DNA of 64,000 bases from Alphaproteobacteria bacterium (GTDB taxonomy: Bacteria > Pseudomonadota > Alphaproteobacteria > UBA828), in assembly GCA_965221125.1 (NCBI GenBank), contig CBDCRW010000004.1, forward strand, positions 896,001 to 960,000. Reading direction: 5' to 3'. Numbering within the stretch: the stretch's first letter is position 1; the number at the start of each line of letters is the position of its first letter. Both the position numbers and the translations under genes were made by a program. Below the pieces are notes generated by a model. The model did no database searches. It was not told where the DNA came from and saw only the letters and a program-made list of their open reading frames with translations. This document shows positions 1 to 64,000 of this stretch, one piece after another.

Positions 1-57
1 ACCCGCCGGATGCCGCGTAAAGCGCGACGCTCTTACACCACTCCTCGGGACACGATC
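1..57 (+). mobile_element. Right (3') end of an IS256-family element, cut by the window edge
   Basis: 1-57 is the exact reverse complement of 49446-49502, the terminus of the complete IS256 copy; ends in GGGACACGATC. Confidence 0.9.
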
Positions 58-441
58 GTGACAGACGAGAAGGCCGCCCTGCACGCGCCCGCCCACGTCT
101 GGTCCCAGGGAAGAGCCCAGGTGAGGACATACCGACCGGGCGACGCAAATGGCTCCCTCGTCGTCGCACCAGACAACGATTTCCTGACCGAGCCACTGCT
201 TCTGTATCAGCGTCCGCTTCACAATGGAGCGACGGTCAGCAACGAAATACCACCCCTCGGGAAACGGATGGAGAGCCGGCTCAGCGCCGACCACGTCGCC
301 CTTGTCGGCCGGGTCGTGCCAAGCGTCTTGCAGGACATGAAGCTTTTGCATGGCAGGCTCGGTCAGGCCGGAATGCGGGTCGGCACGGGTTCACTGAACG
401 CAAACCCAACCCATGTCGTGCCGGACTATTGTGAGACCTAA
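58..441 (+). pseudogene. Possible 3' remnant of a hypothetical gene interrupted by the IS256 copy
   Basis: Frame stays open from the IS end to TAA at 441; no recognisable motif. Confidence 0.3.
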
Positions 442-718
442 GCAAGCCTGTAGCCAAGGCAAGGGGAATTTTCAATCGGAATCGTACGCTATCGCGGCCC
501 ATGCCGCTCAAGTCCGAGAGGTGCCGACATTGTCTGATGTCCGGGAGCTTACGCCTGCGCGCTGAAACCGTTGGCGTCCACGCGGCCCGCGACTTGCCGG
601 CTGCTGTTGGACCGCCGGCGGTGCATCGGTTATGAGAGGCGCAGCGACGGGAACGCAAACCCGCTCCGGACGTGGACGTTCAGCGCTCCAACGGGCCGGC
701 GCGGCAAGGGAGAACACG

Positions 719-1363
719 ATGGAAGTTATCGCTGATCCGATCACTGTGAATTGCCGCAAGGTCCTCGCCGGCCTCAAGCTGATCGGCGCCGACTACACGC
801 TGACCAAGGTCGACTATTTCGCGGGCGAGCAGAAGGGCGAGGCGGTCGTGGCGCTCAATCCGAATGCCGCGATCCCGGTGCTGCGCGATGGCGACCTGGT
901 CCTCTGGGAATCGAACGCGATGCTGCAGTACGCCGCCGACAAGACGGGCAACGCGTCCGCTTACCCCACCGACCTCAAGGCTAGGGCAGACGTGAACCGC
1001 TGGCTGCTCTGGGAGTGCGGCGCCTGGTTCCCGACCTGCTACATCCATCTGGTCGAGAACTGCGTGAAGCCGCTTCTGGGCGCCGAGACGGACCAGGCCG
1101 TGCTCGACGGCGAGGCGCCGAACTTCCACAAGCTGGCTGGCATCATGGATGCACGCCTGGGCGAGAGCGCCTACCTCTGCGGCGATCAGCCGACCATCGC
1201 CGACGTCGCGTTGGCGGCGCCCATGCACCTCCACGCCTGGGCGAAACTGCCGCTCGACGACCACGCCAACGTCCGGCGCTGGATGACGGAGGGGATCGAG
1301 ACGCAGCCCTGGTGGAAGGCCACGCATGTGGGCGAGGGCTTCGTAGCCTCCGAGGCGGCCTGA
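719..1363 (+). CDS. Glutathione S-transferase family protein
   Basis: LNPNAAIPVL..D..LWESNAMLQY N-domain; YLCGDQPTIAD C-domain motif; RBS AAGGGAG before ATG 719. Confidence 0.9.
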   Translation: MEVIADPITVNCRKVLAGLKLIGADYTLTKVDYFAGEQKGEAVVALNPNAAIPVLRDGDLVLWESNAMLQYAADKTGNASAYPTDLKARADVNRWLLWECGAWFPTCYIHLVENCVKPLLGAETDQAVLDGEAPNFHKLAGIMDARLGESAYLCGDQPTIADVALAAPMHLHAWAKLPLDDHANVRRWMTEGIETQPWWKATHVGEGFVASEAA

Positions 1364-1421
1364 ACACGGCAGCGCGCAATCCCGGCTCCGCTGAACGCTT
1401 CGGAGCCGGACGGAGGCTAGG

Positions 1422-2189
1422 TTGGCCGAGAAGGACCTTTCCGGGCGCGTCGCCCTGGTGACAGGCGGCTCGCGCGGCATCGGCCGCGCGATCTGCCGGC
1501 GGTTGGCGCGAGCGGGCGCATGGGTGGCGATCAACTACGCGACCAACGAGGAGGCCGCGGCGGAAACGCTGGCGCAGGTCAGGGCCGAGGGCGGCGAGGG
1601 CGGCGTCTACGGGGCCGATGTCTCGTCCTTCGAGGCGACCGACGAAATGTTCGGACGCATTGAGGCCGACCGGGGCGCCGTCGACCTCCTCGTCACCAAC
1701 GCCGGCATCGCCTCGTTCGAGGACGATGTCGACATGCCGGTCGACCTCTGGCGGCGCATCCTCTCGGTCAACCTGGACGGCACCTTTCACTGCGTGTGGC
1801 GCGCCAAGGCGGGCATGCAGGCGCAGGGCGACGGGCGCATCGTCTGCATCTCCTCGATCAACGGCCTGGCCCCGACCGTGATCCAGCGGGACAGGCTGAT
1901 CGCCTACGGCACGTCGAAGTCCGCCATCATCGGCTTCTCGCGCAACTGCGCGGTCGCGTTCGGGCCGGCCATCCGTGTCAACTGCGTGGCGCCTGGCCTG
2001 ACCGACACGGATTTGACGAGCGAGATGAGCGACGAGGTGCGCGCGCGCATCATCGCGAACACCCCCGCGGGCCGGACCGGCAAACCCGAGGATATTGCCG
2101 AACTCACCTACTTCCTGCTGAGCGACGCGGCAGGCTTCATCACGGGCCAGACCTACGTCGCCTCCGGCGGCCTGGTCACGCTGCCCTGA
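1422..2189 (+). CDS. SDR family oxidoreductase (FabG-like)
   Basis: TGGSRGIG, TNAG, YGTSK, NCVAPG, FITGQ; TTG start preceded by GGAGG. Confidence 0.9.
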   Translation: MAEKDLSGRVALVTGGSRGIGRAICRRLARAGAWVAINYATNEEAAAETLAQVRAEGGEGGVYGADVSSFEATDEMFGRIEADRGAVDLLVTNAGIASFEDDVDMPVDLWRRILSVNLDGTFHCVWRAKAGMQAQGDGRIVCISSINGLAPTVIQRDRLIAYGTSKSAIIGFSRNCAVAFGPAIRVNCVAPGLTDTDLTSEMSDEVRARIIANTPAGRTGKPEDIAELTYFLLSDAAGFITGQTYVASGGLVTLP

Positions 2190-2295
2190 CGGGCCGGGGA
2201 GTTCGGAACGGCGGGCACCGAAGGATGGCCGAGGATGCCTTGACGGGGTCATCCGGTTTACCGCACCCTCACGAGCGATCCCCGCAGGAGACGCG

Positions 2296-3360
2296 ATGAT
2301 GGATGCGGTGCGGAGCTTCCTCGATTCGACCGATCTCATGGGCAACGGCCCGGCGCTCGCCGAGCGGCTCCGGCGCGACGGTTACCTCTTCCTGCGCGGG
2401 CTGCTGCCACGCGAGGCCGTGCTGGAGGTCCGCCTCCGTCTCCTGGAGAAGGCGGCGGCCGGGGGCTGGCTCGACCCGGAGCGTCCCCCCGAGGACGGCA
2501 TCGCCAACCCCGCTGCGGCCTGCAAGGACCCCGAGGAACGCTACATGCAGGTGTTCCGCGGCATATGGGCCGACGAGGCGCTGCACCGGCTGAGGACCCA
2601 TCCGCGCGTGCTCGCGCTCTTCGACGGGATGTTCGGCGAGCCGGCGCTCGCGCATCCGATGTTCGTGCAACGCAACATCTTCCCGCAGAGCGAGAGCTTC
2701 GATTTCACCACCGGCGAGCATCAGGACAAGGTCCACATCGGCGGCGCCACCAGCCACGCCATGTGGGTCCCGCTCGGCGATTGCCCGCGGGAGAAGGGCG
2801 CGTTGGCCGTGGCGGCCGGCTCGCACCGGGCGGGCGTGCTCGAGACCAAGGTGGGCGGCGGCGCTGGCGGCATGGACATCTGCGTGCCAATCCCCGGCGA
2901 ATGGGTCAGCGGCTCCTTCGAGGCGGGCGACGTGCTGATCTTCTCCGACACCACCGTGCATCGCGCGCTGCCCAACCGCTCGACCCAGCTACGGCAGTCC
3001 TTCGATGCCCGCTACCAGCCGGCAAGCCAACCCGTCGCCGAGACCAACATGGGCCCCTACTCTGGTTGTGGCACGTGGGAGGAGGTCTACGCGGGATGGT
3101 CCTCCGACGATCAGAAATACTACTGGGAGGCGCTCTCCCCCACCGTCGTGCCCTTCGACCGCAGCTACTACGAACGGCGCGACCGGATGGCCTTCGCCAT
3201 GGCCGAGAGCGGCGACGTGGAGGCGCGCGACACGCTGCTGCGTATCGCGCAGCGCGATCCCGACGCGGCGAAGCGTGAGCGCGCGGAAGAACTGCTGCGC
3301 CAGCTCGATACGGGAGCGGCCCCGGTGCAGGGCAGCGAGACCCTCAGCGCATCGGCCTGA
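2296..3360 (+). CDS. PhyH-family Fe(II)/2-oxoglutarate dioxygenase
   Basis: RDGYLFLRGLL, HQD, WVPLGD, GSH, GDVLIFS..TVHRA. Confidence 0.85.
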   Translation: MMDAVRSFLDSTDLMGNGPALAERLRRDGYLFLRGLLPREAVLEVRLRLLEKAAAGGWLDPERPPEDGIANPAAACKDPEERYMQVFRGIWADEALHRLRTHPRVLALFDGMFGEPALAHPMFVQRNIFPQSESFDFTTGEHQDKVHIGGATSHAMWVPLGDCPREKGALAVAAGSHRAGVLETKVGGGAGGMDICVPIPGEWVSGSFEAGDVLIFSDTTVHRALPNRSTQLRQSFDARYQPASQPVAETNMGPYSGCGTWEEVYAGWSSDDQKYYWEALSPTVVPFDRSYYERRDRMAFAMAESGDVEARDTLLRIAQRDPDAAKRERAEELLRQLDTGAAPVQGSETLSASA

Positions 3361-3381
3361 ACGTCAGTCGCCAACGCCCGC

Positions 3382-4293
3382 TCAGACGACGCGTTTTCTG
3401 GGATCGACCACCAGCCGCAGCCCGTCGCCGATCCAGGCGAACGCGAGCGCGACGATGATGATCGCGACCCCCGGCAGCAGCGAGATGTGGGGCGAGGAGT
3501 CGAGCACCGGCGCGCCGTCGGCGGTCATGATGCCCCAGTCGGCCGTCGGCGGCTGGATGCCGATCCCGAGGAAGCTGAAGCCCGCGCCGATAACGATCAT
3601 CGCCCCCACGATCGTCGTCGAATAGACGAGAAGGGAGCCGAGCACGTTCGGCAGAACCTCGCGGGACATGATCTGCAGCGTGCTGCTGCCGCTCACCCGC
3701 GCCGCCGTCACGAACGGCTTTTGGCGCATGAGCGAGGTCTCGGTGTAAACCAGCCTCGCCATGAAGGGCAGCTCGATGATGACGATTGCCAGCATGACGT
3801 TCATCATGCCGTCGCCCAGCACGCTGACGATCGCGAGCCCCAGCAGCACCATCGGGAAGGCGAGGAAGACGTCCAGCAGGCGCATGATGCCTTCGCCCAC
3901 CCAGCCCAGGTGGTAGCCGGCGATCACGCCGAGCGGCACGCTGATGACGAAGGCGAGAACCGTCGGCACGATACCGATGAGGAGCGACATCCTGGCGCCC
4001 CACATGAGGCGGGTCAGGATGTCGCGCCCCTGCCCGTCGGTGCCGAGGATGTGCCCGTCCACCAGCGGAGGCAGCAGGCGGTCGGCGCCGACGCCCGCGG
4101 TCGGCAAGTAGGGGCTGATCCACGGCGCGAAAATGGCGATCAGCCCGACGAGAACAACGATGGCGAGACCGACGACTGCGAGGCGCTCGGACGCGTACGC
4201 GCGCCATGCCTGGCGCGCGCCGTCGCGCCACGAGGGCTCTCCGGCCGGCGCCTTCGGCGGCGCGTCAGTGACCAGTGCATGGAGCCATTTCAT
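3382..4293 (-). CDS. Dipeptide/oligopeptide ABC transporter permease (DppC/OppC-like)
   Basis: HILGTDGQGRDILTRL, EAA-like loop FVTAARVSG, FSFLGIG.QPPTADWG. Confidence 0.92.
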   Translation of the reverse strand: MKWLHALVTDAPPKAPAGEPSWRDGARQAWRAYASERLAVVGLAIVVLVGLIAIFAPWISPYLPTAGVGADRLLPPLVDGHILGTDGQGRDILTRLMWGARMSLLIGIVPTVLAFVISVPLGVIAGYHLGWVGEGIMRLLDVFLAFPMVLLGLAIVSVLGDGMMNVMLAIVIIELPFMARLVYTETSLMRQKPFVTAARVSGSSTLQIMSREVLPNVLGSLLVYSTTIVGAMIVIGAGFSFLGIGIQPPTADWGIMTADGAPVLDSSPHISLLPGVAIIIVALAFAWIGDGLRLVVDPRKRVV

Positions 4294-4308
4294 CGACAGG
4301 CCCCGCCG

Positions 4309-5265
4309 TCACATCGTTTCCCGCCGCCTCGGGTCGAGGCTGGCGGTGGCCACGTCGGCGGCGAGATTGGCGAGGACGAAGAGCGCGCCGACGACGAGAA
4401 TCCCGCCGAGTGCCACGGGGATGTCCCGCGCGGAGACGGCGTCGTAGATCAGGCGCCCGATGCCGGGCCAGCTGAAGATGACCTCCGTGAAGATGGCGCC
4501 GCTGAACAGCCAGCCGATCTGCAGGCCGGACACGTTGACCGTGATGGGCAGAATGTTCCGCATTGCATGGCGCCAGATTCGCCTGCGCATGGGAATACCG
4601 CGTGCCACCAGGGCCTGCATGAACGGCGCCTCGAGTGTCTCCAGCAGCGACGCCCGAATGACGCGCGCCAGGATCGTCGTGGAGATGGAGGCCGTGGTGA
4701 TCGCCGGCAGCACGAGGTGAACCAGGATCGACAGCGTTCGGTTGCTGTCGTGGAAGGAATACATGCGGCTCGCGGGCAGGACATCGAGAACCAGCGCGAA
4801 CAGGTAGATGAGCAAGAGGCCGAACCAGAAGATCGGCACCATGCCGAGCACGATGATGATGCCCATGCCGATGCGGTCGAACAGGCTACGCTCTCTCAGC
4901 GCAGCAACGATGCCGAGCGGGATGCCGACGCTGAACATGACGACGGCGCTGCCGACGAGCAGGATGATGGAGTTCAGCGCCTTGTCGAGAATGAGCCTGG
5001 AAACGGGCTGGTCGAAGCGGGCGGATTGCCCCAGGTCGCCCTGCAGCAGGTCTCCAAGCCACACGAAGTACTGGATGTAGGCGGGGCGATCGAGGCCGAG
5101 ATAGCTCCGCATCCTGGCGACCGCTTCGGGGTTGCCGGCCTGGCTTCCCAGCAGGCTGATCGCCGCGTCTCCCGGCAACGCCTGAAACAGGATGAAGATG
5201 AGGACGGTGACGCCCCAGAGGGTGAAGAGCGCCAGCACCGTTCGCTTTGCCAGGAATCGAACCAA
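4309..5265 (-). CDS. Dipeptide/oligopeptide ABC transporter permease (DppB/OppB-like)
   Basis: LGLDRP...QY..WL..LLQGDLG; HLVLPA; RHAMRN; EVIFSWPGIG. Confidence 0.92.
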   Translation of the reverse strand: MVRFLAKRTVLALFTLWGVTVLIFILFQALPGDAAISLLGSQAGNPEAVARMRSYLGLDRPAYIQYFVWLGDLLQGDLGQSARFDQPVSRLILDKALNSIILLVGSAVVMFSVGIPLGIVAALRERSLFDRIGMGIIIVLGMVPIFWFGLLLIYLFALVLDVLPASRMYSFHDSNRTLSILVHLVLPAITTASISTTILARVIRASLLETLEAPFMQALVARGIPMRRRIWRHAMRNILPITVNVSGLQIGWLFSGAIFTEVIFSWPGIGRLIYDAVSARDIPVALGGILVVGALFVLANLAADVATASLDPRRRETM

Positions 5266-5438
5266 GACGGTTCCCTCTGCGGGGCCGTGCCGGAACCAGG
5301 AGAGTGCCGCGTCGCCGCTCCCCGAAGGAAGGGCGCGGGTCGAGCCGGTCCGCCCGATGGCGATCGATGGCCTCAGGTTCGCCGGCTCGACCCGCTGCTA
5401 CGTCACCTCTCCTTGGCTTCCGCGTCTCGCCTGTGCGC

Positions 5439-7055
5439 TCAGCAGTCGCCCAGCCACGTCCGCGCGACGAAGCCCGTCTGCCAGTCCGACACGTGCGGGT
5501 AGTCGCGCACGCACGGGCTGAGCACGATGGGCGCCGTATCGTTGACGATGGGCATGAACCAGCCGGACGCCTCCACCTGCTCGGCGATGGCGTGATAGGC
5601 CTCGTTGGCGGCCGCCGGATCGGTCATCTGGTGGGCCGCGGTGATGGCATCGCCAACGCCCACGTCCATCATCCCGTCGGGCTGGTTGCCGGGGTTGAGG
5701 AACATGTCCAGCCAGTAGGCGGCCGTCCACCCCCAGGACATCTGGACCAGCGACCAGTTCGGATCGAAGCCCTCGAAGAACTTGGCGATGTAGGCGTTCC
5801 ACTCCATCAGCTGGATCTCGGCGTCGAAGCCCGCATCGTTGAGGTTGCGCTGGATCCACTCGGCCATCTTCGCCGGCTGCATCTGGCCGGAGCCGCTGGT
5901 GGACGTGGCGAAGACGATCTTGGTGCCGATGGCGCCGGCCTCCTCCAGCAGCGCCCGCGCCTTGGCGGGATCGTAGGCGTGCCAGCGGTCGCCCTCCTTG
6001 TAGGCCTCCGAGGTCCGGCTGAGCCAGCTCTCGCCCGGCAGTGCGGTGCCCTGGAGCAGCTGATTCGCCATCCCCTCGCGATCGATCGCGTGATGGACCG
6101 CCATGCGCACCCGCTCGTCAGCGAAGGCCTCTTCATGTTCGTTGAACGACACGGTCCAGATGTGGGGCATCGTCCCCTTGGAGATGATGAAGCCTTCCTC
6201 CACCAGCTTGGGCAGGCTGTCCGGGTCCGGCGCAATCACGATATGCGCCTCGCCGGCCCTGAGCGCCGCCTGGCGTGCCGCGACGTCGGGCATCACCAGA
6301 ATGATGAGCCGGTCGACCAGGGCGCGCCACTCCTCCTTCCAGTAGTCGTCGAAGCGCTCGAGCACCATGAAGTCGCCCGGCACGCGCTCCACGAACTTGA
6401 ACGGGCCGGTGCCGATCATGTTCGCCTGAACGCCGTCGTTCCCGTACTTCTCGACCGATTCGGGGCTGATGATCCCCATGGGCCCGCAGTCGGTCTGCGT
6501 GAACATCCGCAGGAACGGATTGAACGGGTGCGAGAGATGGAAGTTCACGGTGAGGTCATCCACCGCCTCGACGTAATCGAGGCCGGCGATGTCCCACCGC
6601 CATCCGGCCGCCGCTGCCGCAGCCTCGTAGAAGTGGGGGGCGTTCTCGCGGCCCACGGTGGTCTGATCGAACTGCCTGTAGACGTTGAACACCACGTCAT
6701 CGGCGGTGAAGTCGGTGCCGTCGTGGAACTTCACGCCCTCCTGGAGATAGAAGGTGTAGACCTTGCCGTCCTCGGACACCTCCCAGGACTTGGCCAGCCC
6801 CGGAACGAGCGGCGGCGGAATACTCGCCTCGTCGAGCATGTCCTGCTGCACCAGGGGCTCGGCAATGTGATTCATCACCCAGCGCGCGCTGCTGGTGGCG
6901 CAGGTGATGTGGGGGTCGAGTTCGCCCAGCTCGGCCTCGTTCGCGGCGATCAGCGTACCGCCCTCCCTGGGCTCCTCCGCCACGGCGATTCCCGCCAGAG
7001 CGATAGCAGATACGGCGCCGAGCGCCGTTGCGCCTAGTTTATTGAGTAACGACAT
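5439..7055 (-). CDS. ABC transporter substrate-binding protein, family 5
   Basis: Signal peptide, PGLAKSW.VSEDG..YTF.L..GVKFHDG, GTGPFK; RBS GGAGG before ATG 7055. Confidence 0.92.
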   Translation of the reverse strand: MSLLNKLGATALGAVSAIALAGIAVAEEPREGGTLIAANEAELGELDPHITCATSSARWVMNHIAEPLVQQDMLDEASIPPPLVPGLAKSWEVSEDGKVYTFYLQEGVKFHDGTDFTADDVVFNVYRQFDQTTVGRENAPHFYEAAAAAAGWRWDIAGLDYVEAVDDLTVNFHLSHPFNPFLRMFTQTDCGPMGIISPESVEKYGNDGVQANMIGTGPFKFVERVPGDFMVLERFDDYWKEEWRALVDRLIILVMPDVAARQAALRAGEAHIVIAPDPDSLPKLVEEGFIISKGTMPHIWTVSFNEHEEAFADERVRMAVHHAIDREGMANQLLQGTALPGESWLSRTSEAYKEGDRWHAYDPAKARALLEEAGAIGTKIVFATSTSGSGQMQPAKMAEWIQRNLNDAGFDAEIQLMEWNAYIAKFFEGFDPNWSLVQMSWGWTAAYWLDMFLNPGNQPDGMMDVGVGDAITAAHQMTDPAAANEAYHAIAEQVEASGWFMPIVNDTAPIVLSPCVRDYPHVSDWQTGFVARTWLGDC

Positions 7056-7095
7056 TTTCCTTACCTCCCTTGTTTGTGGCTTGTGGCCTTGAAAG

Positions 7096-7932
7096 CTATT
7101 TTGTTTTGCCGATGGCTTTTCCTTCGCCTTCTTCGGACTGTTCCATTGTCCAAACGGATGAGGCAACCAACTCCTTCGTGTGTTCGTGTCGCGGATCCAG
7201 AATTACTTGATCGCAATCGCCGAACTCGACCAGCTTGCCGCCGTGCATGACGGCGACGCGGTCGCTCAGGTAGTAGACCACGTCAAGGTTGTGCGCGATG
7301 AACAGGTAAGTCAAGTTGAGCCTGGCCTGGAGATCCTTCAGCAGATTGATGATCTGGGCCTGGATGGTGACGTCGAGGGCCGAGACCGGCTCGTCCAGCA
7401 CGATGAATTTGGGGTGGCCCGCGAGCGCGCGGGCGATGGCGAGTCTCTGCGCCTGACCGCCGCTGAACTGATGCGGATAGCGGTTATGGTGCGATGGATT
7501 CAGCCCCACGATGTCCAGAAGTTCGATCACTCTTTCCCGCCGACGCTCCTTGTCCCATCCCAAGTTGACCAGCGGTAATTCGATGGATTTTCCCACTCGT
7601 ATCTGGGGATTCAAAGACGCCAGAGGGTCCTGAAAGATCAACTGCGTTTCCATCGTAAACTGGCGTCGAAACTTCGCGTCCGCCGAATAAATGTCCTCGC
7701 CTTCGAACACGACCTCGCCCGACGTGGGCTCGATCAGCCCCAGCATCATCATGCCGAGCGTCGTCTTGCCGGCGCCCGACTGGCCGACCAGCGCGAGGGT
7801 CTCGCCTTCGTGCACGGCGATGGACACGTCGTCGACCGCGTGGAGCAGGCCCACCTGCCGCGGGAACAGAAGCCCCTCCTTGATCGGGATGTCGCGGCAG
7901 ACGTTGCGCGTCTCGATGATGGTTCGGGACAT
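7096..7932 (-). CDS. ABC transporter ATP-binding protein (DppF/OppF-like)
   Basis: Walker A GQSGAGKT, YPHQFSGGQAQR, Walker B VLDEP. Confidence 0.92.
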   Translation of the reverse strand: MSRTIIETRNVCRDIPIKEGLLFPRQVGLLHAVDDVSIAVHEGETLALVGQSGAGKTTLGMMMLGLIEPTSGEVVFEGEDIYSADAKFRRQFTMETQLIFQDPLASLNPQIRVGKSIELPLVNLGWDKERRRERVIELLDIVGLNPSHHNRYPHQFSGGQAQRLAIARALAGHPKFIVLDEPVSALDVTIQAQIINLLKDLQARLNLTYLFIAHNLDVVYYLSDRVAVMHGGKLVEFGDCDQVILDPRHEHTKELVASSVWTMEQSEEGEGKAIGKTK

Positions 7933-7939
7933 CGTCGGC

Positions 7940-8986
7940 CTATCCCGGCGCCGCCGGGCGGTGCGCCGCTGTCGGCGCATCGCCCCTCAGGTGACAGCGC
8001 GCCAACCGATCTGGCGCGACGGGCAGGAGTTCCGGCTCGACTCCGTCGCAATGGGGCACCCGCTCGGCGCAGCGGGGCGCGAAGCGGCAGCCCGGCGGCA
8101 TCGCGGCGGGGTCCGGGGGCTGGCCGTCAAGCTGCTGCAGGCGCCGCGAGCGCCGACCCACCTTCGGCACGGAGTTCATGAGGCCGAGGGTGTAGGGATG
8201 CTGCGGCGCGGAGAGAACGTCGCCGACCGTTCCCTCCTCGACGATCCTGCCCGCGTACATGACGCCCACGCGGTCGGCCATCCGCTCCACCACGCCGATG
8301 TCGTGGGTAATCAGGATGACCGCCATGTCCAGCTCCTCGGTGACCTCGGTCAGGAGGTCGAGAAGGTCGGATTGCACCTTGGCGTCGAGCGCGCTGGTCG
8401 GCTCGTCGGCGATCAGCAGCTTGGGCCGGCAGAGCAGCGCCATCGCGATCATCACGCGCTGGCACTCGCCGCCGCTCAACTGATGCGGGTACGACTTCGC
8501 GATCCGATCGATCTGGGAGACGTGGGCGGCGGCCAGATGCTCCCGTGCCGTCTCGTGCGCTTCGCGTCGGCCGAGCCCCATCTGCACGGCCGCGGTCTCC
8601 GCCACCTGGTCGCCGATCCGGAAATAGGGGTCGAGGGCCGCCCGCGGGTGCTGGAAGACCATGGTCACCTCGGGCCCGCGCACCCGTTCCATGGCCTTGT
8701 CGTCGAGATCGAGCAGGTTGACGCCGTTCAGCGTGACCTCGCCCGCGACGATCCGCCCCGGTGACGGGACCAGCCGGAGGATGGAGAGGCCGGTGGCGGA
8801 CTTGCCGGAGCCGGACTCGCCCACCAGGCAAACGGTCTGCCCGCGCGCGACATCGAGGTCGATGCCGTCGACCGCCCTCACCGTGTGCGACGAGAGCTCG
8901 AAATGGGTCGTGAGCCCGCGCACGCGCAGTACCGGCTGGGCGGCGGTGGCGCCCTTCGCCCTATCGCTTTCTGCGGACGTGCTCAT
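7940..8986 (-). CDS. ABC transporter ATP-binding protein (DppD/OppD-like)
   Basis: GESGSGKS, YPHQLSGG, IADEPT, HPYT, C-terminal GCRFAPRC. Confidence 0.92.
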   Translation of the reverse strand: MSTSAESDRAKGATAAQPVLRVRGLTTHFELSSHTVRAVDGIDLDVARGQTVCLVGESGSGKSATGLSILRLVPSPGRIVAGEVTLNGVNLLDLDDKAMERVRGPEVTMVFQHPRAALDPYFRIGDQVAETAAVQMGLGRREAHETAREHLAAAHVSQIDRIAKSYPHQLSGGECQRVMIAMALLCRPKLLIADEPTSALDAKVQSDLLDLLTEVTEELDMAVILITHDIGVVERMADRVGVMYAGRIVEEGTVGDVLSAPQHPYTLGLMNSVPKVGRRSRRLQQLDGQPPDPAAMPPGCRFAPRCAERVPHCDGVEPELLPVAPDRLARCHLRGDAPTAAHRPAAPG

Positions 8987-9097
8987 GACTCATGCACGGA
9001 GGATCGTCCTTGTGTCGTCTCGGACGGCCCACCACGATACGATGACGATACCGGGAAGAGCGATGGAAATAATCCGGGGCTCCAGGGAGTGCGCCAA

Positions 9098-10396
9098 TTG
9101 AGCCGCGCGGATACGAGCTCGCTTTCAGCCGAAGACCTTGACGCGCTGCGGCAGGAGCGCTGGCGCGCCCAGCGGGCCTACGTGATGCAACGCTCGCCCT
9201 TCTTCGCCCGGCTCTGGGCGGGCCAGCCGGTGCCGGAGCGGCTGGAGGATCTCCCCGCGCTCCCCTTCTGCGACAAGGGGATGCTGCGCGAGTCCCAGGC
9301 CGCGCACCCGCCCTTCGGCGACTACCTCGCGGCCACGCGCGAGTTCGTCATCCGCCTCCATCGCACCTCCGGCACCACCGGCCAGGCCATGAACATCGCC
9401 CAGACGCGCGCCGACGCGACGCAGACGGCGGAGGTCGGCGCACGCAGCTTCCAGGCCGCGGGGCTCACCACCGGCAAGCTCACGGTCCACTGCCTCAACT
9501 ACCAGATGTGGATGGGTGGCGTGAGCGACCACCTCGCCCTCGAGGCGGCAGGCGCCACCGTGATCCCCTTCGGCGTGGGCGACAGCGAGCTGCTGGTGCG
9601 CACGATCCTCGACCTCAAGGTCAGCGTGATTCACTGTACGCCCTCCTATCCCGCCGCCCTTGAGCGAACCATCGCGGAACATTTTTCCGGCCTCGCGCCG
9701 CGCGACCTCGGGCTCCAGCTCGCCCTCTTCGGCGGCGAGGCCGGGCTGGACAATCCGAGCTTTCGCGAACGCCTGGAGTCGACCTGGGGTTTCACCGCGC
9801 GCAACGCCAACTACGGCGTCTCCGACGTGTTCAGCAACTTCGCGAGCCAGTGCTGGGCCGACAACGACCTGCACTTCCTGGGTCACGACGTGCTTTATGC
9901 GGAGCTGATCGAGCCGGAGAGCGGCGATCCGGTGCCCTGGCGCGAGGGCGAGAGCGGCGAGCTGGTGCTGACCCATCTGGCCAGAGAGGCGCAGCCGCTG
10001 GTGCGCTTCCGCACCAACGACGTGATCGCGATCACCGGCGAGGGCCCGTGCGCCTGCGGGCGCGAGGCGACGCGCTTCCGGGTTCTCGGGCGCAGCGACG
10101 ACATGGTGGTGGTGCGGGGCATCAACGTGTTCCCCACCGCCGTCGGCGGCGTGATCGGCGGGTTCGAGGCGCTGTCCGGCGAGTTCTGCGTCCGCCTCAA
10201 GGGTGCCGGCCCCTACGACCGCCTGCCGGTGGAGGTGGAGCTTGTGGAGGGCGCCGAGGCCTCGGATGCCCTCGCCCGGCGCGTAGAGGAGACGATCAAG
10301 TCGAAGCTGCGGGCTTCGGCCGCCGTGACGCTGCTGCCTGCCGCCTCGATGCCGCGCACGGGAGGCAAGACCAAGCGCCTGATCCGAGAGGACTGA
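9098..10396 (+). CDS. Phenylacetate-CoA ligase (PaaK)-like AMP-forming ligase
   Basis: TSGTTG, NYGVSD, GELVLT, PLVRFRTND, GRSDDM..VRGINVFP; start inferred at TTG 9098 after AGGGAG. Confidence 0.85.
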   Translation: MSRADTSSLSAEDLDALRQERWRAQRAYVMQRSPFFARLWAGQPVPERLEDLPALPFCDKGMLRESQAAHPPFGDYLAATREFVIRLHRTSGTTGQAMNIAQTRADATQTAEVGARSFQAAGLTTGKLTVHCLNYQMWMGGVSDHLALEAAGATVIPFGVGDSELLVRTILDLKVSVIHCTPSYPAALERTIAEHFSGLAPRDLGLQLALFGGEAGLDNPSFRERLESTWGFTARNANYGVSDVFSNFASQCWADNDLHFLGHDVLYAELIEPESGDPVPWREGESGELVLTHLAREAQPLVRFRTNDVIAITGEGPCACGREATRFRVLGRSDDMVVVRGINVFPTAVGGVIGGFEALSGEFCVRLKGAGPYDRLPVEVELVEGAEASDALARRVEETIKSKLRASAAVTLLPAASMPRTGGKTKRLIRED

Positions 10397-10398
10397 CG

Positions 10399-11157
10399 AT
10401 GACAGGGACCGTTCTCAGAGGAACCACGGACGGCGTCGCGACGCTCACTCTCAACCGGCCGGAGCGGCTCAACGCGCTGAACGCCGCGCTGCTCGCCGAT
10501 CTCTGCGCGGCGCTCGACGAGGCGCTGGCCGACGATGCGGTCGGCGCGCTGGTCCTGCGCGGGGCGGGGCGGGCCTTCTGCTCCGGCGACGACCTCAAGG
10601 ACATCGAGAACCAGACCGCCGGCGAGGCGGAGACGCGGGCCTTCATCGAGGCGATCCAGGACGTGACCCGCCGCCTCGTGCTGGGCGACAAGGTGGTGGT
10701 CGGCGCGATCCACGGCTGGGCTGTGGGCGGCGGGCTGGAATGGGCGATCAACTGCGACCTCGCGGTCTTCGCTGAGAGCGCCAAGTGCTTCTTCCCCGAG
10801 ATCAAGTGGGGCATGTTCCCGACCGGCGGCGTCACCGCGATCCTGCCCCGCATAGTGGGGCTGGCGAAGACCCGCGAGCTGATGCTGCTCGGCGAGACCT
10901 TCAGCGCGGCGGAGGCCCGCGAGATGGGCCTCGCCTGGCGCGTGGTGCCGGACGACGTCGTGTTCGAGACCGCGCACGAGACGGCGGCCCGCATCGCCGC
11001 GCTCCCGCAAGGCGCCGTGAGCGAGCTGAAGCGGGTGCTCAACCGGGCGGGATCGTTGGACGTGGAAGGCGCGCTCGCGCTCGAGACCGAGGCGACCGTG
11101 CGCCGCTTCCTCGACCCCGAGACGGCCGAGCGGGTCAAGGGCTTCGGCAGCGATTAG
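10399..11157 (+). CDS. Enoyl-CoA hydratase/isomerase family protein
   Basis: TLNRPERLNAL, AFCSGDDL, HGWAVGGG, FPE..WG. Confidence 0.9.
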   Translation: MTGTVLRGTTDGVATLTLNRPERLNALNAALLADLCAALDEALADDAVGALVLRGAGRAFCSGDDLKDIENQTAGEAETRAFIEAIQDVTRRLVLGDKVVVGAIHGWAVGGGLEWAINCDLAVFAESAKCFFPEIKWGMFPTGGVTAILPRIVGLAKTRELMLLGETFSAAEAREMGLAWRVVPDDVVFETAHETAARIAALPQGAVSELKRVLNRAGSLDVEGALALETEATVRRFLDPETAERVKGFGSD

Positions 11158-11179
11158 CGGAAGCGCGGGACGTGGCGCA

Positions 11180-12088
11180 ATGTTGACCCAAGATATCCTT
11201 GCCGAGAGGCCCAGGGTGCTGACCCAGGAGCAGCGAGCGTTCTACTTCGAACACGGCTACCTGCTGCTCGAACGCTTCATCGGGCCGACATGGCTGGATC
11301 GGCTCCGCGCCGTGACGGAATCCTTCATCGAGGCGAGCCGCAGCGCGAGCCCGGAGGACGGCGCCTTCGATCTCGCGCCCGGTCACACGCCGGAGCAGCC
11401 GCGCCTCCGCCGCGTCAACACGCCCGACCAGCGGCACGACGCCTATTGGGAATTCGCGACGGGACCCGTGGCCGATGTCGCCGCCGACCTGGTCGGGAGC
11501 AACGTCGCGTTTCACCACTCGAAGCTCAACTTCAAGTGGAACGACGGGGCCGACGGGGTCACGTGGCACCAGGACATCCCATTCTATCCCCACAGCAACT
11601 ACAGCCCGCTCACCATCGGCCTCTACCTGGCCGACGCCGGGATCGCGCATGGCCCGGTGGCCGTGATCGACGGCAGCCACGAGGGCCCACTCTACGACCA
11701 CTACGACGCAAAGGGCCATTGGGCGGGGTGCCTGTCTGAAGCCGATGTCGCGTCCCTCGACATGACCAGGGCCAGGTATCTGACCGCACCGGCGGGCTCG
11801 CTCACGGTGCACAACTGCCGCACGATCCACGGCTCGCCGCCGAGCGAGAGCGACGACGGCCGCCCCCTGCTCCTCAACGCCTACGCGGCGGCGGATGCAA
11901 GGCCTTACGCCGAACTCGATCCGCCGGCGCAGTCGGTTCACGGTGGCGAGATCGTGCGCGGCGCGGCGGTTGCCGAGCCCCACGTCGACCCCCGCCCCTG
12001 CCCCATGCCGCCCCGCTGGGATGGCCAGAACACCTCGATCTACGCCAACCAGCGCGGCGAGCACAGCATGATGCGGCCCGATGAGTGA
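11180..12088 (+). CDS. PhyH-family Fe(II)/2-oxoglutarate dioxygenase
   Basis: FYFEHGYL, SKLNFK, WHQD, GSH, HGS. Confidence 0.88.
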   Translation: MLTQDILAERPRVLTQEQRAFYFEHGYLLLERFIGPTWLDRLRAVTESFIEASRSASPEDGAFDLAPGHTPEQPRLRRVNTPDQRHDAYWEFATGPVADVAADLVGSNVAFHHSKLNFKWNDGADGVTWHQDIPFYPHSNYSPLTIGLYLADAGIAHGPVAVIDGSHEGPLYDHYDAKGHWAGCLSEADVASLDMTRARYLTAPAGSLTVHNCRTIHGSPPSESDDGRPLLLNAYAAADARPYAELDPPAQSVHGGEIVRGAAVAEPHVDPRPCPMPPRWDGQNTSIYANQRGEHSMMRPDE

Positions 12089-13487
12089 GGACCTCCATTA
12101 CACCACTGCGCTGGAGCTGGTCCGGCTCTACGAATCGAAGCAAGTCTCCCCGGTTGACGTCGCGGGCGCGATCCTCGACCGGATCGAGCGCCTCGACCCG
12201 ATCCTCAACTGCTACTGCTACGTCAATCGCGACGACGTGCTGGCGGCGGCCGGGCGATCCGAGGCCCGCTGGCGCGCGGGCGAGCCGCTGGGTCCGCTCG
12301 ACGGCGTGCCCGTCTCCATCAAGGACCTGCTGCTCACCAAGGGGTGGCCGACGCGCTGCGGCTCCCGCCTGATCGGCGCGGAAGGCCCCTGGGACGAGGA
12401 CGATCCGGCGGTAGCCCGGCTGCGCGAGGCTGGAGCCGTGCTGCTCGGCAAGGTGACGACGCCGGAGTTCGGCAACTCCGGCATCACCGACAGCCCGCTC
12501 ACGGGCGTCACCGTCAACCCGTGGGACACCAGCCGCACCACGGGCGGCAGCAGCGGCGGCAGCGTGGCGGCGGTCGCGGCCGACCTCGGCCCGCTCAGCA
12601 TCGGCACCGACACGGGCGGCTCGATCCGCACGCCGTCGAGCTTCTGCGGCCTGGTCGGCCTGAAGCCCACCTTCGGCCGCGTCGCCCAGTATCCCGAGAC
12701 CGACTGGGGCGGCATCTCGGTCTCGGGCCCGATCGCGCGCACCGCGAGCGATGCCGCGCTGCTCATGACCGTGATCGCGCAGCCCGACCCACGCGACGGC
12801 AAGTCGCTGCCCCACGACGGGCGGGACTACGTGGCCGAGAGCGCCGGCGGGATCGAAGGCTGGCGGGTCGCCTTCAGCCCCGATCTCGGCTTCATGCCCG
12901 TGGACACGGAGATAGCCGCCATCGTCCGCGACGCGGTCCAGCGCTTCGAGGCGCTCGGCGCCCACGTCGAAGAGGTCCCGCCGCCCTTCGACGATCCCAT
13001 TCACATCTTCAACACCATCTGGTCGCCGATCATCGCGACCGGCCTCAGGGCCAGGTTCTCCGAGGATCAGCTCATGGACCTGGGAGACGAGACCCGCGAA
13101 GCGCTGGAAGAAGTGAAGGACATGGACCTCGCGAGCTTCGTCGAGGCCGAGCGGCAGCGCGACCTCCTCGCCCACCGCATGCGCGTGTTTCACGAGACAT
13201 ACGACCTGCTTCTCACGCCGACGGCGATCGTCTCACCCTTCGGGATCGAGCATGCGTTCCCGCCCGCGTGGGATCGCGAACGCGCCTGGGTCTGGGAGCT
13301 GCCGACCTTCCCCTTCAACTTCTCCCGGCAGCCGGCAGCAACCGTGCCGTGCGGCTTCACCGACGCGGAGTTGCCGGTCGGGCTGCAGATCGTCGGCCCC
13401 ATCTACGAGGACGCGCGCACGCTCCGTGCGGCACGGGCCTATCAGGAGGCCTATCCAACGACGGACCGCCGGCCGCCGCTCGATTGA
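12081..13487 (+). CDS. Amidase signature family enzyme
   Basis: PLDGVPVSIKD, GGSSGGS, GTDTGGSIRTPSSFCG, LPVGLQIVG. Confidence 0.92.
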   Translation: MSEDLHYTTALELVRLYESKQVSPVDVAGAILDRIERLDPILNCYCYVNRDDVLAAAGRSEARWRAGEPLGPLDGVPVSIKDLLLTKGWPTRCGSRLIGAEGPWDEDDPAVARLREAGAVLLGKVTTPEFGNSGITDSPLTGVTVNPWDTSRTTGGSSGGSVAAVAADLGPLSIGTDTGGSIRTPSSFCGLVGLKPTFGRVAQYPETDWGGISVSGPIARTASDAALLMTVIAQPDPRDGKSLPHDGRDYVAESAGGIEGWRVAFSPDLGFMPVDTEIAAIVRDAVQRFEALGAHVEEVPPPFDDPIHIFNTIWSPIIATGLRARFSEDQLMDLGDETREALEEVKDMDLASFVEAERQRDLLAHRMRVFHETYDLLLTPTAIVSPFGIEHAFPPAWDRERAWVWELPTFPFNFSRQPAATVPCGFTDAELPVGLQIVGPIYEDARTLRAARAYQEAYPTTDRRPPLD

Positions 13488-13904
13488 TCCAATCTCGGGG
13501 AGGACTCCGTCGTCGACCGAACGCCCTGGCGAAAGCAGTCCGCCGGCCGGTTTCAGGCGGCGGATTTGACCGCGAGCGCGGGAGCGTCAGCCGGCCAGTG
13601 CGGCACCGGAGCCCGGTTCCAGCCTCCGGCGCCGCTGCCTTTCCGTCGATCGTCGCGTTCCGGCGTGGCCGGAATTGGAGGGAACCGTACCGGGGACACC
13701 ACCGTTACAGTCCATGGACGCTTGCCGTCCGCGTATCGATCGAGTTTCGCATCACGGCGCCGAATTAAATGCCAATCGTGCATGTCGGCTATCTGCTCTC
13801 CCCCATAGGTTGCTCCCTGCTTCGAGTAACAACAAGCCATCGCCAACAGCGCGAGAGTTTGCTGCCCGACAGCAACGGAATTCGCGTCGGAAGGAATAAA
13901 GAAT

Positions 13905-14897
13905 ATGCCTGTCACATTGCGTCAGCTGCGCTACTTCAAGGCACTGGTCGAACAGGGGTCCTTTACGCGCGCCGCCCGGAAGACTTGCGTTTCGCAGCCC
14001 GCACTCTCCGTTCAGATCCGCGAGCTCGAGGCCACCCTGGGCGGACCGATCGTGGAGCGGGAGAGCCGGGGTGTCGTCCTTACCCGTCTCGGACGGGATG
14101 CCATCGAACAAACGCTCCGAATCCTCGACGAGACCTCGTTGCTGGAGTCGCTGGGCAAGCGGCGCGACGGCGGCGCGGCACGGATCCCGCTCGGCATCCT
14201 GTCTACGCTGGCGCCCTATCTTCTGCCGGGGATCGTCGAACGCCTCCAGGTGTCTTCGCCGTCTCTCGAGCTCAACGTCGTGGAGAATTCCGGAGACGCT
14301 CTCGTTTCGGAACTGCTCGCCAACCGCCTCGACGCGGCGATCGTTTCCCTGCCCATGGGCACGCCGGAGATCCACGAGCGGGAGCTGTTCGAGGATTGCC
14401 TCCTGCTCGCCGGGCGTGGCGAGCGGCTGGAAGCGGTTCGGAGCATCCTCGGCGACGAGATATCGCCTGCGGATCTGGGACGGGCGGATGTCGGATCGCT
14501 GCTGACGCTGGGCCACGACGATTGCCTTGCCGCCCAGATCAGGAGCACCTGCCTGGATTGGGGCATACGACCGGTGCGACGGGGAGCCGGGTCGCTCTCG
14601 ACATTGTCGCGCCTGATAGCGGGCGGCGCGGGGCTGAGCCTCCTGCCGGAGACCGCCGCGGTCTCGGAGGGCGCGGCCTGCCCCGACCTGCGTTTCATGC
14701 GCTTCGCTGCGTCCGAGCCGTCGCGGCGCATCGGTCTCGCGCACCGGGCGGATGCCGGGGACGATCGATGGATCGATGCTCTGGCGGCGGCGGCAAGCGA
14801 GGCCGGGCGCGCGCTGGTATCGGAGGCGGCAGCCGGAATTCGCGTTGGAAGCGCGCAACCGCTCTCGCTGACGGATCGTCTCGAGTCTGCCGCATGA
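13905..14897 (+). CDS. LysR-family regulator, OxyR-like
   Basis: LysR HTH (TLRQLRYF..SFTRAA..VSQPALS.QI); GHDDCLAAQIRSTC has two Cys 9 residues apart, like OxyR C199/C208; PSRRIGL. Confidence 0.8.
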   Translation: MPVTLRQLRYFKALVEQGSFTRAARKTCVSQPALSVQIRELEATLGGPIVERESRGVVLTRLGRDAIEQTLRILDETSLLESLGKRRDGGAARIPLGILSTLAPYLLPGIVERLQVSSPSLELNVVENSGDALVSELLANRLDAAIVSLPMGTPEIHERELFEDCLLLAGRGERLEAVRSILGDEISPADLGRADVGSLLTLGHDDCLAAQIRSTCLDWGIRPVRRGAGSLSTLSRLIAGGAGLSLLPETAAVSEGAACPDLRFMRFAASEPSRRIGLAHRADAGDDRWIDALAAAASEAGRALVSEAAAGIRVGSAQPLSLTDRLESAA

Positions 14898-15130
14898 GCC
14901 TCCTGGCGCCGGCCGGGTAACGTCAGAGAAGCACGCCCACGTCCGCTGTCGCCGGGCCGCAGCGCCGAAGGGTGCCGCCGGACAGGGAGCCGCACGTCCA
15001 CCCATTGGCGCGAGCGCAAGGGCTCGTCTGACGAGGCCACCCGCCTGGAGGAGGAGCATGCCTGCCCCGGTCGATTTCGAATTCCGAAGCCGCTCCCCCC
15101 AGGCCGCCCAATGCATAGTGGCCAAGCGTC

Positions 15131-15196
15131 TGGTCGGACCAATTATTCACAATGGTTTTATCATAGGTAACTATATGCATACATTGGTTACCCAAT
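15131..15196. promoter_or_regulatory. Putative GntR/FadR-type operators in an AT-rich tract
   Basis: TGGTCGGACCA (15131-15141) and ATTGGTTACCCAAT (15183-15196) resemble TGGT-N3-ACCA boxes. Confidence 0.4.
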
Positions 15197-15276
15197 CGGT
15201 ATAGTGACGGTCGAACAAATGATCCGCGCTCAGAGAAACGGGCCGCAACAACCCCGTCCGGGCCATCGAAGCCCGG

Positions 15277-15335
15277 CTGTCAATCGGCATTGAAGATTGC
15301 CCCTCTATTGGTCAATCTTCAATGCCGATTGACAG
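15277..15335. repeat. Perfect 23-bp inverted repeat with 13-nt spacer
   Basis: CTGTCAATCGGCATTGAAGATTG ... CAATCTTCAATGCCGATTGACAG. Confidence 0.9.
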
Positions 15336-15384
15336 ACGGCACCGCGAGTCCTGGGCCTCACTCGGGTACTGGGTTGCTTTGAAA

Positions 15385-15552
15385 GATAGAACCGAGCTAT
15401 CTTGACTGCTTCGTGGCGAATTCCGCGAGCATTCGCTGGAGCGCCTGTTGCGCTTCCTGATGGCGCTCGGCTGCGATGTCGACATCGTCATCCGACTGAC
15501 GAGTTCTGCGACCGGTGGCAAGCTGCGCATCGCTGCATCGGAAGAAAACTGA
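15385..15552 (+). pseudogene. C-terminal remnant of an XRE/HigA2-like HTH antitoxin
   Basis: Translates DRTELS*LLRGEFREHSLERLLRFLMALGCDVDIVIR; internal TGA at 15403, no start codon. Confidence 0.6.
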
Positions 15553-15761
15553 CCATGCGGTCGCCCGCCAGAGCTTCTCAATGGTCAGCTTCAGGAATCC
15601 GCCGCAGGTAGCGATCTTGAACATCCCCGTGCTCAAGCCGACAGCCTCAGCAGGCTGAAGGCAATCCGAAGCAGCATCCTGCGGCCTAAGAAGTTCTGCA
15701 CGTCCGTCCAATTCGGGTGGCGTATCGCCAACGACATCGAGTATGGTCTCCACGCTGCGTA

Positions 15762-15837
15762 GGGCCGTTAGCTCAGTTGGTAGAGCACCTGACTTTTAAT
15801 CAGGTTGTCGAAGGTTCGATTCCTTCACGGCCCACCA
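15762..15837 (+). tRNA. tRNA-Lys (TTT)
   Basis: 76 nt; acceptor GGGCCGT/ACGGCCC, D arm TAGCTCAGTTGGTAGAGC, anticodon arm CCTGA-CTTTTAA-TCAGG, GGTTCGATTCC, encoded CCA. Confidence 0.97.
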
Positions 15838-16235
15838 TTAACCCACTGAAACATAAGAAAATTTGGAAAGCAATGCCATCGATCGAGTGCGAGACTTCCA
15901 GCTCTGGAAGCACTTGGAAGACCACCATTCAATCACTCGCGGTCGGCACCCGAAGCATCCCTCCTCTAGAGTGGCCCATAGCGCGACTTGGTCATCCAAG
16001 AACGTGTCCATCAGTCGTAAGCGGGCTCGCATCAGGGACGGTAGCGCCACGCCAAGCCGCCGATCCCCCCGATCACCCGCCCCCCGGGTCGCCTGGGGCT
16101 GGGGCTCTTCACCGAACATCCAGCGGCGCACGCGGTCCGTCTCTTCGCTCACCCCACGGCCGGCGTGGCCAAGGAATTGGCGGGGATGCTGTCGCTGCCG
16201 TCGGAAAGCCCGCGATGTTCCGGCGCCGGCTCGTT

Positions 16236-16451
16236 CTACGACCGGGCCACGCCAGGCGACGCATCCCCGTGGCCACCACGCGCCCCCTTGCGGATACCCT
16301 CAACGCGCCCGACCAGCCCCAGAAGCCTCTCCTGACCGAATGCCCGGACGACCCCGTCGAAGAAGTCGGCATAGTCGAGTTCCTTCCGCCTTTCTTCCGA
16401 CGTCCTGTGCACCACCCGCCCGGCGACCGAGTATTCCGCCTCGCCCTTCAC
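16236..16451 (-). CDS. Small hypothetical protein
   Basis: 71-aa ORF with GTG start and purine-rich upstream tract. Confidence 0.3.
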   Translation of the reverse strand: MKGEAEYSVAGRVVHRTSEERRKELDYADFFDGVVRAFGQERLLGLVGRVEGIRKGARGGHGDASPGVARS

Positions 16452-16558
16452 ACTGATCCTTACCTTCTTCTCGTCGACCCGACAGAATTAGGACTTAGAG
16501 ATTTCTGTCTAAATCATTGATAACATTTATACTATCATCAGGCCTGGAACTTGCGTAC

Positions 16559-16602
16559 GCCTGACTAAAAGTCAGATGCTCTACCACCTGAGCTACGGGC
16601 GC
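16559..16602 (-). pseudogene. Degenerate tRNA-Lys(TTT)-like 5' half
   Basis: Minus strand reads GCGCCCG-TAGCTCAGGTGGTAGAGC-A-TCTGACTTTTAGTCAGG; T arm and 3' acceptor strand do not pair. Confidence 0.7.
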
Positions 16603-16769
16603 GCCTTGGCGCGGAACGATAGGGAGGGGCCGGCGGGGGGTCAAGCAATCGTCGCCCGACGGTGTCGTCGCTCGACAGTGTCGTCGCCGGCGCCCAGGCT
16701 CCCGCGCGTCGCCCGCCGTTTCGGCAACCACGCCGGGGTTGTAGAGTGTCACCGCCATGACGGACCTTA

Positions 16770-17035
16770 GCCCGCAATTCTCACCAAGGTCGCGGCCTGC
16801 GTCGTGCCCAGGCGTTCGATCCGCCAGGAGCGGGCCGAAAAGCGTATCGGGGAATACGGTTGAGGCCCGCGACGCCGCGGGCGGGCGCCTGGGCGCGACC
16901 CGGAGGGCGGCGCTCTCCGGCCCGCAGGGTGCGTCAAGGCGCTTACCCGATGTCCCCGCATCGCGCTGCGCGCCTTTCCTGCCCTGCGGGCCGGATAGCG
17001 CCGCGCAGACCATGACCTTGGTGAGAAATGCGAGC
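16770..17035. mobile_element. 266-bp MITE with ~32-bp imperfect terminal inverted repeats, TA duplication, inserted in the hisZ 5' end
   Basis: TA|GCCCGCAATTCTCACCAAGGTCGCGGCCTGCG ... CGCAGACCATGACCTTGGTGAGAAATGCGAGC|TA. Confidence 0.85.
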
Positions 17036-18191
17036 TAGGACACCGGCCCTGCTGCCGACGGGCCTGCGCGACCTGCTGCCGCCCGAGGCGGGCGCCGAGG
17101 CCGCGCTCGCCGAAGCCCTGCTCGGGCGCTTCGCGGGGCACGGCTACGAGCGGGTCAAGCCGCCGCTGGTCGAGTTCGAGGAGAGCATGCTGAGCGGCGC
17201 GGGCGCGGGCCTCGCCGACCAGACATTCCGCCTGATGGACCCGGCCTCGCACCGCATGATGGCCGTGCGCAGCGACCTCACGCCGCAGATCGCGCGCATC
17301 GCCGCCTCGCGGCTCGCGCGGAGCCCGCGGCCGCTCCGCCTCAGCTATGCCGGCGAGATCCTGCGGGCGCGTGGCGGCGAGCTGCGGCCCGAGCGCCAGT
17401 TCCGCCAGGTGGGCTTCGAGCTGATCGGCATCGGCGCGGGCGCCGCCTGCGACGCCGAGGTCATCCTGCTCGCGGCCGACGCGCTTGCCGGGCTCGGGAT
17501 CGAGGGCGGCCTCTCGGTCGATCTCAACGCGCCGACCCTGGTGGCCTCGCTCATCGCGGACGCGGGCCTCGACGCCGGGCGTGCCGGCCAGCTGCGCGAG
17601 GCCCTCGACCGCAAGGACAGGGCGGCGGTCGAAGGGATCGGCGGCGAGGCGGCAGACCTGCTCGTGCGCCTGCTGCGGACCACGGGCGTCGCCGAGACGG
17701 CGCTCGACGCGCTGGCGGCTCTCGCGCTGCCGGGTGCTGCAGCCAAGGCGCTCGCTCAGCTGCTGGAGGTGGCGACGCTGCTGCGCGAATCAGCGCCGGG
17801 GCTCGCGCTCACCATCGACCCCGTCGAGTGGCGCGGCTTCGAGTACCACACCGGAACCAGCTTCAGCCTGTTCGCCGGCGGCGTGCGCACCGAGCTTGGC
17901 CGGGGCGGGCGGTACGCGGTGGAGAGCGCCGGCGCGGACCCCGAGGACGCCGCCGGCTGCACGATCTATGTCGACACCGTGCTCCGCGCCGCGCCCGCGC
18001 CGCCTGCGCCCCGCCGGGTCTACCTGCCGCACGGCACGCCGCGAGCGGACGGCGCCGGGCTGCGCGAGGACGGCTGGGTCACGATCGCGGGCCTCGCGCC
18101 CGAGCCGGACTCCGCCGCCGAGGCCGCGCGGCTCGGCTGCAGCCACGTGTGGCAGGGCGGCAGCGCCCGGGCCGTCGCTGGAGAGGACTAG
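17028..18191 (+). CDS. hisZ: ATP phosphoribosyltransferase regulatory subunit
   Basis: [52 protein letters not shown]; directly upstream of purA. Confidence 0.92.
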
Positions 18192-18193
18192 CC

Positions 18194-19486
<1,293 letters not shown>

Positions 19487-19520
19487 GTGGTGTTTCCAAC
19501 ATTCGCCGGGCGTCCGATCG

Positions 19521-19570
19521 TCGATCGCCCGGACGCGACGCAGGCCGTGGCCTTGGTGAGAAATACGGGC
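19521..19570 (-). repeat. Truncated copy of the left end of the 16770-17035 MITE
   Basis: Reverse complement reads TA|GCCCGTATTTCTCACCAAGGCCACGGCCTGCGTCGCGTCCGGGCGATCGA, close to 16768-16819. Confidence 0.8.
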
Positions 19571-19612
19571 TAGACTTGTTGAAATTTTGCGAGGGCGAGG
19601 ACAACTGGTTCA

Positions 19613-21649
19613 TTGGTGACTCACGAAATAGCATTTGAAACGAGCCAGGGGGCGTCCGCGCTCAGTCTGCCGGAAGAGCTGCTGCTGGCGCTTCTGGACG
19701 AAGAGAGAGGTTATTTTCGTCAGGTACCCGGCTGGAACCTGCACTGCGCAATGGTCGGTGCAGCGCTGGGCGAGTTGTCGCTGCTCGGTCGTATCGACAC
19801 CGATCTGGAGTCGCTGACCCTGGTGGATGCGACCGACACGGGTCGTCCACTGCTCGACCCGATCTTGCGGGAGATCGCGACCGAAACGGAACTGCACGAT
19901 GCCCGCTACTGGATTGAACGGCTCGCTCCACAGTCCGAGTCGGTGATCTCCCAAGCGCTGGACGAGCTCGTTCGGCGACAGATTCTCGACGCCCACCCGG
20001 GCGGTTTCTATACCTTCACCAGGCGACAGCGGGCGGGCGAAACACCGCCAGGAGAAGACTACCCAGCGGGCGAGTTCGTAATTGCCCGGCTGACCAGAAT
20101 CATCTTCGCTGACGAGTTTCCGGATCCGCGCGACGTGATCATTGTCGGCCTCGTCAATGCCTGCCACGTGTTCCATCTGATGTATCCGATCGACGAGGAG
20201 GTGGAGGAACGGATTCAGCTCGTCTGCCGGATGGACCTGATTGGCCGGGCGATTGCGGAAGCGGTGAGCCAGAGCATCATCGCACCCTCGCTTCGCCGGC
20301 CCTCGCTGACCAAGAAGATTCCAACCGTGTCCCTGCGCGATCTGGTGTTCAACCGGGAGCTGCGGGAGGGCAGACTGCCGGCAGGGTTCGCCTACCTGGC
20401 CGACAAGTACGGTCCCGTGTTCGAGCTTCGGCTCCCGTTCCGCCAGAACGTGATTTTCCTGGCAGGGTTGAAGACGAACGAATGGGCCCATCGCATGGGG
20501 CGGGTGTACTTGCGGTCGAAGGAGTACTTCGAGGGCGTCGACAAGGCGTATGGCGTGTCGCGCTCAATGCACTCGATTGACGGTGCCGATCACTTTCGCT
20601 TTCGCAAGTCGTTGCATACTGCCTACTCTCAGAAGACTTTGACCAAGCGTCTGGACGAGGTCTATGACCTGTCCCGCGCGCACATGGCGGGTTGGGACGT
20701 CGGCACGACGATGCCGGTGCAGGTGATGCTGCGACCGTTTGTGAACGCGCAGTCATCGCCGCTCCTGGCCAGCATCGACACCCAAGCCGAGATCGTCGCC
20801 GCGCTCGAATACAAGGTACGGGTGCTCAATGTCGGCATCGTCAAGATATTGCCGCGTTTCATGCTCAAGACCCCGGGGATGCGCCGCCGGGCGAAGGCCA
20901 CGCAACGGATCATAGACCGTATGCAAAGGACGCATACGGCCGCGCAGCGGGCTGGGAAGCATGAGGACGTGGTGGACGCGTATCTGGCCCTGCACGCGTC
21001 CGATCCCCAATTCCTGCCCGAATCGGACCTGTCGCTGCCGCTAGGGGCGATCTTGATGACAGCCATGTACATGGGCGATCAGCTTGGCTTCGCCCTCTAC
21101 TGGTTGGCGCAGAATCCCGAGCTGTACGAGCGAGTCACGGCTGAAGCGGACGCGCTGTGGGCGGAGGGCGATCCCAGCGAGGATGATTTCAGTCGAGACC
21201 GGATCGATGTGACCCACCGCGTGCTGATGGAGTCTCTGCGGATGTCGCCGATCGTGCCCATGTCGATGCGCACGGTGATGAACACCTGCGTGGTGGAGGG
21301 TTACGAATTACCGGTGGGCGCGCAGCTCGTGATTGCACAGACGGCCACGCACTATTCGGAAGAGGTGTTTCCCGATCCGTGGACGTTCGACATCGACCGC
21401 TACGTGCCCCCGCGAAACGAGCACAAGAGCAGAGGGTACGCGCCCTTCGGGCTGGGCACGCACTCGTGTCTCGGGAGCAACTGGGCCGAATTGCACATAG
21501 TGATCAACCTGCTGATGCTCATGCATTACTTCAGGATCGAGCTGGCCCGCCCCTACAAGCGGTTGCCGATGGATCCGTTGCCCTCACAATCGCCCGGCAA
21601 CAAGCTCAAGTTCAGGCTCGCCGAGCAGCGCCACGAAATTCGAGTCTGA
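19613..21649 (+). CDS. GPP34 (GOLPH3-like) domain fused to cytochrome P450
   Basis: N-term LSLPEELLLALLD...GAALGELSL.GRI...TG.PLLD (GPP34); C-term ESLR, F.DP.TFDIDRY, heme motif FGLGTHSCLG. Confidence 0.85.
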   Translation: MVTHEIAFETSQGASALSLPEELLLALLDEERGYFRQVPGWNLHCAMVGAALGELSLLGRIDTDLESLTLVDATDTGRPLLDPILREIATETELHDARYWIERLAPQSESVISQALDELVRRQILDAHPGGFYTFTRRQRAGETPPGEDYPAGEFVIARLTRIIFADEFPDPRDVIIVGLVNACHVFHLMYPIDEEVEERIQLVCRMDLIGRAIAEAVSQSIIAPSLRRPSLTKKIPTVSLRDLVFNRELREGRLPAGFAYLADKYGPVFELRLPFRQNVIFLAGLKTNEWAHRMGRVYLRSKEYFEGVDKAYGVSRSMHSIDGADHFRFRKSLHTAYSQKTLTKRLDEVYDLSRAHMAGWDVGTTMPVQVMLRPFVNAQSSPLLASIDTQAEIVAALEYKVRVLNVGIVKILPRFMLKTPGMRRRAKATQRIIDRMQRTHTAAQRAGKHEDVVDAYLALHASDPQFLPESDLSLPLGAILMTAMYMGDQLGFALYWLAQNPELYERVTAEADALWAEGDPSEDDFSRDRIDVTHRVLMESLRMSPIVPMSMRTVMNTCVVEGYELPVGAQLVIAQTATHYSEEVFPDPWTFDIDRYVPPRNEHKSRGYAPFGLGTHSCLGSNWAELHIVINLLMLMHYFRIELARPYKRLPMDPLPSQSPGNKLKFRLAEQRHEIRV

Positions 21650-21713
21650 GTTCGCTACGCCCGCTCCTCCGGCGCCCGGTCCTGTCCACGACTCGGGAAT
21701 TGGGCCTTCCGCG

Positions 21714-22742
21714 ATGACATCATCTGGCGACGGACGATCTCACGCCTTACGGGTGATCACGGGAGCAAGCGGGCAGATCGGCGGGGTCCTCGCGCGGGCC
21801 CTGGCCGACCGGTACGGGCCCGGTCAGATCCGCGCGATCTACCGGGAGCGTCGAGGCACGGCGGCGGACCTGGATATCGCATGGGTCAATGGCGACATCC
21901 TGGACAAGGAATCGCTGATCGCCGCCTTCAAGGGCGCAGAGGTCGTGTTTCATCTGGCCGCGCGGGTCTCGATCGATACCGTCCGGGCACAGGAGTTCCA
22001 TCGCACGAACGTCGTGGGCACACGCAACGTCGTGGAGGCGGCCCTGGAATGTGGCGTGCGGCGCCTGGTTCACGTTTCCTCGATCCACGCCTACGACCAG
22101 CAGCCGTTGGACCAAGTTCTCGATGAGAGCCGCGGTCCTGCAGACGGCCCGCACCAGGGTCCGTACGACCGTTCGAAAGCCGCCGGCGAAGTGGAAGTCC
22201 GCCGCGGCATCGACCGGGGCCTCGATGCCGTGATCCTGAATCCGACCAGTGTGATCGGCCCCTACGACGGCGAGCCGTCCCCCATGGGGCAGGTCTTTCT
22301 CGACCTCTACCGCAGGCGGATTCCCGCGCTGATCGCGGGCGGCTACGACTGGGTCGACGTGCGCGATGTCGTGGCGGCCACGATGGCCGCCGAGACACAG
22401 GCGAGATGTGGCGAGAACTACCTCGTCTCCGGCCGCTGGCACACCGTGCGCGAATTAGCCGCGCTCTCTCAGCAGGCAACCGGCGTTGCCGCACCCCGTC
22501 TCCAGTTCCCGTTGTGGGCCGCCCGGTTATGGGCGCCCTGCCAGGTTTTCCTGGATCGATCGCGCGGCCGCCGGCCGCTCTACACGCCGGCGGCCGTCCG
22601 CGTCATGGCCTGCGGCAATCGACGGATATCCAGCGCCAAGGCGCGGGCGGAGCTCGGGTTCCATGCGCGCCCTCTCGCAGAATCGGTGGAGGACACGTAT
22701 CGCTGGTTCGACGAACACGGCATGCTGGGTGAAGGGGCGTGA
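21714..22742 (+). CDS. NAD-dependent epimerase/dehydratase (3-beta-HSD / dihydroflavonol reductase / HpnA-like)
   Basis: TGASGQIG, FHLAA, HVSS, YDRSK, LNPTSVIGP, WVDVRDV, SSAKARAELG. Confidence 0.88.
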   Translation: MTSSGDGRSHALRVITGASGQIGGVLARALADRYGPGQIRAIYRERRGTAADLDIAWVNGDILDKESLIAAFKGAEVVFHLAARVSIDTVRAQEFHRTNVVGTRNVVEAALECGVRRLVHVSSIHAYDQQPLDQVLDESRGPADGPHQGPYDRSKAAGEVEVRRGIDRGLDAVILNPTSVIGPYDGEPSPMGQVFLDLYRRRIPALIAGGYDWVDVRDVVAATMAAETQARCGENYLVSGRWHTVRELAALSQQATGVAAPRLQFPLWAARLWAPCQVFLDRSRGRRPLYTPAAVRVMACGNRRISSAKARAELGFHARPLAESVEDTYRWFDEHGMLGEGA

Positions 22743-22815
22743 AATAACCGAGAAATGCGGGCGGGTCTCTATTGGACAGCCGGACGGCACGTTGAAGGTG
22801 TATTCCGGTTGAAGT

Positions 22816-24267
22816 TCAGGCGGCCAGCGCCGCGCCGTCGGGGCCGCGGGGGTCGATGGGGGTCCGGGCGGCCAGCGGAATCGCCTCCTCGATGGCGGCT
22901 GCCGCGCGCAGCACTGCCGCCTCGCCGCGCGGGGGACCGAGGATCTGGAGGCCGACCGGCAGGCCTGACTCGGTGAAGCCCACCGGGACCGACGCGGAGG
23001 GACACGCGGTGAGCGTCAGCACGAAGGTGAGGCCCAGCCAGTCGACGTAGTTGTCGAAGCGGTGGCCGTCGATCTCGTCCACCCAGCGCGTGTCCACGTC
23101 GAAGGGCGGCACGATTACGCAGGGGCAGACCAGCACGTCGTGGCGCCGGAAGAAGCGCACGCAGTGCTGGTAGATGGCCCCGCGCGCACGCTCGGCGCGG
23201 GCGATGGTGTCGGCGTCGAGCGCGAGGCCCTTCTCGATGTTCCAGACGATCTCGGGCTTGAGCGCGTCGCGGTGGGTCTCCAGCAGCGGGCCCTTGTCGG
23301 CGGCGAAGAGGGCTGCGCGCAGAACCTGGAAGACGTTGAGCGCGCCGGAGAGGTCGGGGCAGGCCTCTGCCACCTCCATGCCCGCACCTGCGAGCGAGTC
23401 GGCGGCCTGCCTGCAGACGGCGGCGACCTCGCGGTCCACCGGCAGCAGGCCCAGGTCCGGGCTGTAGGCGACGCGGCCCGGCGGCGGCAGCGTCGCGACC
23501 GCGTCGGCAAAGCTCCGGGCCGGCGCTTCGACGGAGAGCGGGTCCTCGGGGTGCGCGCCCGCCATGGCATCCAGCATGAGGGCGCAGTCCCGCGCGTTGC
23601 GCGCCATGGGGCCGTCCACCATCAGCCCCTCGAAGGGCAGGTGCTTGGGGCCGTGGGCGACGCGGCCGGGGCTCGGGCGGAAGCCGAAGACGCTGCAGAA
23701 GCTCGCGGGGATGCGCAGGCTGCCCCCCAGATCCGAGCCGGTGGCGAGCCAGACCTGGCCGGTGGCCAATGCCGTGGACGAGCCGCCGGAGGAGCCGCCG
23801 CAGGTCTTGTCCGTGTTCCACGGGTTCCGCGTCTTGCCGAAGACCTCGTTGAAGGTGTTTGCGCCGGCGCCGAACTCGGGCGTGTTGGACTTGCCGATGA
23901 CGATGGCGCCGCGCGCCTCCAGGGTCTCGACCATGATGTCCGAGCGCGGCGGCACGTGATCGGCGTAGATCGGCGAGCCCCAGGTGGTGCGCACGTCCGC
24001 CACCTCCACCAGGTCCTTGACGCAGATGGGCACGCCGCCGAGCCAGCCGGGCGGGCGCTCGGCGTCCGCATCGTCGGCCATGATGCGCGCGGCATGGGCG
24101 CGGGCACGCTCGAGGCAGAGGGTCGGGATCGCGTTGAGGTGCCCATCGGTGGCCGCGATGCGCGCAGCGCTCGCGTCGACCAGCTCCAGCGGCGAGACCT
24201 CGCGCCGCCGCAGCAGATCGACCACCTCGGTCGCGCTCAGCCGCCAGAGATCGCCTCGTGCAGCCAT
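22816..24267 (-). CDS. Amidase signature family enzyme
   Basis: GVPICVKD, GKSNTPEFG, GGSSGGS, GSDLGGSLRIPASFC. Confidence 0.92.
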   Translation of the reverse strand: MAARGDLWRLSATEVVDLLRRREVSPLELVDASAARIAATDGHLNAIPTLCLERARAHAARIMADDADAERPPGWLGGVPICVKDLVEVADVRTTWGSPIYADHVPPRSDIMVETLEARGAIVIGKSNTPEFGAGANTFNEVFGKTRNPWNTDKTCGGSSGGSSTALATGQVWLATGSDLGGSLRIPASFCSVFGFRPSPGRVAHGPKHLPFEGLMVDGPMARNARDCALMLDAMAGAHPEDPLSVEAPARSFADAVATLPPPGRVAYSPDLGLLPVDREVAAVCRQAADSLAGAGMEVAEACPDLSGALNVFQVLRAALFAADKGPLLETHRDALKPEIVWNIEKGLALDADTIARAERARGAIYQHCVRFFRRHDVLVCPCVIVPPFDVDTRWVDEIDGHRFDNYVDWLGLTFVLTLTACPSASVPVGFTESGLPVGLQILGPPRGEAAVLRAAAAIEEAIPLAARTPIDPRGPDGAALAA

Positions 24268-24281
24268 CCTGCCGCCCTCCC

Positions 24282-25679
24282 TCAGCCCACGGGCGGCGTG
24301 CGGGAGTGCCAGTCGGTATCCTGCTGGTAGGCGTGGCCCGCCTGCAGCAGCCGCTCCTCGCTGAGCTGCGGGCCCACGATCTGGAAGCCCATGGGCAGGC
24401 CGTCCTCGTCGAAGCCGCCGGGCAGGCACATCGCGGGCGTCCGCGCCATGTCGTGGGGCGCGGTGAACGAGATCAGGCGCTCGACCGAGCCCGGCTCGGC
24501 GCCCAGCGTCTCCATGAAGGCGTTGGTGGGCGTGGGGTAGGGCTGCGAGGGGATGATGATGGCGTCGACATCGGCGAAGACGGCGTTGAGCGCGCCGACG
24601 AACTTGTCCCGCGCGATCACGATGCGGGCGTGGTCGACGCCGCTGAGCGCGAGCCCCGCCTCGATCAGGCTCGACAGCACCGGCCCGTACTTGGCCTTGT
24701 GCCGGGCGTAGTAGGGCTCGTGCGCGATGGCCGTGTCGGCGCCGCAGAAATCGTTCCAGCGGTCCACCATGACCGTGGCGTCGGGGAAGGCGATCGGCCG
24801 GATGTCGGCGCCGCGCCCGCGCAGCACGTCGGCCGCCTGCATCACCATGGCGGTCACGCGCGCATCCACGCCGTCGGAGCAGTAGGCCTCGTCGAGGCCG
24901 ATGCGCATGCCCCCGATGCCGGCGTCGATGCTGCCGAGGTAGTCGGGCACCGGCGCCTGCACGGTGGTCGGATCGTCGGGATCGACGCCGGCGATGACGC
25001 CGAGGATCGCGGCGCAGTCGGCGGCGGAGCGGGCCATCGGCCCGATGTGGTCGAGGGTCTCGGAGAGCGCGAAGGCGCCCGCGCGGCTGACGCGGCCCCA
25101 GGTGGGCTTTAGGCCGGTGACGCCGCAGGCCTGGGAGGGGAAGCGGATCGAGCCGCCGGTATCGGTGCCGAGCGAGCCGTAGCAGAGCCGGGCCGACGTG
25201 GCGACGCCGGAGCCGCTCGACGAGACCCCGGTCCAGTAGTCGGGATGCCACGGGTTGACCGGCGGCGCGATGGAGGGGTGGTGGACCGCGAAGGCGCCCT
25301 CGGTCATCTGCAGCTTGCCGGCGAAGACCGCGCCCGCCTCCCTGAGCCGCGCAGTGACGGTGCCGTCGACGCCCGGGCTCCAGTTGCGGAGCGCGACCGA
25401 GCCGACGTGCGTGGGCGCGTCCTTCGTCAGGCAGAGGTCCTTGAGACCGAAGGGGACGCCGTGGAGCGGCCCCTTGCGGTTGCTGGCGGCGATCTCCTCG
25501 TCCGCCTGCGCGGCCTGCTGCGTCGCGACATCCGCCATGACGGTGGCGTAGCTGCGAAGCGAGCCTTCGAGCTGTTCGATCCGCGCGATCGTGTGCGCCG
25601 TCACCTCAGCGGCGGAGACCTCCCGCGCCTCGATCTTCGCCGCGACCTCGGTCAGCATCAGCTCGTGCAGGTCAGACAT
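24282..25679 (-). CDS. Amidase signature family enzyme
   Basis: GPLHGVPFGLKD, GVSSSGS, GTDTGGSIRFPS..CG, LDHIGPMAR. Confidence 0.92.
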   Translation of the reverse strand: MSDLHELMLTEVAAKIEAREVSAAEVTAHTIARIEQLEGSLRSYATVMADVATQQAAQADEEIAASNRKGPLHGVPFGLKDLCLTKDAPTHVGSVALRNWSPGVDGTVTARLREAGAVFAGKLQMTEGAFAVHHPSIAPPVNPWHPDYWTGVSSSGSGVATSARLCYGSLGTDTGGSIRFPSQACGVTGLKPTWGRVSRAGAFALSETLDHIGPMARSAADCAAILGVIAGVDPDDPTTVQAPVPDYLGSIDAGIGGMRIGLDEAYCSDGVDARVTAMVMQAADVLRGRGADIRPIAFPDATVMVDRWNDFCGADTAIAHEPYYARHKAKYGPVLSSLIEAGLALSGVDHARIVIARDKFVGALNAVFADVDAIIIPSQPYPTPTNAFMETLGAEPGSVERLISFTAPHDMARTPAMCLPGGFDEDGLPMGFQIVGPQLSEERLLQAGHAYQQDTDWHSRTPPVG

Positions 25680-25831
25680 CCGAATCTCCCTCCTCCATGG
25701 TGGGCGCCGATTGAACGCCAAAGCCGCCATGCGTGCAAAGCGAATCTCCCCTGCGCCGTGGGCGATTGCCCGGCCGGGCGGGCCGTGATATCGACTGCGG
25801 CCCAAGGGCCGCGCGAGGGCGAGGGGAGACC

Positions 25832-26224
25832 ATGGCGGAGCGTTTCGCAATGACCATCGACGGCCGCACGGTCGTCGCCGAGCTGCTTGGGGGCAAGGCG
25901 CCCAACGTCGTCAAGGCGTTCACGCAGAGCCTGCCCTGCGACAGCTTCTCGGTGCACGCGAAGTTCGCGGGCGAGGAGCTGATCGTGATGCTCCCGTTCT
26001 ACTGCAATTCCGAGAACGAGATCCTCAACGTGAAGCCCGGCGATATCGGCTTCTATCCGGGGCGCCAGACTGCCTGCATCTTCTACGGCGACACGAAGCC
26101 GTTCGGGAAGGTCAGCGTGTTCGCCAGGATCGTCGAAGGGCTGGAGCACCTGAAGCCCGCGGGCAGGAAGATCCTCGCCAAGGGGCCGCTGCCGGTTCGG
26201 CTCGAACGCGTGCACGAAGGGTAG
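25832..26224 (+). CDS. DUF3830/cyclophilin-like protein (resembles McbB N-terminal domain)
   Basis: AP......LP......HAKFAGE, EN.....PGDIGFYP.....IFYG; RBS GAGGGGAG. Confidence 0.75.
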   Translation: MAERFAMTIDGRTVVAELLGGKAPNVVKAFTQSLPCDSFSVHAKFAGEELIVMLPFYCNSENEILNVKPGDIGFYPGRQTACIFYGDTKPFGKVSVFARIVEGLEHLKPAGRKILAKGPLPVRLERVHEG

Positions 26225-26228
26225 GGCC

Positions 26229-26708
26229 ATGGCCGCGACGGAAACCACCGCGATCATCGACCGGCTGGAGCGCTTCGGCCGCCGCAACTGGAACTCCGAG
26301 CCCGGCGACGTCACCCGGCTGCGCGCCCACAGCCTGCCCCCCATGGGCAACCTGCCGCCCGTGCTCTACGCCAACTTCAACACCTTCTGGATGGGCGAGA
26401 ACATCCAGGTCGTCCGCCAGCTCGCGCTCGACGAGGCGCTGCCGCCGGCGGCGCTCAACCAGATGGCGGCGGCGCTGCTCGACCGCCATGCCGGGCGGCT
26501 CGCCAAGTGGAAGCTCACCAACACGGTCAAGCTCGTGCGCGAGCTCTCCGCCTACTTCGAGGCCGGCGGCGCCAGGAACCACGGCGAGGTGGTGCAGGTC
26601 TGCGAGGCGGCGATGGTGGCCTTCGACCGGATCAATTCGTGGATCGACGCGATGATCCCGTGGGCGCACTTCGACAGGAAGGTGAAGCTGCTGGACGCGG
26701 CCGGCTGA
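26229..26708 (+). CDS. Helical-bundle protein resembling the cucumopine synthase/McbB C-terminal domain
   Basis: W..EP..V..LR near the N-terminus and INSW....IPW at the C-terminus; likely all-helical. Confidence 0.6.
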   Translation: MAATETTAIIDRLERFGRRNWNSEPGDVTRLRAHSLPPMGNLPPVLYANFNTFWMGENIQVVRQLALDEALPPAALNQMAAALLDRHAGRLAKWKLTNTVKLVRELSAYFEAGGARNHGEVVQVCEAAMVAFDRINSWIDAMIPWAHFDRKVKLLDAAG

Positions 26709-26740
26709 CGGCGGCGGGGCGGCGCGGGGGAGCGAAGGCC

Positions 26741-27646
26741 ATGTGCGGCGTCGGCGGCGTCTTCTTCAAGACCACCGAGCATCATCGCAAGACCGGCGAG
26801 ATCGCCTACCACGTGCTGGACGGCATCTATCGGCGCGGGCCGGACTCCACCGGGCTCGCCTTCGTCCAGCCGGCGGGCGAGGACCGCCTCTACGTCGGCA
26901 TCAATTGCGAGGAGCCGGGCGGCGGCGGGCGGGCGCTCGCGCTGCTCGACGAGCTCGGCCGGGTCGAGAGCGCCACCGACGGCGAGGGGTTCATCAGGAC
27001 CACGATCCGCTACGACGGCGACGATGCGGCGCTGGTGGACGCGATCGACGGCCTCGGGCCCGCCTACAGCGTCGCCAGCATCGGCCGCCGGCTCGAGGTG
27101 CTGAAGCACCTGGGCGGCGTGGACAACCTCGAGGACAAATTCACCATCACCGACTACGACGGGCCGATGGCGATGGGGCTCACCCGCTACGCGACGGAGA
27201 GCCAGATCGACTTCACCCACGGGCAGCCGCTTTCGGCGAGGCTGCATCGCGACCTCGCGATCATGCACAACGGCCACATCACGAACTTCCACCACCTGCG
27301 CTACCACTACGAGCATGCGGGCTACACCTTCACCACGAGCAACGATTCGGAGGTCATTGCCGTGGCGCTGGTGGACGAGATGGGGAAGGGCGCGAGCTTC
27401 CGCGAAGCGCTGGAGCGTTCCGTCTCGATCCTCGACGGCTGCTTCACCTACATCGCCGCGACGGCGGACGAGGTGGGCGTCGTCAAGGACCCCTACGCCG
27501 CGAAGCCGCTGGTGGTGGGCGAGACGGACCGGCTGGTGGCGGTGTCCTCCGATTGCTGGGCGCTGCGCGACGGCGTGGGCGAGGACATCGAGGTCTGGGA
27601 GCCGGGAGCCGGCGAAGTGGTGACATGGCGGCTTCCAATTCACTGA
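26741..27646 (+). CDS. Class II glutamine amidotransferase-like subunit (GlxB/MgsA-like)
   Basis: N-terminal MCG, RGPDSTG, TRYATES, HNGHITN, NDSEV, LDGCFT. Confidence 0.85.
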   Translation: MCGVGGVFFKTTEHHRKTGEIAYHVLDGIYRRGPDSTGLAFVQPAGEDRLYVGINCEEPGGGGRALALLDELGRVESATDGEGFIRTTIRYDGDDAALVDAIDGLGPAYSVASIGRRLEVLKHLGGVDNLEDKFTITDYDGPMAMGLTRYATESQIDFTHGQPLSARLHRDLAIMHNGHITNFHHLRYHYEHAGYTFTTSNDSEVIAVALVDEMGKGASFREALERSVSILDGCFTYIAATADEVGVVKDPYAAKPLVVGETDRLVAVSSDCWALRDGVGEDIEVWEPGAGEVVTWRLPIH

Positions 27647-28329
27647 CCATCGACTGCGCCGGCAGGCCCACGCGCGCGATCAACGAGGAGATCCGCCGCG
27701 CCGCCGACGACGGCGTGCCGCAAGTCGAGCTTCTCAACCCGCAGGCGCGGCACAACCTCGGCGTCTCGATCCTGAAGCCCATTCATCTCGTCTATCGCGG
27801 CCATGTCGGCTCCTACACGGTCGGCCTCTGCGACGGCGTGACCGCCGAGATTCACGGCACCGCCGGCTGGGGCGTGGCCGACAACCTGATGAGCGGCGAG
27901 GTGGTCGTGCGCGGCAACGCGGCGACCTCCGCCGCGCCGTCCATCCGCGGCGGACGCGTCGTCGTGCGGGGCGATGCGGGGCCGCGCTCCGGCATGATCC
28001 TGAAGAAGGGCGAGCTCATCATCGGCGGCAATGCCGGCTACATGTCCGGCTTCATGATGCAGAACGGCCGCATGGTCGTCTGCGGCGACGCCGATACGGG
28101 CTTGGGCGATTCCATGTATCAGGGCGTCATATTCCTTGGCGGCAAGGCCGAGGAACTCGGCTCCGGGCTCGCGCAGGTCGATGCCGAGAATGGCGAGCTC
28201 GAAGAGGTGGCGGAGCTGCTCGACCGCTTCGAGATCAAGGCGCCCAAGTCGTTCCGCAAGCTCCAGTCGGACCGCAAGTTGTGGCACTTCAACAAGCACG
28301 ACTTCGCGGCCTGGAAGGACGTGCTATGA
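27625..28329 (+). CDS. GXGXG/FwdC-like subunit (GlxC/MgsB-like)
   Basis: GWGVADNLMSG, GNAGYMSGFMMQ.G, GDSMYQG, RKLWHF. Confidence 0.85.
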   Translation: MAASNSLTIDCAGRPTRAINEEIRRAADDGVPQVELLNPQARHNLGVSILKPIHLVYRGHVGSYTVGLCDGVTAEIHGTAGWGVADNLMSGEVVVRGNAATSAAPSIRGGRVVVRGDAGPRSGMILKKGELIIGGNAGYMSGFMMQNGRMVVCGDADTGLGDSMYQGVIFLGGKAEELGSGLAQVDAENGELEEVAELLDRFEIKAPKSFRKLQSDRKLWHFNKHDFAAWKDVL

Positions 28330-29738
28330 GCGAGACCCCGAGCGAATCCGCACCTGCCCACGCGGGCGATTCCAGCGTCGAAGTCGTGGACGAGGCGGCG
28401 CCCGCGCCCAACGGCGCCTATCCGCGTCCGCCCGGCTTCAGCGGCGTCTGGCCGCCGGAGGTGATCGAGGAGATCCAGGAGAAGGCGGCGCTCGGGCGCT
28501 ACCAGATCCGCGGCCAGGCGACCAAGCGGCAGGGCCTGCCCTCCTTCGACGACCTCGTGTTCGTGCCGGCCGGCCTCTCGCGCATGCCGCTGGAGGGCTA
28601 CCGCGAGAAGTGCGACACGCGCGTCGTCATCGGCGAGGGCGCCTGCGAGAACCCGCTGGTGCTGGAGCGACCCATCATGATCGCGGGCATGAGCTTCGGC
28701 GCGCTCTCGGTCCACGCCAAGCGCGCGCTCGGCACGGCGGCGAGCCGCTGCGGCATCTCAACCTGCACCGGCGAAGGCGGCATGCACCACGAGGAGCGCC
28801 GCTACTCCGACAAGCTGGTGATGCAGTACCTGCCGAGCCGCTACGGCATGAACCCCTACGACCTCAAGAAGGCCGACATGATCGAGATCGGCTGCGGGCA
28901 GGGGGCGAAGCCTGGCACCGGCGGCGTGCTGCTGGGGCTCAAGATGTCGGACGAGGTGGCGGAGATGCGCGACCTGCCGGAAGGCGTGGACCAGCGCAGC
29001 CCCTGCCGCCATCCCGACTGGATGGGCGCGGACGACCTCTACATGAAGCTGGAGGAGATCCGCGAGGTCACCGAGTACAAGGTGCCGATCTCGATCAAGG
29101 TGGGCGCCGCGCGCATCGCGAACGACGTGCGCATCGCGGCGAAGGCCGGAGTCGACGCCATCGTCTTCGACGGCATAGAGGGGGGCACCGCGGCCTCGCC
29201 CACGATCCAGCTCGACCATGCCGGGATACCGACGGTCGCCGCCATCGCCGAGGCGGCGGAAGCGCTCGCCGAGGTGGGCAAGAAGGACAAGATGAAGCTC
29301 ATCGTGGGCGGCGGCATCCGCAACGGGGCGGACGCGGCGAAGTGCATCGCCTTGGGCGCCGACGTGGTCTACCTCGGCACCGCGCCGATCATCGCCATGG
29401 GCTGCCACAAGCCGATCTACCTGGAGGACTACGCGCGGCTAGGGACCTCGCCCTACGAGTGCCAGCACTGCCACACGGGCCTCTGCCCCGTCGGCATCAC
29501 CACGCAGCTGCCGAAGCTGATGGAGCGGCTCGACGTGGACGAGGCCGCCGACAGCGTCACCAACTATCTGAATGCGCTCACCATGGAGATCCAGCTCTTC
29601 GCCCGCGCCTGCGGCAAGAACCGGGTGAGCGACCTCGACCCCAACGACCTCCGCGCACTCACCCACGACGTGGCGATGATGACCGGCGTGGACATGGTCG
29701 GCCTCGGCGGCCGCACGCCGTGGTGGAAGAAGTTCTAG
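28326..29738 (+). CDS. FMN-binding glutamate synthase-family subunit (GlxD/MgsC-like)
   Basis: SRMPLEGYREKC, MSFGALS, TGEGG, GQGAKPG.GG.L.G.K, SPCRHPDW, CQHCHTG.CPVGITTQ. Confidence 0.9.
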   Translation: MSETPSESAPAHAGDSSVEVVDEAAPAPNGAYPRPPGFSGVWPPEVIEEIQEKAALGRYQIRGQATKRQGLPSFDDLVFVPAGLSRMPLEGYREKCDTRVVIGEGACENPLVLERPIMIAGMSFGALSVHAKRALGTAASRCGISTCTGEGGMHHEERRYSDKLVMQYLPSRYGMNPYDLKKADMIEIGCGQGAKPGTGGVLLGLKMSDEVAEMRDLPEGVDQRSPCRHPDWMGADDLYMKLEEIREVTEYKVPISIKVGAARIANDVRIAAKAGVDAIVFDGIEGGTAASPTIQLDHAGIPTVAAIAEAAEALAEVGKKDKMKLIVGGGIRNGADAAKCIALGADVVYLGTAPIIAMGCHKPIYLEDYARLGTSPYECQHCHTGLCPVGITTQLPKLMERLDVDEAADSVTNYLNALTMEIQLFARACGKNRVSDLDPNDLRALTHDVAMMTGVDMVGLGGRTPWWKKF

Positions 29739-29818
29739 AGCGCTATCCGACCGGATGGGATCGTTCGCGGTCGCCGTAGACTCACAGCTTCACACGCCGG
29801 GCGACCGAAAGGAAACCC

Positions 29819-30039
29819 CTCCTCACCCCGGCCCTCTCCTCCCCCGAGGGATACCTCTGCGAAATCGGTTCTGCCGTGCATTGGGGGAAGTCTTCGGCGC
29901 TGGACGGTGCTGATGGAGCCGAATTTGCGGCTACCGTTGGACAATCTTGGGTGTGAATCGGTGGTTTGCGGGCGCGATGGAGCGTCAGCAGCCAGCCACA
30001 ACCCCTTTTCGCAGAGGTATCCCGAGGGGAGGAGAGGGA
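29819..30039. repeat. REP-like hairpin (CCTCACCCCGGCCCTCTCC...GGAGAGGG) split by a MITE
   Basis: Removing the insert restores CCCTCTCCTCCC-CCGAG-GGGAGGAGAGGG; a related looser hairpin lies at ~30107-30150. Confidence 0.65.
29849..30022. mobile_element. 174-bp MITE with IS5-like terminal inverted repeats
   Basis: Perfect 16-bp TIR GGATACCTCTGCGAAA / TTTCGCAGAGGTATCC flanked by duplicated CGAG. Confidence 0.75.
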
Positions 30040-30204
30040 GAAGGGGCCGGTACGGCTATCGTTCCCCCTCCGCTCATCGGGGGCGACACCGGCGTCTGCG
30101 ACAGCGTCCCCCCTCCGCCCTTTGGGGGGAGGGGGACAGGGGGAGGTGGGAACCTCGGGCCGTCGTGATCTCGTCGGGTCGGAAACCGCTCTATCTGGCC
30201 CGAT

Positions 30205-31206
30205 TCAGGCCGTAGGCGCGGGGTCCATCCACCCGGCGAAGGTCTCGCGGATCGCCGCGTCGTCGGCGCCGGCCATCAGCAGCAGCGTGAGCAGCAGGCG
30301 CGACTTGAGCCCGTCGAGCCAGCCGGCGCTGATCAGCCCGCGCGCCAGCAGGTCGATCTCCGAGCCCTTGAAGTCGTAGGTCCGGCGCAGCATCTCGCCG
30401 GCGCCGGTGCGGGACGCCATCACCACCGGCACGCGCCCGGCCGCCTCCACGAGCTTGTCGGCGACCCAGGCTGCGGCATGGCCGCCGCCGGTGCATTCCA
30501 TCACGATCCCCCGGTAGCCTGCCGCCAGCGCGTGCTCGATCAGCCGGCCGTCGTCGCCGAGCGTGACCGTGAGCAGCGCGACGGGCGCGGGCTCGGCGTC
30601 GCGGGCCACGGCGAGCGGGTGGCGGGGGCCGGGCGGGCCGGCGAGCCGCACCGCGCCTTCGGCGAACCAGCCGAGCGGGCCGAGCGGGCGTGAGCGGAAG
30701 GCTGCAGGGTTCGACGTCTCCCCCTTCTGCACGAAGCGTGCGGCGTGGATCTCGTCATTCATGACGACCGTGACGCCAAGACCCCGCGCCGGCCCGTGGG
30801 CCGCGAGGCGGACGGCGTTGAGCAGGTTGGCCGGCCCGTCGGGGCCGGCGAGCGTCGGGTTGCGCATGGCGCCGGTCACCACCACGGGGGCGTCGATGCC
30901 AAGGATGCGGTCGAGCACGAAGGCGGTCTCCTCCATCGTGTCGGTGCCGTGGGTGACGACCGCGCCGTGGGCGCCCTCCGCCACCGCCTGCTCGATGGCG
31001 TCCGCCAGCGCGAAGAGATCGGGGATCGTGACGGCAGGGCTCGGCAGCAGGCGGAAGGTCTCCGCCTCGACGGTCGCGACCTCGGCGAGCTGCGGCACCG
31101 CCTCCACCAGCGCATCGGCACCGAGCGAGGGCGTGACGCCGCGCGCGCCCTGCCCGGCCATGGCGATGGTCCCGCCCATGGCGAAGACGGCGATTTTCGG
31201 CAGCAT
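30205..31206 (-). CDS. L-asparaginase family protein
   Basis: MGGTIA, VTHGTDTMEET, VVTGAMR, DGPANL. Confidence 0.9.
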   Translation of the reverse strand: MLPKIAVFAMGGTIAMAGQGARGVTPSLGADALVEAVPQLAEVATVEAETFRLLPSPAVTIPDLFALADAIEQAVAEGAHGAVVTHGTDTMEETAFVLDRILGIDAPVVVTGAMRNPTLAGPDGPANLLNAVRLAAHGPARGLGVTVVMNDEIHAARFVQKGETSNPAAFRSRPLGPLGWFAEGAVRLAGPPGPRHPLAVARDAEPAPVALLTVTLGDDGRLIEHALAAGYRGIVMECTGGGHAAAWVADKLVEAAGRVPVVMASRTGAGEMLRRTYDFKGSEIDLLARGLISAGWLDGLKSRLLLTLLLMAGADDAAIRETFAGWMDPAPTA

Positions 31207-31305
31207 GGCGTACTCCTCGGTTTCGCTGGCGGGACGCGGCTCGGAACACACGCCGGCGGCCGATTGCGCTTCGACGCCGGGCCTCGGACAGGCTACCCTG
31301 AATCG

Positions 31306-31932
31306 ATGACGACGCGCACCGTGACACGCCGCCTGGCGCTGAGCGGGCTGGCCGCTGCGGCAGGGGCGATGGCAGTCCCGAGCTTCGCTCGCGCCTCGGG
31401 CTACGCGTTCACCGGCCCGGCGGCCGACCGCGGGCTGGGCCTCGCGCCGCCCGAGAAGTGCACCGCCGGCACGCGCTCGCGGTCGGCGGGGCCGTTCTAC
31501 ACGCCGGAGACGCCCCGGCGGGACAGCCTGCGCGAGCCGGACACGGTGGGCGAGCCGCTCGTCTTCGAGGGCCTGCTGCTCGCGCACGACTGCCGCCCGC
31601 TCGCCGGTGCCGTGATCGACATCTGGCATGCCGACGAGCACGGCCGCTACGACAACCGGGGCTTCCGCTATCGCGGCCACCAGTTCACCGATGCCGCCGG
31701 CGCCTTCCGCATCGAGACGATCCGGCCGGGGCACTACACCGGCCGCACGCCGCACATCCACGTGCGGGTGCAGGGGGAGGGGACCCCGCTGCTCACCACG
31801 CAGGTCTTCTTTCCCGACATGGAGGACGAGAACGCCGACGACTGGATCTTTCGCGACGACCTCGTGATGAGCCTCGAGCGCGCCGGCGGCGCCTGGCGGG
31901 GGCGCTTCGACTTCGTGCTGCCGCCGGCCTGA
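31306..31932 (+). CDS. Intradiol ring-cleavage dioxygenase-like protein with probable Tat signal
   Basis: TRRLAL signal; GPFY, DIWHAD..G.Y, RG.QFTD..G, TIRPGHY.GRTPHIH, TTQVFF. Confidence 0.85.
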   Translation: MTTRTVTRRLALSGLAAAAGAMAVPSFARASGYAFTGPAADRGLGLAPPEKCTAGTRSRSAGPFYTPETPRRDSLREPDTVGEPLVFEGLLLAHDCRPLAGAVIDIWHADEHGRYDNRGFRYRGHQFTDAAGAFRIETIRPGHYTGRTPHIHVRVQGEGTPLLTTQVFFPDMEDENADDWIFRDDLVMSLERAGGAWRGRFDFVLPPA

Positions 31933-31944
31933 TAAATCGTTCGG

Positions 31945-33204
31945 TCAGATCGGGCGCGCGGCGGCGTCGCGGCGCTCGATCCCGCGGTGCAGGCAGAGCA
32001 AGAAGACCACCGCGACGCTGACCGCGCCAAGCAGCCATAGCCCCGCGTCGAACCCGCCCGTGAGGTCCGACGCCGCGCCGATCGCGAGCGGCCCCAGTAC
32101 GCCGCCGATTTCCGCCGCCGAGAAGAAGAGCCCGACCGCTGCCCCGGTGTTGCGGGGATCGACGCCGCGCGATTCCATCAGCACCAGGATCAGCACGGCG
32201 ATCAGCGAGCCCCGGCCGATGCCTTGCAGGATCATCGCCACCACCAGCGCCGGCGTGCCGGCCACCAGCAGCATCAGCGCGCCCGCGCCGCCGCAGAGCG
32301 TCAGTCCGAACAGGATCGCAAAGCGCCGGGACGGAGTCGCATGGCGCGGGATCAGCAGCGCGCCGACGATGCCGATGGCGGTGGGCACCGCCGACCAGAT
32401 GCCGGCGACATCCGGCGCCATGCCGCCCGTGCGCAGGATCTCCGGCAGCCAGTTGCTGAGCGCGTGATGGAAGAAGAAGGCGCCGATGCCGATGGCGAGG
32501 ATGACCTGGATGTTCGGCAGGCGCAGCAGCGTGGCGAAGACCGCCATCTGGCCCGCGATGGTCTCGCGGTGGCGCCCGGCGCTCTCCACCACGCGGTTGA
32601 TGGGGTGGCTCCCCAGCAGGAACCAGGCGAGGCCGGTGGCGAGGATGAAGCCCGCGTAGATCAGCAGCACATGGCGCCAGTTCCCGCCCGTGAGCGGCAT
32701 CAGGACGCTGTTGGTCAGCATCAGCGCCAGCATGTTGCCGAGCGCGGGGCCGGTGATGTAGACGCCCATGGCGAAGCCGCGCTCCGCGCCCTGGAACCAC
32801 TGCGCGATCGCCTTCGGCGCACCGATGGAGATGAGCGGACCGCCGATGCCGAAGAGCCCGACGGCCACGAACAGCGTCGCCCCGTCGAAGGCCACGGCGC
32901 GCAAGCCCCCCGACGCGCCGATGACGAGCACCGCGAGGAACAGCGACCACTTCAGGCCCACGCGGTCGACGAAGGCGCCGCAGGGCGCGGCGGCGACGAT
33001 GTAGACCAGCGGCCAGGCGCCCAGGATGGCGCCCATGGTGGTGTAGCTGAGGCCGAGGTCGCGGCTGATGGGGTCGACCAGCGGCGCCATCGCCACCGAG
33101 AGCAGGCCGAAGCCGAAGTAGATCAGCCACACGCCCCCCAGCATGGCCCAGCGGTAGCCATGCTCGTGCGGCGGCACGCCGGGCGACGGGTCGGCGGGCC
33201 GCAC
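31945..33204 (-). CDS. MFS transporter (CynX-like)
   Basis: About 12 hydrophobic segments, GAFVDRVGLK motif A, WLPEIL. Confidence 0.85.
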   Translation of the reverse strand: MRPADPSPGVPPHEHGYRWAMLGGVWLIYFGFGLLSVAMAPLVDPISRDLGLSYTTMGAILGAWPLVYIVAAAPCGAFVDRVGLKWSLFLAVLVIGASGGLRAVAFDGATLFVAVGLFGIGGPLISIGAPKAIAQWFQGAERGFAMGVYITGPALGNMLALMLTNSVLMPLTGGNWRHVLLIYAGFILATGLAWFLLGSHPINRVVESAGRHRETIAGQMAVFATLLRLPNIQVILAIGIGAFFFHHALSNWLPEILRTGGMAPDVAGIWSAVPTAIGIVGALLIPRHATPSRRFAILFGLTLCGGAGALMLLVAGTPALVVAMILQGIGRGSLIAVLILVLMESRGVDPRNTGAAVGLFFSAAEIGGVLGPLAIGAASDLTGGFDAGLWLLGAVSVAVVFLLCLHRGIERRDAAARPI

Positions 33205-33237
33205 GCGCTGATGCGGGTGTCGGCGGTGCTGCGGCCG

Positions 33238-33813
33238 TCAGCCGCGCAGCCAGGTCTCGGACCAGGCCAGGCAGCTCGAGCTCGACGGGTGCCCGAACAT
33301 GACGTTCTCGTAAGCCGCGCCCTGAGCGCGCGTTCCCGCGACGTCCAGCGTCGCGGTGCGGCACGGTATGAGGCAGCTGTAAACCGCCCACGGGCCGGTG
33401 TCGGGATTGTCCGGCGGGAGCGTCAGCATGAAGGGCTCGCCCATGTCGGACCAGCTCAGCTCGATCCGCCCGTCGGCCGAGTCCACGATCTCGCGATAGC
33501 TGGAGCGGTAGGCGCCTTCGCGCGAGAACGCGGCTTCGGCGATGGGCATGGCGGTATCGGCGAAGGGCGGGTTCAAGATCGCCTCCAGCTCGCCCTGGAG
33601 CCAGCGCGCCATCCCGACGTTGTCGGCGTAGAGCTTCACTTCGCCGCCGGTGGCGTCGGAGCGGAGGAAGAGGCAGGTGCCCGGCCCGGACGGCGAGATC
33701 AACGTGCGCCAGTGGGCGACGACGGTGGTCTCATCCCCGTCGGCCTCGGCCTTGAGCCGCATGAACGAGTTCTCTCCGGTGAAGTGAATCTTGTTGGGAT
33801 CGATGGCGGTCAT
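33238..33813 (-). CDS. Hypothetical protein
   Basis: 191-aa ORF with GGAGG RBS and host-like codon usage. Confidence 0.7.
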   Translation of the reverse strand: MTAIDPNKIHFTGENSFMRLKAEADGDETTVVAHWRTLISPSGPGTCLFLRSDATGGEVKLYADNVGMARWLQGELEAILNPPFADTAMPIAEAAFSREGAYRSSYREIVDSADGRIELSWSDMGEPFMLTLPPDNPDTGPWAVYSCLIPCRTATLDVAGTRAQGAAYENVMFGHPSSSSCLAWSETWLRG

Positions 33814-33905
33814 TTCGGTGCACCTCCCTTTGTGCGATACCCGGAGCTTAAGGCCGCAGGCGCCGGATGCGAAAGGTCCGTGGCGGCGATGCAGGGGAGA
33901 GAAGC

Positions 33906-34946
33906 ATGACGGGCAACCACGTCGATCTCAGGAGCGACACGGTGACGCGGCCGACGGCGGCCATGCGCGAGGCCATGGCCGGGGCCGAGGTCGGCGACGA
34001 GCAGCGGGGCGAGGACCCGTCCACCAACGCGCTCCAGGCGCGCGTCGCCGCGCTGCTGGGCAAGGAGGCTTCTGTCTTCCTGCCCTCCGGCACCATGTGC
34101 AACGAGATCGCGCTGCTGGTCCATTGCCGCCCCGGCGAGGAGGTGATCTGCGACCGCACCGCCCACATCATCACGGCGGAAGGCGGCGGCCCGGCGGCGC
34201 TCGCCGGCGCCATGGTCCGCGCGCTGGACGGCGAGGCCGGGGTGTATTCGCCGGAGCAGCTCGCCGGCGCGGTCCGCGCCGTCAACCGCTACGCGCCGCG
34301 CTCGCGGCTCGCGGTGGTGGAGCAGACCTCGAACCAGGGAGGCGGCACGATCTGGCCGCTCGAGACCATCGAGGCGGTGGGCGAGACGGCGAAGGCGCAC
34401 GGCCTGCTGCTCCACATGGACGGCGCGCGGCTCTTCAACGCGGTGGTGGAGACGGGGGTGGACGCCGCGCGCTACGCCGCCCCCTTCGATTCGCTCTGGG
34501 TCGACTTCAGCAAGGGGCTCGGCTGCCCGGTGGGCGCCGTCCTCGCCGGCTCCGCCGAATTCATCGAGGCCGCGTGGCAGTGGAAGCAGCGCCTCGGCGG
34601 GTCCATGCGCCAATCCGGCATCGTCGCCGCGGCCGCATCCTACGCGCTCGACCACCACGTCGCGCGGCTTGCCGAGGATCACGCCAACGCCCGCGCCCTC
34701 GCCGATGCCGTGCGCGCGCTGCCCCGGCTCTCCCTCGACCAGCCGCGCGTCGACAGCAACCTCGTCTTCTTCGATTGCGCCGCGACCGGGCTCAGCGCCG
34801 CGGCGCTCTCGGACGCGCTCAAGACCAGGGGTGTGCTGATCGGCGCCATGGGCCCGCATCGCTTGCGCGCGGTCACGCACCTCGATGTCGATGCGGCGGC
34901 CGTGGCCGAGGCCGGCGAGGCGCTGCAGGCCGTGGTCGGCGAGTAG
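33906..34946 (+). CDS. ltaE: Low-specificity L-threonine aldolase
   Basis: DLRSDTVT.PT, EDP, PSGTM.N, HMDGARLFNA, SKGLG.PVG, R.VTHLD. Confidence 0.9.
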   Translation: MTGNHVDLRSDTVTRPTAAMREAMAGAEVGDEQRGEDPSTNALQARVAALLGKEASVFLPSGTMCNEIALLVHCRPGEEVICDRTAHIITAEGGGPAALAGAMVRALDGEAGVYSPEQLAGAVRAVNRYAPRSRLAVVEQTSNQGGGTIWPLETIEAVGETAKAHGLLLHMDGARLFNAVVETGVDAARYAAPFDSLWVDFSKGLGCPVGAVLAGSAEFIEAAWQWKQRLGGSMRQSGIVAAAASYALDHHVARLAEDHANARALADAVRALPRLSLDQPRVDSNLVFFDCAATGLSAAALSDALKTRGVLIGAMGPHRLRAVTHLDVDAAAVAEAGEALQAVVGE

Positions 34947-34965
34947 GGGGCGGTCGCCCCGCCCC

Positions 34966-35580
34966 TCAGCGCAGGTAGAGCGCCAGGTACTGGCGGATCG
35001 CCGTCTCCTGGCTGGCATTGTAGTCGTGGAGCAGCGCCGCGATGACCGCGTCGTAGACCCGATCGCGCTCGATCAGCGTGATGCCCTCCGCCAGCGTGCG
35101 GGAGCGCGAGGCTTGCGCGGTGGCGCTGCCGTTGACCTCGCCGTTGTGGTCGATCGCCTCGATGGTGACGCGAAGCCTCACGTCCAGGCGCTCGGCCTGC
35201 TCCTTGGTGAAGATGTCCTCGAATTCGATGTCGGTCTCCAGCAGGGTCAGCCTGGCGCTGGCCTCCTCCACCGTGACCCGCAGTGCACCCACGGTGCCCC
35301 TCGCCCGCAGCCTGTCGTTCACCCAGATCCCGATCGCGGTGGCGGGCGAGGTCGGCAGGAGGTGATCGACGTCGTCTGGGTGCGGCGCGGCCGGGCGCTC
35401 CACGACCTCGATCCGGTCAAGGTCGAAGACCAGCGGCGGCAGCGCGGCGAAGGAGGGGGGCGTGCTCTCGTAGCGCTGCGGCGGTGTATCGCAGCCAGCG
35501 GCGACGACCGCCACGGCGAGCAGCGCGGCCGCGGCCAGGCCCAGGTGGCCGAGCCTGCCGCGCACCGTCTCGATCCCCAT
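34966..35580 (-). CDS. Hypothetical lipoprotein
   Basis: Hydrophobic signal ending in lipobox VAAGC; start could be 35601. Confidence 0.7.
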   Translation of the reverse strand: MGIETVRGRLGHLGLAAAALLAVAVVAAGCDTPPQRYESTPPSFAALPPLVFDLDRIEVVERPAAPHPDDVDHLLPTSPATAIGIWVNDRLRARGTVGALRVTVEEASARLTLLETDIEFEDIFTKEQAERLDVRLRVTIEAIDHNGEVNGSATAQASRSRTLAEGITLIERDRVYDAVIAALLHDYNASQETAIRQYLALYLR

Positions 35581-35782
35581 CGCCAATCCCTTGCCGACCA
35601 TTGCCTGCCCCCTCGATCCAGAATCGTCGCGCGCGGCCGCGACTCGACCGGCGAGACTGCTGCCATAGGTGCGCACGGGGGCGCCGCAATTCAAGTCAGG
35701 GCAGGGGCGCAATGGCGACGAGGATTGGCTCGCTCGGCGCACGCTGCGCTACACTCGCCGGCGGGTGACAGGGGAGCGCGCC

Positions 35783-36586
35783 ATGCTGCCGACACAGGCC
35801 GAGATCGACGCCTATCATGCCGACGGCGTGGTCTGCCTGCGTGGCGCCATCGCCCCGGAGTGGATCGCGTGCCTGCGCGACGGCGTCGCCGCCGACATGG
35901 CCGAGCCCGGCCCCAACGTCGAAATCTATACGGAGGCATCGGACCCCGGCCTCTTCTTCAACGATTTCGACCTCTGGCGTCACGTGCCGCAGATGAAGGA
36001 ATTTGCGCTCGAGGGGCCGTGCGCCGCGATCGCCGCCGCGCTCTCGGGCTCGTCCGCGATCACCTTCTTCTACGACCAGATCTTCGTGAAGGAGCCGGGC
36101 ACCGAGGGCCTCACCCGCTGGCACCAGGACCAGCCCTACATGGCGGTGGACGGCGCGCAGCTATGCTCCAACTGGATCCCGCTCGACCCCATCAGGCCGG
36201 AGACGACGCTGGAGTTCGTGCGGGGCTCGCACCGCTGGGGGCGCTGGTTCGCGCCCTTCGACAGCATGCTGGACGGCACGCGCCACCCCGGCACCGTGTT
36301 CGAGCGCTGCCCGGACATCGAGGCCGCGCGCGGGGACTACGACATCGTCTCGTGGGAGCTGGAGCCGGGGGACTGCATCTTCTTCCAGGGGCTGATCGTG
36401 CACCAGGGCCGCAACAACCCGACGGAAAGCACGCGGCGCCGCACCGTCACCCACCGCTGGCTCGGCGACGACGTGCGCTTCATCCTGCGCGACCCGCCGG
36501 CCGAGTTCCCGAAGCATCCCACCGCGCTCCGCACCGGCCAGCCCTTCCACGAGGACCCGCAATACCCGGTCGTCTGGCGCGCGTGA
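35783..36586 (+). CDS. PhyH-family Fe(II)/2-oxoglutarate dioxygenase
   Basis: DGVVCLRG, VKEPG, WHQD, WIPLD, GSHRW, PGD..FF...VH, RWLGDD. Confidence 0.88.
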   Translation: MLPTQAEIDAYHADGVVCLRGAIAPEWIACLRDGVAADMAEPGPNVEIYTEASDPGLFFNDFDLWRHVPQMKEFALEGPCAAIAAALSGSSAITFFYDQIFVKEPGTEGLTRWHQDQPYMAVDGAQLCSNWIPLDPIRPETTLEFVRGSHRWGRWFAPFDSMLDGTRHPGTVFERCPDIEAARGDYDIVSWELEPGDCIFFQGLIVHQGRNNPTESTRRRTVTHRWLGDDVRFILRDPPAEFPKHPTALRTGQPFHEDPQYPVVWRA

Positions 36587-36647
36587 GCGCTTTCGGACGG
36601 CCGAGACATTATGTTAGGGACGGCGCACGGCCACGGAGGAGCGGGCG

Positions 36648-37307
36648 ATGAGCGGTGAATTGGTCATGGTGCACACGGTGGCGCCCCTTGCCGACCTGTT
36701 CGACGAGCTGCGGGCCGAGATCGACCCCGGCGTGCCGGTTCGCCACGTGGTGCAGGCGGCGCTGCTCAACGACGCCATCGACGCGGGCCGGCTCACGGAC
36801 GAGATCAGGGCGCGCACCTGCCGGGCGTTGCTGGAGGCGACGGAAGGCGCCGGGCTCGTGCTGTGCACCTGCTCGACGGTGGGCCCCGGCGCCGACGACG
36901 CGGCCCTGCAGTCCGGCGTGCCGGTCCTGCGGGTCGACCGGCCCATGGCGGAGGCGGCGGTGGAAGCCGGGCGGCGCATCACCGTGGCGGCGACGCTCGC
37001 CACCACCATCGAGCCCACCGCCAGCCTCGTGGCGGACGCCGCACGCCGCGCCGGCAAGGAGGTCGAGATCGGCTCGGTGGTGTTCGCCGAAGCCCGCGCC
37101 AGGCTCGTGGCGGGCGACGCCGAGGGCCACGAGCGCATCATCGCCGACGGCCTGCACGAAGCCGCGTCCTCGGCCGACGCCATCGTGCTGGCGCAGGCCT
37201 CCATGACGCCGGCGCTCGCGCGCTGCGCCGGCATTTCGATCCCGCTGCTCACCAGCCCGCGCTCAGGACTGGAGGCCGCCATCGCCCGCTGGCGCGCGGC
37301 GGCGTAG
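36648..37307 (+). CDS. Asp/Glu/hydantoin racemase-like protein
   Basis: HT, LCTCSTVG, PVLRVD.PM, IVLAQASM, LTSP. Confidence 0.75.
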   Translation: MSGELVMVHTVAPLADLFDELRAEIDPGVPVRHVVQAALLNDAIDAGRLTDEIRARTCRALLEATEGAGLVLCTCSTVGPGADDAALQSGVPVLRVDRPMAEAAVEAGRRITVAATLATTIEPTASLVADAARRAGKEVEIGSVVFAEARARLVAGDAEGHERIIADGLHEAASSADAIVLAQASMTPALARCAGISIPLLTSPRSGLEAAIARWRAAA

Positions 37308-37327
37308 CGGGGCGACGGGGGGCGCAC

Positions 37328-37810
37328 ATGCCCGCGGCCAAGACGCTTTACCTCGCGAACCCCTACGGCTTCTCCGCCCAGCAGAAGGACGGGCCGCTGC
37401 AGGCGCTGGTCGCGGCGCTGGAGGGGCTCGGCGCCGAGGTCTGGGAGCCCTTCGCCCGCAACAACCAGGTCGACAAGGCCGCCGCCGGCTGGGCCTGGCG
37501 CATCGGCCAGGCGGACCTGCGGGACGTACGCGACGCCGACGGCATCTTCGCCGTGGTGAACGGGTGCCCGCCGGATGAAGGGGTGATGGTGGAGCTCGGC
37601 ATGGCGATCGCCTGGGGGAAGGCGGTGTTCCTCTTCCGCGACGATTTTCGGCGCTGCACCGACAGCGAGGCCTATCCGCTCAACCTGATGGTCTTCACCG
37701 GGCTGCCGGAGCAGGGCTGGGAGGCGTATTGGTACGCCTCGGCGGACGAGATCGCCGATCCCGACAAGGCGCTCGCGCGCTGGCTCAGGGAGGACGGTGC
37801 GCCGGGCTGA
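37328..37810 (+). CDS. Nucleoside 2-deoxyribosyltransferase family protein
   Basis: YLANPYGFS, D...V..AD, DEGVMVELG.A.A.GK, NLM. Confidence 0.85.
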   Translation: MPAAKTLYLANPYGFSAQQKDGPLQALVAALEGLGAEVWEPFARNNQVDKAAAGWAWRIGQADLRDVRDADGIFAVVNGCPPDEGVMVELGMAIAWGKAVFLFRDDFRRCTDSEAYPLNLMVFTGLPEQGWEAYWYASADEIADPDKALARWLREDGAPG

Positions 37811-37898
37811 GCCGGGCCGAGCCGTCAGGCCCGGACGGCGCAAGCGCCCGGCGACCGCGGGAAATGAGTAGAAACTGCCGGACGGCGTCGCCGTCCGG

Positions 37899-38342
37899 TC
37901 ACTCCACGCGAGTCCAGGTCTCGGTCTTGCAGACGAACCACACGCAGCCGCTCACCTTGACCGTGTTCGCATCGACGAGTTCGAGCTCCGCGTCGTAGGT
38001 CCCGCCGTCCCTGGCATTGTAGACCTCGCCGTCTTCCCACTGGCCGCCGCCCTGATCCTCCAGGTCAAACAGCATCTGGATGCCCAGCACCGGCCGGTCG
38101 CGGAGGGATTCGTCCTCGTTCTCGACGTCCCGCCTCGGCTTGCCGTCCTTGCCGAGCGGACTCTTGAGCCAGACGATCTCGCCGCACAGTTCGTCGCCGT
38201 TGCAGGAATAGAGCTTTACGTGCGCGTCCTGCGGCTCGTTGAGCCAGACGCCATAGGGGTCTGCCGCGAGCGCACCGCTCGTGATACCGCCAACGATCAG
38301 CGCACCCGCCAGCACGCTGCATGTCTTGATCCGTCCCGTCAT
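37899..38342 (-). CDS. DUF2147 family exported protein
   Basis: Signal peptide, G.W, LCG.IVW, W.DGEVYN..DG.TY, GC...CK..TWTR. Confidence 0.85.
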   Translation of the reverse strand: MTGRIKTCSVLAGALIVGGITSGALAADPYGVWLNEPQDAHVKLYSCNGDELCGEIVWLKSPLGKDGKPRRDVENEDESLRDRPVLGIQMLFDLEDQGGGQWEDGEVYNARDGGTYDAELELVDANTVKVSGCVWFVCKTETWTRVE

Positions 38343-38898
38343 CTCGCCAGCCTCCGTCCTCGCCCATGGTCGGCCTACGCCCCTCCAGAATAGCCGACCG
38401 CGCGCGCTACTGGCAGCCCGAAGCTTGGGGCCATCGAGAGGGGGGCTCCGCTGTCTCCCTGGGTCCGCGCCCTTCAGCCGCACGAAACGCTACGCCCATA
38501 CGGTCCGCCGATCCCAACGGATAAACCAATTGAACATATTAGTTTTTGTGTTATATCTATTTTGATACATTAAGTTTAGGGCAGGTGGAGACAGAGGGGG
38601 CATGCCGATGGTGGCCGGTAGGCAAGCGGAGAGCAGCGCCGTGGGGCTCTCGGGCGAGGACAACGACATGCGCTCGAAGAACGGGGTAGCACAGTACATG
38701 CACTCGCCATTGGGGCGCATGGCACTGCTGATCAACACCAGCCGCGTCCGCAACATGTCGGACGCAACCGGCAACCGGTTCTACGAGTCCTGGCGCGTCT
38801 TGCGAGCACTTGCCACGCTGGTCGGCCTTCGCCACTTCGCGCGTGCACACGGCCTTCGGCTGAAACTAGTACCGGTCAGCTCAATACCTAGGCCTTCC

Positions 38899-40632
38899 AT
38901 GATCGCCTTCCCGCTAGTACTGGTATCAGCTTGTCTAATGTTGCCTTCGTGTGAAAAAACAGAAAGGTCGGGAACAACATTCCGAACATTCTCGGCTATT
39001 GAAGGGGAAAGCATCTCTATCGATGCCCATCAGAGAGCCATTATCACTACAGAGGTTCGTGACGAGAGTGGCCAATCTCGCCTCATATATTGCGCCGAGC
39101 CGAGTCCCGACGCTTTTGCAAGTATAAACTCGACATTAAATCGTTCGATAGCAGCTGAGGTGGAGAACAGGGGAGAAATATCCGCGGAAAATATAGAGAC
39201 TTTAACATCCGCAGCTTCCAATGCACTCAATGCTCGCAACGCCACTATTCAGCTTCTTAGGGACGGACTGTACCGAGCCTGCGAGGCTTATGCTACAGGC
39301 GCGTTAAGCAAAAATGAGTACGTCGGAATAGTTGGCCAATATCAAAATGTTATATTGGCTCTTCTATCTGTAGAGCTACTAACTACTATCAATAGGCGCG
39401 AGGAAAATGGTTCTGAGCCAGGAACTCCTGAAGCGGGTGCTTCTAAAAAAGGCACTTCGGATTACGGTTTTACAGGTCTTGGCGAAACGTCGATTGCAGA
39501 AATAGCTCAGACGGCAGAAGACCTTGTACTGCGCGTGTTAGACATCGAACGGGAAAGGGCACTACAGCCACGCTTCGCCGAGTGCGTTCAGCGGACGCGT
39601 CACGACGACTCAGAACTTAGCGAAAGCTTATCTCGTTGGTGTGAGATTATGCTAAAGCACATTGCAAAGGAAAGCGTAAGTAGAGGGGACGATTCGGGTC
39701 CAACACTGGATGACTTGGCAGAAGCGCTGGTCAATCCGGAGGGTGATGTTCATGTCGGAGAGCCATACCAAGTGAGTCTTAAGCAGGACGATCACCTGAA
39801 GGTTTATGACTGGACTAATGTAACTAACGCGGTTTATGAGATAGATCTAATAGATAAATCTCCGATAACTGTTGGCGATCCAGCTCTTATAATTGTCAAA
39901 GCTGAAACTTCTGAAATAATAAATAGCGATGATGACTCGGGAAATGGGTTAAACGCAAATATTACTATGCAGTTTGCGCCGGGCACATACCAAATTCTGG
40001 TTATCAACAATGCCGAGGAAGGCACTGCCACGTTCGAGTTGCTCATAACGCAAGCCCAAGAACAGGACGCAGCTGATCGCGAGGCGCACGTAGACACGCA
40101 GTCGAATGCGGAAACTGTGTCTACAAATGGGGCAAGCAATGTATACCAGGAAGGTGAAGCGGGGGACGAGTCCGTAGACTCGATTGGGTCGCTTGAAGAC
40201 TTGATAGAAGCGCTGGCCAATCCGGACGGTAACGCTTTTATCGAAAGGCCGGTTAAAGTGAGTCTTGACAAAGGTGAACACTTAAAGGTTTACAATTGGA
40301 CTAACGAGTCAGACGCGATTTATGAAATAAGTCTAATTGATCAATCTGTTTTAAGTGTGGGAGATCCGGCGCTCATAGTTATCAATGCCGATACTGCTGA
40401 AATATTGGCTGATGATGATGACTCTGGAACCGGACTAAACGCGGTAATTTCTATGAGGTTTGCCCCAGCGGACTATCAGTTGCTGATCGTCAACCATGCC
40501 CAGGATTCGACCGCTGCGTTCGAGTTGGTTATAAGGCAAGTCGAAGGTCAGAGCGAACGAGATCGCGAAGCACGCGCAAGCGCGCTGTCTCGTGCGAAAG
40601 GAGTGTCTCCAGGTGAGGACGGCAACGTATAG
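38899..40632 (+). CDS. Low-GC lipoprotein with two tandem PPC-like beta-domain repeats
   Basis: Signal with lipobox LPSC; CAEPSPD...IQLLRDGLYRACEAY domain; repeats at 39706-40089 and 40192-40575 each with GDPAL and DDDSG.GLNA; start could be further upstream (38602). Confidence 0.75.
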   Translation: MIAFPLVLVSACLMLPSCEKTERSGTTFRTFSAIEGESISIDAHQRAIITTEVRDESGQSRLIYCAEPSPDAFASINSTLNRSIAAEVENRGEISAENIETLTSAASNALNARNATIQLLRDGLYRACEAYATGALSKNEYVGIVGQYQNVILALLSVELLTTINRREENGSEPGTPEAGASKKGTSDYGFTGLGETSIAEIAQTAEDLVLRVLDIERERALQPRFAECVQRTRHDDSELSESLSRWCEIMLKHIAKESVSRGDDSGPTLDDLAEALVNPEGDVHVGEPYQVSLKQDDHLKVYDWTNVTNAVYEIDLIDKSPITVGDPALIIVKAETSEIINSDDDSGNGLNANITMQFAPGTYQILVINNAEEGTATFELLITQAQEQDAADREAHVDTQSNAETVSTNGASNVYQEGEAGDESVDSIGSLEDLIEALANPDGNAFIERPVKVSLDKGEHLKVYNWTNESDAIYEISLIDQSVLSVGDPALIVINADTAEILADDDDSGTGLNAVISMRFAPADYQLLIVNHAQDSTAAFELVIRQVEGQSERDREARASALSRAKGVSPGEDGNV

Positions 40633-40903
40633 CAGGAAAGCGACTTGGATGACGGGATGGGTGAGCAAGCGCGAGATGTATTCAAGGATTCGCTGGCGGT
40701 CAGAACAGTAATGGTTGTTGAAAGGGAAACGTGACTGCAGTGCATAGCAAGTGAAGTAAGGGGTTCATCCCTATTTTTATACTCAAAGAGGGAAGCGACA
40801 CATCAAGCGAGACGGCTGAAACATCGATCAACGCAACGCGCCAACCTAGCGTTGCGTGGTCGGGTCGCGGTACGGTGCCGCCGAGCTATGACCGGAGGCG
40901 GGG

Positions 40904-42211
40904 ATGGCCGAGGACATTCTGACGGCCGACTTCAAGGCGACGCCGTATTGGTGGGACCTCGCGCCGAGACCTGAGCCGACCGAGGCCGCGCCGCCGGCGG
41001 ACGCCGAGACCGTGATCGTCGGCGCGGGCAACGTCGGGTTGTCTGCCGCGCTCACGCTCGCGCGCCGGGGCAGGCAAGCGCTGGTGCTCGACGCCGAGGC
41101 CGCCGGCCACGGCGCGAGCACGCGGAACGCCGGCTACCTCGGCCGGCAAGTCTGGCACAAGTACGGCCACATGGTGCCGACGCTCGGCCGCGAGCGCGCC
41201 GCCGAGGTCTGCCGCGCGGCGATCGCCGCCCACGACTACGCGTCCTCGCTCATCGAGCGGGAGCAGATCGCCTGCTTCTACCGCAACAGCGGGCGCTTCA
41301 TCGCGGCGCCGTCCAAGCGCGTGTTCGACGAGCTCGCGCGCGACCTCGCCATGATGCGGGAGGACGGCATCCCCGTTGACGCGGAGATGGTCGAGCCCGA
41401 AGACGAGCCGCCCGCCTACCGCAAGGGCCACTACCACGGCGGGCAGATCCTGCGCGGCAACGGCACGATCCACGCGGGCCTCTACCACGCCGGCCTGCTG
41501 GAGCGGGCCACGCGCGAGGGCGCCGTGATCGTCGACCACTGCCCGGTGCAGGCCATCGAGCGCTCAAGACACGGCTTCCGCATCGCGACGCCGCGCGGCA
41601 CGGTGAGGGCGGGCCACGTGATCGTGGCCACCAACGGCTACACGCCCAAGGCCGCGCAATGGCTGCGCCGGCGCGTGGTGCCGGTGGACGCCTTCATGAT
41701 CGCGACCGAGCCCTTAGGCACGGAGCGGGTCGAGCACATCGCGCCCGGCGCCAAGCCCATGGTCGAGCACCGCTACTCGCCCTGCTGGATCCGGCCCAAC
41801 GAGGACGGCACGCGCATCCTCTTCGGCGGTCTCAGCGCCGAGCCGCCGGCCGACCTCGAGCTGAAGGCGCGCACGCTCCGCGACGCCATGGTGCAGATCG
41901 TGCCCTCGCTCGACGGCGTGAAGATCAGCCATTGCTGGACCGGCAAGACCGCGTTCACCTTCGACATGATGCCCCATACCGGGAGCCACGACGGGGTCGA
42001 GTACGCCATGGGCTGGTGCGGCTCCGGCGTGCCCATGGGTACCTACCTCGGCCACAAGACCGCGCTCCGCGTGCTGGGCGATCCCGAGTCAAGGTCCGCC
42101 TTCGACGGGCGGCCCTTCCCGTCCGCGCCGTTCTACACCGGCTGGCCCTGGTTCCTGCCGCTCGCGGTGGCGTGGCATAAGCGCAAGGACCGCAAGCTGT
42201 TTAAGGGTTAG
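40904..42211 (+). CDS. FAD-dependent oxidoreductase (PuuB/DAO family)
   Basis: VIVGAGNVGLSAA, GASTRNAG, IVATNGYT, W.G, G.CGSGV. Confidence 0.88.
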   Translation: MAEDILTADFKATPYWWDLAPRPEPTEAAPPADAETVIVGAGNVGLSAALTLARRGRQALVLDAEAAGHGASTRNAGYLGRQVWHKYGHMVPTLGRERAAEVCRAAIAAHDYASSLIEREQIACFYRNSGRFIAAPSKRVFDELARDLAMMREDGIPVDAEMVEPEDEPPAYRKGHYHGGQILRGNGTIHAGLYHAGLLERATREGAVIVDHCPVQAIERSRHGFRIATPRGTVRAGHVIVATNGYTPKAAQWLRRRVVPVDAFMIATEPLGTERVEHIAPGAKPMVEHRYSPCWIRPNEDGTRILFGGLSAEPPADLELKARTLRDAMVQIVPSLDGVKISHCWTGKTAFTFDMMPHTGSHDGVEYAMGWCGSGVPMGTYLGHKTALRVLGDPESRSAFDGRPFPSAPFYTGWPWFLPLAVAWHKRKDRKLFKG

Positions 42212-42274
42212 ACTGCGCGCCCCATCACCCGCCCACGCGGGCCGAACCGCCGCGACCGTTGGCACACGCCGGAC

Positions 42275-42904
42275 ATGACCGAGAACAGCGCCACGCCCGC
42301 GGCGAGAGAGCAGCGCCACCTCGTCCGCCGCGTCTACGACTGGGCGATCGAGAGCGCGGGCACGCGCCGCGCCGTCTGGGTGCTGGCGGGGCTCTGCTAC
42401 CTGCAGAGCCTGTTCCTGCCGGTGCCGCCGGACCTGCTGCTCATCCCGATGGTGCTGGCGAAGCGCGCCAAGGCGTGGTTCTTCGCCGGCATCGCCACGG
42501 TGTCGTCGGTCGCTGGCGGGCTCACCGGCTACATGATCGGCTACTTTCTCTACGACTGGCTGGGCGAGCCCCTGCTGGCGCTCTCCGGCCACTCCGGCGA
42601 CCTCACGACCTTCTACGAGTACCGCGACAGGTGGGGCGTCTGGTTCGTCGCCGCCGGCGCGCTCACGCCGCTGCCCTACAAGCTGGTCGCCATCGCGAGC
42701 GGCGCCGCCGGGCTCGAGGTGGGTGCCTTCATCCTGGCTTCGCTCGTTGCCAGGGGCATGCGCTTCTACGTCGAGGCCGGGATGCTCTGGTATCTCGGCC
42801 CCAGGGCGCGGCGGCTGATCGAGCACCGCTATGGCGCGGCGCTGGTGATCGGGGTTGCCGCCGCCACCCTCGGCATCCTGGTGCTCATCCCCTTTTTGAC
42901 CTGA
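42275..42904 (+). CDS. YqaA/DedA family membrane protein
   Basis: FLPVPPD.LLIPM, SVAGG..GY.IG, TPLPYK, RGMRF. Confidence 0.88.
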   Translation: MTENSATPAAREQRHLVRRVYDWAIESAGTRRAVWVLAGLCYLQSLFLPVPPDLLLIPMVLAKRAKAWFFAGIATVSSVAGGLTGYMIGYFLYDWLGEPLLALSGHSGDLTTFYEYRDRWGVWFVAAGALTPLPYKLVAIASGAAGLEVGAFILASLVARGMRFYVEAGMLWYLGPRARRLIEHRYGAALVIGVAAATLGILVLIPFLT

Positions 42905-42940
42905 GGGAGCGCGCCCACGCCGGCGCGCGCCCGCGCGGGG

Positions 42941-43891
42941 TCAATCCGGCAGCGCGCGCAGGAGCGCCTTGACGACTTCCGCCGCGTTGCCGGCCGCGAG
43001 GCCCAAAAAAACCTCCATCTGGTTCGCGCCCTCGCCGCCGCCTGCGAGATCCGCCAGGCTGCGGACGGCGATGAAGGGCACGTCGTTGGCGTAAGCCACG
43101 TGGGCGACGGCGGCGCTCTCCATGTCGAGCACGCGCGCGCCGAAGGTCTCGAAGGCCCAGGTGCGGATGGCCGCGTTGTCGATGAAGGCGCCGCCCGAGA
43201 CGCCTGAGCCGCCGACGACGATGGTGGGCGCCTGCTCAAGGCACGTCTCTTCCGCCGTGCAGCGGGCGAGCGCCACATCGGCCGCCGCGCTGCCGGCGCT
43301 GGCGAGCAGGGCGTCGTCCACGGGGAACCAGAAGCGGGTCTCGGGCTGCTCGGCGTGCGCGCGGAGCACGGTGACCGAGCGCGGGAACATCATGCCGAAG
43401 TTCCCGTAGGGGTACTCGAAGAAGGGCATCGTCATCCAGCCGCCGTCCACCTCGCGGGCGAAGAGCATTTCCAGGTACTGCCCCCAGCGCTCCGCGATCA
43501 CCACGTCGCCGATGTTGAGGCCGGGGTCCACGCCGCCCGCGATGCCGGAGAACACGATGCGCTCCACGGCGAAGTGGTCGAGCGCGAGTTGCACCGTCAT
43601 CGCCGCGTTGACGACGCTGATGCCGCTCAGGAAGAGGACCACGTCCTGCCCCTCCAAGGTGCCGGTGGTGAAGGCGACGCCGTTCACCGCGTGCGACGAC
43701 GCGCCGTCCAGCTCCGCCTGGAGAATTCCGAGTTCCGGCGCGAAGGCGGAGACCACGGCGGTGCGCCGGGTCTCGTCGCGGATCGCGTGCGCGTCTGCCG
43801 GCGCGGGCGCGACGGCGGCGAGCAGCAGCGCGGCGGCGAGGGCCGCGATCAGGGTCCGAGCCGTGCGCGGCATGAGCGAGAGGAGGATCAT
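42941..43891 (-). CDS. Exported MTA/SAH nucleosidase-like (PNP/UDP superfamily) protein
   Basis: Signal peptide, SAF.PE, SGIS.VNAA, FSGIAGG, DMESAAVA.VA, RSLADLAG. Confidence 0.85.
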   Translation of the reverse strand: MILLSLMPRTARTLIAALAAALLLAAVAPAPADAHAIRDETRRTAVVSAFAPELGILQAELDGASSHAVNGVAFTTGTLEGQDVVLFLSGISVVNAAMTVQLALDHFAVERIVFSGIAGGVDPGLNIGDVVIAERWGQYLEMLFAREVDGGWMTMPFFEYPYGNFGMMFPRSVTVLRAHAEQPETRFWFPVDDALLASAGSAAADVALARCTAEETCLEQAPTIVVGGSGVSGGAFIDNAAIRTWAFETFGARVLDMESAAVAHVAYANDVPFIAVRSLADLAGGGEGANQMEVFLGLAAGNAAEVVKALLRALPD

Positions 43892-43997
43892 CGTCGCGTG
43901 CTCCCTGATTTTCGAGAGGTCGTTGCGGGCGTCGGGCGGCGCGACCGTGACGCGAAACCGGCCGGTCCGCAATCGCGTCGTGCAGTCGCGATGCGCG

Positions 43998-45548
43998 TCA
44001 ATCCTCGCGCGTGATCCGCCCCTCGATCACGGGCGCGACCGTGCCGGCGGCTGTGATGTGGTCGATGAGCTGGCCCGCCATGAGTTTGCCGGACGCCGAA
44101 TCGATCAGCACCTCGCCGGCCTTGAACACGCGATAGTCGTCGCCGCCGCGCGCGAGGAAATCGTTGGTGGCGAGCGTGTACGTTGCGGTGTCCTCCAGCG
44201 GCGCGCCGCCCACCGTGACGCGCGTCACGCGTTCGCCCGGCGGCAGACGCGCGTCGAAGGCGAAGGCGAGGCCCGCGACCTGCGGAAAGCGGCCCGAGGG
44301 ATGCGGGGCCCGGCTCACGCCGTTCTCCAGCGCGCCCCGCACTTGCGCGCCGGTGAGGCGGAGCACCACGGTCTTGTTGCCGAAGGGCAGCTCGGTCAGC
44401 ACCATCTTGCGCGTGAGCCGGGTGCCTGGCGGGTAGACCGTGTCGCCCCGGATGCCGCCGCCGTTGCTGAGCGCGATGTCGCTGCCCGTGGCCTGGCGCA
44501 TGGCGTCGGCCAGCAGGTTGCCGAAGGCGGTCTCGCTCGCGCCGGAGAGGAAGCCGCGCGTGTCGAGCTCCGTGGCGGTCTCGCCCATCGCCACGTCCAG
44601 GGTTTCGTCGAGGCGCGCCTGATAGTCGCGCACCCTGGCGGCGAGCGCGGCGTCACCCTCTATGCCGGCGGTCGAGCGCAGGCGAAAGTCGGGCGTCCAG
44701 ACCACCCTGGGCGCGCCGCCGCGGCCCTCGATGCGCTCGATCGTGAGCGTGAGGACGCCGACGTGGCGGCCCTGGGCGCCGGCCTTCATCACCGCCTGGC
44801 GGCCGTCGTGGTTGGCGACGAGCAGATGATCGTGGCCGCCGAGCACCATGTCGATCCCGCGCACCGTGCGCAGCAGCTCGAGGTCCGCGCCGAGCCCCTG
44901 GTGGGTCAGCGCGATGACGATGTCGGCGCCGTCCGCTCTCAAGGACTCGGCCAGCCGGGCGCCCGCGTCTGCCACGGGCGCGAAGGAGACGTCTGGGCCG
45001 GGGCTCGAGATCACGGGTGTTTCCGGCGTGACGAGACCGAGGAAGCCGATGCGGTAGCCGTCCCTCTCCAGCATCGTCGTGGCCTGGGTGCCGGGGAAGC
45101 CCGCGCCCGCCATGCTCACGTTGCCCGCGAGCCACACCGTCTCGGATTCCGCGAGCCGCTGCTGCAGCACGTCCGGACCGAAGTCGAACTCGTGATTGCC
45201 GAGCACCGCCACGTCGAAGCCAAGGGCGTTGGCGAGGTCGATCATGTGCGCGCCCTTGTCGATGCCCGAGAGCACGGAGGGCGAGATCATGTCGCCGCCG
45301 AAGGTGAGCACGGCATGGGCGCCCTCGGTTGCGGCCCGTGCGCGCTCTTCCGCCGCGACGGCGGCGATCTTCGCCGCGCCGCCCGCGCCCTTGATGCCCG
45401 CCATCTGGTCCCAGTCGTTGACGTGAACGAGCGTGAGCCGGAGCTGCGCCGCCTCGGCGGGCGGGGTCGGCGCCGCGAGCGTCACGGCGGCCAGGACGGC
45501 GAGCAATGGCGCGACTGCCAACGCCCTCAAATGGTGGATCGTTCTCAT
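43998..45548 (-). CDS. 5'-nucleotidase / metallophosphoesterase (UshA-like)
   Basis: Signal peptide, HVND, GGD, LGNHEFD, LTH, GGHDH, NGGGIR, LPFGN, GRFPQVAG. Confidence 0.9.
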   Translation of the reverse strand: MRTIHHLRALAVAPLLAVLAAVTLAAPTPPAEAAQLRLTLVHVNDWDQMAGIKGAGGAAKIAAVAAEERARAATEGAHAVLTFGGDMISPSVLSGIDKGAHMIDLANALGFDVAVLGNHEFDFGPDVLQQRLAESETVWLAGNVSMAGAGFPGTQATTMLERDGYRIGFLGLVTPETPVISSPGPDVSFAPVADAGARLAESLRADGADIVIALTHQGLGADLELLRTVRGIDMVLGGHDHLLVANHDGRQAVMKAGAQGRHVGVLTLTIERIEGRGGAPRVVWTPDFRLRSTAGIEGDAALAARVRDYQARLDETLDVAMGETATELDTRGFLSGASETAFGNLLADAMRQATGSDIALSNGGGIRGDTVYPPGTRLTRKMVLTELPFGNKTVVLRLTGAQVRGALENGVSRAPHPSGRFPQVAGLAFAFDARLPPGERVTRVTVGGAPLEDTATYTLATNDFLARGGDDYRVFKAGEVLIDSASGKLMAGQLIDHITAAGTVAPVIEGRITRED

Positions 45549-45648
45549 GGGCTGCCCTCGCGTAACCCATCGGTGACGGACGCCAAGGGTGACGGAGCCC
45601 GCCGGCGCTGTCACGCTGCCGTTCAAGGTGAGTGCAGCCGAGGCCCCG

Positions 45649-46602
45649 ATGCCCCTCTTCCACACCCATATCGTCGTCGACTGGTCGGCGCGGTCGAAGC
45701 CGAGTCCGAAGAAGCCCACCAGGGACTCGATCTGGTGGGCGGTGGCGCGCATCGCGGGCGGAGTCGACGTTGAAGAGCCGCAGTATGCGCGTACCCGGCA
45801 TGAGGCGCTGGACCGGCTTGGCCGGCTGATCGCCAGCGAGGTGGATGCCGGTCGGCGCGTGCTGGTGGGGTTCGACTTTCCCTTCGGCTATCCGAAGGGT
45901 GTGGCCAAGCACCTTGCGGGCCGGGCGTCGGCCTTGGCGCTCTGGGACTGGCTGGCGACGGAAATCGAGGACGCGCCCGATAACGGCAACAACCGCTACA
46001 AGGTCGCGGAGGCAATCAACGAAAAATATCAAGGTGTCGTCGGTCCATGTTGGGGCCGCCCGGCCAAGTGGAATCACCCAACCATTCCGCTGAAGAAATC
46101 GGAGCGCACATGCCGGGAACCACACCCGTTGGAGCGGCGCATCTGCGACGTCCGTGCCAAGGGTGCCAAGACAGTCTGGCAGCTGGCCTACGCCGGCTCC
46201 GTCGGCTCGCAGATGCTGCTGGGCCTGCCCGCCCTCAAGTGCCTGAAGGCCGACCGGCGCATCGCGAACCGCGCGATGGTGTGGCCCTTCGAGACCGGCT
46301 TGCGAACGCCCGACGCGCCGGCGGTGATCGCCGAGGTCTACCCCTCGCTTCTCAGGGACGAGGTTCGCGCGCGCCGGGGCGAGGGCGAAATCCTGGACAG
46401 CGCGCAAGTGCGCGTGAATGCGGACGCCTTCGCCCGGCTGGACGCCGGCGGCGGGCTCGCGCCCCTCTTCGCCGGCGCACCCGGCCTCACGCACGAGGAG
46501 CGCCGGATCGTGGAGACGGAGGAAGCCTGGATCCTCGGCCTCGGCCACGCAGAAGCGCTCAAGGGCGCGCTCCCGCCGGCCCGACTTCGTCCCGAGAGTT
46601 GA
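45649..46602 (+). CDS. Hypothetical protein, possible RNase H-like (DUF429-related) fold
   Basis: VDWSA, GFDFPFGYP, GSVGSQ, VWPFE, AEVYPS, EEAWILG. Confidence 0.6.
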   Translation: MPLFHTHIVVDWSARSKPSPKKPTRDSIWWAVARIAGGVDVEEPQYARTRHEALDRLGRLIASEVDAGRRVLVGFDFPFGYPKGVAKHLAGRASALALWDWLATEIEDAPDNGNNRYKVAEAINEKYQGVVGPCWGRPAKWNHPTIPLKKSERTCREPHPLERRICDVRAKGAKTVWQLAYAGSVGSQMLLGLPALKCLKADRRIANRAMVWPFETGLRTPDAPAVIAEVYPSLLRDEVRARRGEGEILDSAQVRVNADAFARLDAGGGLAPLFAGAPGLTHEERRIVETEEAWILGLGHAEALKGALPPARLRPES

Positions 46603-46698
46603 CATCGCTCGGCTGTGGAAAACTCTCAGGGTCCAGCGCTCCGTTCCGAGAGTTATTCGGCCTTCCGTATACTGGCAACGAGATGGTGGCATATGGAT

Positions 46699-46757
46699 TG
46701 GTCTGACATTATCAATTGGTCAAACCACTGGACATCAATGACTAATTGGTCGAACCA
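46699..46757. promoter_or_regulatory. Cluster of three putative GntR/FadR-type operators
   Basis: TGGTCTGACAT (46699), TGGTCAAACCA (46717), TGGTCGAACCA (46747), at the start of an AT-rich tract. Confidence 0.5.
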
Positions 46758-47098
46758 ATAAATGCTTATGCCACAATAACCTAATTCTATTTTGCATATA
46801 TATCAGAAGATTAGAGATAATCCAATATGCCATACGAGATATACCTTTAGGTCAACAAAGTATATTGATTCGGCAAAAATCTCCTGCGAAAGTCCCACGA
46901 CGTTTGGCTATACCCGGATTCGTAATATCGCAGTTCATCGAGCGTAGCGAGTCTAAAGAAGGATGTTGCAGTGCAAAAAGAATGCCTGCTGCAAGGAAAG
47001 AGACCGATGTTCGAGTTGGAAGTATCCGCCCCGCTCGGGCGCGAGGAATCGGCAAGTGCATCGGGACGTATCCGCGCCCGTCGCGAGGAGGCGTTTCG

Positions 47099-47188
47099 AT
47101 GATCTGGACAGTCGCCGTGGGTACGGCGTGGGTGGTGGGCGTAGGCCTCATGCTCGCGGCCTTCCTTCTCTCCGCAACGGGCGTGTAG
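47099..47188 (+). CDS. Putative 29-aa single-transmembrane small protein
   Basis: AGGAGG RBS, then MIWTVAVGTAWVVGVGLMLAAFLLSATGV*. Confidence 0.5.
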   Translation: MIWTVAVGTAWVVGVGLMLAAFLLSATGV

Positions 47189-47276
47189 GCCGAGACGGCC
47201 GGCCTGAGACGATGCGCCCGGCGTCGAAACACGAATCGCGTGCTGAGGGGATGGGAACGTGTGCGCGCCCTTCAGC

Positions 47277-47398
47277 CTCCGTTTCTCGTCACGGTCATGG
47301 TCTGCGCACCTCCCTGGCGTTCGATCAGCTGCCCGCCTGTCCCTCCCTGCGGGTCGAGCAGCGCCGCGCAGACCATGACCGTGGCGAGAGGCGCGGAG
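47277..47398. repeat. Internally deleted, degenerate relative of the 16770-17035 MITE
   Basis: Inverted pair CACGGTCATGGTCTGCGC / GCGCAGACCATGACCGTG; shares GGCGTTCGATC and AGCGCCGCGCAGACCATGACC with the MITE. Confidence 0.7.
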
Positions 47399-48010
47399 TC
47401 ACATCACGAATGCGGGGACGAACGGTCCGAACGTCCCCGTTGGGTTCGGCAACGACGGCAGCGCGGATTCCCGCCCAGCCGGTTCGGGAAAGCAATGTTG
47501 GGCCGATGGAGGACGGCCGGGCGGCTACCCTTGCCCGAAGCGGCAGGCGTTCGGGGGTGGGCCCGCGCCGCTCGCAGCCAAGGCGGAACGGCACGTTTCG
47601 GTCGAGGTCTGGTCGGCCGCGCGCGTGCCGTCCGCCCGGCTGCCACTGAGCACGCAACCCTCCACCTCATTTTCCAGCACACGCGTGGGCTCGCGGGCGA
47701 GCGCCCGGCGCCTGAGGGATTAGAACCCCGGGCCGCAGGCCCGGACGGCGCGACCGCGCCGCGCGCCGAATGGCGCGTAGACTTGCGAGTATATGTATCT
47801 TTAAGTGTATGCGAGAGGACATAGAAGGACATTATATGAGCTTTGACAGTAGCTTGTCGGAATTATGCGTAGCTTTTCCCTTTTGCGAGACGACATAAGA
47901 TAACATTCAGTGCCTTTCACGTGTTGAGCAATGTGTTGACAGATCGACAGCCACATGGTCAAATCCCCCCATGAACACGAGTAACTCTTCGGTCCTCGGG
48001 TGATGGAGGG

Positions 48011-49399
48011 ATGATGGCGCCAGGCAAAGATGGCTGTGATCCTTGCAGATGGCCGGCTTCACGGTCGGTTCCGTCGCCTCCGTCATCGTCATCACCCGAC
48101 AACCGAAGGCTTTCGAACACGAAGCCCGGAAAACGCATCGCCAAGACCAAGATTACCATCAACAAGCGTGCCGTCGAGGCCCTCAAGCCCGGCGACAAGC
48201 CCTGGATCGCGTGGGACGACAGGCTCACAGGCTTCGGCGTCAGGGTGCACCCCACCGGCGCCAAGTCCTTCATCGTCAACTACCGTGCCGGTGACGGCGG
48301 CAGGAAGGCGCCGAACAAGCAGGTCGTGCTCGGTCGATATGGCAAGATCGCGCCCGGTCAGGCTAGGCGCTTGGCCCAGACCACCCTCGGCAAAGTGGCC
48401 AGCGGCGAGGACCCGGCTGAGGAACGTTCGCAGGCGCGAGGGATGCCGACCCTGGCGGATGCGCTCAAGGATTACCTGGGTGCCAATCCCAACCGCTCCG
48501 AGAGCACCAACAGGCTCTACCGCTACGAGGCCGAGCGCTATCTCGGCGACTGGCTCGGCCGCCCACTCGATTCCATCACGCGGCGCGAGGTGGAGGCGCG
48601 CTTCAACCGCATTACCGTGGACCACGGCTGGTCGCCGGCCAACCACGCGATGTCCCTGCTGCGTTCGGTCTACCGCCGTCCCTGCGTCGATCTCGAAGGT
48701 CTGCGCAACCCGGTCGACCTCTGGCTTGGCGCAGGCGGGAAGTTCCATCGCAAGACGCGACGCAAGATCTCCACGCCCGCCGAGGTGCTGCCCTGCTGGC
48801 GAACCGGCATCGAGGCCGAGGTCAAGATGCCGGCCATGAGTGACGCACTGTGGTTCGGGCTCTACACCGGCATGCGGCTGAGAGAAGTCCTGACACTGCG
48901 CTGGGAGAGAGTGGACATGGCGTCCCTCACCTTCCGCGTCGAGCAGACCAAGACCGGCGTCCCTCTCGAGCTTCCGATCACGCGGCAACTGGAACTCATC
49001 CTCGAGAGGCGCCGGGCGGCGAGGGCGGCGATGCCGGTCACCGTGCGGGACTGGGTGTTCCCTTCACCGGCCAGCAAGTCCGGGCATGTCGAGGACCCGC
49101 ACTATCTGTACCCGCGCATCACGAAGACGGGCGGTGCGAAGTTTTGGTTCCATGCGTTCCGTAACTGCTTCATCACGGTGGCCGAACGGGACTTGATGCT
49201 TCCCTCGCCGTTGACCAAGCGCCTTGTGAACCACGCCAGACCCAACGACGTGACGGAGGGCTACGCTGCGGACTGGACGATCGCCCAGCTGCGCGAGCCA
49301 GCTCAGAGGGTTGCCGATCGGATAGAAGCACTGATGAGCCATTTGCCGGAGGACACCGCCGAACAGGATGGGATTCCAGTCGGCGCCGGGGCTGGCTGA
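48011..49399 (+). CDS. Tyrosine recombinase/integrase with arm-binding (DUF4102-like) domain
   Basis: WD..LTGFGVRV..TG.KSF...YR; catalytic TGMR, KT, HAFR, LVNH, terminal Y in TEGY. Confidence 0.9.
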   Translation: MMAPGKDGCDPCRWPASRSVPSPPSSSSPDNRRLSNTKPGKRIAKTKITINKRAVEALKPGDKPWIAWDDRLTGFGVRVHPTGAKSFIVNYRAGDGGRKAPNKQVVLGRYGKIAPGQARRLAQTTLGKVASGEDPAEERSQARGMPTLADALKDYLGANPNRSESTNRLYRYEAERYLGDWLGRPLDSITRREVEARFNRITVDHGWSPANHAMSLLRSVYRRPCVDLEGLRNPVDLWLGAGGKFHRKTRRKISTPAEVLPCWRTGIEAEVKMPAMSDALWFGLYTGMRLREVLTLRWERVDMASLTFRVEQTKTGVPLELPITRQLELILERRRAARAAMPVTVRDWVFPSPASKSGHVEDPHYLYPRITKTGGAKFWFHAFRNCFITVAERDLMLPSPLTKRLVNHARPNDVTEGYAADWTIAQLREPAQRVADRIEALMSHLPEDTAEQDGIPVGAGAG

Positions 49400-49445
49400 G
49401 ACGCGGCCGGCAAGCAACGCATTTTCGATCGTCGCTCCCTCGCGG

Positions 49446-50898
49446 GATCGTGTCCCGAGGAGTGGTGTAAGAGCGTCGCGCTTTACGCGGCATCCGGCGG
49501 GTAGGGCCGGGTTATTCAGGCTGCCACAGCGGACAGCTTGATCGTGGGATTGTCGCTCAGGGGAGCGATCGATTCCAGCGTCATGTACCTCCTTCCGACG
49601 GTCCATTCGTCGTTCTGCTCGAGCAGCACGGCGCCGACGAGGCGGGTGATGGCGTCCTCGTTGGGGAAGATGCCGACGACGTTGGTGCGTCGCTTGATCT
49701 CGCCGTTGACGCGTTCGAGCGGGTTGGTCGAGTGAAGCTTGACCCGGTGCTCCTTGGGGAAGCTCATGTAGGCGAGGACGTCGTGCTGGGCCTCGTCCAT
49801 GAGGGCCGCCAGCTTGGAGGCCTTGGGCCTGAGCTGGTCGGCGATCAGGCGCCACTGGGCGGCAGCGGCCTCGGCATCGTCCTGGGCGAAGGCGGTGGCG
49901 ACGAAGGCGGAGACGACGCGCCGGCCCTGCTTGCCGGCATGGGCCAGCAGGTTGCGCATGAAGTGGACGCGGCATCTCTGCCAGGTGGCGCCGAGGATCC
50001 GGGTGGTGGCGGCCTTCAGGCCCTTGTGGTCGTCGGAGATCACCAGCTGCACGCCGCGCAGGCCGCGCCTGGTCAGCGAGCGCAGGAACTCGGTCCAGAA
50101 GGTCTCGGCCTCGGAGGCGCCGATCGCCATGCCGAGGATCTCGCGCCGGCCCTGGTCGTTGACCGCGACGGCCACGGTGACCGCGACCGGGACGATGCGC
50201 CCGGCCTCGCGCACCTTCACGTAAGTCGCATCCAGCCAGAGATAGGGCCAGTCGCCTTCGAGCGGGCGGTCGAGGAAGCTGCGGATCTTGTCGTCTATCT
50301 CCCCGCAAAGGCGCGAGACCTGGCTCTTCGATATCCCGCTCATGCCCATGGCCTGAACCAGTTCGTCGACCGAGCGGGTCGATACCCCCTGGATGTAGGC
50401 CTCCTGGATCACCGCCGTGAGCGCCTTCTCCGCCGTCCGTCGGGGCTCCAGGAAGCCGGGGAAGTAGCTCCCCTTCCTGAGCTTCGGAATCTTCAGGTCG
50501 ACCGTGCCGGCCCGGGTCTCCCAAGGCCGATCGCGGTAGCCGTTGCGCTGGTTGATCCGCTCCGGCGTCCGCGCGCCATGCTCGGCGCCGGTCAGGCCCT
50601 CGACTTCCAGCTCCATAAGGCGCTGCGCAGAGAAGGCGATCATCTCACGCAGCAGATCGGCGTCAGAGCTCTTCTCCAACAGCGTCCGCAGGGTAAGCTT
50701 GTCATCGGTCATCGTGGTTCTCCTTAGGCTCGGGTCGATTCGGATTCACCCAAACCCTAAACCGGAACCGCGATGGCCACCCCGCTGTGGATAACCGGCT
50801 TGGCGCCACCAGACTCGAGGGCGGTCGCGGCGCCAAGCCGGTTACCCACAGCTACCGGGGGTAGCGGGAGCTCCTACACCACGTCTGGGGACACAACC
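49446..50898 (-). mobile_element. Complete IS256-family insertion sequence
   Basis: Imperfect TIRs GATCGTGTCCCGAGGAGTGGTGTAAGAGC / GGTTGTGTCCCCAGACGTGGTGTAGGAGC; 8-bp TSD CCTCGCGG at 49438-49445 and 50899-50906. Confidence 0.93.
49516..50712 (-). CDS. IS256-family transposase
   Basis: [51 protein letters not shown]. Confidence 0.95.
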
Positions 50899-51211
50899 CC
50901 TCGCGGCTCAGTCCTGGATAGTCCTGGTCCGGGCGTGTTGGCGCTGTCGATCAACTCGCGACCGCGGTCTCCAACGAGGCGCTGTGTCGCGGCCGGGCGC
51001 ACATGAGCGCACGAAGTCTCGCGCATACGCCCTTGCAGAGAGGTGGCGGTGATCCGTCCCACGCGCCGAGCAGCTCTCGGGATGCGGCCAATGCATCGGC
51101 AGCGAGGATTACGGCCGGCATCGGCCACGACATCCGTTGCGGCAAAGACCGATCCTCCGACTCCTGAGCACCGGCAATCTCGGGAACGCGCGTTGTGGGG
51201 TGCTCTGAACA

Positions 51212-53417
51212 TCACGGCGTAGGGACACAGCGCTGCGGGAAGCGGCCCAGCCATTCGTTGAGCTTCGACCAGCGCCGCCGTCCCGAAACGTTGCGCACTG
51301 CAATGGCCACCGCCTTCTTCTGGCCCACCAGCACCACCAGCCGCTTGCCCCGCGTAACGCCTGTGTAAAGGAGATTCCGCCGTAGCATCGCGTAGTGCTG
51401 GGTCAGCACCGGGACGATCACCGCCGGGTACTCGGAACCCTGGCTTTTGTGCACGGTCGCGGCATAGGCCGGCACCAGCGTGTCGAGCTCGCCGAACCCG
51501 TAGACGTGATCGCTTCCCTCGAATTGCGCGGTGAGTTCTCCCGTTTCGGGTTCCACGTCGACGACGTGGCCGATGTCGCCGTTGTAGACCTCCTTGTCGT
51601 AGTCGTTCTCGATCTGCATCACCTTGTCGCCAAGCGCGAAGGTTCAGCCGAAGCGCTCGACCTTGCGTTCGCCGACAGGGTTGAGGGCGGACTGGAGCTC
51701 GATGTTGAGCGACCGCGCGCCCGCCCCACCACGGTTTATCGGGCACAGCACCTGGATGTCGCGGACCGGGTCGAGGCCGAAGCGCTTCGGGATGCGCGTC
51801 TTCACCAACTCGACGATCCTCGCGGCGGCGGTTTCCGGGCCGTCCACCGGCACGAAGTAGAAGTTGCTCTCGCCTTCCGGCCGGGATAGGTCGGGGATGG
51901 CGCCCCGGTTGATGCCGTGGGCCGTCGTGACGATCCGGCTCCGCGCTGCCTGACGGAAGACCTCGGTCAAGCGCACCACCGGAAACGCGCCGGAGGCGAT
52001 GATGTCCGCGAGTACCTGGCCGGGACCCACCGAGGGCAGCTGGTCGACGTCGCCCACGATCAGCGGCGCGGCCTCGTCGGGCACCGCAGCCAGCAGCGAG
52101 CGCATCAGCATGACGTCCACCATGGACGTCTCGTCGATCACCAGGAGACTGCAGTCGAGGGGGTTGTCCCCGTCGCGCCTGAAGCCGCCGTGCCTGGGAT
52201 CGACCTCGAGCAGGCGGTGGACGGTCTTCGCCTCCAGGCCGGTCGCCTCGCTCATGCGCTTCGCGGCGCGCCCGGTCGGCGCGCACAGGAGAAGCTCCAC
52301 GCCCTTGGCCGACAGGATGCGCAGGATGGCGTTGACGATCGTCGTTTTGCCCACTCCCGGCCCGCCGGTGACGACAGTGACCTTGGAGCGCCAGACGCAC
52401 CGCCTCGGCCTGACCGGCCGCCAGCGTGAGCCCCGTCATACGCTCGACCCACGGCAGCGCCTTGTCCGCGTCGATGTGGGGCCAGGGCAGCCTGCCCGCG
52501 GCGATGCTCGACAACCGCTCCGCGATCGCCTGTTCTGCCCGGTAGAGGCCGCCGAGGAAGATGCAGAGGGTGTCTTCCGCCGTGTCCGCGACCACGGTGC
52601 CTTCGGCCAACTCCAGATCGAGCGCGGTGCGGAGCGGGCCGTCGGACACTTCCAGAAGCCGGGATGCCAGCGATCCCAGCTCGTCCGCCGGCAGCCCGCA
52701 ATGCCCCTCGTCCATAGCCTCGGTCAGAGCATACGAGATGCCGGCGCGCACCCGGATCGTCGCCGTCTTCTCGATGCCGAGCTTCATCGCGATCGCGTCG
52801 GCCGTCTTGAATGCGATGCCGCGGATGTCTTGGGCGAACCGGTACGGGTTCTCCGTCATGACCTCGACCGCGTCGGCGCCGTAGGCCTTGAATATGCGCA
52901 CCGCACGCGCCGTGCCCACGCCGTGGCCGTGGAGGAACACCATGATGCGCACCACCTTCTGCTCCGCCCAGGCGTCGGTGATACGTCCGGCGCGCATCGG
53001 CCCGATGCCCGTCACCTCGCGCAGCCGACCGGGCTCCGCCTCGATGACGTCGAAGACCTTCTCGCCGAACGCGCGGACCAGCTTGCCGGCGTAGACCGGG
53101 CCGATGCCCCGGATCATGCCCGAGCCCAGGTACTTCTCGATGCCCTCCACGGACGACGGCGTGGAGGTGCGCACGAAGCGCGCCTTGAACTGGTGGCCGT
53201 GGGTGCGGTCGTTGATCCACTCGCCGGACGCTGTGATCCATTCCCCGGCCCCCACCATCGCGGCTTGGCCGACCACGGTGACGAGGTCGCGGTGGCCCCG
53301 CGCCTTGGTCCTGAGCACCCAGAAGCCGTTCTCGGGATTGTGGAAGGTGACACGCTCGACCAGGCCCGCCAGAACCTCGCGGTCCGGTGACGGCGCCGGC
53401 CGGACGCCCGGCTTCAC
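51212..53417 (-). pseudogene. recD2: RecD2-like (SF1B) helicase, disrupted
   Basis: [74 protein letters not shown]; frameshift near 52385 and TGA at 51644-51646. Confidence 0.88.
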
Positions 53418-53791
53418 GATGTCCCGAGCGCGGGCGCGAACAGCAACTCCCTGAGCAGGCCCAGCTGCCGCGCACGCTCGGCGATCGCCTCCGGATCATA
53501 AATGCTCAGTTCGGGCTCTTCCGCCGCGGCCTCTTCCATGTCGTGCAACAACTGCTCGAACCGGGCGAAATTGTCCTGCATTTCCTCGGGTGTGAACATG
53601 CTCCGCAGCCTCGACACGAAACCGGGCAGCGCCTGCGGGAACTCGGGACGTTCCGCAGCCGCCTGCGCGAAGGTGACAAGCTTCTCGCCGACGACGTAGT
53701 AGAAGGCCGATTCGACTCCAAAACCGTGCATGATCTCCTCGGCTGCCTCGCACTGCTCCATCCAGATGTCCTGCCAGCGACGCTCGGTCAT
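53414..53791 (-). CDS. Hypothetical protein
   Basis: MTERRWQDIW.EQCEAA...FG..SA..Y.VGEKL; stop overlaps the recD2 start. Confidence 0.65.
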   Translation of the reverse strand: MTERRWQDIWMEQCEAAEEIMHGFGVESAFYYVVGEKLVTFAQAAAERPEFPQALPGFVSRLRSMFTPEEMQDNFARFEQLLHDMEEAAAEEPELSIYDPEAIAERARQLGLLRELLFAPALGTS

Positions 53792-54351
53792 ACCTGGAGT
53801 TCCTTCTCGGCAGTGAGGCCTCAAAGCGTTGCCAGACTCGCCGTGATCGAGAACCGGCAGCCAATCGATCCAGCCGATATTCTGAGGCGTCCGCGGGAAA
53901 CCGGCAATGTCATCCCCACGCACCCAATCTTCTTGCTGGCATTGTGCGGAGCTTGCGCGGGCTCGACGGCTGGATCTCGCGGACACGGATGTCCTTTCGG
54001 TTCCCGAGATCCCCATGCGGTACTCGCCATCCGCCGCGAGCAACGGCGAGTAGCCGTGATGCCCTTCAACCTGATCCGCGTTCGCTACCCCGATGTTGTT
54101 CGCGCTCTTGCTGGGTCACCAATCAGACGCGGACGTCGGGTGCCATCGGTAAGACGCGGGCCGCTCAGGCCCTCGGAGAGGCGGTGCACGTGCCGAGGCC
54201 CAAGCAGCAGCGAATGGATCGCCACTCGATGCGGGACCGGCGAACCGCCAGCCCTCTTCCGCTGCGAAGATCCTCCCCCGCCACATCGCGGCACCCTCGC
54301 TTTTCCGATAACCTTCCCCGGCGAGCGATCCGGGCGCGGGAGGCGGGGGCC

Positions 54352-54741
54352 ATGAACGAAAGTGAGCGACAGACCTTGTCGATCGTGGCCAAGCTGATGG
54401 CCCTGACCTGCGTCCGCAACACCAAGCTCGAGGACATCCACGCCGGCATCGTCCCGGTCACCCGCACCGGCGACTACTCCGACGTGACGGTCGTCGACGC
54501 CGACGGGCAGCAGATACCGTGGCCGCGCGTGTCCCATTTCGACGACGATGCGATGCGCGATCTCATGCGGCAAGTTGTCGACCGCCTCTACACGTTCCAT
54601 GCGAAGATCGACGATCCGCGCTTTCGGTCCATGCTGGAGTTCTGGCGCTCCTCCGTCCGGACGTGGGATGAGCCGAAGCTGGACGCCGACCTGATGGTGG
54701 CTCTCAAGCCTCTCGGAAAAGTGGACGGCGATGAAGGTTGA
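54352..54741 (+). CDS. Conserved hypothetical protein of mobile elements
   Basis: GGAGG RBS; CVRNT.LEDIHAG..P.T..GDYSDV...IPW..VS..DD..M. Confidence 0.7.
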   Translation: MNESERQTLSIVAKLMALTCVRNTKLEDIHAGIVPVTRTGDYSDVTVVDADGQQIPWPRVSHFDDDAMRDLMRQVVDRLYTFHAKIDDPRFRSMLEFWRSSVRTWDEPKLDADLMVALKPLGKVDGDEG

Positions 54742-55015
54742 CGCGACTCACGACGCTGCCCCAGCCAACGCCTGGCACTCCGGTGCGATGACTCCCGCCC
54801 TGCGCCCGCTCGGTGGACCGACCCGTCGCTTCACCGCTGGTCGGTTGGGTTGCGCTACGTCAGTTCAGGGCGAGAAGCGGATCAGCAATCCAATGTTCCC
54901 GGCCGATAGTTCGCGTCCCTTCGCAAACTCGGGGTCGAACGATATTGCCAATTCCCATCCCGTGCAGGCGCCCCGCAAATGATCGCGGGCACGGTCATTC
55001 AACTTCCGCGGTCTC

Positions 55016-56965
55016 CTACATTCTCATGTGTCCGGGAAGGTGGCCGATCACGACCTGCCGTGTCGTCTCGTCCCAGGTGAAGTACACGCGAAGGCAGTGT
55101 CTTGGATCGCGCGTCCTCGTGTTGTTCTTCAGGTGGCGGTCCAGCATGAGCCTGCGGCCGTCCCACTCCATCGAGAAATCGTCGCGCGCCTTGCCCTGCC
55201 GGTCCCTGCCGATGCTCTTCGTTTCCTGCAGCCGCAGCTCGCGTAGTTCGTCCTCGAAGGCATTGCGCAGCGCCTTGCCGCCGCCACCGCTCTTCATCCG
55301 CCAGTAACTTCCTGCCAGCACCTCGACCGCCCTGCCGACCAAGCCCACGTCCTCGAACCCCGCACTCTTGAGCGCCCTGAGCGCGCGTCCGGCGAGCACC
55401 ACGCGCCCCTCAAAATGCCGCTCCGCCCAGGCCGGAAGATCGGCATAGCTCTCAAGCGCAGGCACGGTCTCGCCTTCCGCCGGGGAGGGAGTCCCTGCGC
55501 CATCCACGGCGGCGAGCCGCCGCTGCAGCCGGTGCCTCTCGCGCCGCAGCCCGTCGTTTTTCTCCCCGGCGTCGGCGAGAGCCTGCTCCAGGACGGAAAT
55601 CCGCTCCTCCGACGTCCGGTTCGCAGCCTTCAGCTCGGCGATCTCGGCGCGCAGCGCGCGCTCCCGATCACGCGTCCTGCCGCCGAACGCCTCCCGGCCG
55701 TCCAAGTCCTCCTCTTCCGCTCCCTTGCCGTCCGCCAGGGAGCCAAAGCGCTGAACGAGATCTCCGAGACAGGCGGCAACCTCTCCCAGCGCCTTCTTCG
55801 CCGGCTCCAGCGAGCGGGGGTTCTCGCGCTCGGCCGCTGCCGCCGCGTGAAGCGCCTCGAGATTCTCCGTGCTGGGGTTCTCCGCGTAGCGTCCGGACGC
55901 CTCCCGCAGGGCAAGCTCGTGCGAGCCCGGCTCGACGATCGCGCTGCGGAAGCGTTCCGCCTGCTCCCGGCACATCTCCCACTCGGGATCGGGGATGCAG
56001 CGCGGCAGGGCGGTGTCCAGCAACAGCGCTTGGATTTGCCCCGTCAGCGCATCCGCCTCCCCGGCAGGCGCCGTTTGCCCCGCCGCCTCGGCGGCTCCCT
56101 TCAGCAGCGTGCGCAGGGCCACGTGGCGGCTGCGGGCAAGAGCCTCGTTGCGCACGGTCTCGATCTCGTCGAGCTCGTCCGCGAGAGCCGCAAACCCAAG
56201 GACCATGTACGACAGAAGATTCGCCGAGGGCCGATCGTCGTCATGCTCGACGACATACGTCTTCAGCCGGCCGTAGGCATCGGCCATGTCCTTGCGCAGC
56301 AAGGCGCATTCTGCGTCGGCACGCGCGGCCAGCCTCTCCAGATGCGGCCCGCCCGCCTCGCGGGCCAGACGATCCACCAGATCGTCGCGCCCACCGAGTC
56401 CCCGGAATCGGCTGCGATGGACCGCGTGCCCCACCAGGCGCTCGATCTCGGGCTCATCCAGCCATGACGACATCATGTAGGCGGATTCGGGACCTCCGGA
56501 ACACCACAGAACCCAGACCGATTGTGCCACCAGGACACGCTCACCCTCCTCCCAGAGCGCCTCCAGGTGGTCGAGAATGAAATCCTCGGGGCCACCCGGC
56601 GCGGCGGGCCGCAGCGCCAGCGCCCGCTGCGCGGCGGACTTGAGAATAAGCCGGCCGAGCTGCTTCTTGCGTCCCTTCACCCGGCCGAACAGTTCGAGGA
56701 TCCGCTCCTCGAACAGCCACAGAAACCACGCCCAACGCTGCGCGAGGGTGTGAACGGCGCGCCAGAACGCCGCGTCGTCGCTGCCGTCCACCGCCGCCGG
56801 CCAGTCCGAATACTCCTCCGCCATCGCCGACGCCAGCTTCCGCAGGTCGGCCCGCATCAGGTGGTGGTTCTCCTTAAGCCACTCCGGCGTCGCGAACTCC
56901 GGAAGCATCCCCGGCAGCAGACCGTCTTCCGCGGCTGCCTCCGGCACGCAAGCAATGGGTTGCAC
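55016..56965 (-). CDS. Large helical/coiled-coil protein with C-terminal RelE-like nuclease-type domain
   Basis: Coiled coil LRAEIAELK...LQRRL; C-term HLK....RDPRHCLRVYFTWD....VVIGHLPGH; GTG start with GGAAGAAAGGG upstream. Confidence 0.65.
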   Translation of the reverse strand: MQPIACVPEAAAEDGLLPGMLPEFATPEWLKENHHLMRADLRKLASAMAEEYSDWPAAVDGSDDAAFWRAVHTLAQRWAWFLWLFEERILELFGRVKGRKKQLGRLILKSAAQRALALRPAAPGGPEDFILDHLEALWEEGERVLVAQSVWVLWCSGGPESAYMMSSWLDEPEIERLVGHAVHRSRFRGLGGRDDLVDRLAREAGGPHLERLAARADAECALLRKDMADAYGRLKTYVVEHDDDRPSANLLSYMVLGFAALADELDEIETVRNEALARSRHVALRTLLKGAAEAAGQTAPAGEADALTGQIQALLLDTALPRCIPDPEWEMCREQAERFRSAIVEPGSHELALREASGRYAENPSTENLEALHAAAAAERENPRSLEPAKKALGEVAACLGDLVQRFGSLADGKGAEEEDLDGREAFGGRTRDRERALRAEIAELKAANRTSEERISVLEQALADAGEKNDGLRRERHRLQRRLAAVDGAGTPSPAEGETVPALESYADLPAWAERHFEGRVVLAGRALRALKSAGFEDVGLVGRAVEVLAGSYWRMKSGGGGKALRNAFEDELRELRLQETKSIGRDRQGKARDDFSMEWDGRRLMLDRHLKNNTRTRDPRHCLRVYFTWDETTRQVVIGHLPGHMRM

Positions 56966-57368
56966 CAGGATCGACCCTTTCTTCCGTTCGAGACCGCCGT
57001 CGCCCGCCGGCGCGCCTGCGTTGCTCGATGCGGACCGACGACGGTGAAACCATTCCGCGTCAGGATGGGAAGATTCCCGACTGCGTTCAAGCCCGGGAGC
57101 ACGACCTCGCCGGGCCGTCAACGCCGTTCGTGACACCCCGCAAGCCCGACTGGCTCGCAACCATTGCCTCCTCCGCGTCGGCTGCCTCGCCGGCGGCACC
57201 CCTCTCGTGCACACCGCGCCGCAGCGCGCCTGATCGCCCTTCGCCACTCTCATCGCGTACTTTCATGCACCTGCCGCCATTTCCCGAAGGGTCAGAGGGC
57301 CGCCCGTTGGAAGTGTGGCTCGGCTCCCAGAGGAGTCGACGCCCTCTTCCTGCCATCCGGAGGCGCCC

Positions 57369-58394
57369 ATGCCCGATCCCGACACCATCTCCGCCGACTA
57401 CACGCTGCGCCCCAGCGAGTTCGCCGCCACCCTCAAGATCCTGGTCGAGGCCAGGCAGCCGGTCATGGTCTGGGGTGGGCCCGGGTGCGGCAAGAGCGAG
57501 GTGGCGCAGCAGGTCGCCGCCGAGGGCGGCCGCACCTACTACGACGTGCGCGCCCTGCTGCTCGATCCCGTCGACCTGCGCGGCATCCCCTGGCGCGACG
57601 GGGACAACCGTACCCGCTGGGCGCCCCCCGACTTTCTCCCGCCCAGCGCCAGCACCGACCTCTATCTCGTCAATCTGGAGGAGCTTCCCTCCGGCGTTCC
57701 GATGGTGCAGGCGGCGCTGTTCCAGCTCGTCCGCGACCGCAAGTGCGGCGAGTACGAGCTCCCCGAAGGCGCCTCGCTCATGGCCTGCGGCAACCGCGAG
57801 GGCGACCGCGGCGTCACTCACCGCATGCCGGCGCCTTTGGCCTCGCGCTTCGTCCACCTCGAGATCAAGGTCGATCCGTCGGACTGGTTGGAATGGGGAG
57901 CGGCGCACGGAATCGCGCCCGAGACCCTCTTCTTCATCCAGCTCAGGCCGGAGCTTCTGAATGTGTTCGATCCCCAGTCGCGCGAGGCGGCTTTCGCGTG
58001 TCCCCGCACGTGGGAGTTCGTCTCAAACGTCGTGAACCAGCGCGGCAGCCTCGACCCGGCCGCAGAGCGCGCGCTGTTCCGGGGTGCCGTCGGCGAAGCC
58101 GCGGCGGTCGAGTTCTCGGCCTTCCTCAAGGTCTGGCGGGAGCTGCCCCACCCGAGGGCCGTCATCGACGATCCCGAAAACGCGGATGTGCCCGAGAACG
58201 CGAGCGCGCTGATCGCCCTCTGCGGCTCGCTCTACCGCATGGCCGACGACGTCAATCTCGGCTCCATCGTCTCTTACGCGATGAGGCTCAGGCGCGAGGT
58301 GGGCGAGTTCCTCGTCGGCTCATGCGTGCGCCGCGAGCCCGCCCTCCAGCACACCGACGCGTTCATCCGCTGGGCCGCGGCCCGGACCCAGTGA
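57369..58394 (+). CDS. MoxR/dynein-related AAA+ ATPase
   Basis: Walker A GGPGCGKS, DLRGIP, variant Walker B VNLEE, ACGN, LASRF, PRTW; GGAGG RBS. Confidence 0.88.
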   Translation: MPDPDTISADYTLRPSEFAATLKILVEARQPVMVWGGPGCGKSEVAQQVAAEGGRTYYDVRALLLDPVDLRGIPWRDGDNRTRWAPPDFLPPSASTDLYLVNLEELPSGVPMVQAALFQLVRDRKCGEYELPEGASLMACGNREGDRGVTHRMPAPLASRFVHLEIKVDPSDWLEWGAAHGIAPETLFFIQLRPELLNVFDPQSREAAFACPRTWEFVSNVVNQRGSLDPAAERALFRGAVGEAAAVEFSAFLKVWRELPHPRAVIDDPENADVPENASALIALCGSLYRMADDVNLGSIVSYAMRLRREVGEFLVGSCVRREPALQHTDAFIRWAAARTQ

Positions 58395-58421
58395 ACCCCA
58401 GCCCATCGGGAGACCCCGACC

Positions 58422-59318
58422 ATGAACCTCACCCACGACGCCATGCTGGTCAGTCTGCGCATCACCGCCTGGTCCGGCCGGCTCTACGACCGCCAGGCGA
58501 GCAACCACGTCGCCGCCCAGCACGACGCGGCCGCCAGCGCCGGCAGATACAACAAGCGCCTGCTGCCCAAGGCCGCCTTCGCCGCGCTCACCGCGACCGT
58601 GAGCGAGGCACGCAGTTCACATTACGCCAACTCGCTTCCCTGGGACGACCAGGGCTCGCGGCTGCTCACCGTATCCAACTACGAGGCCTATACCGAGCTC
58701 ATGGACGGGTTGCGCGAGCGCATGGTGCGCGAACGCGCCCGCTTCATCGAGGACTACGACGACAACATCGACCGGGCCCGGCTCGACCTCGGCAAGCTCT
58801 TCCGCATCGGGGACTACCCCTCCAAGGAGGCACTGCAGGGCAAGTTCGGCATCCGCTACCGCATCGTGCCGGTTCCCGACGCCGACCACTTCATGGCGAA
58901 GCTCGCGTCCGACGACACCGAGCGGGTCAAGCGCGGCATCGAGCGCGAGATCGAGGAGCGCCTGCACGATGCCGTGGGCGATCTCTACCGGCGCCTCGGC
59001 GAGGCGGTCGAGCGTGTCTCCGAGCGTCTCACCGAGGACGGCGAGGGCAAGCCTCTGGTCTTCCGCGACACGATGATCTCCAACGTCCGGGACCTGGTCG
59101 ACGTCGTGCCCCGCCTCAACATTTTTGGGGACGACCGGCTCGCGCAGCTCTGCCAGGAGGTGCAGGACAGGATCGCTCACGCCGATCCCGCCACGCTCAG
59201 GCCGTCGCCGAACTTCAACCCCAACGTGCGGCGCCAGGTGAAGCGCGATGCCGATGCGCTGGTGGAGAAGTTCGCGGGGTACTTCGGTACCCCTGCCGTT
59301 GACCGGGAGGCCGCCTGA
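58422..59318 (+). CDS. DUF3150-like helical protein
   Basis: LVSL.I..WSG, K.LL, LPW...G.RL, F...Y, YP; sits between the AAA and VWA genes. Confidence 0.65.
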   Translation: MNLTHDAMLVSLRITAWSGRLYDRQASNHVAAQHDAAASAGRYNKRLLPKAAFAALTATVSEARSSHYANSLPWDDQGSRLLTVSNYEAYTELMDGLRERMVRERARFIEDYDDNIDRARLDLGKLFRIGDYPSKEALQGKFGIRYRIVPVPDADHFMAKLASDDTERVKRGIEREIEERLHDAVGDLYRRLGEAVERVSERLTEDGEGKPLVFRDTMISNVRDLVDVVPRLNIFGDDRLAQLCQEVQDRIAHADPATLRPSPNFNPNVRRQVKRDADALVEKFAGYFGTPAVDREAA

Positions 59319-60718
59319 TGGCCGCCCGCGCCCGCAAGGAGTCCGCGCGCCGCGTCAGCGACTGCGTGACGGCGCTGCTGCGCGACCAGCCCTTCTTCGG
59401 CAGCCTCGCGCTGCGGCTGCCGATCCGTCCCGACGCGGCGCGCGAGACGCTGGCGAGCGACGGGCGCGAGATCCGCTATTCCCCCGACTGGGTAGCGAAC
59501 ACCGACGCCGATCTCATCAAGACCGCGATCGGCCGCGTGGTGCTGGCCTGCGCGCTCAAGCACCACACGCGCCGGGCCGAGCGCGATCCCGGGCGCTGGC
59601 AGCAGGCCTCGCAGCTCGTCACCCACGGGCTCTTGCGCGACGCGGGCTTCAAGCTCCCGCCGGACGCCGAAGCCTGGGACGGGATCAGCGTAGAGCAGGC
59701 CTACGATCGGCTGCCCGAGCCGCAGGAGGACGGTGGGGAAGGGAGCGACGGCCCGCCATCGGCCGGCGACGGCGGCGGCGCAGCCGGTCCGCGACCCAAC
59801 GCGGACGATGACGACCGCGGCGGCGACGACGATGACAGCGAACCGCAGCAGCAGGAGCCTCAGGACGAGGACGGCCGCGCCGACGATGGCACTGACAACC
59901 AGGACGATTCCGCCGATGGCGCGGACCCGCAGCCCCGAGACGACTCCTCCGGCGACGGCGACTCCGGCACGCCGCCGAGCTGCGATCCGTCCGGCACCGG
60001 AGAGGTGATTGACGCACCGGCCGGCAGCCACGACGAGGCCCGCGCCGGCCAGGCCGCGCCCGACGTTTCCGCCGAGGAGCAGGCCTGGGACGAGGCGATG
60101 CACCAGGCCCTCAACCTCGCCAAGGCCCAGGGCAAGGCGCCGGGCGCGGTGGAGGAGACTATTCAGAGCGCCCACCGCAGCACCCTCGACTGGCGCTCGC
60201 TGCTGCGGCGCTACATGACCGACGCGGCAGCCCGCGACTATTCCTGGAGCGTCCCCAACCGCCGCTTCATCGACTCAGGCCTCTATCTCCCCTCGATCCG
60301 CTCCGAGGGGATGGGCACGCTCGCCGTCATCATCGACACCTCGGGCTCCGTGGACAGCGACGCCCTCGCCGCGTTCTGGTCGGAGGTGCGCGAGGTCGCG
60401 GCCGAGATCGAGCCCGAGCGCATCGTGGTGCTGCAGGTCGATGCCGCCGTGCAGGACGAGGAGCACTACGCGCCGGGCGAGCTGCCCGAGCGCATCGTCG
60501 TCAAGGGGCGGTGGGGCACCGACTTCCGGCCGGGCTTCGAGCGCCTCTCGGAGCAGGGAATCCGGCCGGCCGTGTGCCTCTATTTCACGGACATGGATTG
60601 CGACCGCTACCCCGATGCAGAGCCCAGCTATGACGTGCTCTGGTGCGACTGGAGCGAAGGCGTCGGCCTCTGGTGCCAGCCGCCGCCCTGGGGCGAGCAC
60701 ATCAGGATCAGGGACTGA
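59318..60718 (+). CDS. DUF2201-type peptidase-like plus VWA domain protein
   Basis: PFFG.L...TLASDG..I.Y.P N-domain, acidic linker, W..PNRR, MIDAS DTSGS, GTDF.P.F, YFTD. Confidence 0.85.
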   Translation: MAARARKESARRVSDCVTALLRDQPFFGSLALRLPIRPDAARETLASDGREIRYSPDWVANTDADLIKTAIGRVVLACALKHHTRRAERDPGRWQQASQLVTHGLLRDAGFKLPPDAEAWDGISVEQAYDRLPEPQEDGGEGSDGPPSAGDGGGAAGPRPNADDDDRGGDDDDSEPQQQEPQDEDGRADDGTDNQDDSADGADPQPRDDSSGDGDSGTPPSCDPSGTGEVIDAPAGSHDEARAGQAAPDVSAEEQAWDEAMHQALNLAKAQGKAPGAVEETIQSAHRSTLDWRSLLRRYMTDAAARDYSWSVPNRRFIDSGLYLPSIRSEGMGTLAVIIDTSGSVDSDALAAFWSEVREVAAEIEPERIVVLQVDAAVQDEEHYAPGELPERIVVKGRWGTDFRPGFERLSEQGIRPAVCLYFTDMDCDRYPDAEPSYDVLWCDWSEGVGLWCQPPPWGEHIRIRD

Positions 60719-60785
60719 CCCTCAGCAGTGGGGCGGCATGTCCGCCCTACCAACGAGCGCCAGTCCGAAACCGAAGGATCACGCC

Positions 60786-61172
60786 ATGATGCCCACGGCC
60801 ACCTGCCAGTATTGCGGCTGGAACGGGCCGGCAGACCAATGCGGCCCGCTCAAGAACGCCTGGGAGCGCCTCCAACCGGGAGACACGGTGCCGGCCGGCG
60901 AATGCCCGAAGTGCAATGCCTCCGCGATGCTCGACGAGACGAGGCAAGAACCCAGCGCCACGATCGTCACCACGCTGGTGCCGGAGCGCGCCACGAAGTT
61001 CGGCGTCCACTCGACCGCGCTGGCCCTCGCCGACGTCATGTGGCTTGCCGCCAACAGGTACAGCTACCGCGTGGAGGACCTCGGGTCATCCGGCTTCCGG
61101 GTCGCGGTCTACCGCGAGACACCGAAGCGCGAGACCGTCCCGCGCGGGTACCTGCGCATCGAGACCGCGTGA
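60786..61172 (+). CDS. Small Zn-ribbon protein
   Basis: CQYCGW.GP...W.R..PGD..PAGECPKC. Confidence 0.7.
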   Translation: MMPTATCQYCGWNGPADQCGPLKNAWERLQPGDTVPAGECPKCNASAMLDETRQEPSATIVTTLVPERATKFGVHSTALALADVMWLAANRYSYRVEDLGSSGFRVAVYRETPKRETVPRGYLRIETA

Positions 61173-61188
61173 GCACAGCGGCGCCCTC

Positions 61189-61294
61189 GGGGCGTGAGGC
61201 TCTGGAGAAATTGCGAACGCGCGTCTTGCGCGGGAGTACCCGGAGTCAGCTGGAGGGGACAACCTCGCGGGTTCGAATCCCGCCCGCCCCACCG
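61189..61294 (+). ncRNA. tRNA-like structure (canonical T arm and acceptor stem, non-canonical D and anticodon region)
   Basis: GGGGCG pairs with CGCCCC then ACCG; T arm GCGGG-TTCGAAT-CCCGC; preceding hairpin GAGG-GGACAA-CCTC. Confidence 0.45.
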
Positions 61295-61322
61295 TCACCC
61301 CCGCACTACGAGGACCGAAACC

Positions 61323-61829
61323 ATGACCAAGGTAGAGACCGCCACTTGCCAGGACTGCGGCTGGCAGGGTCCGGTGGAAGAGACGAAAGAGTTCCGCAAC
61401 GTCTGGGACCGTGTTCTGCCGGGCGACGTCATGCCGGCCGGCGAGTGCCCCGAGGAAGGCTGCGGCGGCGCGGCAATGCTGGATACGGATCGCGGAGGCG
61501 CGAACGATCTCCGTCCCCGGATGGTCGCGCTCATGCTCGGTCTCGACCGGCTGCGCGACGACCTCCGCAACGGCGTGCCGCGCTCTCCGATATCCTTCCA
61601 CCTCAAGGAGCTTGCCGACTACGCCCGCAGGGCGCTGGCGGCAGGGCCCCCTGTTCGCCCCGTCTGCAATGCCTGCGGCGGCACGAACGTCCGGGTGGAC
61701 GCCTGGGCGCGCTGGGACACTCACTGGCAGCGCTGGGAGCTGCACTCCACCTGCGAGGCGGTCGCCATCTGCGCGGATTGCGACCTCGAGTGCAGCTACA
61801 CGATGAAGCCCGTCACGGAGCCGGCGTGA
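61323..61829 (+). CDS. Zn-ribbon protein, paralog of 60786-61172 with a second CxxC pair
   Basis: CQDCGWQGP...WDRVLPGD.MPAGECP...C; CNACGG ... CADC; GAGG RBS. Confidence 0.7.
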   Translation: MTKVETATCQDCGWQGPVEETKEFRNVWDRVLPGDVMPAGECPEEGCGGAAMLDTDRGGANDLRPRMVALMLGLDRLRDDLRNGVPRSPISFHLKELADYARRALAAGPPVRPVCNACGGTNVRVDAWARWDTHWQRWELHSTCEAVAICADCDLECSYTMKPVTEPA

Positions 61830-62167
61830 TGCAGGAGAGAAGCGCGTTCGATTTCGGCGGCAACCGGATCGTCCGCCAGTCGGAGCCGATGAAGATCGGC
61901 AAGCACGAATGGCGGCTCACCCTCTACCGCTCTCCGCATCACGAGCACCCGCTGATCGGCTACGAATGGCGCCGCGCCGACGGCGCGCACATCCGCCGCA
62001 CGTGCCCCGGCGGCGCCTACTGGCTCGACGGCTCCATCTGGATGCGCGACCGGGACTGGCCTTCCTACAACCACAACGACGGGGAGTGGGGCGGCATGCC
62101 GCGCACCCTGCGCAAGCTCTGGGAAAACTGCCCCTGGGCTCACACGCGCGAGGCGCGCCCCGCCTGA
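61829..62167 (+). CDS. Hypothetical Trp-rich protein
   Basis: ATG overlaps the preceding TGA; 112 aa. Confidence 0.6.
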   Translation: MQERSAFDFGGNRIVRQSEPMKIGKHEWRLTLYRSPHHEHPLIGYEWRRADGAHIRRTCPGGAYWLDGSIWMRDRDWPSYNHNDGEWGGMPRTLRKLWENCPWAHTREARPA

Positions 62168-62354
62168 CCCTCGCATCCCGTCCGCGCCGCTAACCCGCCG
62201 CCTGCAGCACGGCCCGGCCTCCCGCCGCCGGGAGGTCCGGGCAGCCCCGCGCGGGCCGGCCGGCCGGGGCCTGGAGGGGGCAATCCCTCCCCGTCCCACC
62301 GGGCCGCACTGCCGCCCTGACGCGCCCCCTGCGCGAGCCACGGAGGAACACCGC

Positions 62355-63110
62355 ATGATGCCTTCGACCGAGACGCTCGGCCGCCACACCGTCCTTGCGG
62401 CCATTCTCGTCACCGCCCGCGCGATCGTCGCCGATCCCGCGCGCTGGTGCCACTACCACCACGCCAAGGACGCCAACGGTCACACCTGCGAAGGACGTTC
62501 GGACCGCGCCGCCGCCTGGGGCGCCGTCGGCGCCCTCGACCGCGCGGCCGCTGACGCCGGCGCGGCGCACGTCAACTTCCTCGACGCCCAGCAGCACCTG
62601 AAGGACGCGTCCGTCATCGCCGGGCGCAAGTGGACCGGCACACCCTGGCTCCTCAGCACCGAGGCCGCGCACGCCATGACCGTGGCGTGTTTCGACGAAG
62701 CGCTCGACATCCTGCGCAAGCCGCCCGCTCCCGGCCCGCTCCACGCCCTCGCCGTGGCCCGCACCCTGATCGCCCGGCCCGAGCGCTGGGCGCAGGGCGC
62801 CATCGCCCTCGACCGGCGCGGCCGCGCCCTCGTCACCTTCGACGGCGGCTGCCGCTTCTGCGCCGCCGGCGCGCTCGGCCTTGCCAGCCACGTGCTGACC
62901 GAGCGGCCCCTGGACGGCAAGCTCACCGGGTCCCCCTTCGACCAGGCCGAGCGCCTGCTCGACTCCGCCGCCTACAAGCTCGGCGAGTACCCGAGCTACA
63001 TCGGCCTCAACGAGCACGACAGCCACGCCAAGGTCGTCGCCATGTTCGACCACGCCCTCGACATGGCGCGCGCGGACTCCGCCCCAGACAAGGAGGCAAG
63101 CCGGCCATGA
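62355..63110 (+). CDS. Protein with two tandem DUF6197-like domains
   Basis: Two units AR.LI..P.RW...A.D..G......(W/C)A.GAL...FD.AL; GGAGG RBS. Confidence 0.65.
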   Translation: MMPSTETLGRHTVLAAILVTARAIVADPARWCHYHHAKDANGHTCEGRSDRAAAWGAVGALDRAAADAGAAHVNFLDAQQHLKDASVIAGRKWTGTPWLLSTEAAHAMTVACFDEALDILRKPPAPGPLHALAVARTLIARPERWAQGAIALDRRGRALVTFDGGCRFCAAGALGLASHVLTERPLDGKLTGSPFDQAERLLDSAAYKLGEYPSYIGLNEHDSHAKVVAMFDHALDMARADSAPDKEASRP

Positions 63111-63529
63111 CCGCCACCGCCCCCTCTCCGCGCGACCTCCTCGTCGAGGCCCGCACGCTCATCGCCCACCCCGAGGCCTGGACCCAGGGTGCCGCCGCGC
63201 GCGATGCCGAGGGCGAGACCGTCGGCGTCGAGCACGAGGACGCCGTCTCTTGGTGCGCCACCGGCGCGATCAACTGCGCCATGTACCGCCATGCTGATTC
63301 CCTGGACGTCCCGCCGCCGCTGCAGCAGGCCCGCAACCAGGCCGAGACCATCCTCACCAAGACCGTGCGGGCGCTCACCCTCGGCCACTACACGGAGGCC
63401 ACGACCTACAACGATCAGACCAATCACGGCTGCGTCGTCCATGCCTTCGACATCGCGATCGCCGACGCCGACAGGCTTAGCGACAAGCACTCCAGCAGCC
63501 GCGCCAGTGGCACGGAGCGCGCACGATGA
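63107..63529 (+). CDS. Single DUF6197-like domain protein
   Basis: ARTLIAHPEAWTQG.AARD..G...WCATGAI...YND...H..VV.AFD.AI; AGGAGG RBS. Confidence 0.65.
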   Translation: MTATAPSPRDLLVEARTLIAHPEAWTQGAAARDAEGETVGVEHEDAVSWCATGAINCAMYRHADSLDVPPPLQQARNQAETILTKTVRALTLGHYTEATTYNDQTNHGCVVHAFDIAIADADRLSDKHSSSRASGTERAR

Positions 63530-64000
63530 CCGCCACTGCTCGCCTCCCCCGAACGATCCGGAATCCATACCGCGTGCCGCGTCCGGCCGTCATCAGCTTC
63601 AGCGGCGGCAGGACCTCGGGATTCCTGCTGAAGCACGTCATCGACGCCTACGGAGGCCGGCTTCCCGACGGGGTCTTCGTCGTCTTCGCGAACACGGCCA
63701 TGGAACGGCCGGAGACTCTCGACTTTGTCGACACGTGCGCCGCAGCCTGGTCGGTCACGGTGCACTGGGTCGAGTAGGACTGGGACGCGCCGCACCGCAC
63801 CCGCGTCGTCGACTTCGCCACCGCGTCCAGGAAGGGCGAGCCCTATGCCGCGCTTATCGATCGCAAGGGATTCGTCCCAAACATCACCACTAAATTCTGC
63901 TCCTCGTTTCTGAAGCGCGACAGGATCGACTCCTTCGCTCGCTACCGCCTCGGCCTCAAGCGCTGGCATTCGGTGATCGGGCTGCGCGCCGACGAACAGC
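63526..64000 (+). pseudogene. PAPS-reductase-family (phage Nin-like) gene with internal amber stop; runs off the window
   Basis: PP-loop SFSGGRTS, FANT..E..ETLDFV; TAG at 63775-63777, then in-frame ASRKGEPY...PN....CS..LK...IGLRADE. Confidence 0.75.

Follow-up and report, generated by a model that had tools for sequence, protein, structure and literature searches.

A miniature transposable element in the first codons of hisZ, a probable element-supplied start codon, and recurrence of the arrangement at other gene starts

A 266-bp MITE (miniature inverted-repeat transposable element) was found to split codons 4 and 5 of hisZ in the alphaproteobacterial genome studied here, within a window of 64,000 nucleotides (the whole stretch of DNA that was analysed, to which all positions refer). 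The outward-facing end of the right terminal inverted repeat (TIR) carries an ATG at 17028 in the frame of hisZ, and this codon is very probably the working start of the gene. Ends of the same element family lie at the starts of other genes in this genome and its relatives, with a bias towards the frame of the TIR ATG. The explanation favoured here, which we hold to be likely as a whole, combines the insertion of the MITE, a start codon supplied by its TIR and a restart coupled to translation of an overlapping leader open reading frame (ORF). Both the use of ATG 17028 and its dependence on translation of the leader ORF are what we infer from the material set out below.

The insertion in hisZ and the native start

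The left junction runs from ATG 16757 through ACG GAC CTT A into the element at 16770, and the right junction from the element's last nucleotide, 17035, into TA GG ACA CCG GCC CTG CTG CCG (Table 1). With the TA on either side included, the inverted repeat (16768-16801 and 17004-17037) is 34 nt long and imperfect, with 85% complementarity, and its right end reads GGTGAGAA ATG CGA GC, then TA, then GG. In the inner hairpin, changes private to this copy (16923-16924 and 16987-16988) compensate each other. Compared with a consensus of 49 copies, the hisZ copy showed 14 differences (the median of the other copies being 15), of which one falls within the TIR's final 3 nt. This divergence was considered as a clock for the insertion and dropped, as variation in the source copy is inseparable from change after insertion. 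A search of the element against Rfam returned no known RNA family, only a tRNA and a tRNA fragment upstream; a + strand scan for promoters and terminators gave nothing in or near the element, and a simple consensus scan found no sigma-70-like site on the + strand between 16400 and 17200.

Table 1. Features of the hisZ region, in positions of the window
Feature	Position	Strand	Remarks
Conserved block TTTCGG-N17-TAGAGT	16719..16747	+	Candidate promoter of hisZ, 9 nt 5' of the native ATG
Original start of hisZ, at present the first codon of the leader ORF	16757..16759	+	Aligns with an ATG in 17/17 genus loci
Leader ORF, 93 codons	16757..17038	+	Native codons 1-4 plus the entire element; TAG at 17036-17038
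Duplicated target TA, left copy	16768..16769		Native hisZ codon 4 position 3 and codon 5 position 1
MITE, 266 bp	16770..17035	+	No transposase gene
Left TIR	16770..16801	+	Reverse complement GGTGAGAATTGCGGGC, giving an outward TTG
Inner hairpin	16907..17004	+	Arms 16907-16929 and 16982-17004, 96% complementary
Right TIR	17004..17035	+	With Shine-Dalgarno-like motif and new start
GGTGA motif	17020..17024	+	Complementary to UCACC of the 16S rRNA 3' end
Putative new hisZ start codon, element-supplied	17028..17030	+	First start past the in-frame stop
hisZ, ATP phosphoribosyltransferase regulatory subunit	17028..18191	+	387 aa, intact
Duplicated target TA, right copy	17036..17037		With G 17038 forms the leader ORF TAG
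purA	18194..19486	+	NF002223, 641 bits, 1-429/430; 2 nt past the hisZ stop

A sequence-only reading of the same DNA had described the insert as a MITE, had proposed ATG 16757 as the native start and had suggested that related hisZ genes be aligned in search of an empty site. A HisZ search of 40 relatives recovered the gene from 17 of 20 further genus members, the remaining three giving no match with the query employed. The insert was absent from 17/17 of these loci (L032-L048), leaving no ortholog among them that carries the same 266 bp or begins natively with MRART. The empty loci read ...TAGAGTgtcaccgccATG followed by 4-5 variable codons and then CCG or TCG GCC CTG CTG CC, so that the protein passes from variable residues into ...(P/S/R)ALLP.GLRD. 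Contigs of related organisms from host-associated metagenomes likewise join 16761-16766 directly to 17037-17039, encoding MTDPRTP or MTDAKTP. As the genus loci and the metagenome joints are empty and all start at this codon, ATG 16757 is, by alignment, the native start of hisZ. The predicted native N-terminus MTDLR stood as regards position and start and probably did not stand at codon 4. This codon is NCC in the relatives, the contigs of related organisms read CCC AGG, and the nearest relative (93% amino acid identity in HisZ) begins MTDPKTPALLP. As the relatives carry NCC, the ancestral site was probably CCT AGG (MTDPR), with a later single C>T change at 16767, rather than CTT AGG (MTDLR).

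The other structural claims of that reading held on inspection: the element has TIRs, is small and multicopy and lacks a transposase gene, TA stands on either side of it at hisZ, the TIR ATG reads in frame into an ORF of 387 aa, the ORF opened by the old ATG extends for 93 codons to the TAG made by the right TA, and a PurA ORF follows 2 nt after the hisZ stop, in agreement with the proposed hisZ-purA operon.

Upstream of the native ATG, a block was found to be conserved in L032-L046 (cgtttcgg...ctgtaRagtRtcRccgccatg). It is a candidate hisZ promoter that would yield a leaderless or very short-leader mRNA, and the simple sigma-70 scan made no call at it. The native ATG has no Shine-Dalgarno-like motif, the conserved TAGAGT lying 9 nt upstream of it. 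Since the tRNA-Lys gene found about 130 nt upstream of hisZ in the relatives is on the opposite strand, hisZ would head its own transcription unit.

In the interrupted gene, a TGA (17022-17024) lies in frame two codons 5' of ATG 17028 and the next in-frame methionine is residue 54, beyond the conserved ALLP.GLRD block; for these reasons ATG 17028 is, as far as the reading frame can tell, the only start able to give a complete HisZ. The GGTGA ahead of it can be set against the 3' end of this genome's own 16S rRNA, which reads ...GGATCACCTCCTTTCT. The residues replaced by the insertion belong to a variable N-terminus ahead of position 1 of the best-matching HisZ profile (TIGR00443), which matched residues 14-322 with an E value of 7.5e-65 and 219 bits, below the curated cut-off of 271.65.

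Recurrence at other genes and frame bias

The genome was found to contain 11 full-length copies of the element, the hisZ copy included (counted as alignments of more than 150 nt, most at 81-92% identity and one at 71%), and one half copy, together with 69 TIR-like sites with at most 4 mismatches of 20. Of 20 further genomes from the genus, 18 carry the family, which gave about 250 matches across the genus, and the TIRs are conserved in all copies. Among 129 TIR ends in the relatives, 96 are flanked by TA; the following base is G (61) or A (35) in 96/96 of these. The base that precedes the TA is mostly C or T, and the target is YTAR (CTAG-like). A duplication of all four base pairs of YTAR was considered and rejected, as the right TA is followed by A at 35/96 ends whereas the left TA is followed by the element's constant G.

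MITEs derived from IS630/Tc1-mariner elements duplicate TA and insert at a palindromic YTAR (CTAG-like) target. The present family shares both traits and differs in that no parent element was found: a DDE_3 transposase (PF13358) was absent from this genome, which is 92% complete, and although the domain is present in 16/20 relatives, the TIR was found at none of 12 sampled DDE_3 loci (from about 150 matches in the relatives) at up to 5 mismatches of 20. By its TA duplication and target the family looks IS630-like, and it is not filed as a proven member.

The sequence-only reading had also suggested that starts and stops may be carried along as portable modules in the ends of the element, and that a genome-wide TIR search might reveal enrichment at gene starts. 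Outward translation from every TIR end showed the family to recur at gene starts, with a preference for the TIR ATG frame, and the portable-module idea gained support from three further genes in this genome, at least 11 cases in relatives and the A or G that follows TA in every TA-flanked end.

The three start replacements found in this genome besides hisZ affect an mlaF-like ATPase gene, an ABC permease gene and an hdaA-like gene. In the mlaF-like gene, a 293-nt copy sits at CC-TA-AG and the N-terminus MSAPAN...NRP, ahead of KIALRGL, is replaced to give MRVKIALRGL. The insert was found in 0/13 of the genus relatives examined, and in 13/13 of them the gene reads MSAPAN...NQPKIALRGL, its start lying in an ATGA that overlaps the permease gene upstream of it. 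In the ABC permease gene, a 292-nt copy at AC-TA-AG follows the native codons MT and gives MRAKTALQ; empty sites were identified in a 98% identical paralog in the same genome and in two relatives, the native N-terminus being MTETALQ in the paralog and in one relative. For the hdaA-like gene, a single copy, the start is the ATG within a solo TIR, about 20 nt long and placed right after the stop of the upstream gene, with a TGA two codons upstream and no alternative start. In relatives, hdaA reads MAAKADLGRQRTF. Genome G004 carries a full element at a neighbouring codon of hdaA, giving MRANPGRQRTF, and the site is empty in its close relative G014. The hdaA insertions of G000 and G004, which occupy different codons, look independent.

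In the relatives, 71 loci (the 129 TIR ends) were classified by eye from N-terminal alignments to this genome's orthologs rather than from gene calls. Ten were read as clear start replacements (L102, L104, L105, L106, L107, L117, L118, L130, L141 and L162), five were ambiguous and five were insertions merely upstream of genes; together with hdaA of G004, this gives at least 11 start replacements in relatives. Three start-replacing insertions of G014 are missing from G004, in which the flanking gene is 96-98% identical, and from four other genomes. Start-replacing insertions can therefore be young, as judged from these comparisons. Long persistence was also considered and dropped, with no case common to several species found.

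The frame of the genes that follow TIR ends was then compared with that of the TIR ATG (frame 0), counting only those outward ORFs that reached 100 codons and a GC3 of 0.85. The 69 TIR ends of this genome gave 7, 2 and 3 ORFs in frames 0, 1 and 2, and the 129 TIR ends of the relatives 20, 6 and 2 (binomial p 4e-5). Where an ORF was out of frame, its native start lay further downstream or was unclear, with 0 clear disruptions. The coding DNA of this genome offers 186 YTAR sites in the TIR-ATG frame versus 221 in the other possible frame, and the first 13 in-gene insertions counted were all in the ATG frame (13/13), for which the chance is 0.457^13, about 4e-5 by our own arithmetic; the two hdaA cases bring the count to 15/15. 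The simplest reading is a selective filter under which insertions into first codons survive only where the TIR ATG can take over, which would in turn mean that the TIR ATG works.

Coupled restart and its alternatives

The leader ORF at hisZ gave no NCBIfam family match. Its TAG, formed by the duplicated TA and the following G, starts 8 nt past the A of ATG 17028. A length of 3n+2 and a YTAR target, read in this entry frame, mean that a TAA or TAG is built in at that point. The leader ORF of the mlaF-like gene (114 codons) ends in TAA at +8 from the new ATG, and that of the permease gene at the TGA of GGTGAG, at -6. Most copies of 266 nt share this open entry frame, intergenic ones included, and when the window copy was shuffled it stayed open in about 1/5 of the shuffles in one orientation and in 4/100 in both. 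Given the intergenic copies and the shuffles, an open entry frame is a trait of the family that need not reflect selection or adaptation.

Classical coupling, by termination and reinitiation or by the unmasking of structured starts, occurs in overlapping operon genes and in phage MS2. The arrangement at hisZ resembles it in that an upstream stop lies a few nucleotides from the start, and in that the start is predicted to be buried in structure that translation from upstream would open; it differs in that a mobile element, together with the duplication of its target, supplies the whole arrangement in finished form. The transcript was predicted to fold with -207 kcal/mol (z = -12), the two TIRs pairing with each other. 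The start region of hisZ was predicted to be free once the 5' arm was removed, a state that ribosomes sitting on this arm would mimic.

The sequence of events proposed is as follows. A TA-duplicating, non-autonomous MITE would have inserted at a YTAR spanning codons 4 and 5 of hisZ, bringing in its outward TIR end a GGTGA and, at a distance of 8 nt from the edge, an ATG that would be in frame with any gene in which the A of the target TA is a first codon position. The N-terminus of HisZ would thereby become MRART... in place of MTD(P/L)-RTPALLP. Ribosomes would continue to initiate at the intact native ATG 16757, the promoter region being untouched, and in translating the 93 codons would melt the TIR hairpin that buries the new start, terminate at the TAG and restart 8 nt upstream at ATG 17028. 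From this geometry and the predicted structure, coupling to the leader ORF is, on balance, the likely main source of initiation at ATG 17028.

Alternatively, the TIR ATG may be a real start used independently of the leader ORF, either during transcription, while the 3' arm has yet to pair, or following an RNase III cut in the long TIR stem that would leave a short-leader hisZ-purA mRNA, as described for the Correia elements of Neisseria. Processing of MITE hairpins by RNase III has been reported (PMC2229807). The complementarity of GGTGA to the 16S rRNA 3' end would also serve such independent initiation, as would the hdaA-like gene of this genome, at which a solo TIR is used; judged by its layout, this gene shows that the ATG can work with neither leader ORF nor hairpin, and coupling may perhaps be needed only while the hairpin is present. 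Of the 11 start-replacing copies that could be scored for openness of the leader ORF (2/13 cases being unscorable), 8 stayed open up to 9 nt or less from the ATG and 3 stopped earlier, at -15, -15 and -167. As these three leader ORFs end 15-167 nt ahead of the ATG, full read-through of the element is not obligatory. Against independent use, the same openness was seen in only 42/125 of the other element/orientation pairs, so that start-replacing insertions contain an excess of read-through copies (Fisher p 0.018); the 8-nt overlap of stop and start recurs; and the predicted probability that the Shine-Dalgarno-like motif and the AUG are unpaired in the full transcript is close to 0 in all three full-length cases. 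Independent use is accordingly viewed as the less likely route, roughly a minority option, behind the coupled restart.

A further explanation would be that a recent insertion has knocked out hisZ, with the in-frame ATG a coincidence and histidine taken up from outside. Young insertions do occur in this family, and the sequencing runs that hold the stretch are mostly host-associated metagenomes, in which auxotrophy is conceivable. The state of the gene speaks for its continued function, however. Short-form HisG requires HisZ, and the genome has a single hisZ and a single hisG, the latter of the short form (about 222 aa, by our count) and kept beside hisD, so that HisZ would be needed. The ORF is intact, and its orthologs in the genus are 77-93% identical. 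On the branch leading to this genome hisZ has 19 synonymous and 5 non-synonymous changes, the sister branch having 20 and 7; its pairwise dN/dS with the closest relative is 0.19. No relaxation or decay is thus visible in hisZ, and on a long branch the intact ORF and the low dN/dS say little about when the element arrived. Coincidence would also have to extend to the in-gene insertions, 15/15 of which use the ATG frame where the prior is 0.46, and to hdaA, for which no other start is available. A knock-out of hisZ is therefore regarded as improbable.

Least probable of all is an on/off DNA switch in which hisZ works only after precise excision and the assembly represents a majority 'off' state: TA-duplicating elements can excise, and empty-site joints are present in metagenome contigs, but the joints differ at other positions as well and come from diverged relatives, this genome yielded no DDE_3 transposase, and the copy differs from its consensus even within the final 3 nt of a TIR. 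In the metagenome contigs, a scan with a 25-nt junction pattern gave 0 matches; contigs assembled from the sequencing runs break at the repeat, and none is shown spanning the junction of element and hisZ. In the one RNA library for which contigs were available, the hisZ contig belongs to an empty-site relative.

Known systems and biological meaning

Starts borne on TIRs or similar repeats are already known from MITEAba12 of Acinetobacter and REP2 of Neisseria. Start codons at the termini of MITEAba12 were noted by Adams and Brown (2019, PMC6382973), and in three records described there the outward TIR nucleotides encode residues 1-4 (MQQS) of the adjacent gene, as in the present element. According to that report, each of the six frames of MITEAba12 contains at least 2 stops, its hairpin is weak (-24 to -27 kcal/mol), and a promoter directed outward was invoked for it. 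In the same text it appears with neither a read-through leader ORF nor a duplication-derived stop overlapping the start, whereas the present element has both; nor does that text offer empty-site proof of a displaced native start or frame statistics, both of which are given for the present family.

REP2 of Neisseria, a repeat of the promoter, ribosome-binding site and ATG type, has been described together with the IR repeats of Borrelia (Delihas 2011, PMC3184786). In that account they have no TIRs, their mobility is not shown and their place is upstream of genes, not within the first codons; a promoter is also part of them, whereas the simple sigma-70 consensus scan detected none in the hisZ element. 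The open frames of MITEs tolerated in coding genes, namely Rickettsia RPE, ERIC and the 107-bp Correia element (Delihas 2008, PMC2229807), are translated within the host protein. The hisZ insert differs from these in that its 266 + 2 nt shift the frame and HisZ would be re-started. The literature searched outside subscription journals held no case that joins a read-through leader ORF, an overlapping duplication-derived stop, empty-site proof that native starts were displaced and a genus-wide frame bias.

It may tentatively be asked whether the family is an evolved 'stop-restart cassette', a reading that we hold to be possible but rather doubtful. The features that would make it one are the 3n+2 length, an entry frame open in both orientations, the YTAR target that gives TAA or TAG just past the element, and, 8 nt from each end, an outward Shine-Dalgarno-like motif with ATG, TTG or GTG. 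If this were true, insertions into first codons and operon junctions would be nearly harmless and the safe target space of the element would be widened; N-termini would be rewritten, and loss of the element's body would leave solo TIRs as permanent sites of translation initiation for essential genes, as at hdaA.

A bacterial MITE can, on the evidence of empty sites and frame statistics, occupy the starts of housekeeping and essential genes such as hisZ, hdaA and ABC transporter genes without destroying them, because it would bring its own stop and restart signals. This would make a class of 'gene-disrupting' insertions silent, or reduce them to a mere retuning of expression, and wrong starts or pseudogenes will be assigned wherever such sites are annotated automatically. 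The arrangement would also constitute a natural, compact coupling cassette open to direct reporter testing, and a concrete route by which mobile DNA may give rise to new N-termini and new ribosome-binding sites.

The hisZ-purA neighborhood

A rearrangement or integration event at a tRNA gene upstream of hisZ is suggested by the sequence there, where a truncated tRNA-Lys fragment lies about 0.8 kb from an intact tRNA-Lys on the opposite strand, and where relatives carry an intact minus-strand tRNA-Lys at the site of the fragment. Within the miniature element inserted in hisZ, both arms of the inner hairpin depart from the family consensus by two adjacent bases, at window 16923-16924 and at 16987-16988, the consensus GA/TC being replaced by CG/CG. 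Pairing is preserved, which makes the two double changes compensatory. A further remnant of the family, resembling a right terminal inverted repeat (TIR) and carrying ATA in place of ATG, is located just past purA, and together with the element in the hisZ start it brackets the hisZ-purA pair with element ends. When the genus member G018 (99% complete) was searched with the HisZ of this genome, no hisZ match was found, the only match being a weak, HisS-like one.

Family copies and remnants in the window and the wider genome (G000), with the tRNA-Lys features upstream of hisZ
Feature	Position	Strand	Remarks
Intact tRNA-Lys	window 15762-15837	+	
Truncated tRNA-Lys(UUU) fragment	window 16552-16602	-	Rfam tRNA model, slightly below threshold at 27.5 bits
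Solo right-TIR-like remnant	window 19521-19570		35 nt past purA stop; TA-flanked
Partial match to 3' part of element	window 47328-47389 (C4:943328-943389)		84% identity
Full copy, then 40-bp mini-element of two TIR-like ends	C5:595275-595582		2 nt apart
Similar 40-bp pair of TIR-like ends	C5:247386-247425		
55-bp pair of TIR-like ends	C1:63577-63631		
Degenerate TIR-like stretch	C6, just upstream of 429585		zwf
Solo TIR, about 20 nt	C5:328264 (loci L082/L185)		its ATG is the start of an hdaA-like gene; directly past upstream gene's TGA

Presence and loss of the element at other loci

An ABC permease gene occurs twice in the assembly (C7:183133-184398 and C4:830826-832097) in copies that are 98% identical, and the element is present in one of them and absent from the other. 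The gene could have been duplicated recently, or the assembly, whose contamination is estimated at 5.8%, could include a second strain. Just upstream of zwf, the related genome G009 carries a full element at the position occupied here by the degenerate stretch. The element body is gone at the hdaA-like locus, and the gene upstream of it has a 3' end unlike that seen in relatives.

Element ends in frame with downstream genes

Three more TIR ends of this genome, at C4:111190-111536 (ilvE-like), C7:495638 and C5:595582, were found in frame with the downstream gene, with a plausible native Met further downstream in each case. These ends may have added N-terminal extensions to the encoded proteins, or they may be neutral 5'-UTR insertions.

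Follow-up and report, generated by a model that had tools for sequence, protein, structure and literature searches.

A split McbB/KslB-type gene pair beside GlxBCD-like genes in an alphaproteobacterium and its possible place in amine catabolism

McbB of Marinactinospora thermotolerans (PDB 3x27) and the cucumopine and mikimopine synthases (PF18631 plus a cyclophilin-like domain) share one fold, in which a barrel is followed by a helical bundle, and are encoded in natural-product or T-DNA clusters. The available text of 2 reports (PMC12012969 and PMC12536604) describes a cofactor-free chemistry, in which an amino-acid amine and a carbonyl compound form a Schiff base that then cyclises. The kitasetaline Pictet-Spenglerase KslB/AsKslB (9ns6, 9k0a, and 9uwa) is likewise one polypeptide, in which the helical domain precedes the barrel; since this order is swapped relative to McbB, the barrel and helical domains are separable modules. 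The carbonyl partner of KslB is 2-oxoglutarate, bound by Arg256 and Lys264, and the catalytic glutamate is Glu97 in McbB and Glu274 in KslB (domain order and glutamates according to the available text of PMC12012969). Cyclophilin-like barrels also exist as standalone proteins whose function is not known and whose chains carry no helical partner, namely, TM1367 and AF2241 (PF04126) and 3kop (DUF3830). Finally, in the N-methylglutamate pathway, the ligase GmaS is accompanied by MgsABC, composed, in this order, of a class II glutamine amidotransferase with an N-terminal Cys, a GXGXG subunit, and an FMN subunit.

Here, we analyzed a 64,000-nucleotide stretch of alphaproteobacterial DNA (GenBank contig CBDCRW010000004.1, positions 896,001 to 960,000), hereafter the window. 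Its ORF listing confirmed the cluster of 5 co-directional genes, encoding ORF1, ORF2, and GlxB-, GlxC-, and GlxD-like proteins, that an earlier note on this DNA had described on the + strand at 25832-29738 (Table 1). The cluster has the subunit types, order, and N-terminal Cys of MgsABC, but contains an additional McbB-fold pair and has neither a ligase nor an NMG dehydrogenase gene beside it in the window. Unlike in McbB, the 2 domains are encoded by separate genes, and unlike in KslB, the barrel comes first; the setting is also different, with GlxBCD, a glutamine synthetase-like (GS-like) ligase, transporters, and hydrolases replacing the natural-product or T-DNA context.

Table 1. Coordinates and assignments of the cluster and the adjoining features in the window.
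Feature	Coordinates	Strand	Length	Basis or remark
Amidase-signature hydrolase 2	22816..24267	-	483 aa	Pfam PF01425, E 6.8e-99; 14 nt downstream of amidase 1
Amidase-signature hydrolase 1	24282..25679	-	465 aa	Pfam PF01425, E 1.4e-95; divergent from ORF1
Divergent intergenic region	25680..25831	.	152 bp	Between amidase 1 gene and ORF1
ORF1, cyclophilin-like beta-barrel (DUF3830)	25832..26224	+	130 aa	Pfam DUF3830 PF12903, 49.5 bits (cut-off 26); Cyclophil_like PF04126, 41.7 bits (cut-off 27); corresponds to McbB N-terminal domain
ORF2, helical bundle	26229..26708	+	159 aa	Distant branch of the C-terminal domain of cucumopine synthase; corresponds to McbB C-terminal domain
GlxB-like class II (Ntn) glutamine-amidotransferase subunit	26741..27646	+	301 aa	Pfam GATase_6/7
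GlxC-like GXGXG beta-helix subunit	27625..28329	+	234 aa	Pfam PF01493, 40.4 bits (cut-off 32.5)
GlxD-like FMN subunit (glutamate synthase FMN domain)	28326..29738	+	470 aa	Pfam PF01645 Glu_synthase, 328.8 bits

A McbB/KslB-type fold in 2 genes

The promoters presumably lie within the divergent intergenic region, and a consensus scan of 25500-30400 returned neither a sigma-70-like site nor a terminator. ORF1, nested in a longer open frame (25733-26224), is preceded by a Shine-Dalgarno-like GGGGAGA run 4 nt 5' of its ATG. Its TAG stop (26222-26224) is followed by 4 bases (ggcc) and the ATG of ORF2 in a different frame, and the 2 genes are probably translationally coupled. Farther downstream, the GlxB and GlxC genes overlap by 22 nt and the GlxC and GlxD genes by 4 nt. 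Among 30 loci from one-genome-per-species contigs, all 23 alphaproteobacterial/proteobacterial ones (L001-L021, L027, and L029) have the order ORF1-ORF2-GlxB-GlxC-GlxD, complete as far as the contig extends, and 6 SAR202/Dehalococcoidia loci contain the same genes in rearranged order. This arrangement is far beyond chance.

By sequence, ORF1 is closest, among solved proteins, to TM1367, AF2241, and 3kop, which its profile reaches at E 1.6e-13 to 6.5e-12 and which share its GxE and GD.GY.P...C.F.G motifs but have no counterpart of ORF2; on its own, the ORF1 profile did not reach McbB at E 0.01 or better. ORF2 has no Pfam match even at E 10, PF18631 included, and no PDB match by sequence. Nevertheless, the earlier proposal that the DUF3830-like and helical ORFs represent the 2 domains of McbB/cucumopine synthase held up well. 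The AF2 model of ORF2 (pLDDT 90.2) retrieved only KslB or McbB at Foldseek ranks 1-33 (TMq 0.67-0.71; best E 9.6e-3), with KslB/AsKslB as the best matches. A profile built from 21 ORF2 homologs collected 123 representatives, including fused DUF3830-helical and standalone proteins, and 2 of the standalone matches pass PF18631 (P0150 at 51.1 bits and P0116 at 48.9 bits; cut-off 27). A profile of 20 fused forms matches McbB 3x27_A over its full length (E 1.4e-17; 3-280 against 23-325), the ORF1-equivalent part aligning with McbB residues 23-124, and matches KslB-type chains at about 1e-15 with the domain order swapped. The modelled fused SAR202 relative (pLDDT 92.7, pTM 0.91) resembles McbB with E 3.1e-14, TMq 0.79, and TMt 0.74, and its sole low-confidence block, residues 131-140, lies where the genes of the window are cut. 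Sequence identity to the KslB-type matches in these structure searches is 12-17%. Because the ORF2 model matches KslB and McbB, and fused relatives match full-length McbB, ORF1 and ORF2 are the 2 halves of a McbB/KslB-type protein, a cyclophilin-like barrel and a cucumopine-synthase-type bundle.

An assembly error does not account for the split, because the same stop-and-restart architecture is found in the 13 closest genomes and a 384-nt RNA-library contig spans the ORF1/ORF2 junction without gaps. The view that this fold is normally one chain stands for the characterized enzymes, but not for this subfamily, in which the split state (74) outnumbers the fused one (28) across 102 loci. The anticipated heterodimer fared less clearly: complex prediction gave a median score of 0.34 from 3 scattered runs (0.65, 0.02, and 0.34), compared to 0.00 for the best control, with contact agreement of at least 68% and partner pLDDT of at least 76. 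This was rated as weak support, on a mark that solved complexes attained in 116 of 157 cases and mismatched pairs in 2 of 215.

In the fused-form profile alignment, the Glu of "YGPLTE" in McbB and "YGPTTE" in KslB-type chains falls on the Pro of "FYGDTKPF," as expected from the earlier observation that the catalytic Glu after the YG motif appears to be missing (YGDTKP). This Pro is kept in 106 of 107 homologs, and the preceding position is variable, with Glu in only 15. KslB Glu274, Arg256, and Lys264 correspond to ORF1 Pro90, Gly73, and Thr80, these equivalences being read from HMM alignments rather than superposed structures. McbB His87, which we count among the functional residues of that enzyme, likewise aligns to Thr80. 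Judged from the alignments, the subfamily has lost both the catalytic Glu and the Arg and Lys with which KslB binds its keto acid, and the pair is not a canonical Pictet-Spenglerase. The HAKFAG motif of the barrel is kept and aligns with the loop that holds the amino-acid carboxylate in Pictet-Spenglerases; we infer that the pair still binds an amino acid.

Linkage to GlxBCD and a GS-like ligase

The Pfam assignments of the next 3 genes (GATase_6/7, GXGXG, and Glu_synthase) agree with their earlier description as MgsABC-like. The GlxB-like protein begins Met-Cys-Gly, the N-terminal Cys being present in all 50 homologs whose match begins at residue 1, and its NCBIfam matches to purF and glmS are below cut-off. 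GlxC-like proteins of related loci are 38-97% identical. The best PDB matches of the GlxD-like protein are GltB FMN domains (E 5.8e-36); its CQHCHTGLCP motif at residue 379, with the Cys motif conserved in 58 of 60 homologs, is presumably an Fe-S site, after GltB.

The predicted conservation of the pair-GlxBCD linkage in other genomes was evident in 29 of 30 genome loci. When 80 metagenome loci are added, Glx genes are present in 63 of the 110 loci and a Glx or GS-like gene in 85. Several long BMC-linked loci lack GlxBCD, which is therefore separable from the pair; examples are L101-L103 and L099, the last of these with flanks of 7.8 kb upstream and 8 kb downstream. In L030, a fused form is accompanied by amidohydrolase and OYE flavoenzyme genes in place of GlxBCD. 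The genome itself has 2 more GlxBCD clusters, one of which, on contig C2, adjoins genes for a GS-like protein and a DAO, and the McbB-fold pair was not found at either.

Such tight linkage would suit a pair that condenses an amine or amino acid with 2-oxoglutarate, leaving GlxD to reduce the N-substituted 2-iminoglutarate to an opine-like N-(dicarboxypropyl) compound or alkaloid precursor. GlxD is a glutamate-synthase FMN domain, and 2-iminoglutarate is the normal substrate of the GOGAT FMN domain; moreover, characterized members of the family, as far as the available accounts go, join amino acids to 2-oxoglutarate or aldehydes via a Schiff base. Nonetheless, we consider this scheme, and with it the opine or alkaloid synthesis entertained in the earlier note, rather unlikely. 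The 2-oxoglutarate-binding and catalytic residues are not kept, GlxBCD is absent from some loci of the pair (L110 and L099), uptake systems and hydrolases adjoin the cluster, no biosynthetic tailoring genes were seen among the neighbors, and sister clades have catabolic microcompartment operons with acylating AldDh, PduL, and AckA.

A gmaS/glnT-type gene is indeed absent from the window, but a ligase is nonetheless part of the system: a GS-like ligase gene adjoins the cluster in 56 of 110 loci (12 of 30 genome and 44 of 80 metagenome loci), and the ortholog of this genome is on another contig (C5:483565-484881; 72% identical to the L014 copy). The pair, GlxBCD, and the GS-like ligase are one conserved module. 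In PDB searches, the cluster-linked ligase matches GmaS (E 2.2e-42 and 3.4e-39) and ordinary glutamine synthetases (E 2.4e-53), and hence is not specifically GmaS-like. This bears on the quite improbable case that the cluster is a paralogous N-methylglutamate synthase for methylamine with the pair as a dispensable accessory. The MgsABC-like subunits, their order, the retained amidotransferase Cys, the ligase beside the cluster in relatives, and the methylamine use that the available literature describes as common in marine Alphaproteobacteria would all fit. However, the linked ligase is no nearer to solved GmaS than to ordinary glutamine synthetases, the genome has the 2 further GlxBCD clusters, of which the one on C2 is directly beside GS-like and DAO genes, mgdABCD-like genes were not observed next to the cluster studied here, and the sister-clade AldDh/PduL/AckA microcompartments would suit an aldehyde of at least 2 carbons better than formaldehyde.

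Microcompartment-linked relatives and a putative function

In the tree, the alphaproteobacterial clade is nested among split clades linked to bacterial microcompartments (BMCs). Of the 80 metagenome loci, 30 have a BMC-related gene, either PduL or shell, and 24 have a shell gene. Soil metagenome relatives carry the pair within microcompartment operons that also encode an acylating aldehyde dehydrogenase, PduL, and shell proteins. L124 reads FGGY kinase-GlxB-GlxC-GlxD-ALDH-BMC-H-ORF1-ORF2-EutN; L110 reads AckA-ORF1-ORF2-PduL-BMC-H x2-AldDh-EutN x2; and L099, L101, and L109 share DAO-ORF1-ORF2-GS-PduL-BMC-AldDh-EutN. The AldDh of L099 passes NF011927 (592.6 bits; cut-off 403), and the closest families to the DAO of this locus are N-methyltryptophan oxidase and SoxB, both scoring below cut-off. 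These loci share BMC-H, BMC-P (EutN), PduL-type PTAC, EutE/PduP-like acylating AldDh, and acetate kinase with known metabolosomes (PDU, EUT, RMM, and others) but differ in the candidate signature enzyme, which would be the McbB-fold pair, with or without GlxBCD, the GS-like ligase, and DAO. Neither pfam12903, pfam04126, DUF3830, nor pfam01645 appears in 7 files that supplement the 2021 BMC catalogue (PMC8217296), and pfam01493 is absent from its file 4, the type descriptions.

The sister-clade operons encode an aldehyde dehydrogenase of the CoA-acylating type together with PduL and acetate kinase, a context that indicates amine-to-aldehyde catabolism. For the present organism, this aldehyde link is transferred from relatives: its genome (92% complete) gave 0 matches to BMC shell genes and nothing orthologous to the soil DAO (33% identity at best), and its cluster has no aldehyde dehydrogenase.

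Could the pair instead be a ligand-binding, assembly, or regulatory subunit docking on GlxBCD and GS-like enzymes, with the fold kept as an amino-acid or amine pocket? The loss of the catalytic Glu and keto-acid-binding residues would agree with this, as would the small cyclophilin-like proteins of no known activity that are the closest sequence relatives of ORF1, and larger enzymes always accompany the pair. We nevertheless regard a non-enzymatic role as unlikely. Conservation is very strong, with mean column identities in the homolog alignments of 67% for ORF1 and 60% for ORF2 and with K44, E49, D71, Y75, Q79, T80, and C82, besides P90, invariant in 14 ORF1 sequences. The pair is the sole non-core product that L110-type operons encode beside AckA, PduL, AldDh, and shell proteins, a position usually held in metabolosome operons by the signature enzyme. 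Furthermore, the homologs have a targeting-like peptide of their own: ORF2 homologs from BMC loci start with an N-terminal amphipathic peptide, which we take to be an encapsulation peptide, followed by a linker.

The reading we tentatively prefer, and hold to be quite possible, is an N-alkylglutamate-type module for amine-to-aldehyde catabolism, with the pair forming or cleaving a C=N bond. The ligase, encoded elsewhere in the genome, would gamma-glutamylate a primary amine, and GlxBCD, by analogy with MgsABC, would transfer the amine to the skeleton of glutamate, yielding an N-alkylglutamate. The N-alkyl carbon would then be oxidised, in the soil relatives by the sarcosine-oxidase-like flavoprotein, and the McbB-fold heterodimer would act on the Schiff base that the carbonyl forms with the alpha-amine of glutamate, most likely freeing the aldehyde. 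In sister clades, this step apparently takes place inside a bacterial microcompartment, whereas this organism would run the module without one. No description of such a system was found in the literature searched; if the scheme is correct, it represents an undescribed route from amine to aldehyde.

The suggestion that the amidases feed the system is narrowed here to one lineage. The divergent pair is real, with every NCBIfam amidase model below cut-off for amidase 1, and in this lineage alone the 2 enzymes would supply the module. Both are conserved together, upstream, in the same 7 of 30 genome loci; since these are the nearest relatives only, the amidases are a local add-on and not part of the core.

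Operon anatomy and fold of the ORF1–ORF2 pair

The operon anatomy described in the earlier note proved exact: five co-directional genes, from ORF1 to the GlxD-like gene, diverge from two amidase genes, with a spacing of 4 nt between ORF1 and ORF2 (see table). ORF1, a DUF3830/cyclophilin-like barrel, also matches Pfam PF04126 (Cyclophil_like; 41.7 bits against a cut-off of 27) and ends with a TAG stop codon at 26222–26224, and ORF2, a helical bundle, begins 4 bases on, at 26229, in a different frame and preceded by a GAAGGG run. The GlxB/GlxC and GlxC/GlxD genes overlap by 22 and 4 nt, respectively, and a promoter and terminator scan of positions 25500–30400 yielded no site. Contigs from RNA libraries of two studies cover the operon at 90–99% likeness; X15 record 3 (26190–26573; 7 differences, no gap) crosses the ORF1/ORF2 junction, and X17 record 18 (25945–27246) and X18 record 27 (25945–27235) cross both this and the ORF2/GlxB junction. 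These are contigs rather than transcripts, several of them from relatives 90–95% alike (about 92% for the longer ones), and such libraries can hold DNA; they give just a weak hint that the operon is co-transcribed. DNA runs labelled sponge metagenome contain 38–45% of the sampled words, and several related metagenome-assembled genomes (MAGs) are titled Rhodospirillales isolates.

Genes of the window operon, its divergent neighbors, and microcompartment operons of relatives (gene orders from Pfam)
Feature	Locus	Position	Strand or orientation	Description
ORF1	Window	25832–26224	+	130 aa; Pfam DUF3830 (PF12903), 49.5 bits, cut-off 26
ORF2	Window	26229–26708	+	159 aa; no family match
GlxB-like amidotransferase	Window	26741–27646	+	301 aa; starts Met-Cys-Gly; Pfam GATase_6/7
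GlxC-like	Window	27625–28329	+	234 aa; Pfam GXGXG
GlxD-like FMN protein	Window	28326–29738	+	470 aa; Pfam Glu_synthase, 328.8 bits
Amidase-signature gene	Window	24282–25679	divergent, upstream of ORF1	
Amidase-signature gene	Window	22816–24267	divergent, upstream of ORF1	
Microcompartment operon	L099 (same order in L101 and L109)	6368–14477 (L099)		DAO, ORF1, extended ORF2, GS-like, PduL (PTAC), tandem BMC-H, AldDh, unknown, EutN, EutN
Microcompartment operon	L110	864–7166		AckA, ORF1, extended ORF2, PduL, BMC-H, BMC-H, AldDh, EutN, EutN
Microcompartment operon	L124	1430–9100		FGGY kinase, GlxB, GlxC, GlxD, ALDH, BMC-H, ORF1, ORF2, EutN

ORF2 has no match in Pfam even at E 10, including to PF18631 (Cucumopine_C), none among NCBIfam models, a best E-value of 0.38 against PDB sequences (phmmer), and scores of at most 0.81 in the ESM Atlas, with no named cluster; its 59 close homolog clusters, nearly all of about 160 aa, are unnamed. 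The alignment of 21 ORF2 homologs (A1) shows very high conservation (e.g., LPPMGN.P.V.YANFNTFW.GEN and WIDA.IPW), and the AF2 model built on it is all-helical (pLDDT 90.2). When this model was compared with the PDB using Foldseek, ranks 1–33 were all KslB/McbB chains (TMq 0.67–0.71, best E 9.6e-3, identity 12–17%), followed by unrelated helical bundles with TMq of at most 0.5. An exhaustive search with the A1 profile recovered 123 representatives at E ≤1e-3, and 12 of the 35 covered by the Pfam scan are proteins of 263–323 aa with an N-terminal DUF3830 and a C-terminal ORF2-like domain. Some standalone homologs, for example P0150 (51.1 bits) and P0116 (48.9 bits), pass PF18631 (cut-off 27), and the tie of ORF2 to this family is transitive only, via profile matches that themselves pass it. 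Of 401 genomes of the phylum surveyed for PF18631, 2 carry it, and their context was uninformative.

In SAR202/Dehalococcoidia loci and one Desulfobacteraceae locus, a single open frame of 286–294 aa joins the ORF1-like and ORF2-like parts. A profile of 20 longer or fused forms (A2) matched McbB (3x27_A, deposited under the name “cucumopine synthase”) at E 1.4e-17, with positions 3–280 against residues 23–325, as well as the KslB-type chains 9uwa, 9k0a, and 9ns6 at about 1e-15 with the halves in swapped order, and also TM1367, AF2241, and 3kop. Reaching McbB took the full-length fused profile; with ORF1 by itself, no match to it came up at E ≤0.01. The swapped order is that described for KslB, which, according to PMC12012969, has the same two domains as McbB in reverse, with 9% identity, and is a homodimer. 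The fused SAR202 relative, 44–49% identical to window ORF1 and ORF2, was modeled with high confidence (pLDDT 92.7, pTM 0.91) apart from a sole low-confidence block, residues 131–140, which is the exact cut point of the window genes, and its model matched McbB (3x27) over the full length (E 3.1e-14, TMq 0.79, TMt 0.74). Because the profile match and the structural-model match agree independently, the predicted fold is confirmed by two routes, and ORF1 and ORF2 very probably constitute a split McbB/KslB fold, as the earlier note had proposed by eye. The pair thus has the two-domain fold of the McbB/KslB family, a beta-barrel packed on a helical bundle, but encodes it in two genes, whereas the known enzymes carry both domains on one polypeptide.

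The predicted complex of window ORF1 and ORF2 had a median score of 0.34 (runs 0.65, 0.02, and 0.34) against 0.00 for the best control and was graded “weak support”; 116 of 157 solved complexes attain the score mark, as do 2 of 215 mismatched pairs. Across the runs, at least 68% of contacts agreed, with partner pLDDT of at least 76. Since fused homologs have solved structures, the pass may reflect likeness rather than binding, and the heterodimer suggested earlier is favored by the margin over the control but not by the scatter of the runs.

Contig scans yielded 110 loci, 30 from contigs of one genome per species and 80 from metagenome contigs; the metagenome scan used alignment A4, narrower than A2, and its patterns were confined to the barrel domain, so that it could not favor fused or split forms. 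Both domains were found in 102 loci, with 28 fused, 61 split in different frames, and 13 split by a same-frame stop. With 74 of the 102 loci split, splitting is common in the subfamily rather than exceptional; the window pair is divided as first described, but the expectation of normally one chain does not hold for the present subfamily. In about 30 split loci, the parts are separated by 290–490 nt and the ORF2 homolog has an N-terminal extension of about 130 aa. A quick maximum-likelihood tree (96 rows, two domains concatenated, midpoint root) placed fused forms at its base (the Desulfobacteraceae locus L030, SAR202, and L055–L059), and a clade of 72 rows (SH-aLRT 98) comprises 69 split and 3 fused forms. 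The fused and split labels change five times in total on this tree, and the starred branches force at least 2 changes. Nested within the split clade is a 22-row alphaproteobacterial clade (support 97), home of the window's nearest relatives, next to soil clades linked to bacterial microcompartments (BMCs). In several Alphaproteobacteria (P0037–P0053, L019, and L020), the ORF2 homolog carries a Lys/Ala-rich low-complexity N-terminal tail of 15–50 residues, which is absent from window ORF2 and may be a remnant of the interdomain linker.

Active-site residues and conserved partner genes

In HMM alignments, from which all residue equivalences are drawn rather than from superposed coordinates, the Glu of McbB YGPLTE and KslB-type YGPTTE falls on Pro90 of ORF1 (FYGDTKPF). 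The Glu is the catalytic McbB Glu97 or KslB Glu274, and the E274Q substitution abolishes activity (PMC12012969). The absence of the Glu, suspected in the earlier note, extends across the homologs: Pro90 is kept in 106 of 107, and the preceding residue is variable (Q, M, K, E, T, R, V, A), being Glu in just 15 of 107. By our mapping (18 and 10 residues before the catalytic Glu in the HMM alignment), ORF1 Gly73 and Thr80 correspond to KslB Arg256 and Lys264, which are reported to bind the carboxylates in the portion of the product that stems from 2-oxoglutarate. ORF1 retains an HAKFAG loop, 43–48 residues before the aligned Pro90, which aligns with McbB HALVSG and KslB-type HAMVSG. According to PMC12012969, backbone amides at KslB Val223–Ser225, about 50 residues before Glu274, hold the tryptophan carboxylate, and we infer that the HAKFAG loop may be equivalent to this carboxylate-holding loop. 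The 110 loci represent a distinct McbB/KslB-fold subfamily, mostly two-gene and, as judged from these alignments, with no member having the family's catalytic residue.

Since the single-chain and catalytic-Glu features were tested and neither was found, the pair was not filed as a Pictet–Spenglerase, and a canonical enzyme of this kind was set aside; a match to PF18631 above the gathering score, a further mark of the McbB/cucumopine family, is likewise missing from ORF2. The earlier note read the pair as a condensing or opine-forming enzyme, which would suit the chemistry of the characterized family members; with Pro90, Gly73, and Thr80 at the positions of the Glu, Arg, and Lys, we regard this as rather improbable.

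GlxB, GlxC, and GlxD, the class-II amidotransferase, GXGXG, and FMN subunits of N-methylglutamate synthase (MgsABC) type, are present in 29 of the 30 genome loci, following the pair in Alphaproteobacteria (ORF1-ORF2-GlxB-C-D) and preceding the fused gene in SAR202 (GlxB-C-D-fused gene). Only L030, from a Desulfobacteraceae MAG, lacks them; its very divergent fused member (L030:1703–5804; 28–34% identity) has an Amidohydro_3 gene on one side and an OYE-type FMN oxidoreductase on the other, once more a hydrolase together with a flavoenzyme. Across all 110 loci, Glx genes occur in 63 and a glutamine-synthetase-like (GS-like) ligase orthologous to the copy in the alphaproteobacterial locus L014 in 56, with either in 85, and the conserved linkage to GlxBCD postulated earlier is thus borne out. 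The 13 loci without Glx, GS, or BMC genes comprise 11 contigs shorter than 6.6 kb plus L106 (8.6 kb) and L030 (12.3 kb). At lengths of at least 8 kb, Glx and GS genes are found in 25 and 10 of the genome loci (n = 26) and in 27 and 29 of the metagenome loci (n = 36). All 50 GlxB homologs compared have the N-terminal Cys (MCG start), and 58 of 60 GlxD homologs have the motif C-x2-C-[HQ]-x3-C-P, presumably the counterpart of the GltB Fe-S site.

The GS-like ligase gene comes immediately after GlxD in seven alphaproteobacterial loci (L014–L016, L018, L020, L021, and L029); in four SAR202 loci, it precedes the cluster at a distance of a few kb. Neither the window nor its 13 closest relatives carry this gene, and the window has no PF00120 gene, in agreement with the earlier remark that gmaS/glnT is missing there. 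The window genome, with about nine GS-family genes, has an ortholog elsewhere (contig C5, 483565–484881; 72% identity with the copy in L014), surrounded by a luciferase-like monooxygenase and a 2OG-Fe(II) oxygenase (L039), none pointing to a substrate. With E-values of 2.2e-42 and 3.4e-39 against solved GmaS and 2.4e-53 against ordinary glutamine synthetases, the ligase is as distant from the former as from the latter, and it falls below the cut-offs for type III glutamine synthetase and gamma-glutamylputrescine synthetase.

The window GlxBCD genes share with MgsABC the three subunits, their order, and the N-terminal Cys, and MgsABC/GmaS is the closest system by operon logic. MgsABC is, however, genomically linked to gmaS and mgdABCD, and this link is not seen beside the window cluster: no sarcosine-oxidase-like four-gene set (mgdABCD) was found there among the part of the window ORFs scanned with Pfam, where greedy ORF choice may miss genes. 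More generally, greedy longest-ORF choice in this high-GC DNA gave many spurious frames, and absences in the Pfam neighbor tables are weak. The likeness to MgsABC would favor a plain methylamine MgsABC paralog, but the cluster is set apart by the extra pair, the other ligase branch, and the lack of N-methylglutamate dehydrogenase genes, making such a paralog, in our view, very unlikely. An ordinary GOGAT was also considered for the cluster and set aside.

Amidases occur in 7 of the 30 genome loci, and other neighbors vary likewise: an isochorismatase-family hydrolase in L010, a dimethylformamidase-like gene in L018, an S15 hydrolase in L014, phosphotriesterase-family genes in SAR202, an M20 peptidase in L064, and MFS, ABC, or APC transporters depending on the lineage. 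Since flanking hydrolases and transporters differ by lineage, the core therefore consists of the pair, GlxBCD, and the GS-like ligase, and the window amidases, suggested earlier as a possible feed for the system, are a local addition. The window genome has a single copy of ORF1 and of ORF2 and three GlxBCD clusters, namely that on C4 (window), one at C2:81558–84716 adjoining GS-like and DAO genes, and one at C7:794015–796833 adjoining an M20 peptidase; it is rich in paralogs of amine and amide metabolism, with some forty amidase-signature matches. In L019 (11472–16412) and L020 (13170–14600), the cluster is preceded by a polyamine/opine-type ABC transporter and followed by class-I GATase (PuuD-like) genes, a Zn-dependent alcohol dehydrogenase, and an OoxA/HcnB-like Pyr_redox_2 and BFD [2Fe-2S] protein; judging by these genes, the surroundings look like a gamma-glutamyl-amine catabolic setting.

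Microcompartment operons in soil relatives

In metabolosomes such as PDU and EUT, an enclosed signature enzyme yields an aldehyde, which is processed by an acylating aldehyde dehydrogenase (AldDh), PduL, and an acyl kinase. Loci of the relatives, such as L099, L110, and L124, have the corresponding combination of BMC-H/BMC-P shell proteins and aldehyde dehydrogenase, whereas the window genome (92% complete) gave 0 PF00936 matches and thus has no shell gene. Of the 80 metagenome loci, 30 have a BMC-related gene (PduL or shell) and 24 have a shell gene; shell and Glx genes co-occur in five (L089, L109, L111, L120, and L124). An APC permease lies near the L099, L101, and L109 operons, with acetate kinase also present in L109. 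The L099 AldDh passes NCBIfam NF011927 (592.6 bits, cut-off 403), the next matches being acetylating acetaldehyde dehydrogenases. For the L099 DAO-family flavoprotein, the nearest matches, both below cut-off, are N-methyltryptophan oxidase and sarcosine oxidase beta; this DAO, at 60% identity or more, occurs in 30 metagenome loci and 0 genome loci, and the window genome has no ortholog (best identity 33%).

At the start of the extended ORF2 homologs is a short amphipathic stretch, a putative microcompartment encapsulation peptide, followed by a Gly/Ser-rich linker; further on, the extension resembles E3_binding (E 0.0031) and PDU_like (E 0.011), in both cases below threshold. These weak matches fall on a TPLARDLA.EHGIE segment (L099:8175–8594; P0064, P0068, and P0069), and the same extensions contain a C-x2-C-x2-C-x2-P motif. 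By analogy with known metabolosomes, the pair would be the only candidate signature enzyme in L110-type operons. This position bears on a further alternative, that the pair is a non-catalytic binding or assembly subunit, which would accommodate the loss of the catalytic Glu but would leave these operons without a candidate signature enzyme; we consider it unlikely.

The 2021 BMC catalogue (PMC8217296), in its main text, contains neither “glutamine synthetase” nor “cyclophilin”; the supplements searched do not mention pfam12903, pfam04126, DUF3830, or pfam01645, and pfam01493 is absent from the type-description file (file 4). In these supplements, pfam00120 is mentioned once, for type MIC2, with a different enzyme set. 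A pair-bearing type may be listed in the catalogue under another HMM name.

A tentative amine-to-aldehyde route

Starting from the fold, the split, the loss of the Pictet–Spenglerase residues, the conserved partners, and the microcompartment context in relatives, we tentatively propose that the module turns a primary amine into an aldehyde via glutamate-bound intermediates, by the logic of the N-methylglutamate pathway; we consider the whole reading plausible, if somewhat short of probable. The GS-like ligase would make a gamma-glutamyl amide, GlxBCD (Ntn amidotransferase plus FMN subunit) would shift the amine to the alpha-position of glutamate to give an N-alkylglutamate, a flavoprotein would oxidize the N-alkyl carbon, and the McbB-fold pair would act on the Schiff base that links the carbonyl to the alpha-amine of glutamate and set the aldehyde free. 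Relatives of the pair join an amino-acid amine to an aldehyde or keto acid as a Schiff base and need no cofactor for this (PMC12012969 and PMC12536604). Loss of the cyclization Glu is compatible with an enzyme for which the imine is the end point or the starting point. The pathway reading is weakest in the direction of the reaction, the oxidase lacking in the window genome, the identity of the amine, and the separability of the pair and GlxBCD.

A more specific proposal, which we put forward as doubtful, is that the pair is the signature “reverse condensation” enzyme, freeing an aldehyde without cofactor from a glutamate-bound iminium produced by the GS-like, GlxBCD, and flavoprotein steps, in a new type of microcompartment in soil and without shells in marine Alphaproteobacteria (including sponge-associated ones) and SAR202. 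To our knowledge, the enzymes known to have the McbB/KslB fold are few and belong to natural-product and opine synthesis; here, in marine Alphaproteobacteria, SAR202, and soil bacteria, a subfamily is linked with glutamate-synthase-like and glutamine-synthetase-like genes, and in the literature searched we found no published description of an association of the pair with GlxBCD, N-methylglutamate genes, or microcompartments. If the reverse-condensation proposal is true, a fold so far seen only in the synthesis of alkaloids and opines would turn out to originate from, or branch into, catabolic primary metabolism. If the role holds, it would add an amine-catabolism route in abundant marine heterotrophs and sponge symbionts, give a role to GlxBCD paralogs whose current default annotation is N-methylglutamate or glutamate synthase, and provide a number of soil microcompartment operons with the signature enzyme that they lack.

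Three other features of the window were recorded. A 191-aa ORF (33238–33813, − strand) without Pfam match even at E 10 lies between MFS transporter and threonine-aldolase-like genes. The stretch 38001–40000 has a GC content of 0.54, compared with about 0.69 elsewhere, and may be foreign DNA; an ORF of 676 aa at 38602–40629 has no Pfam match at E ≤1e-6. Finally, a 678-aa ORF (19613–21649, + strand) combines an N-terminal GPP34 domain (Golgi phosphoprotein 3-like; E 2.1e-27) with a cytochrome P450 (E 1.6e-36), an unusual fusion.
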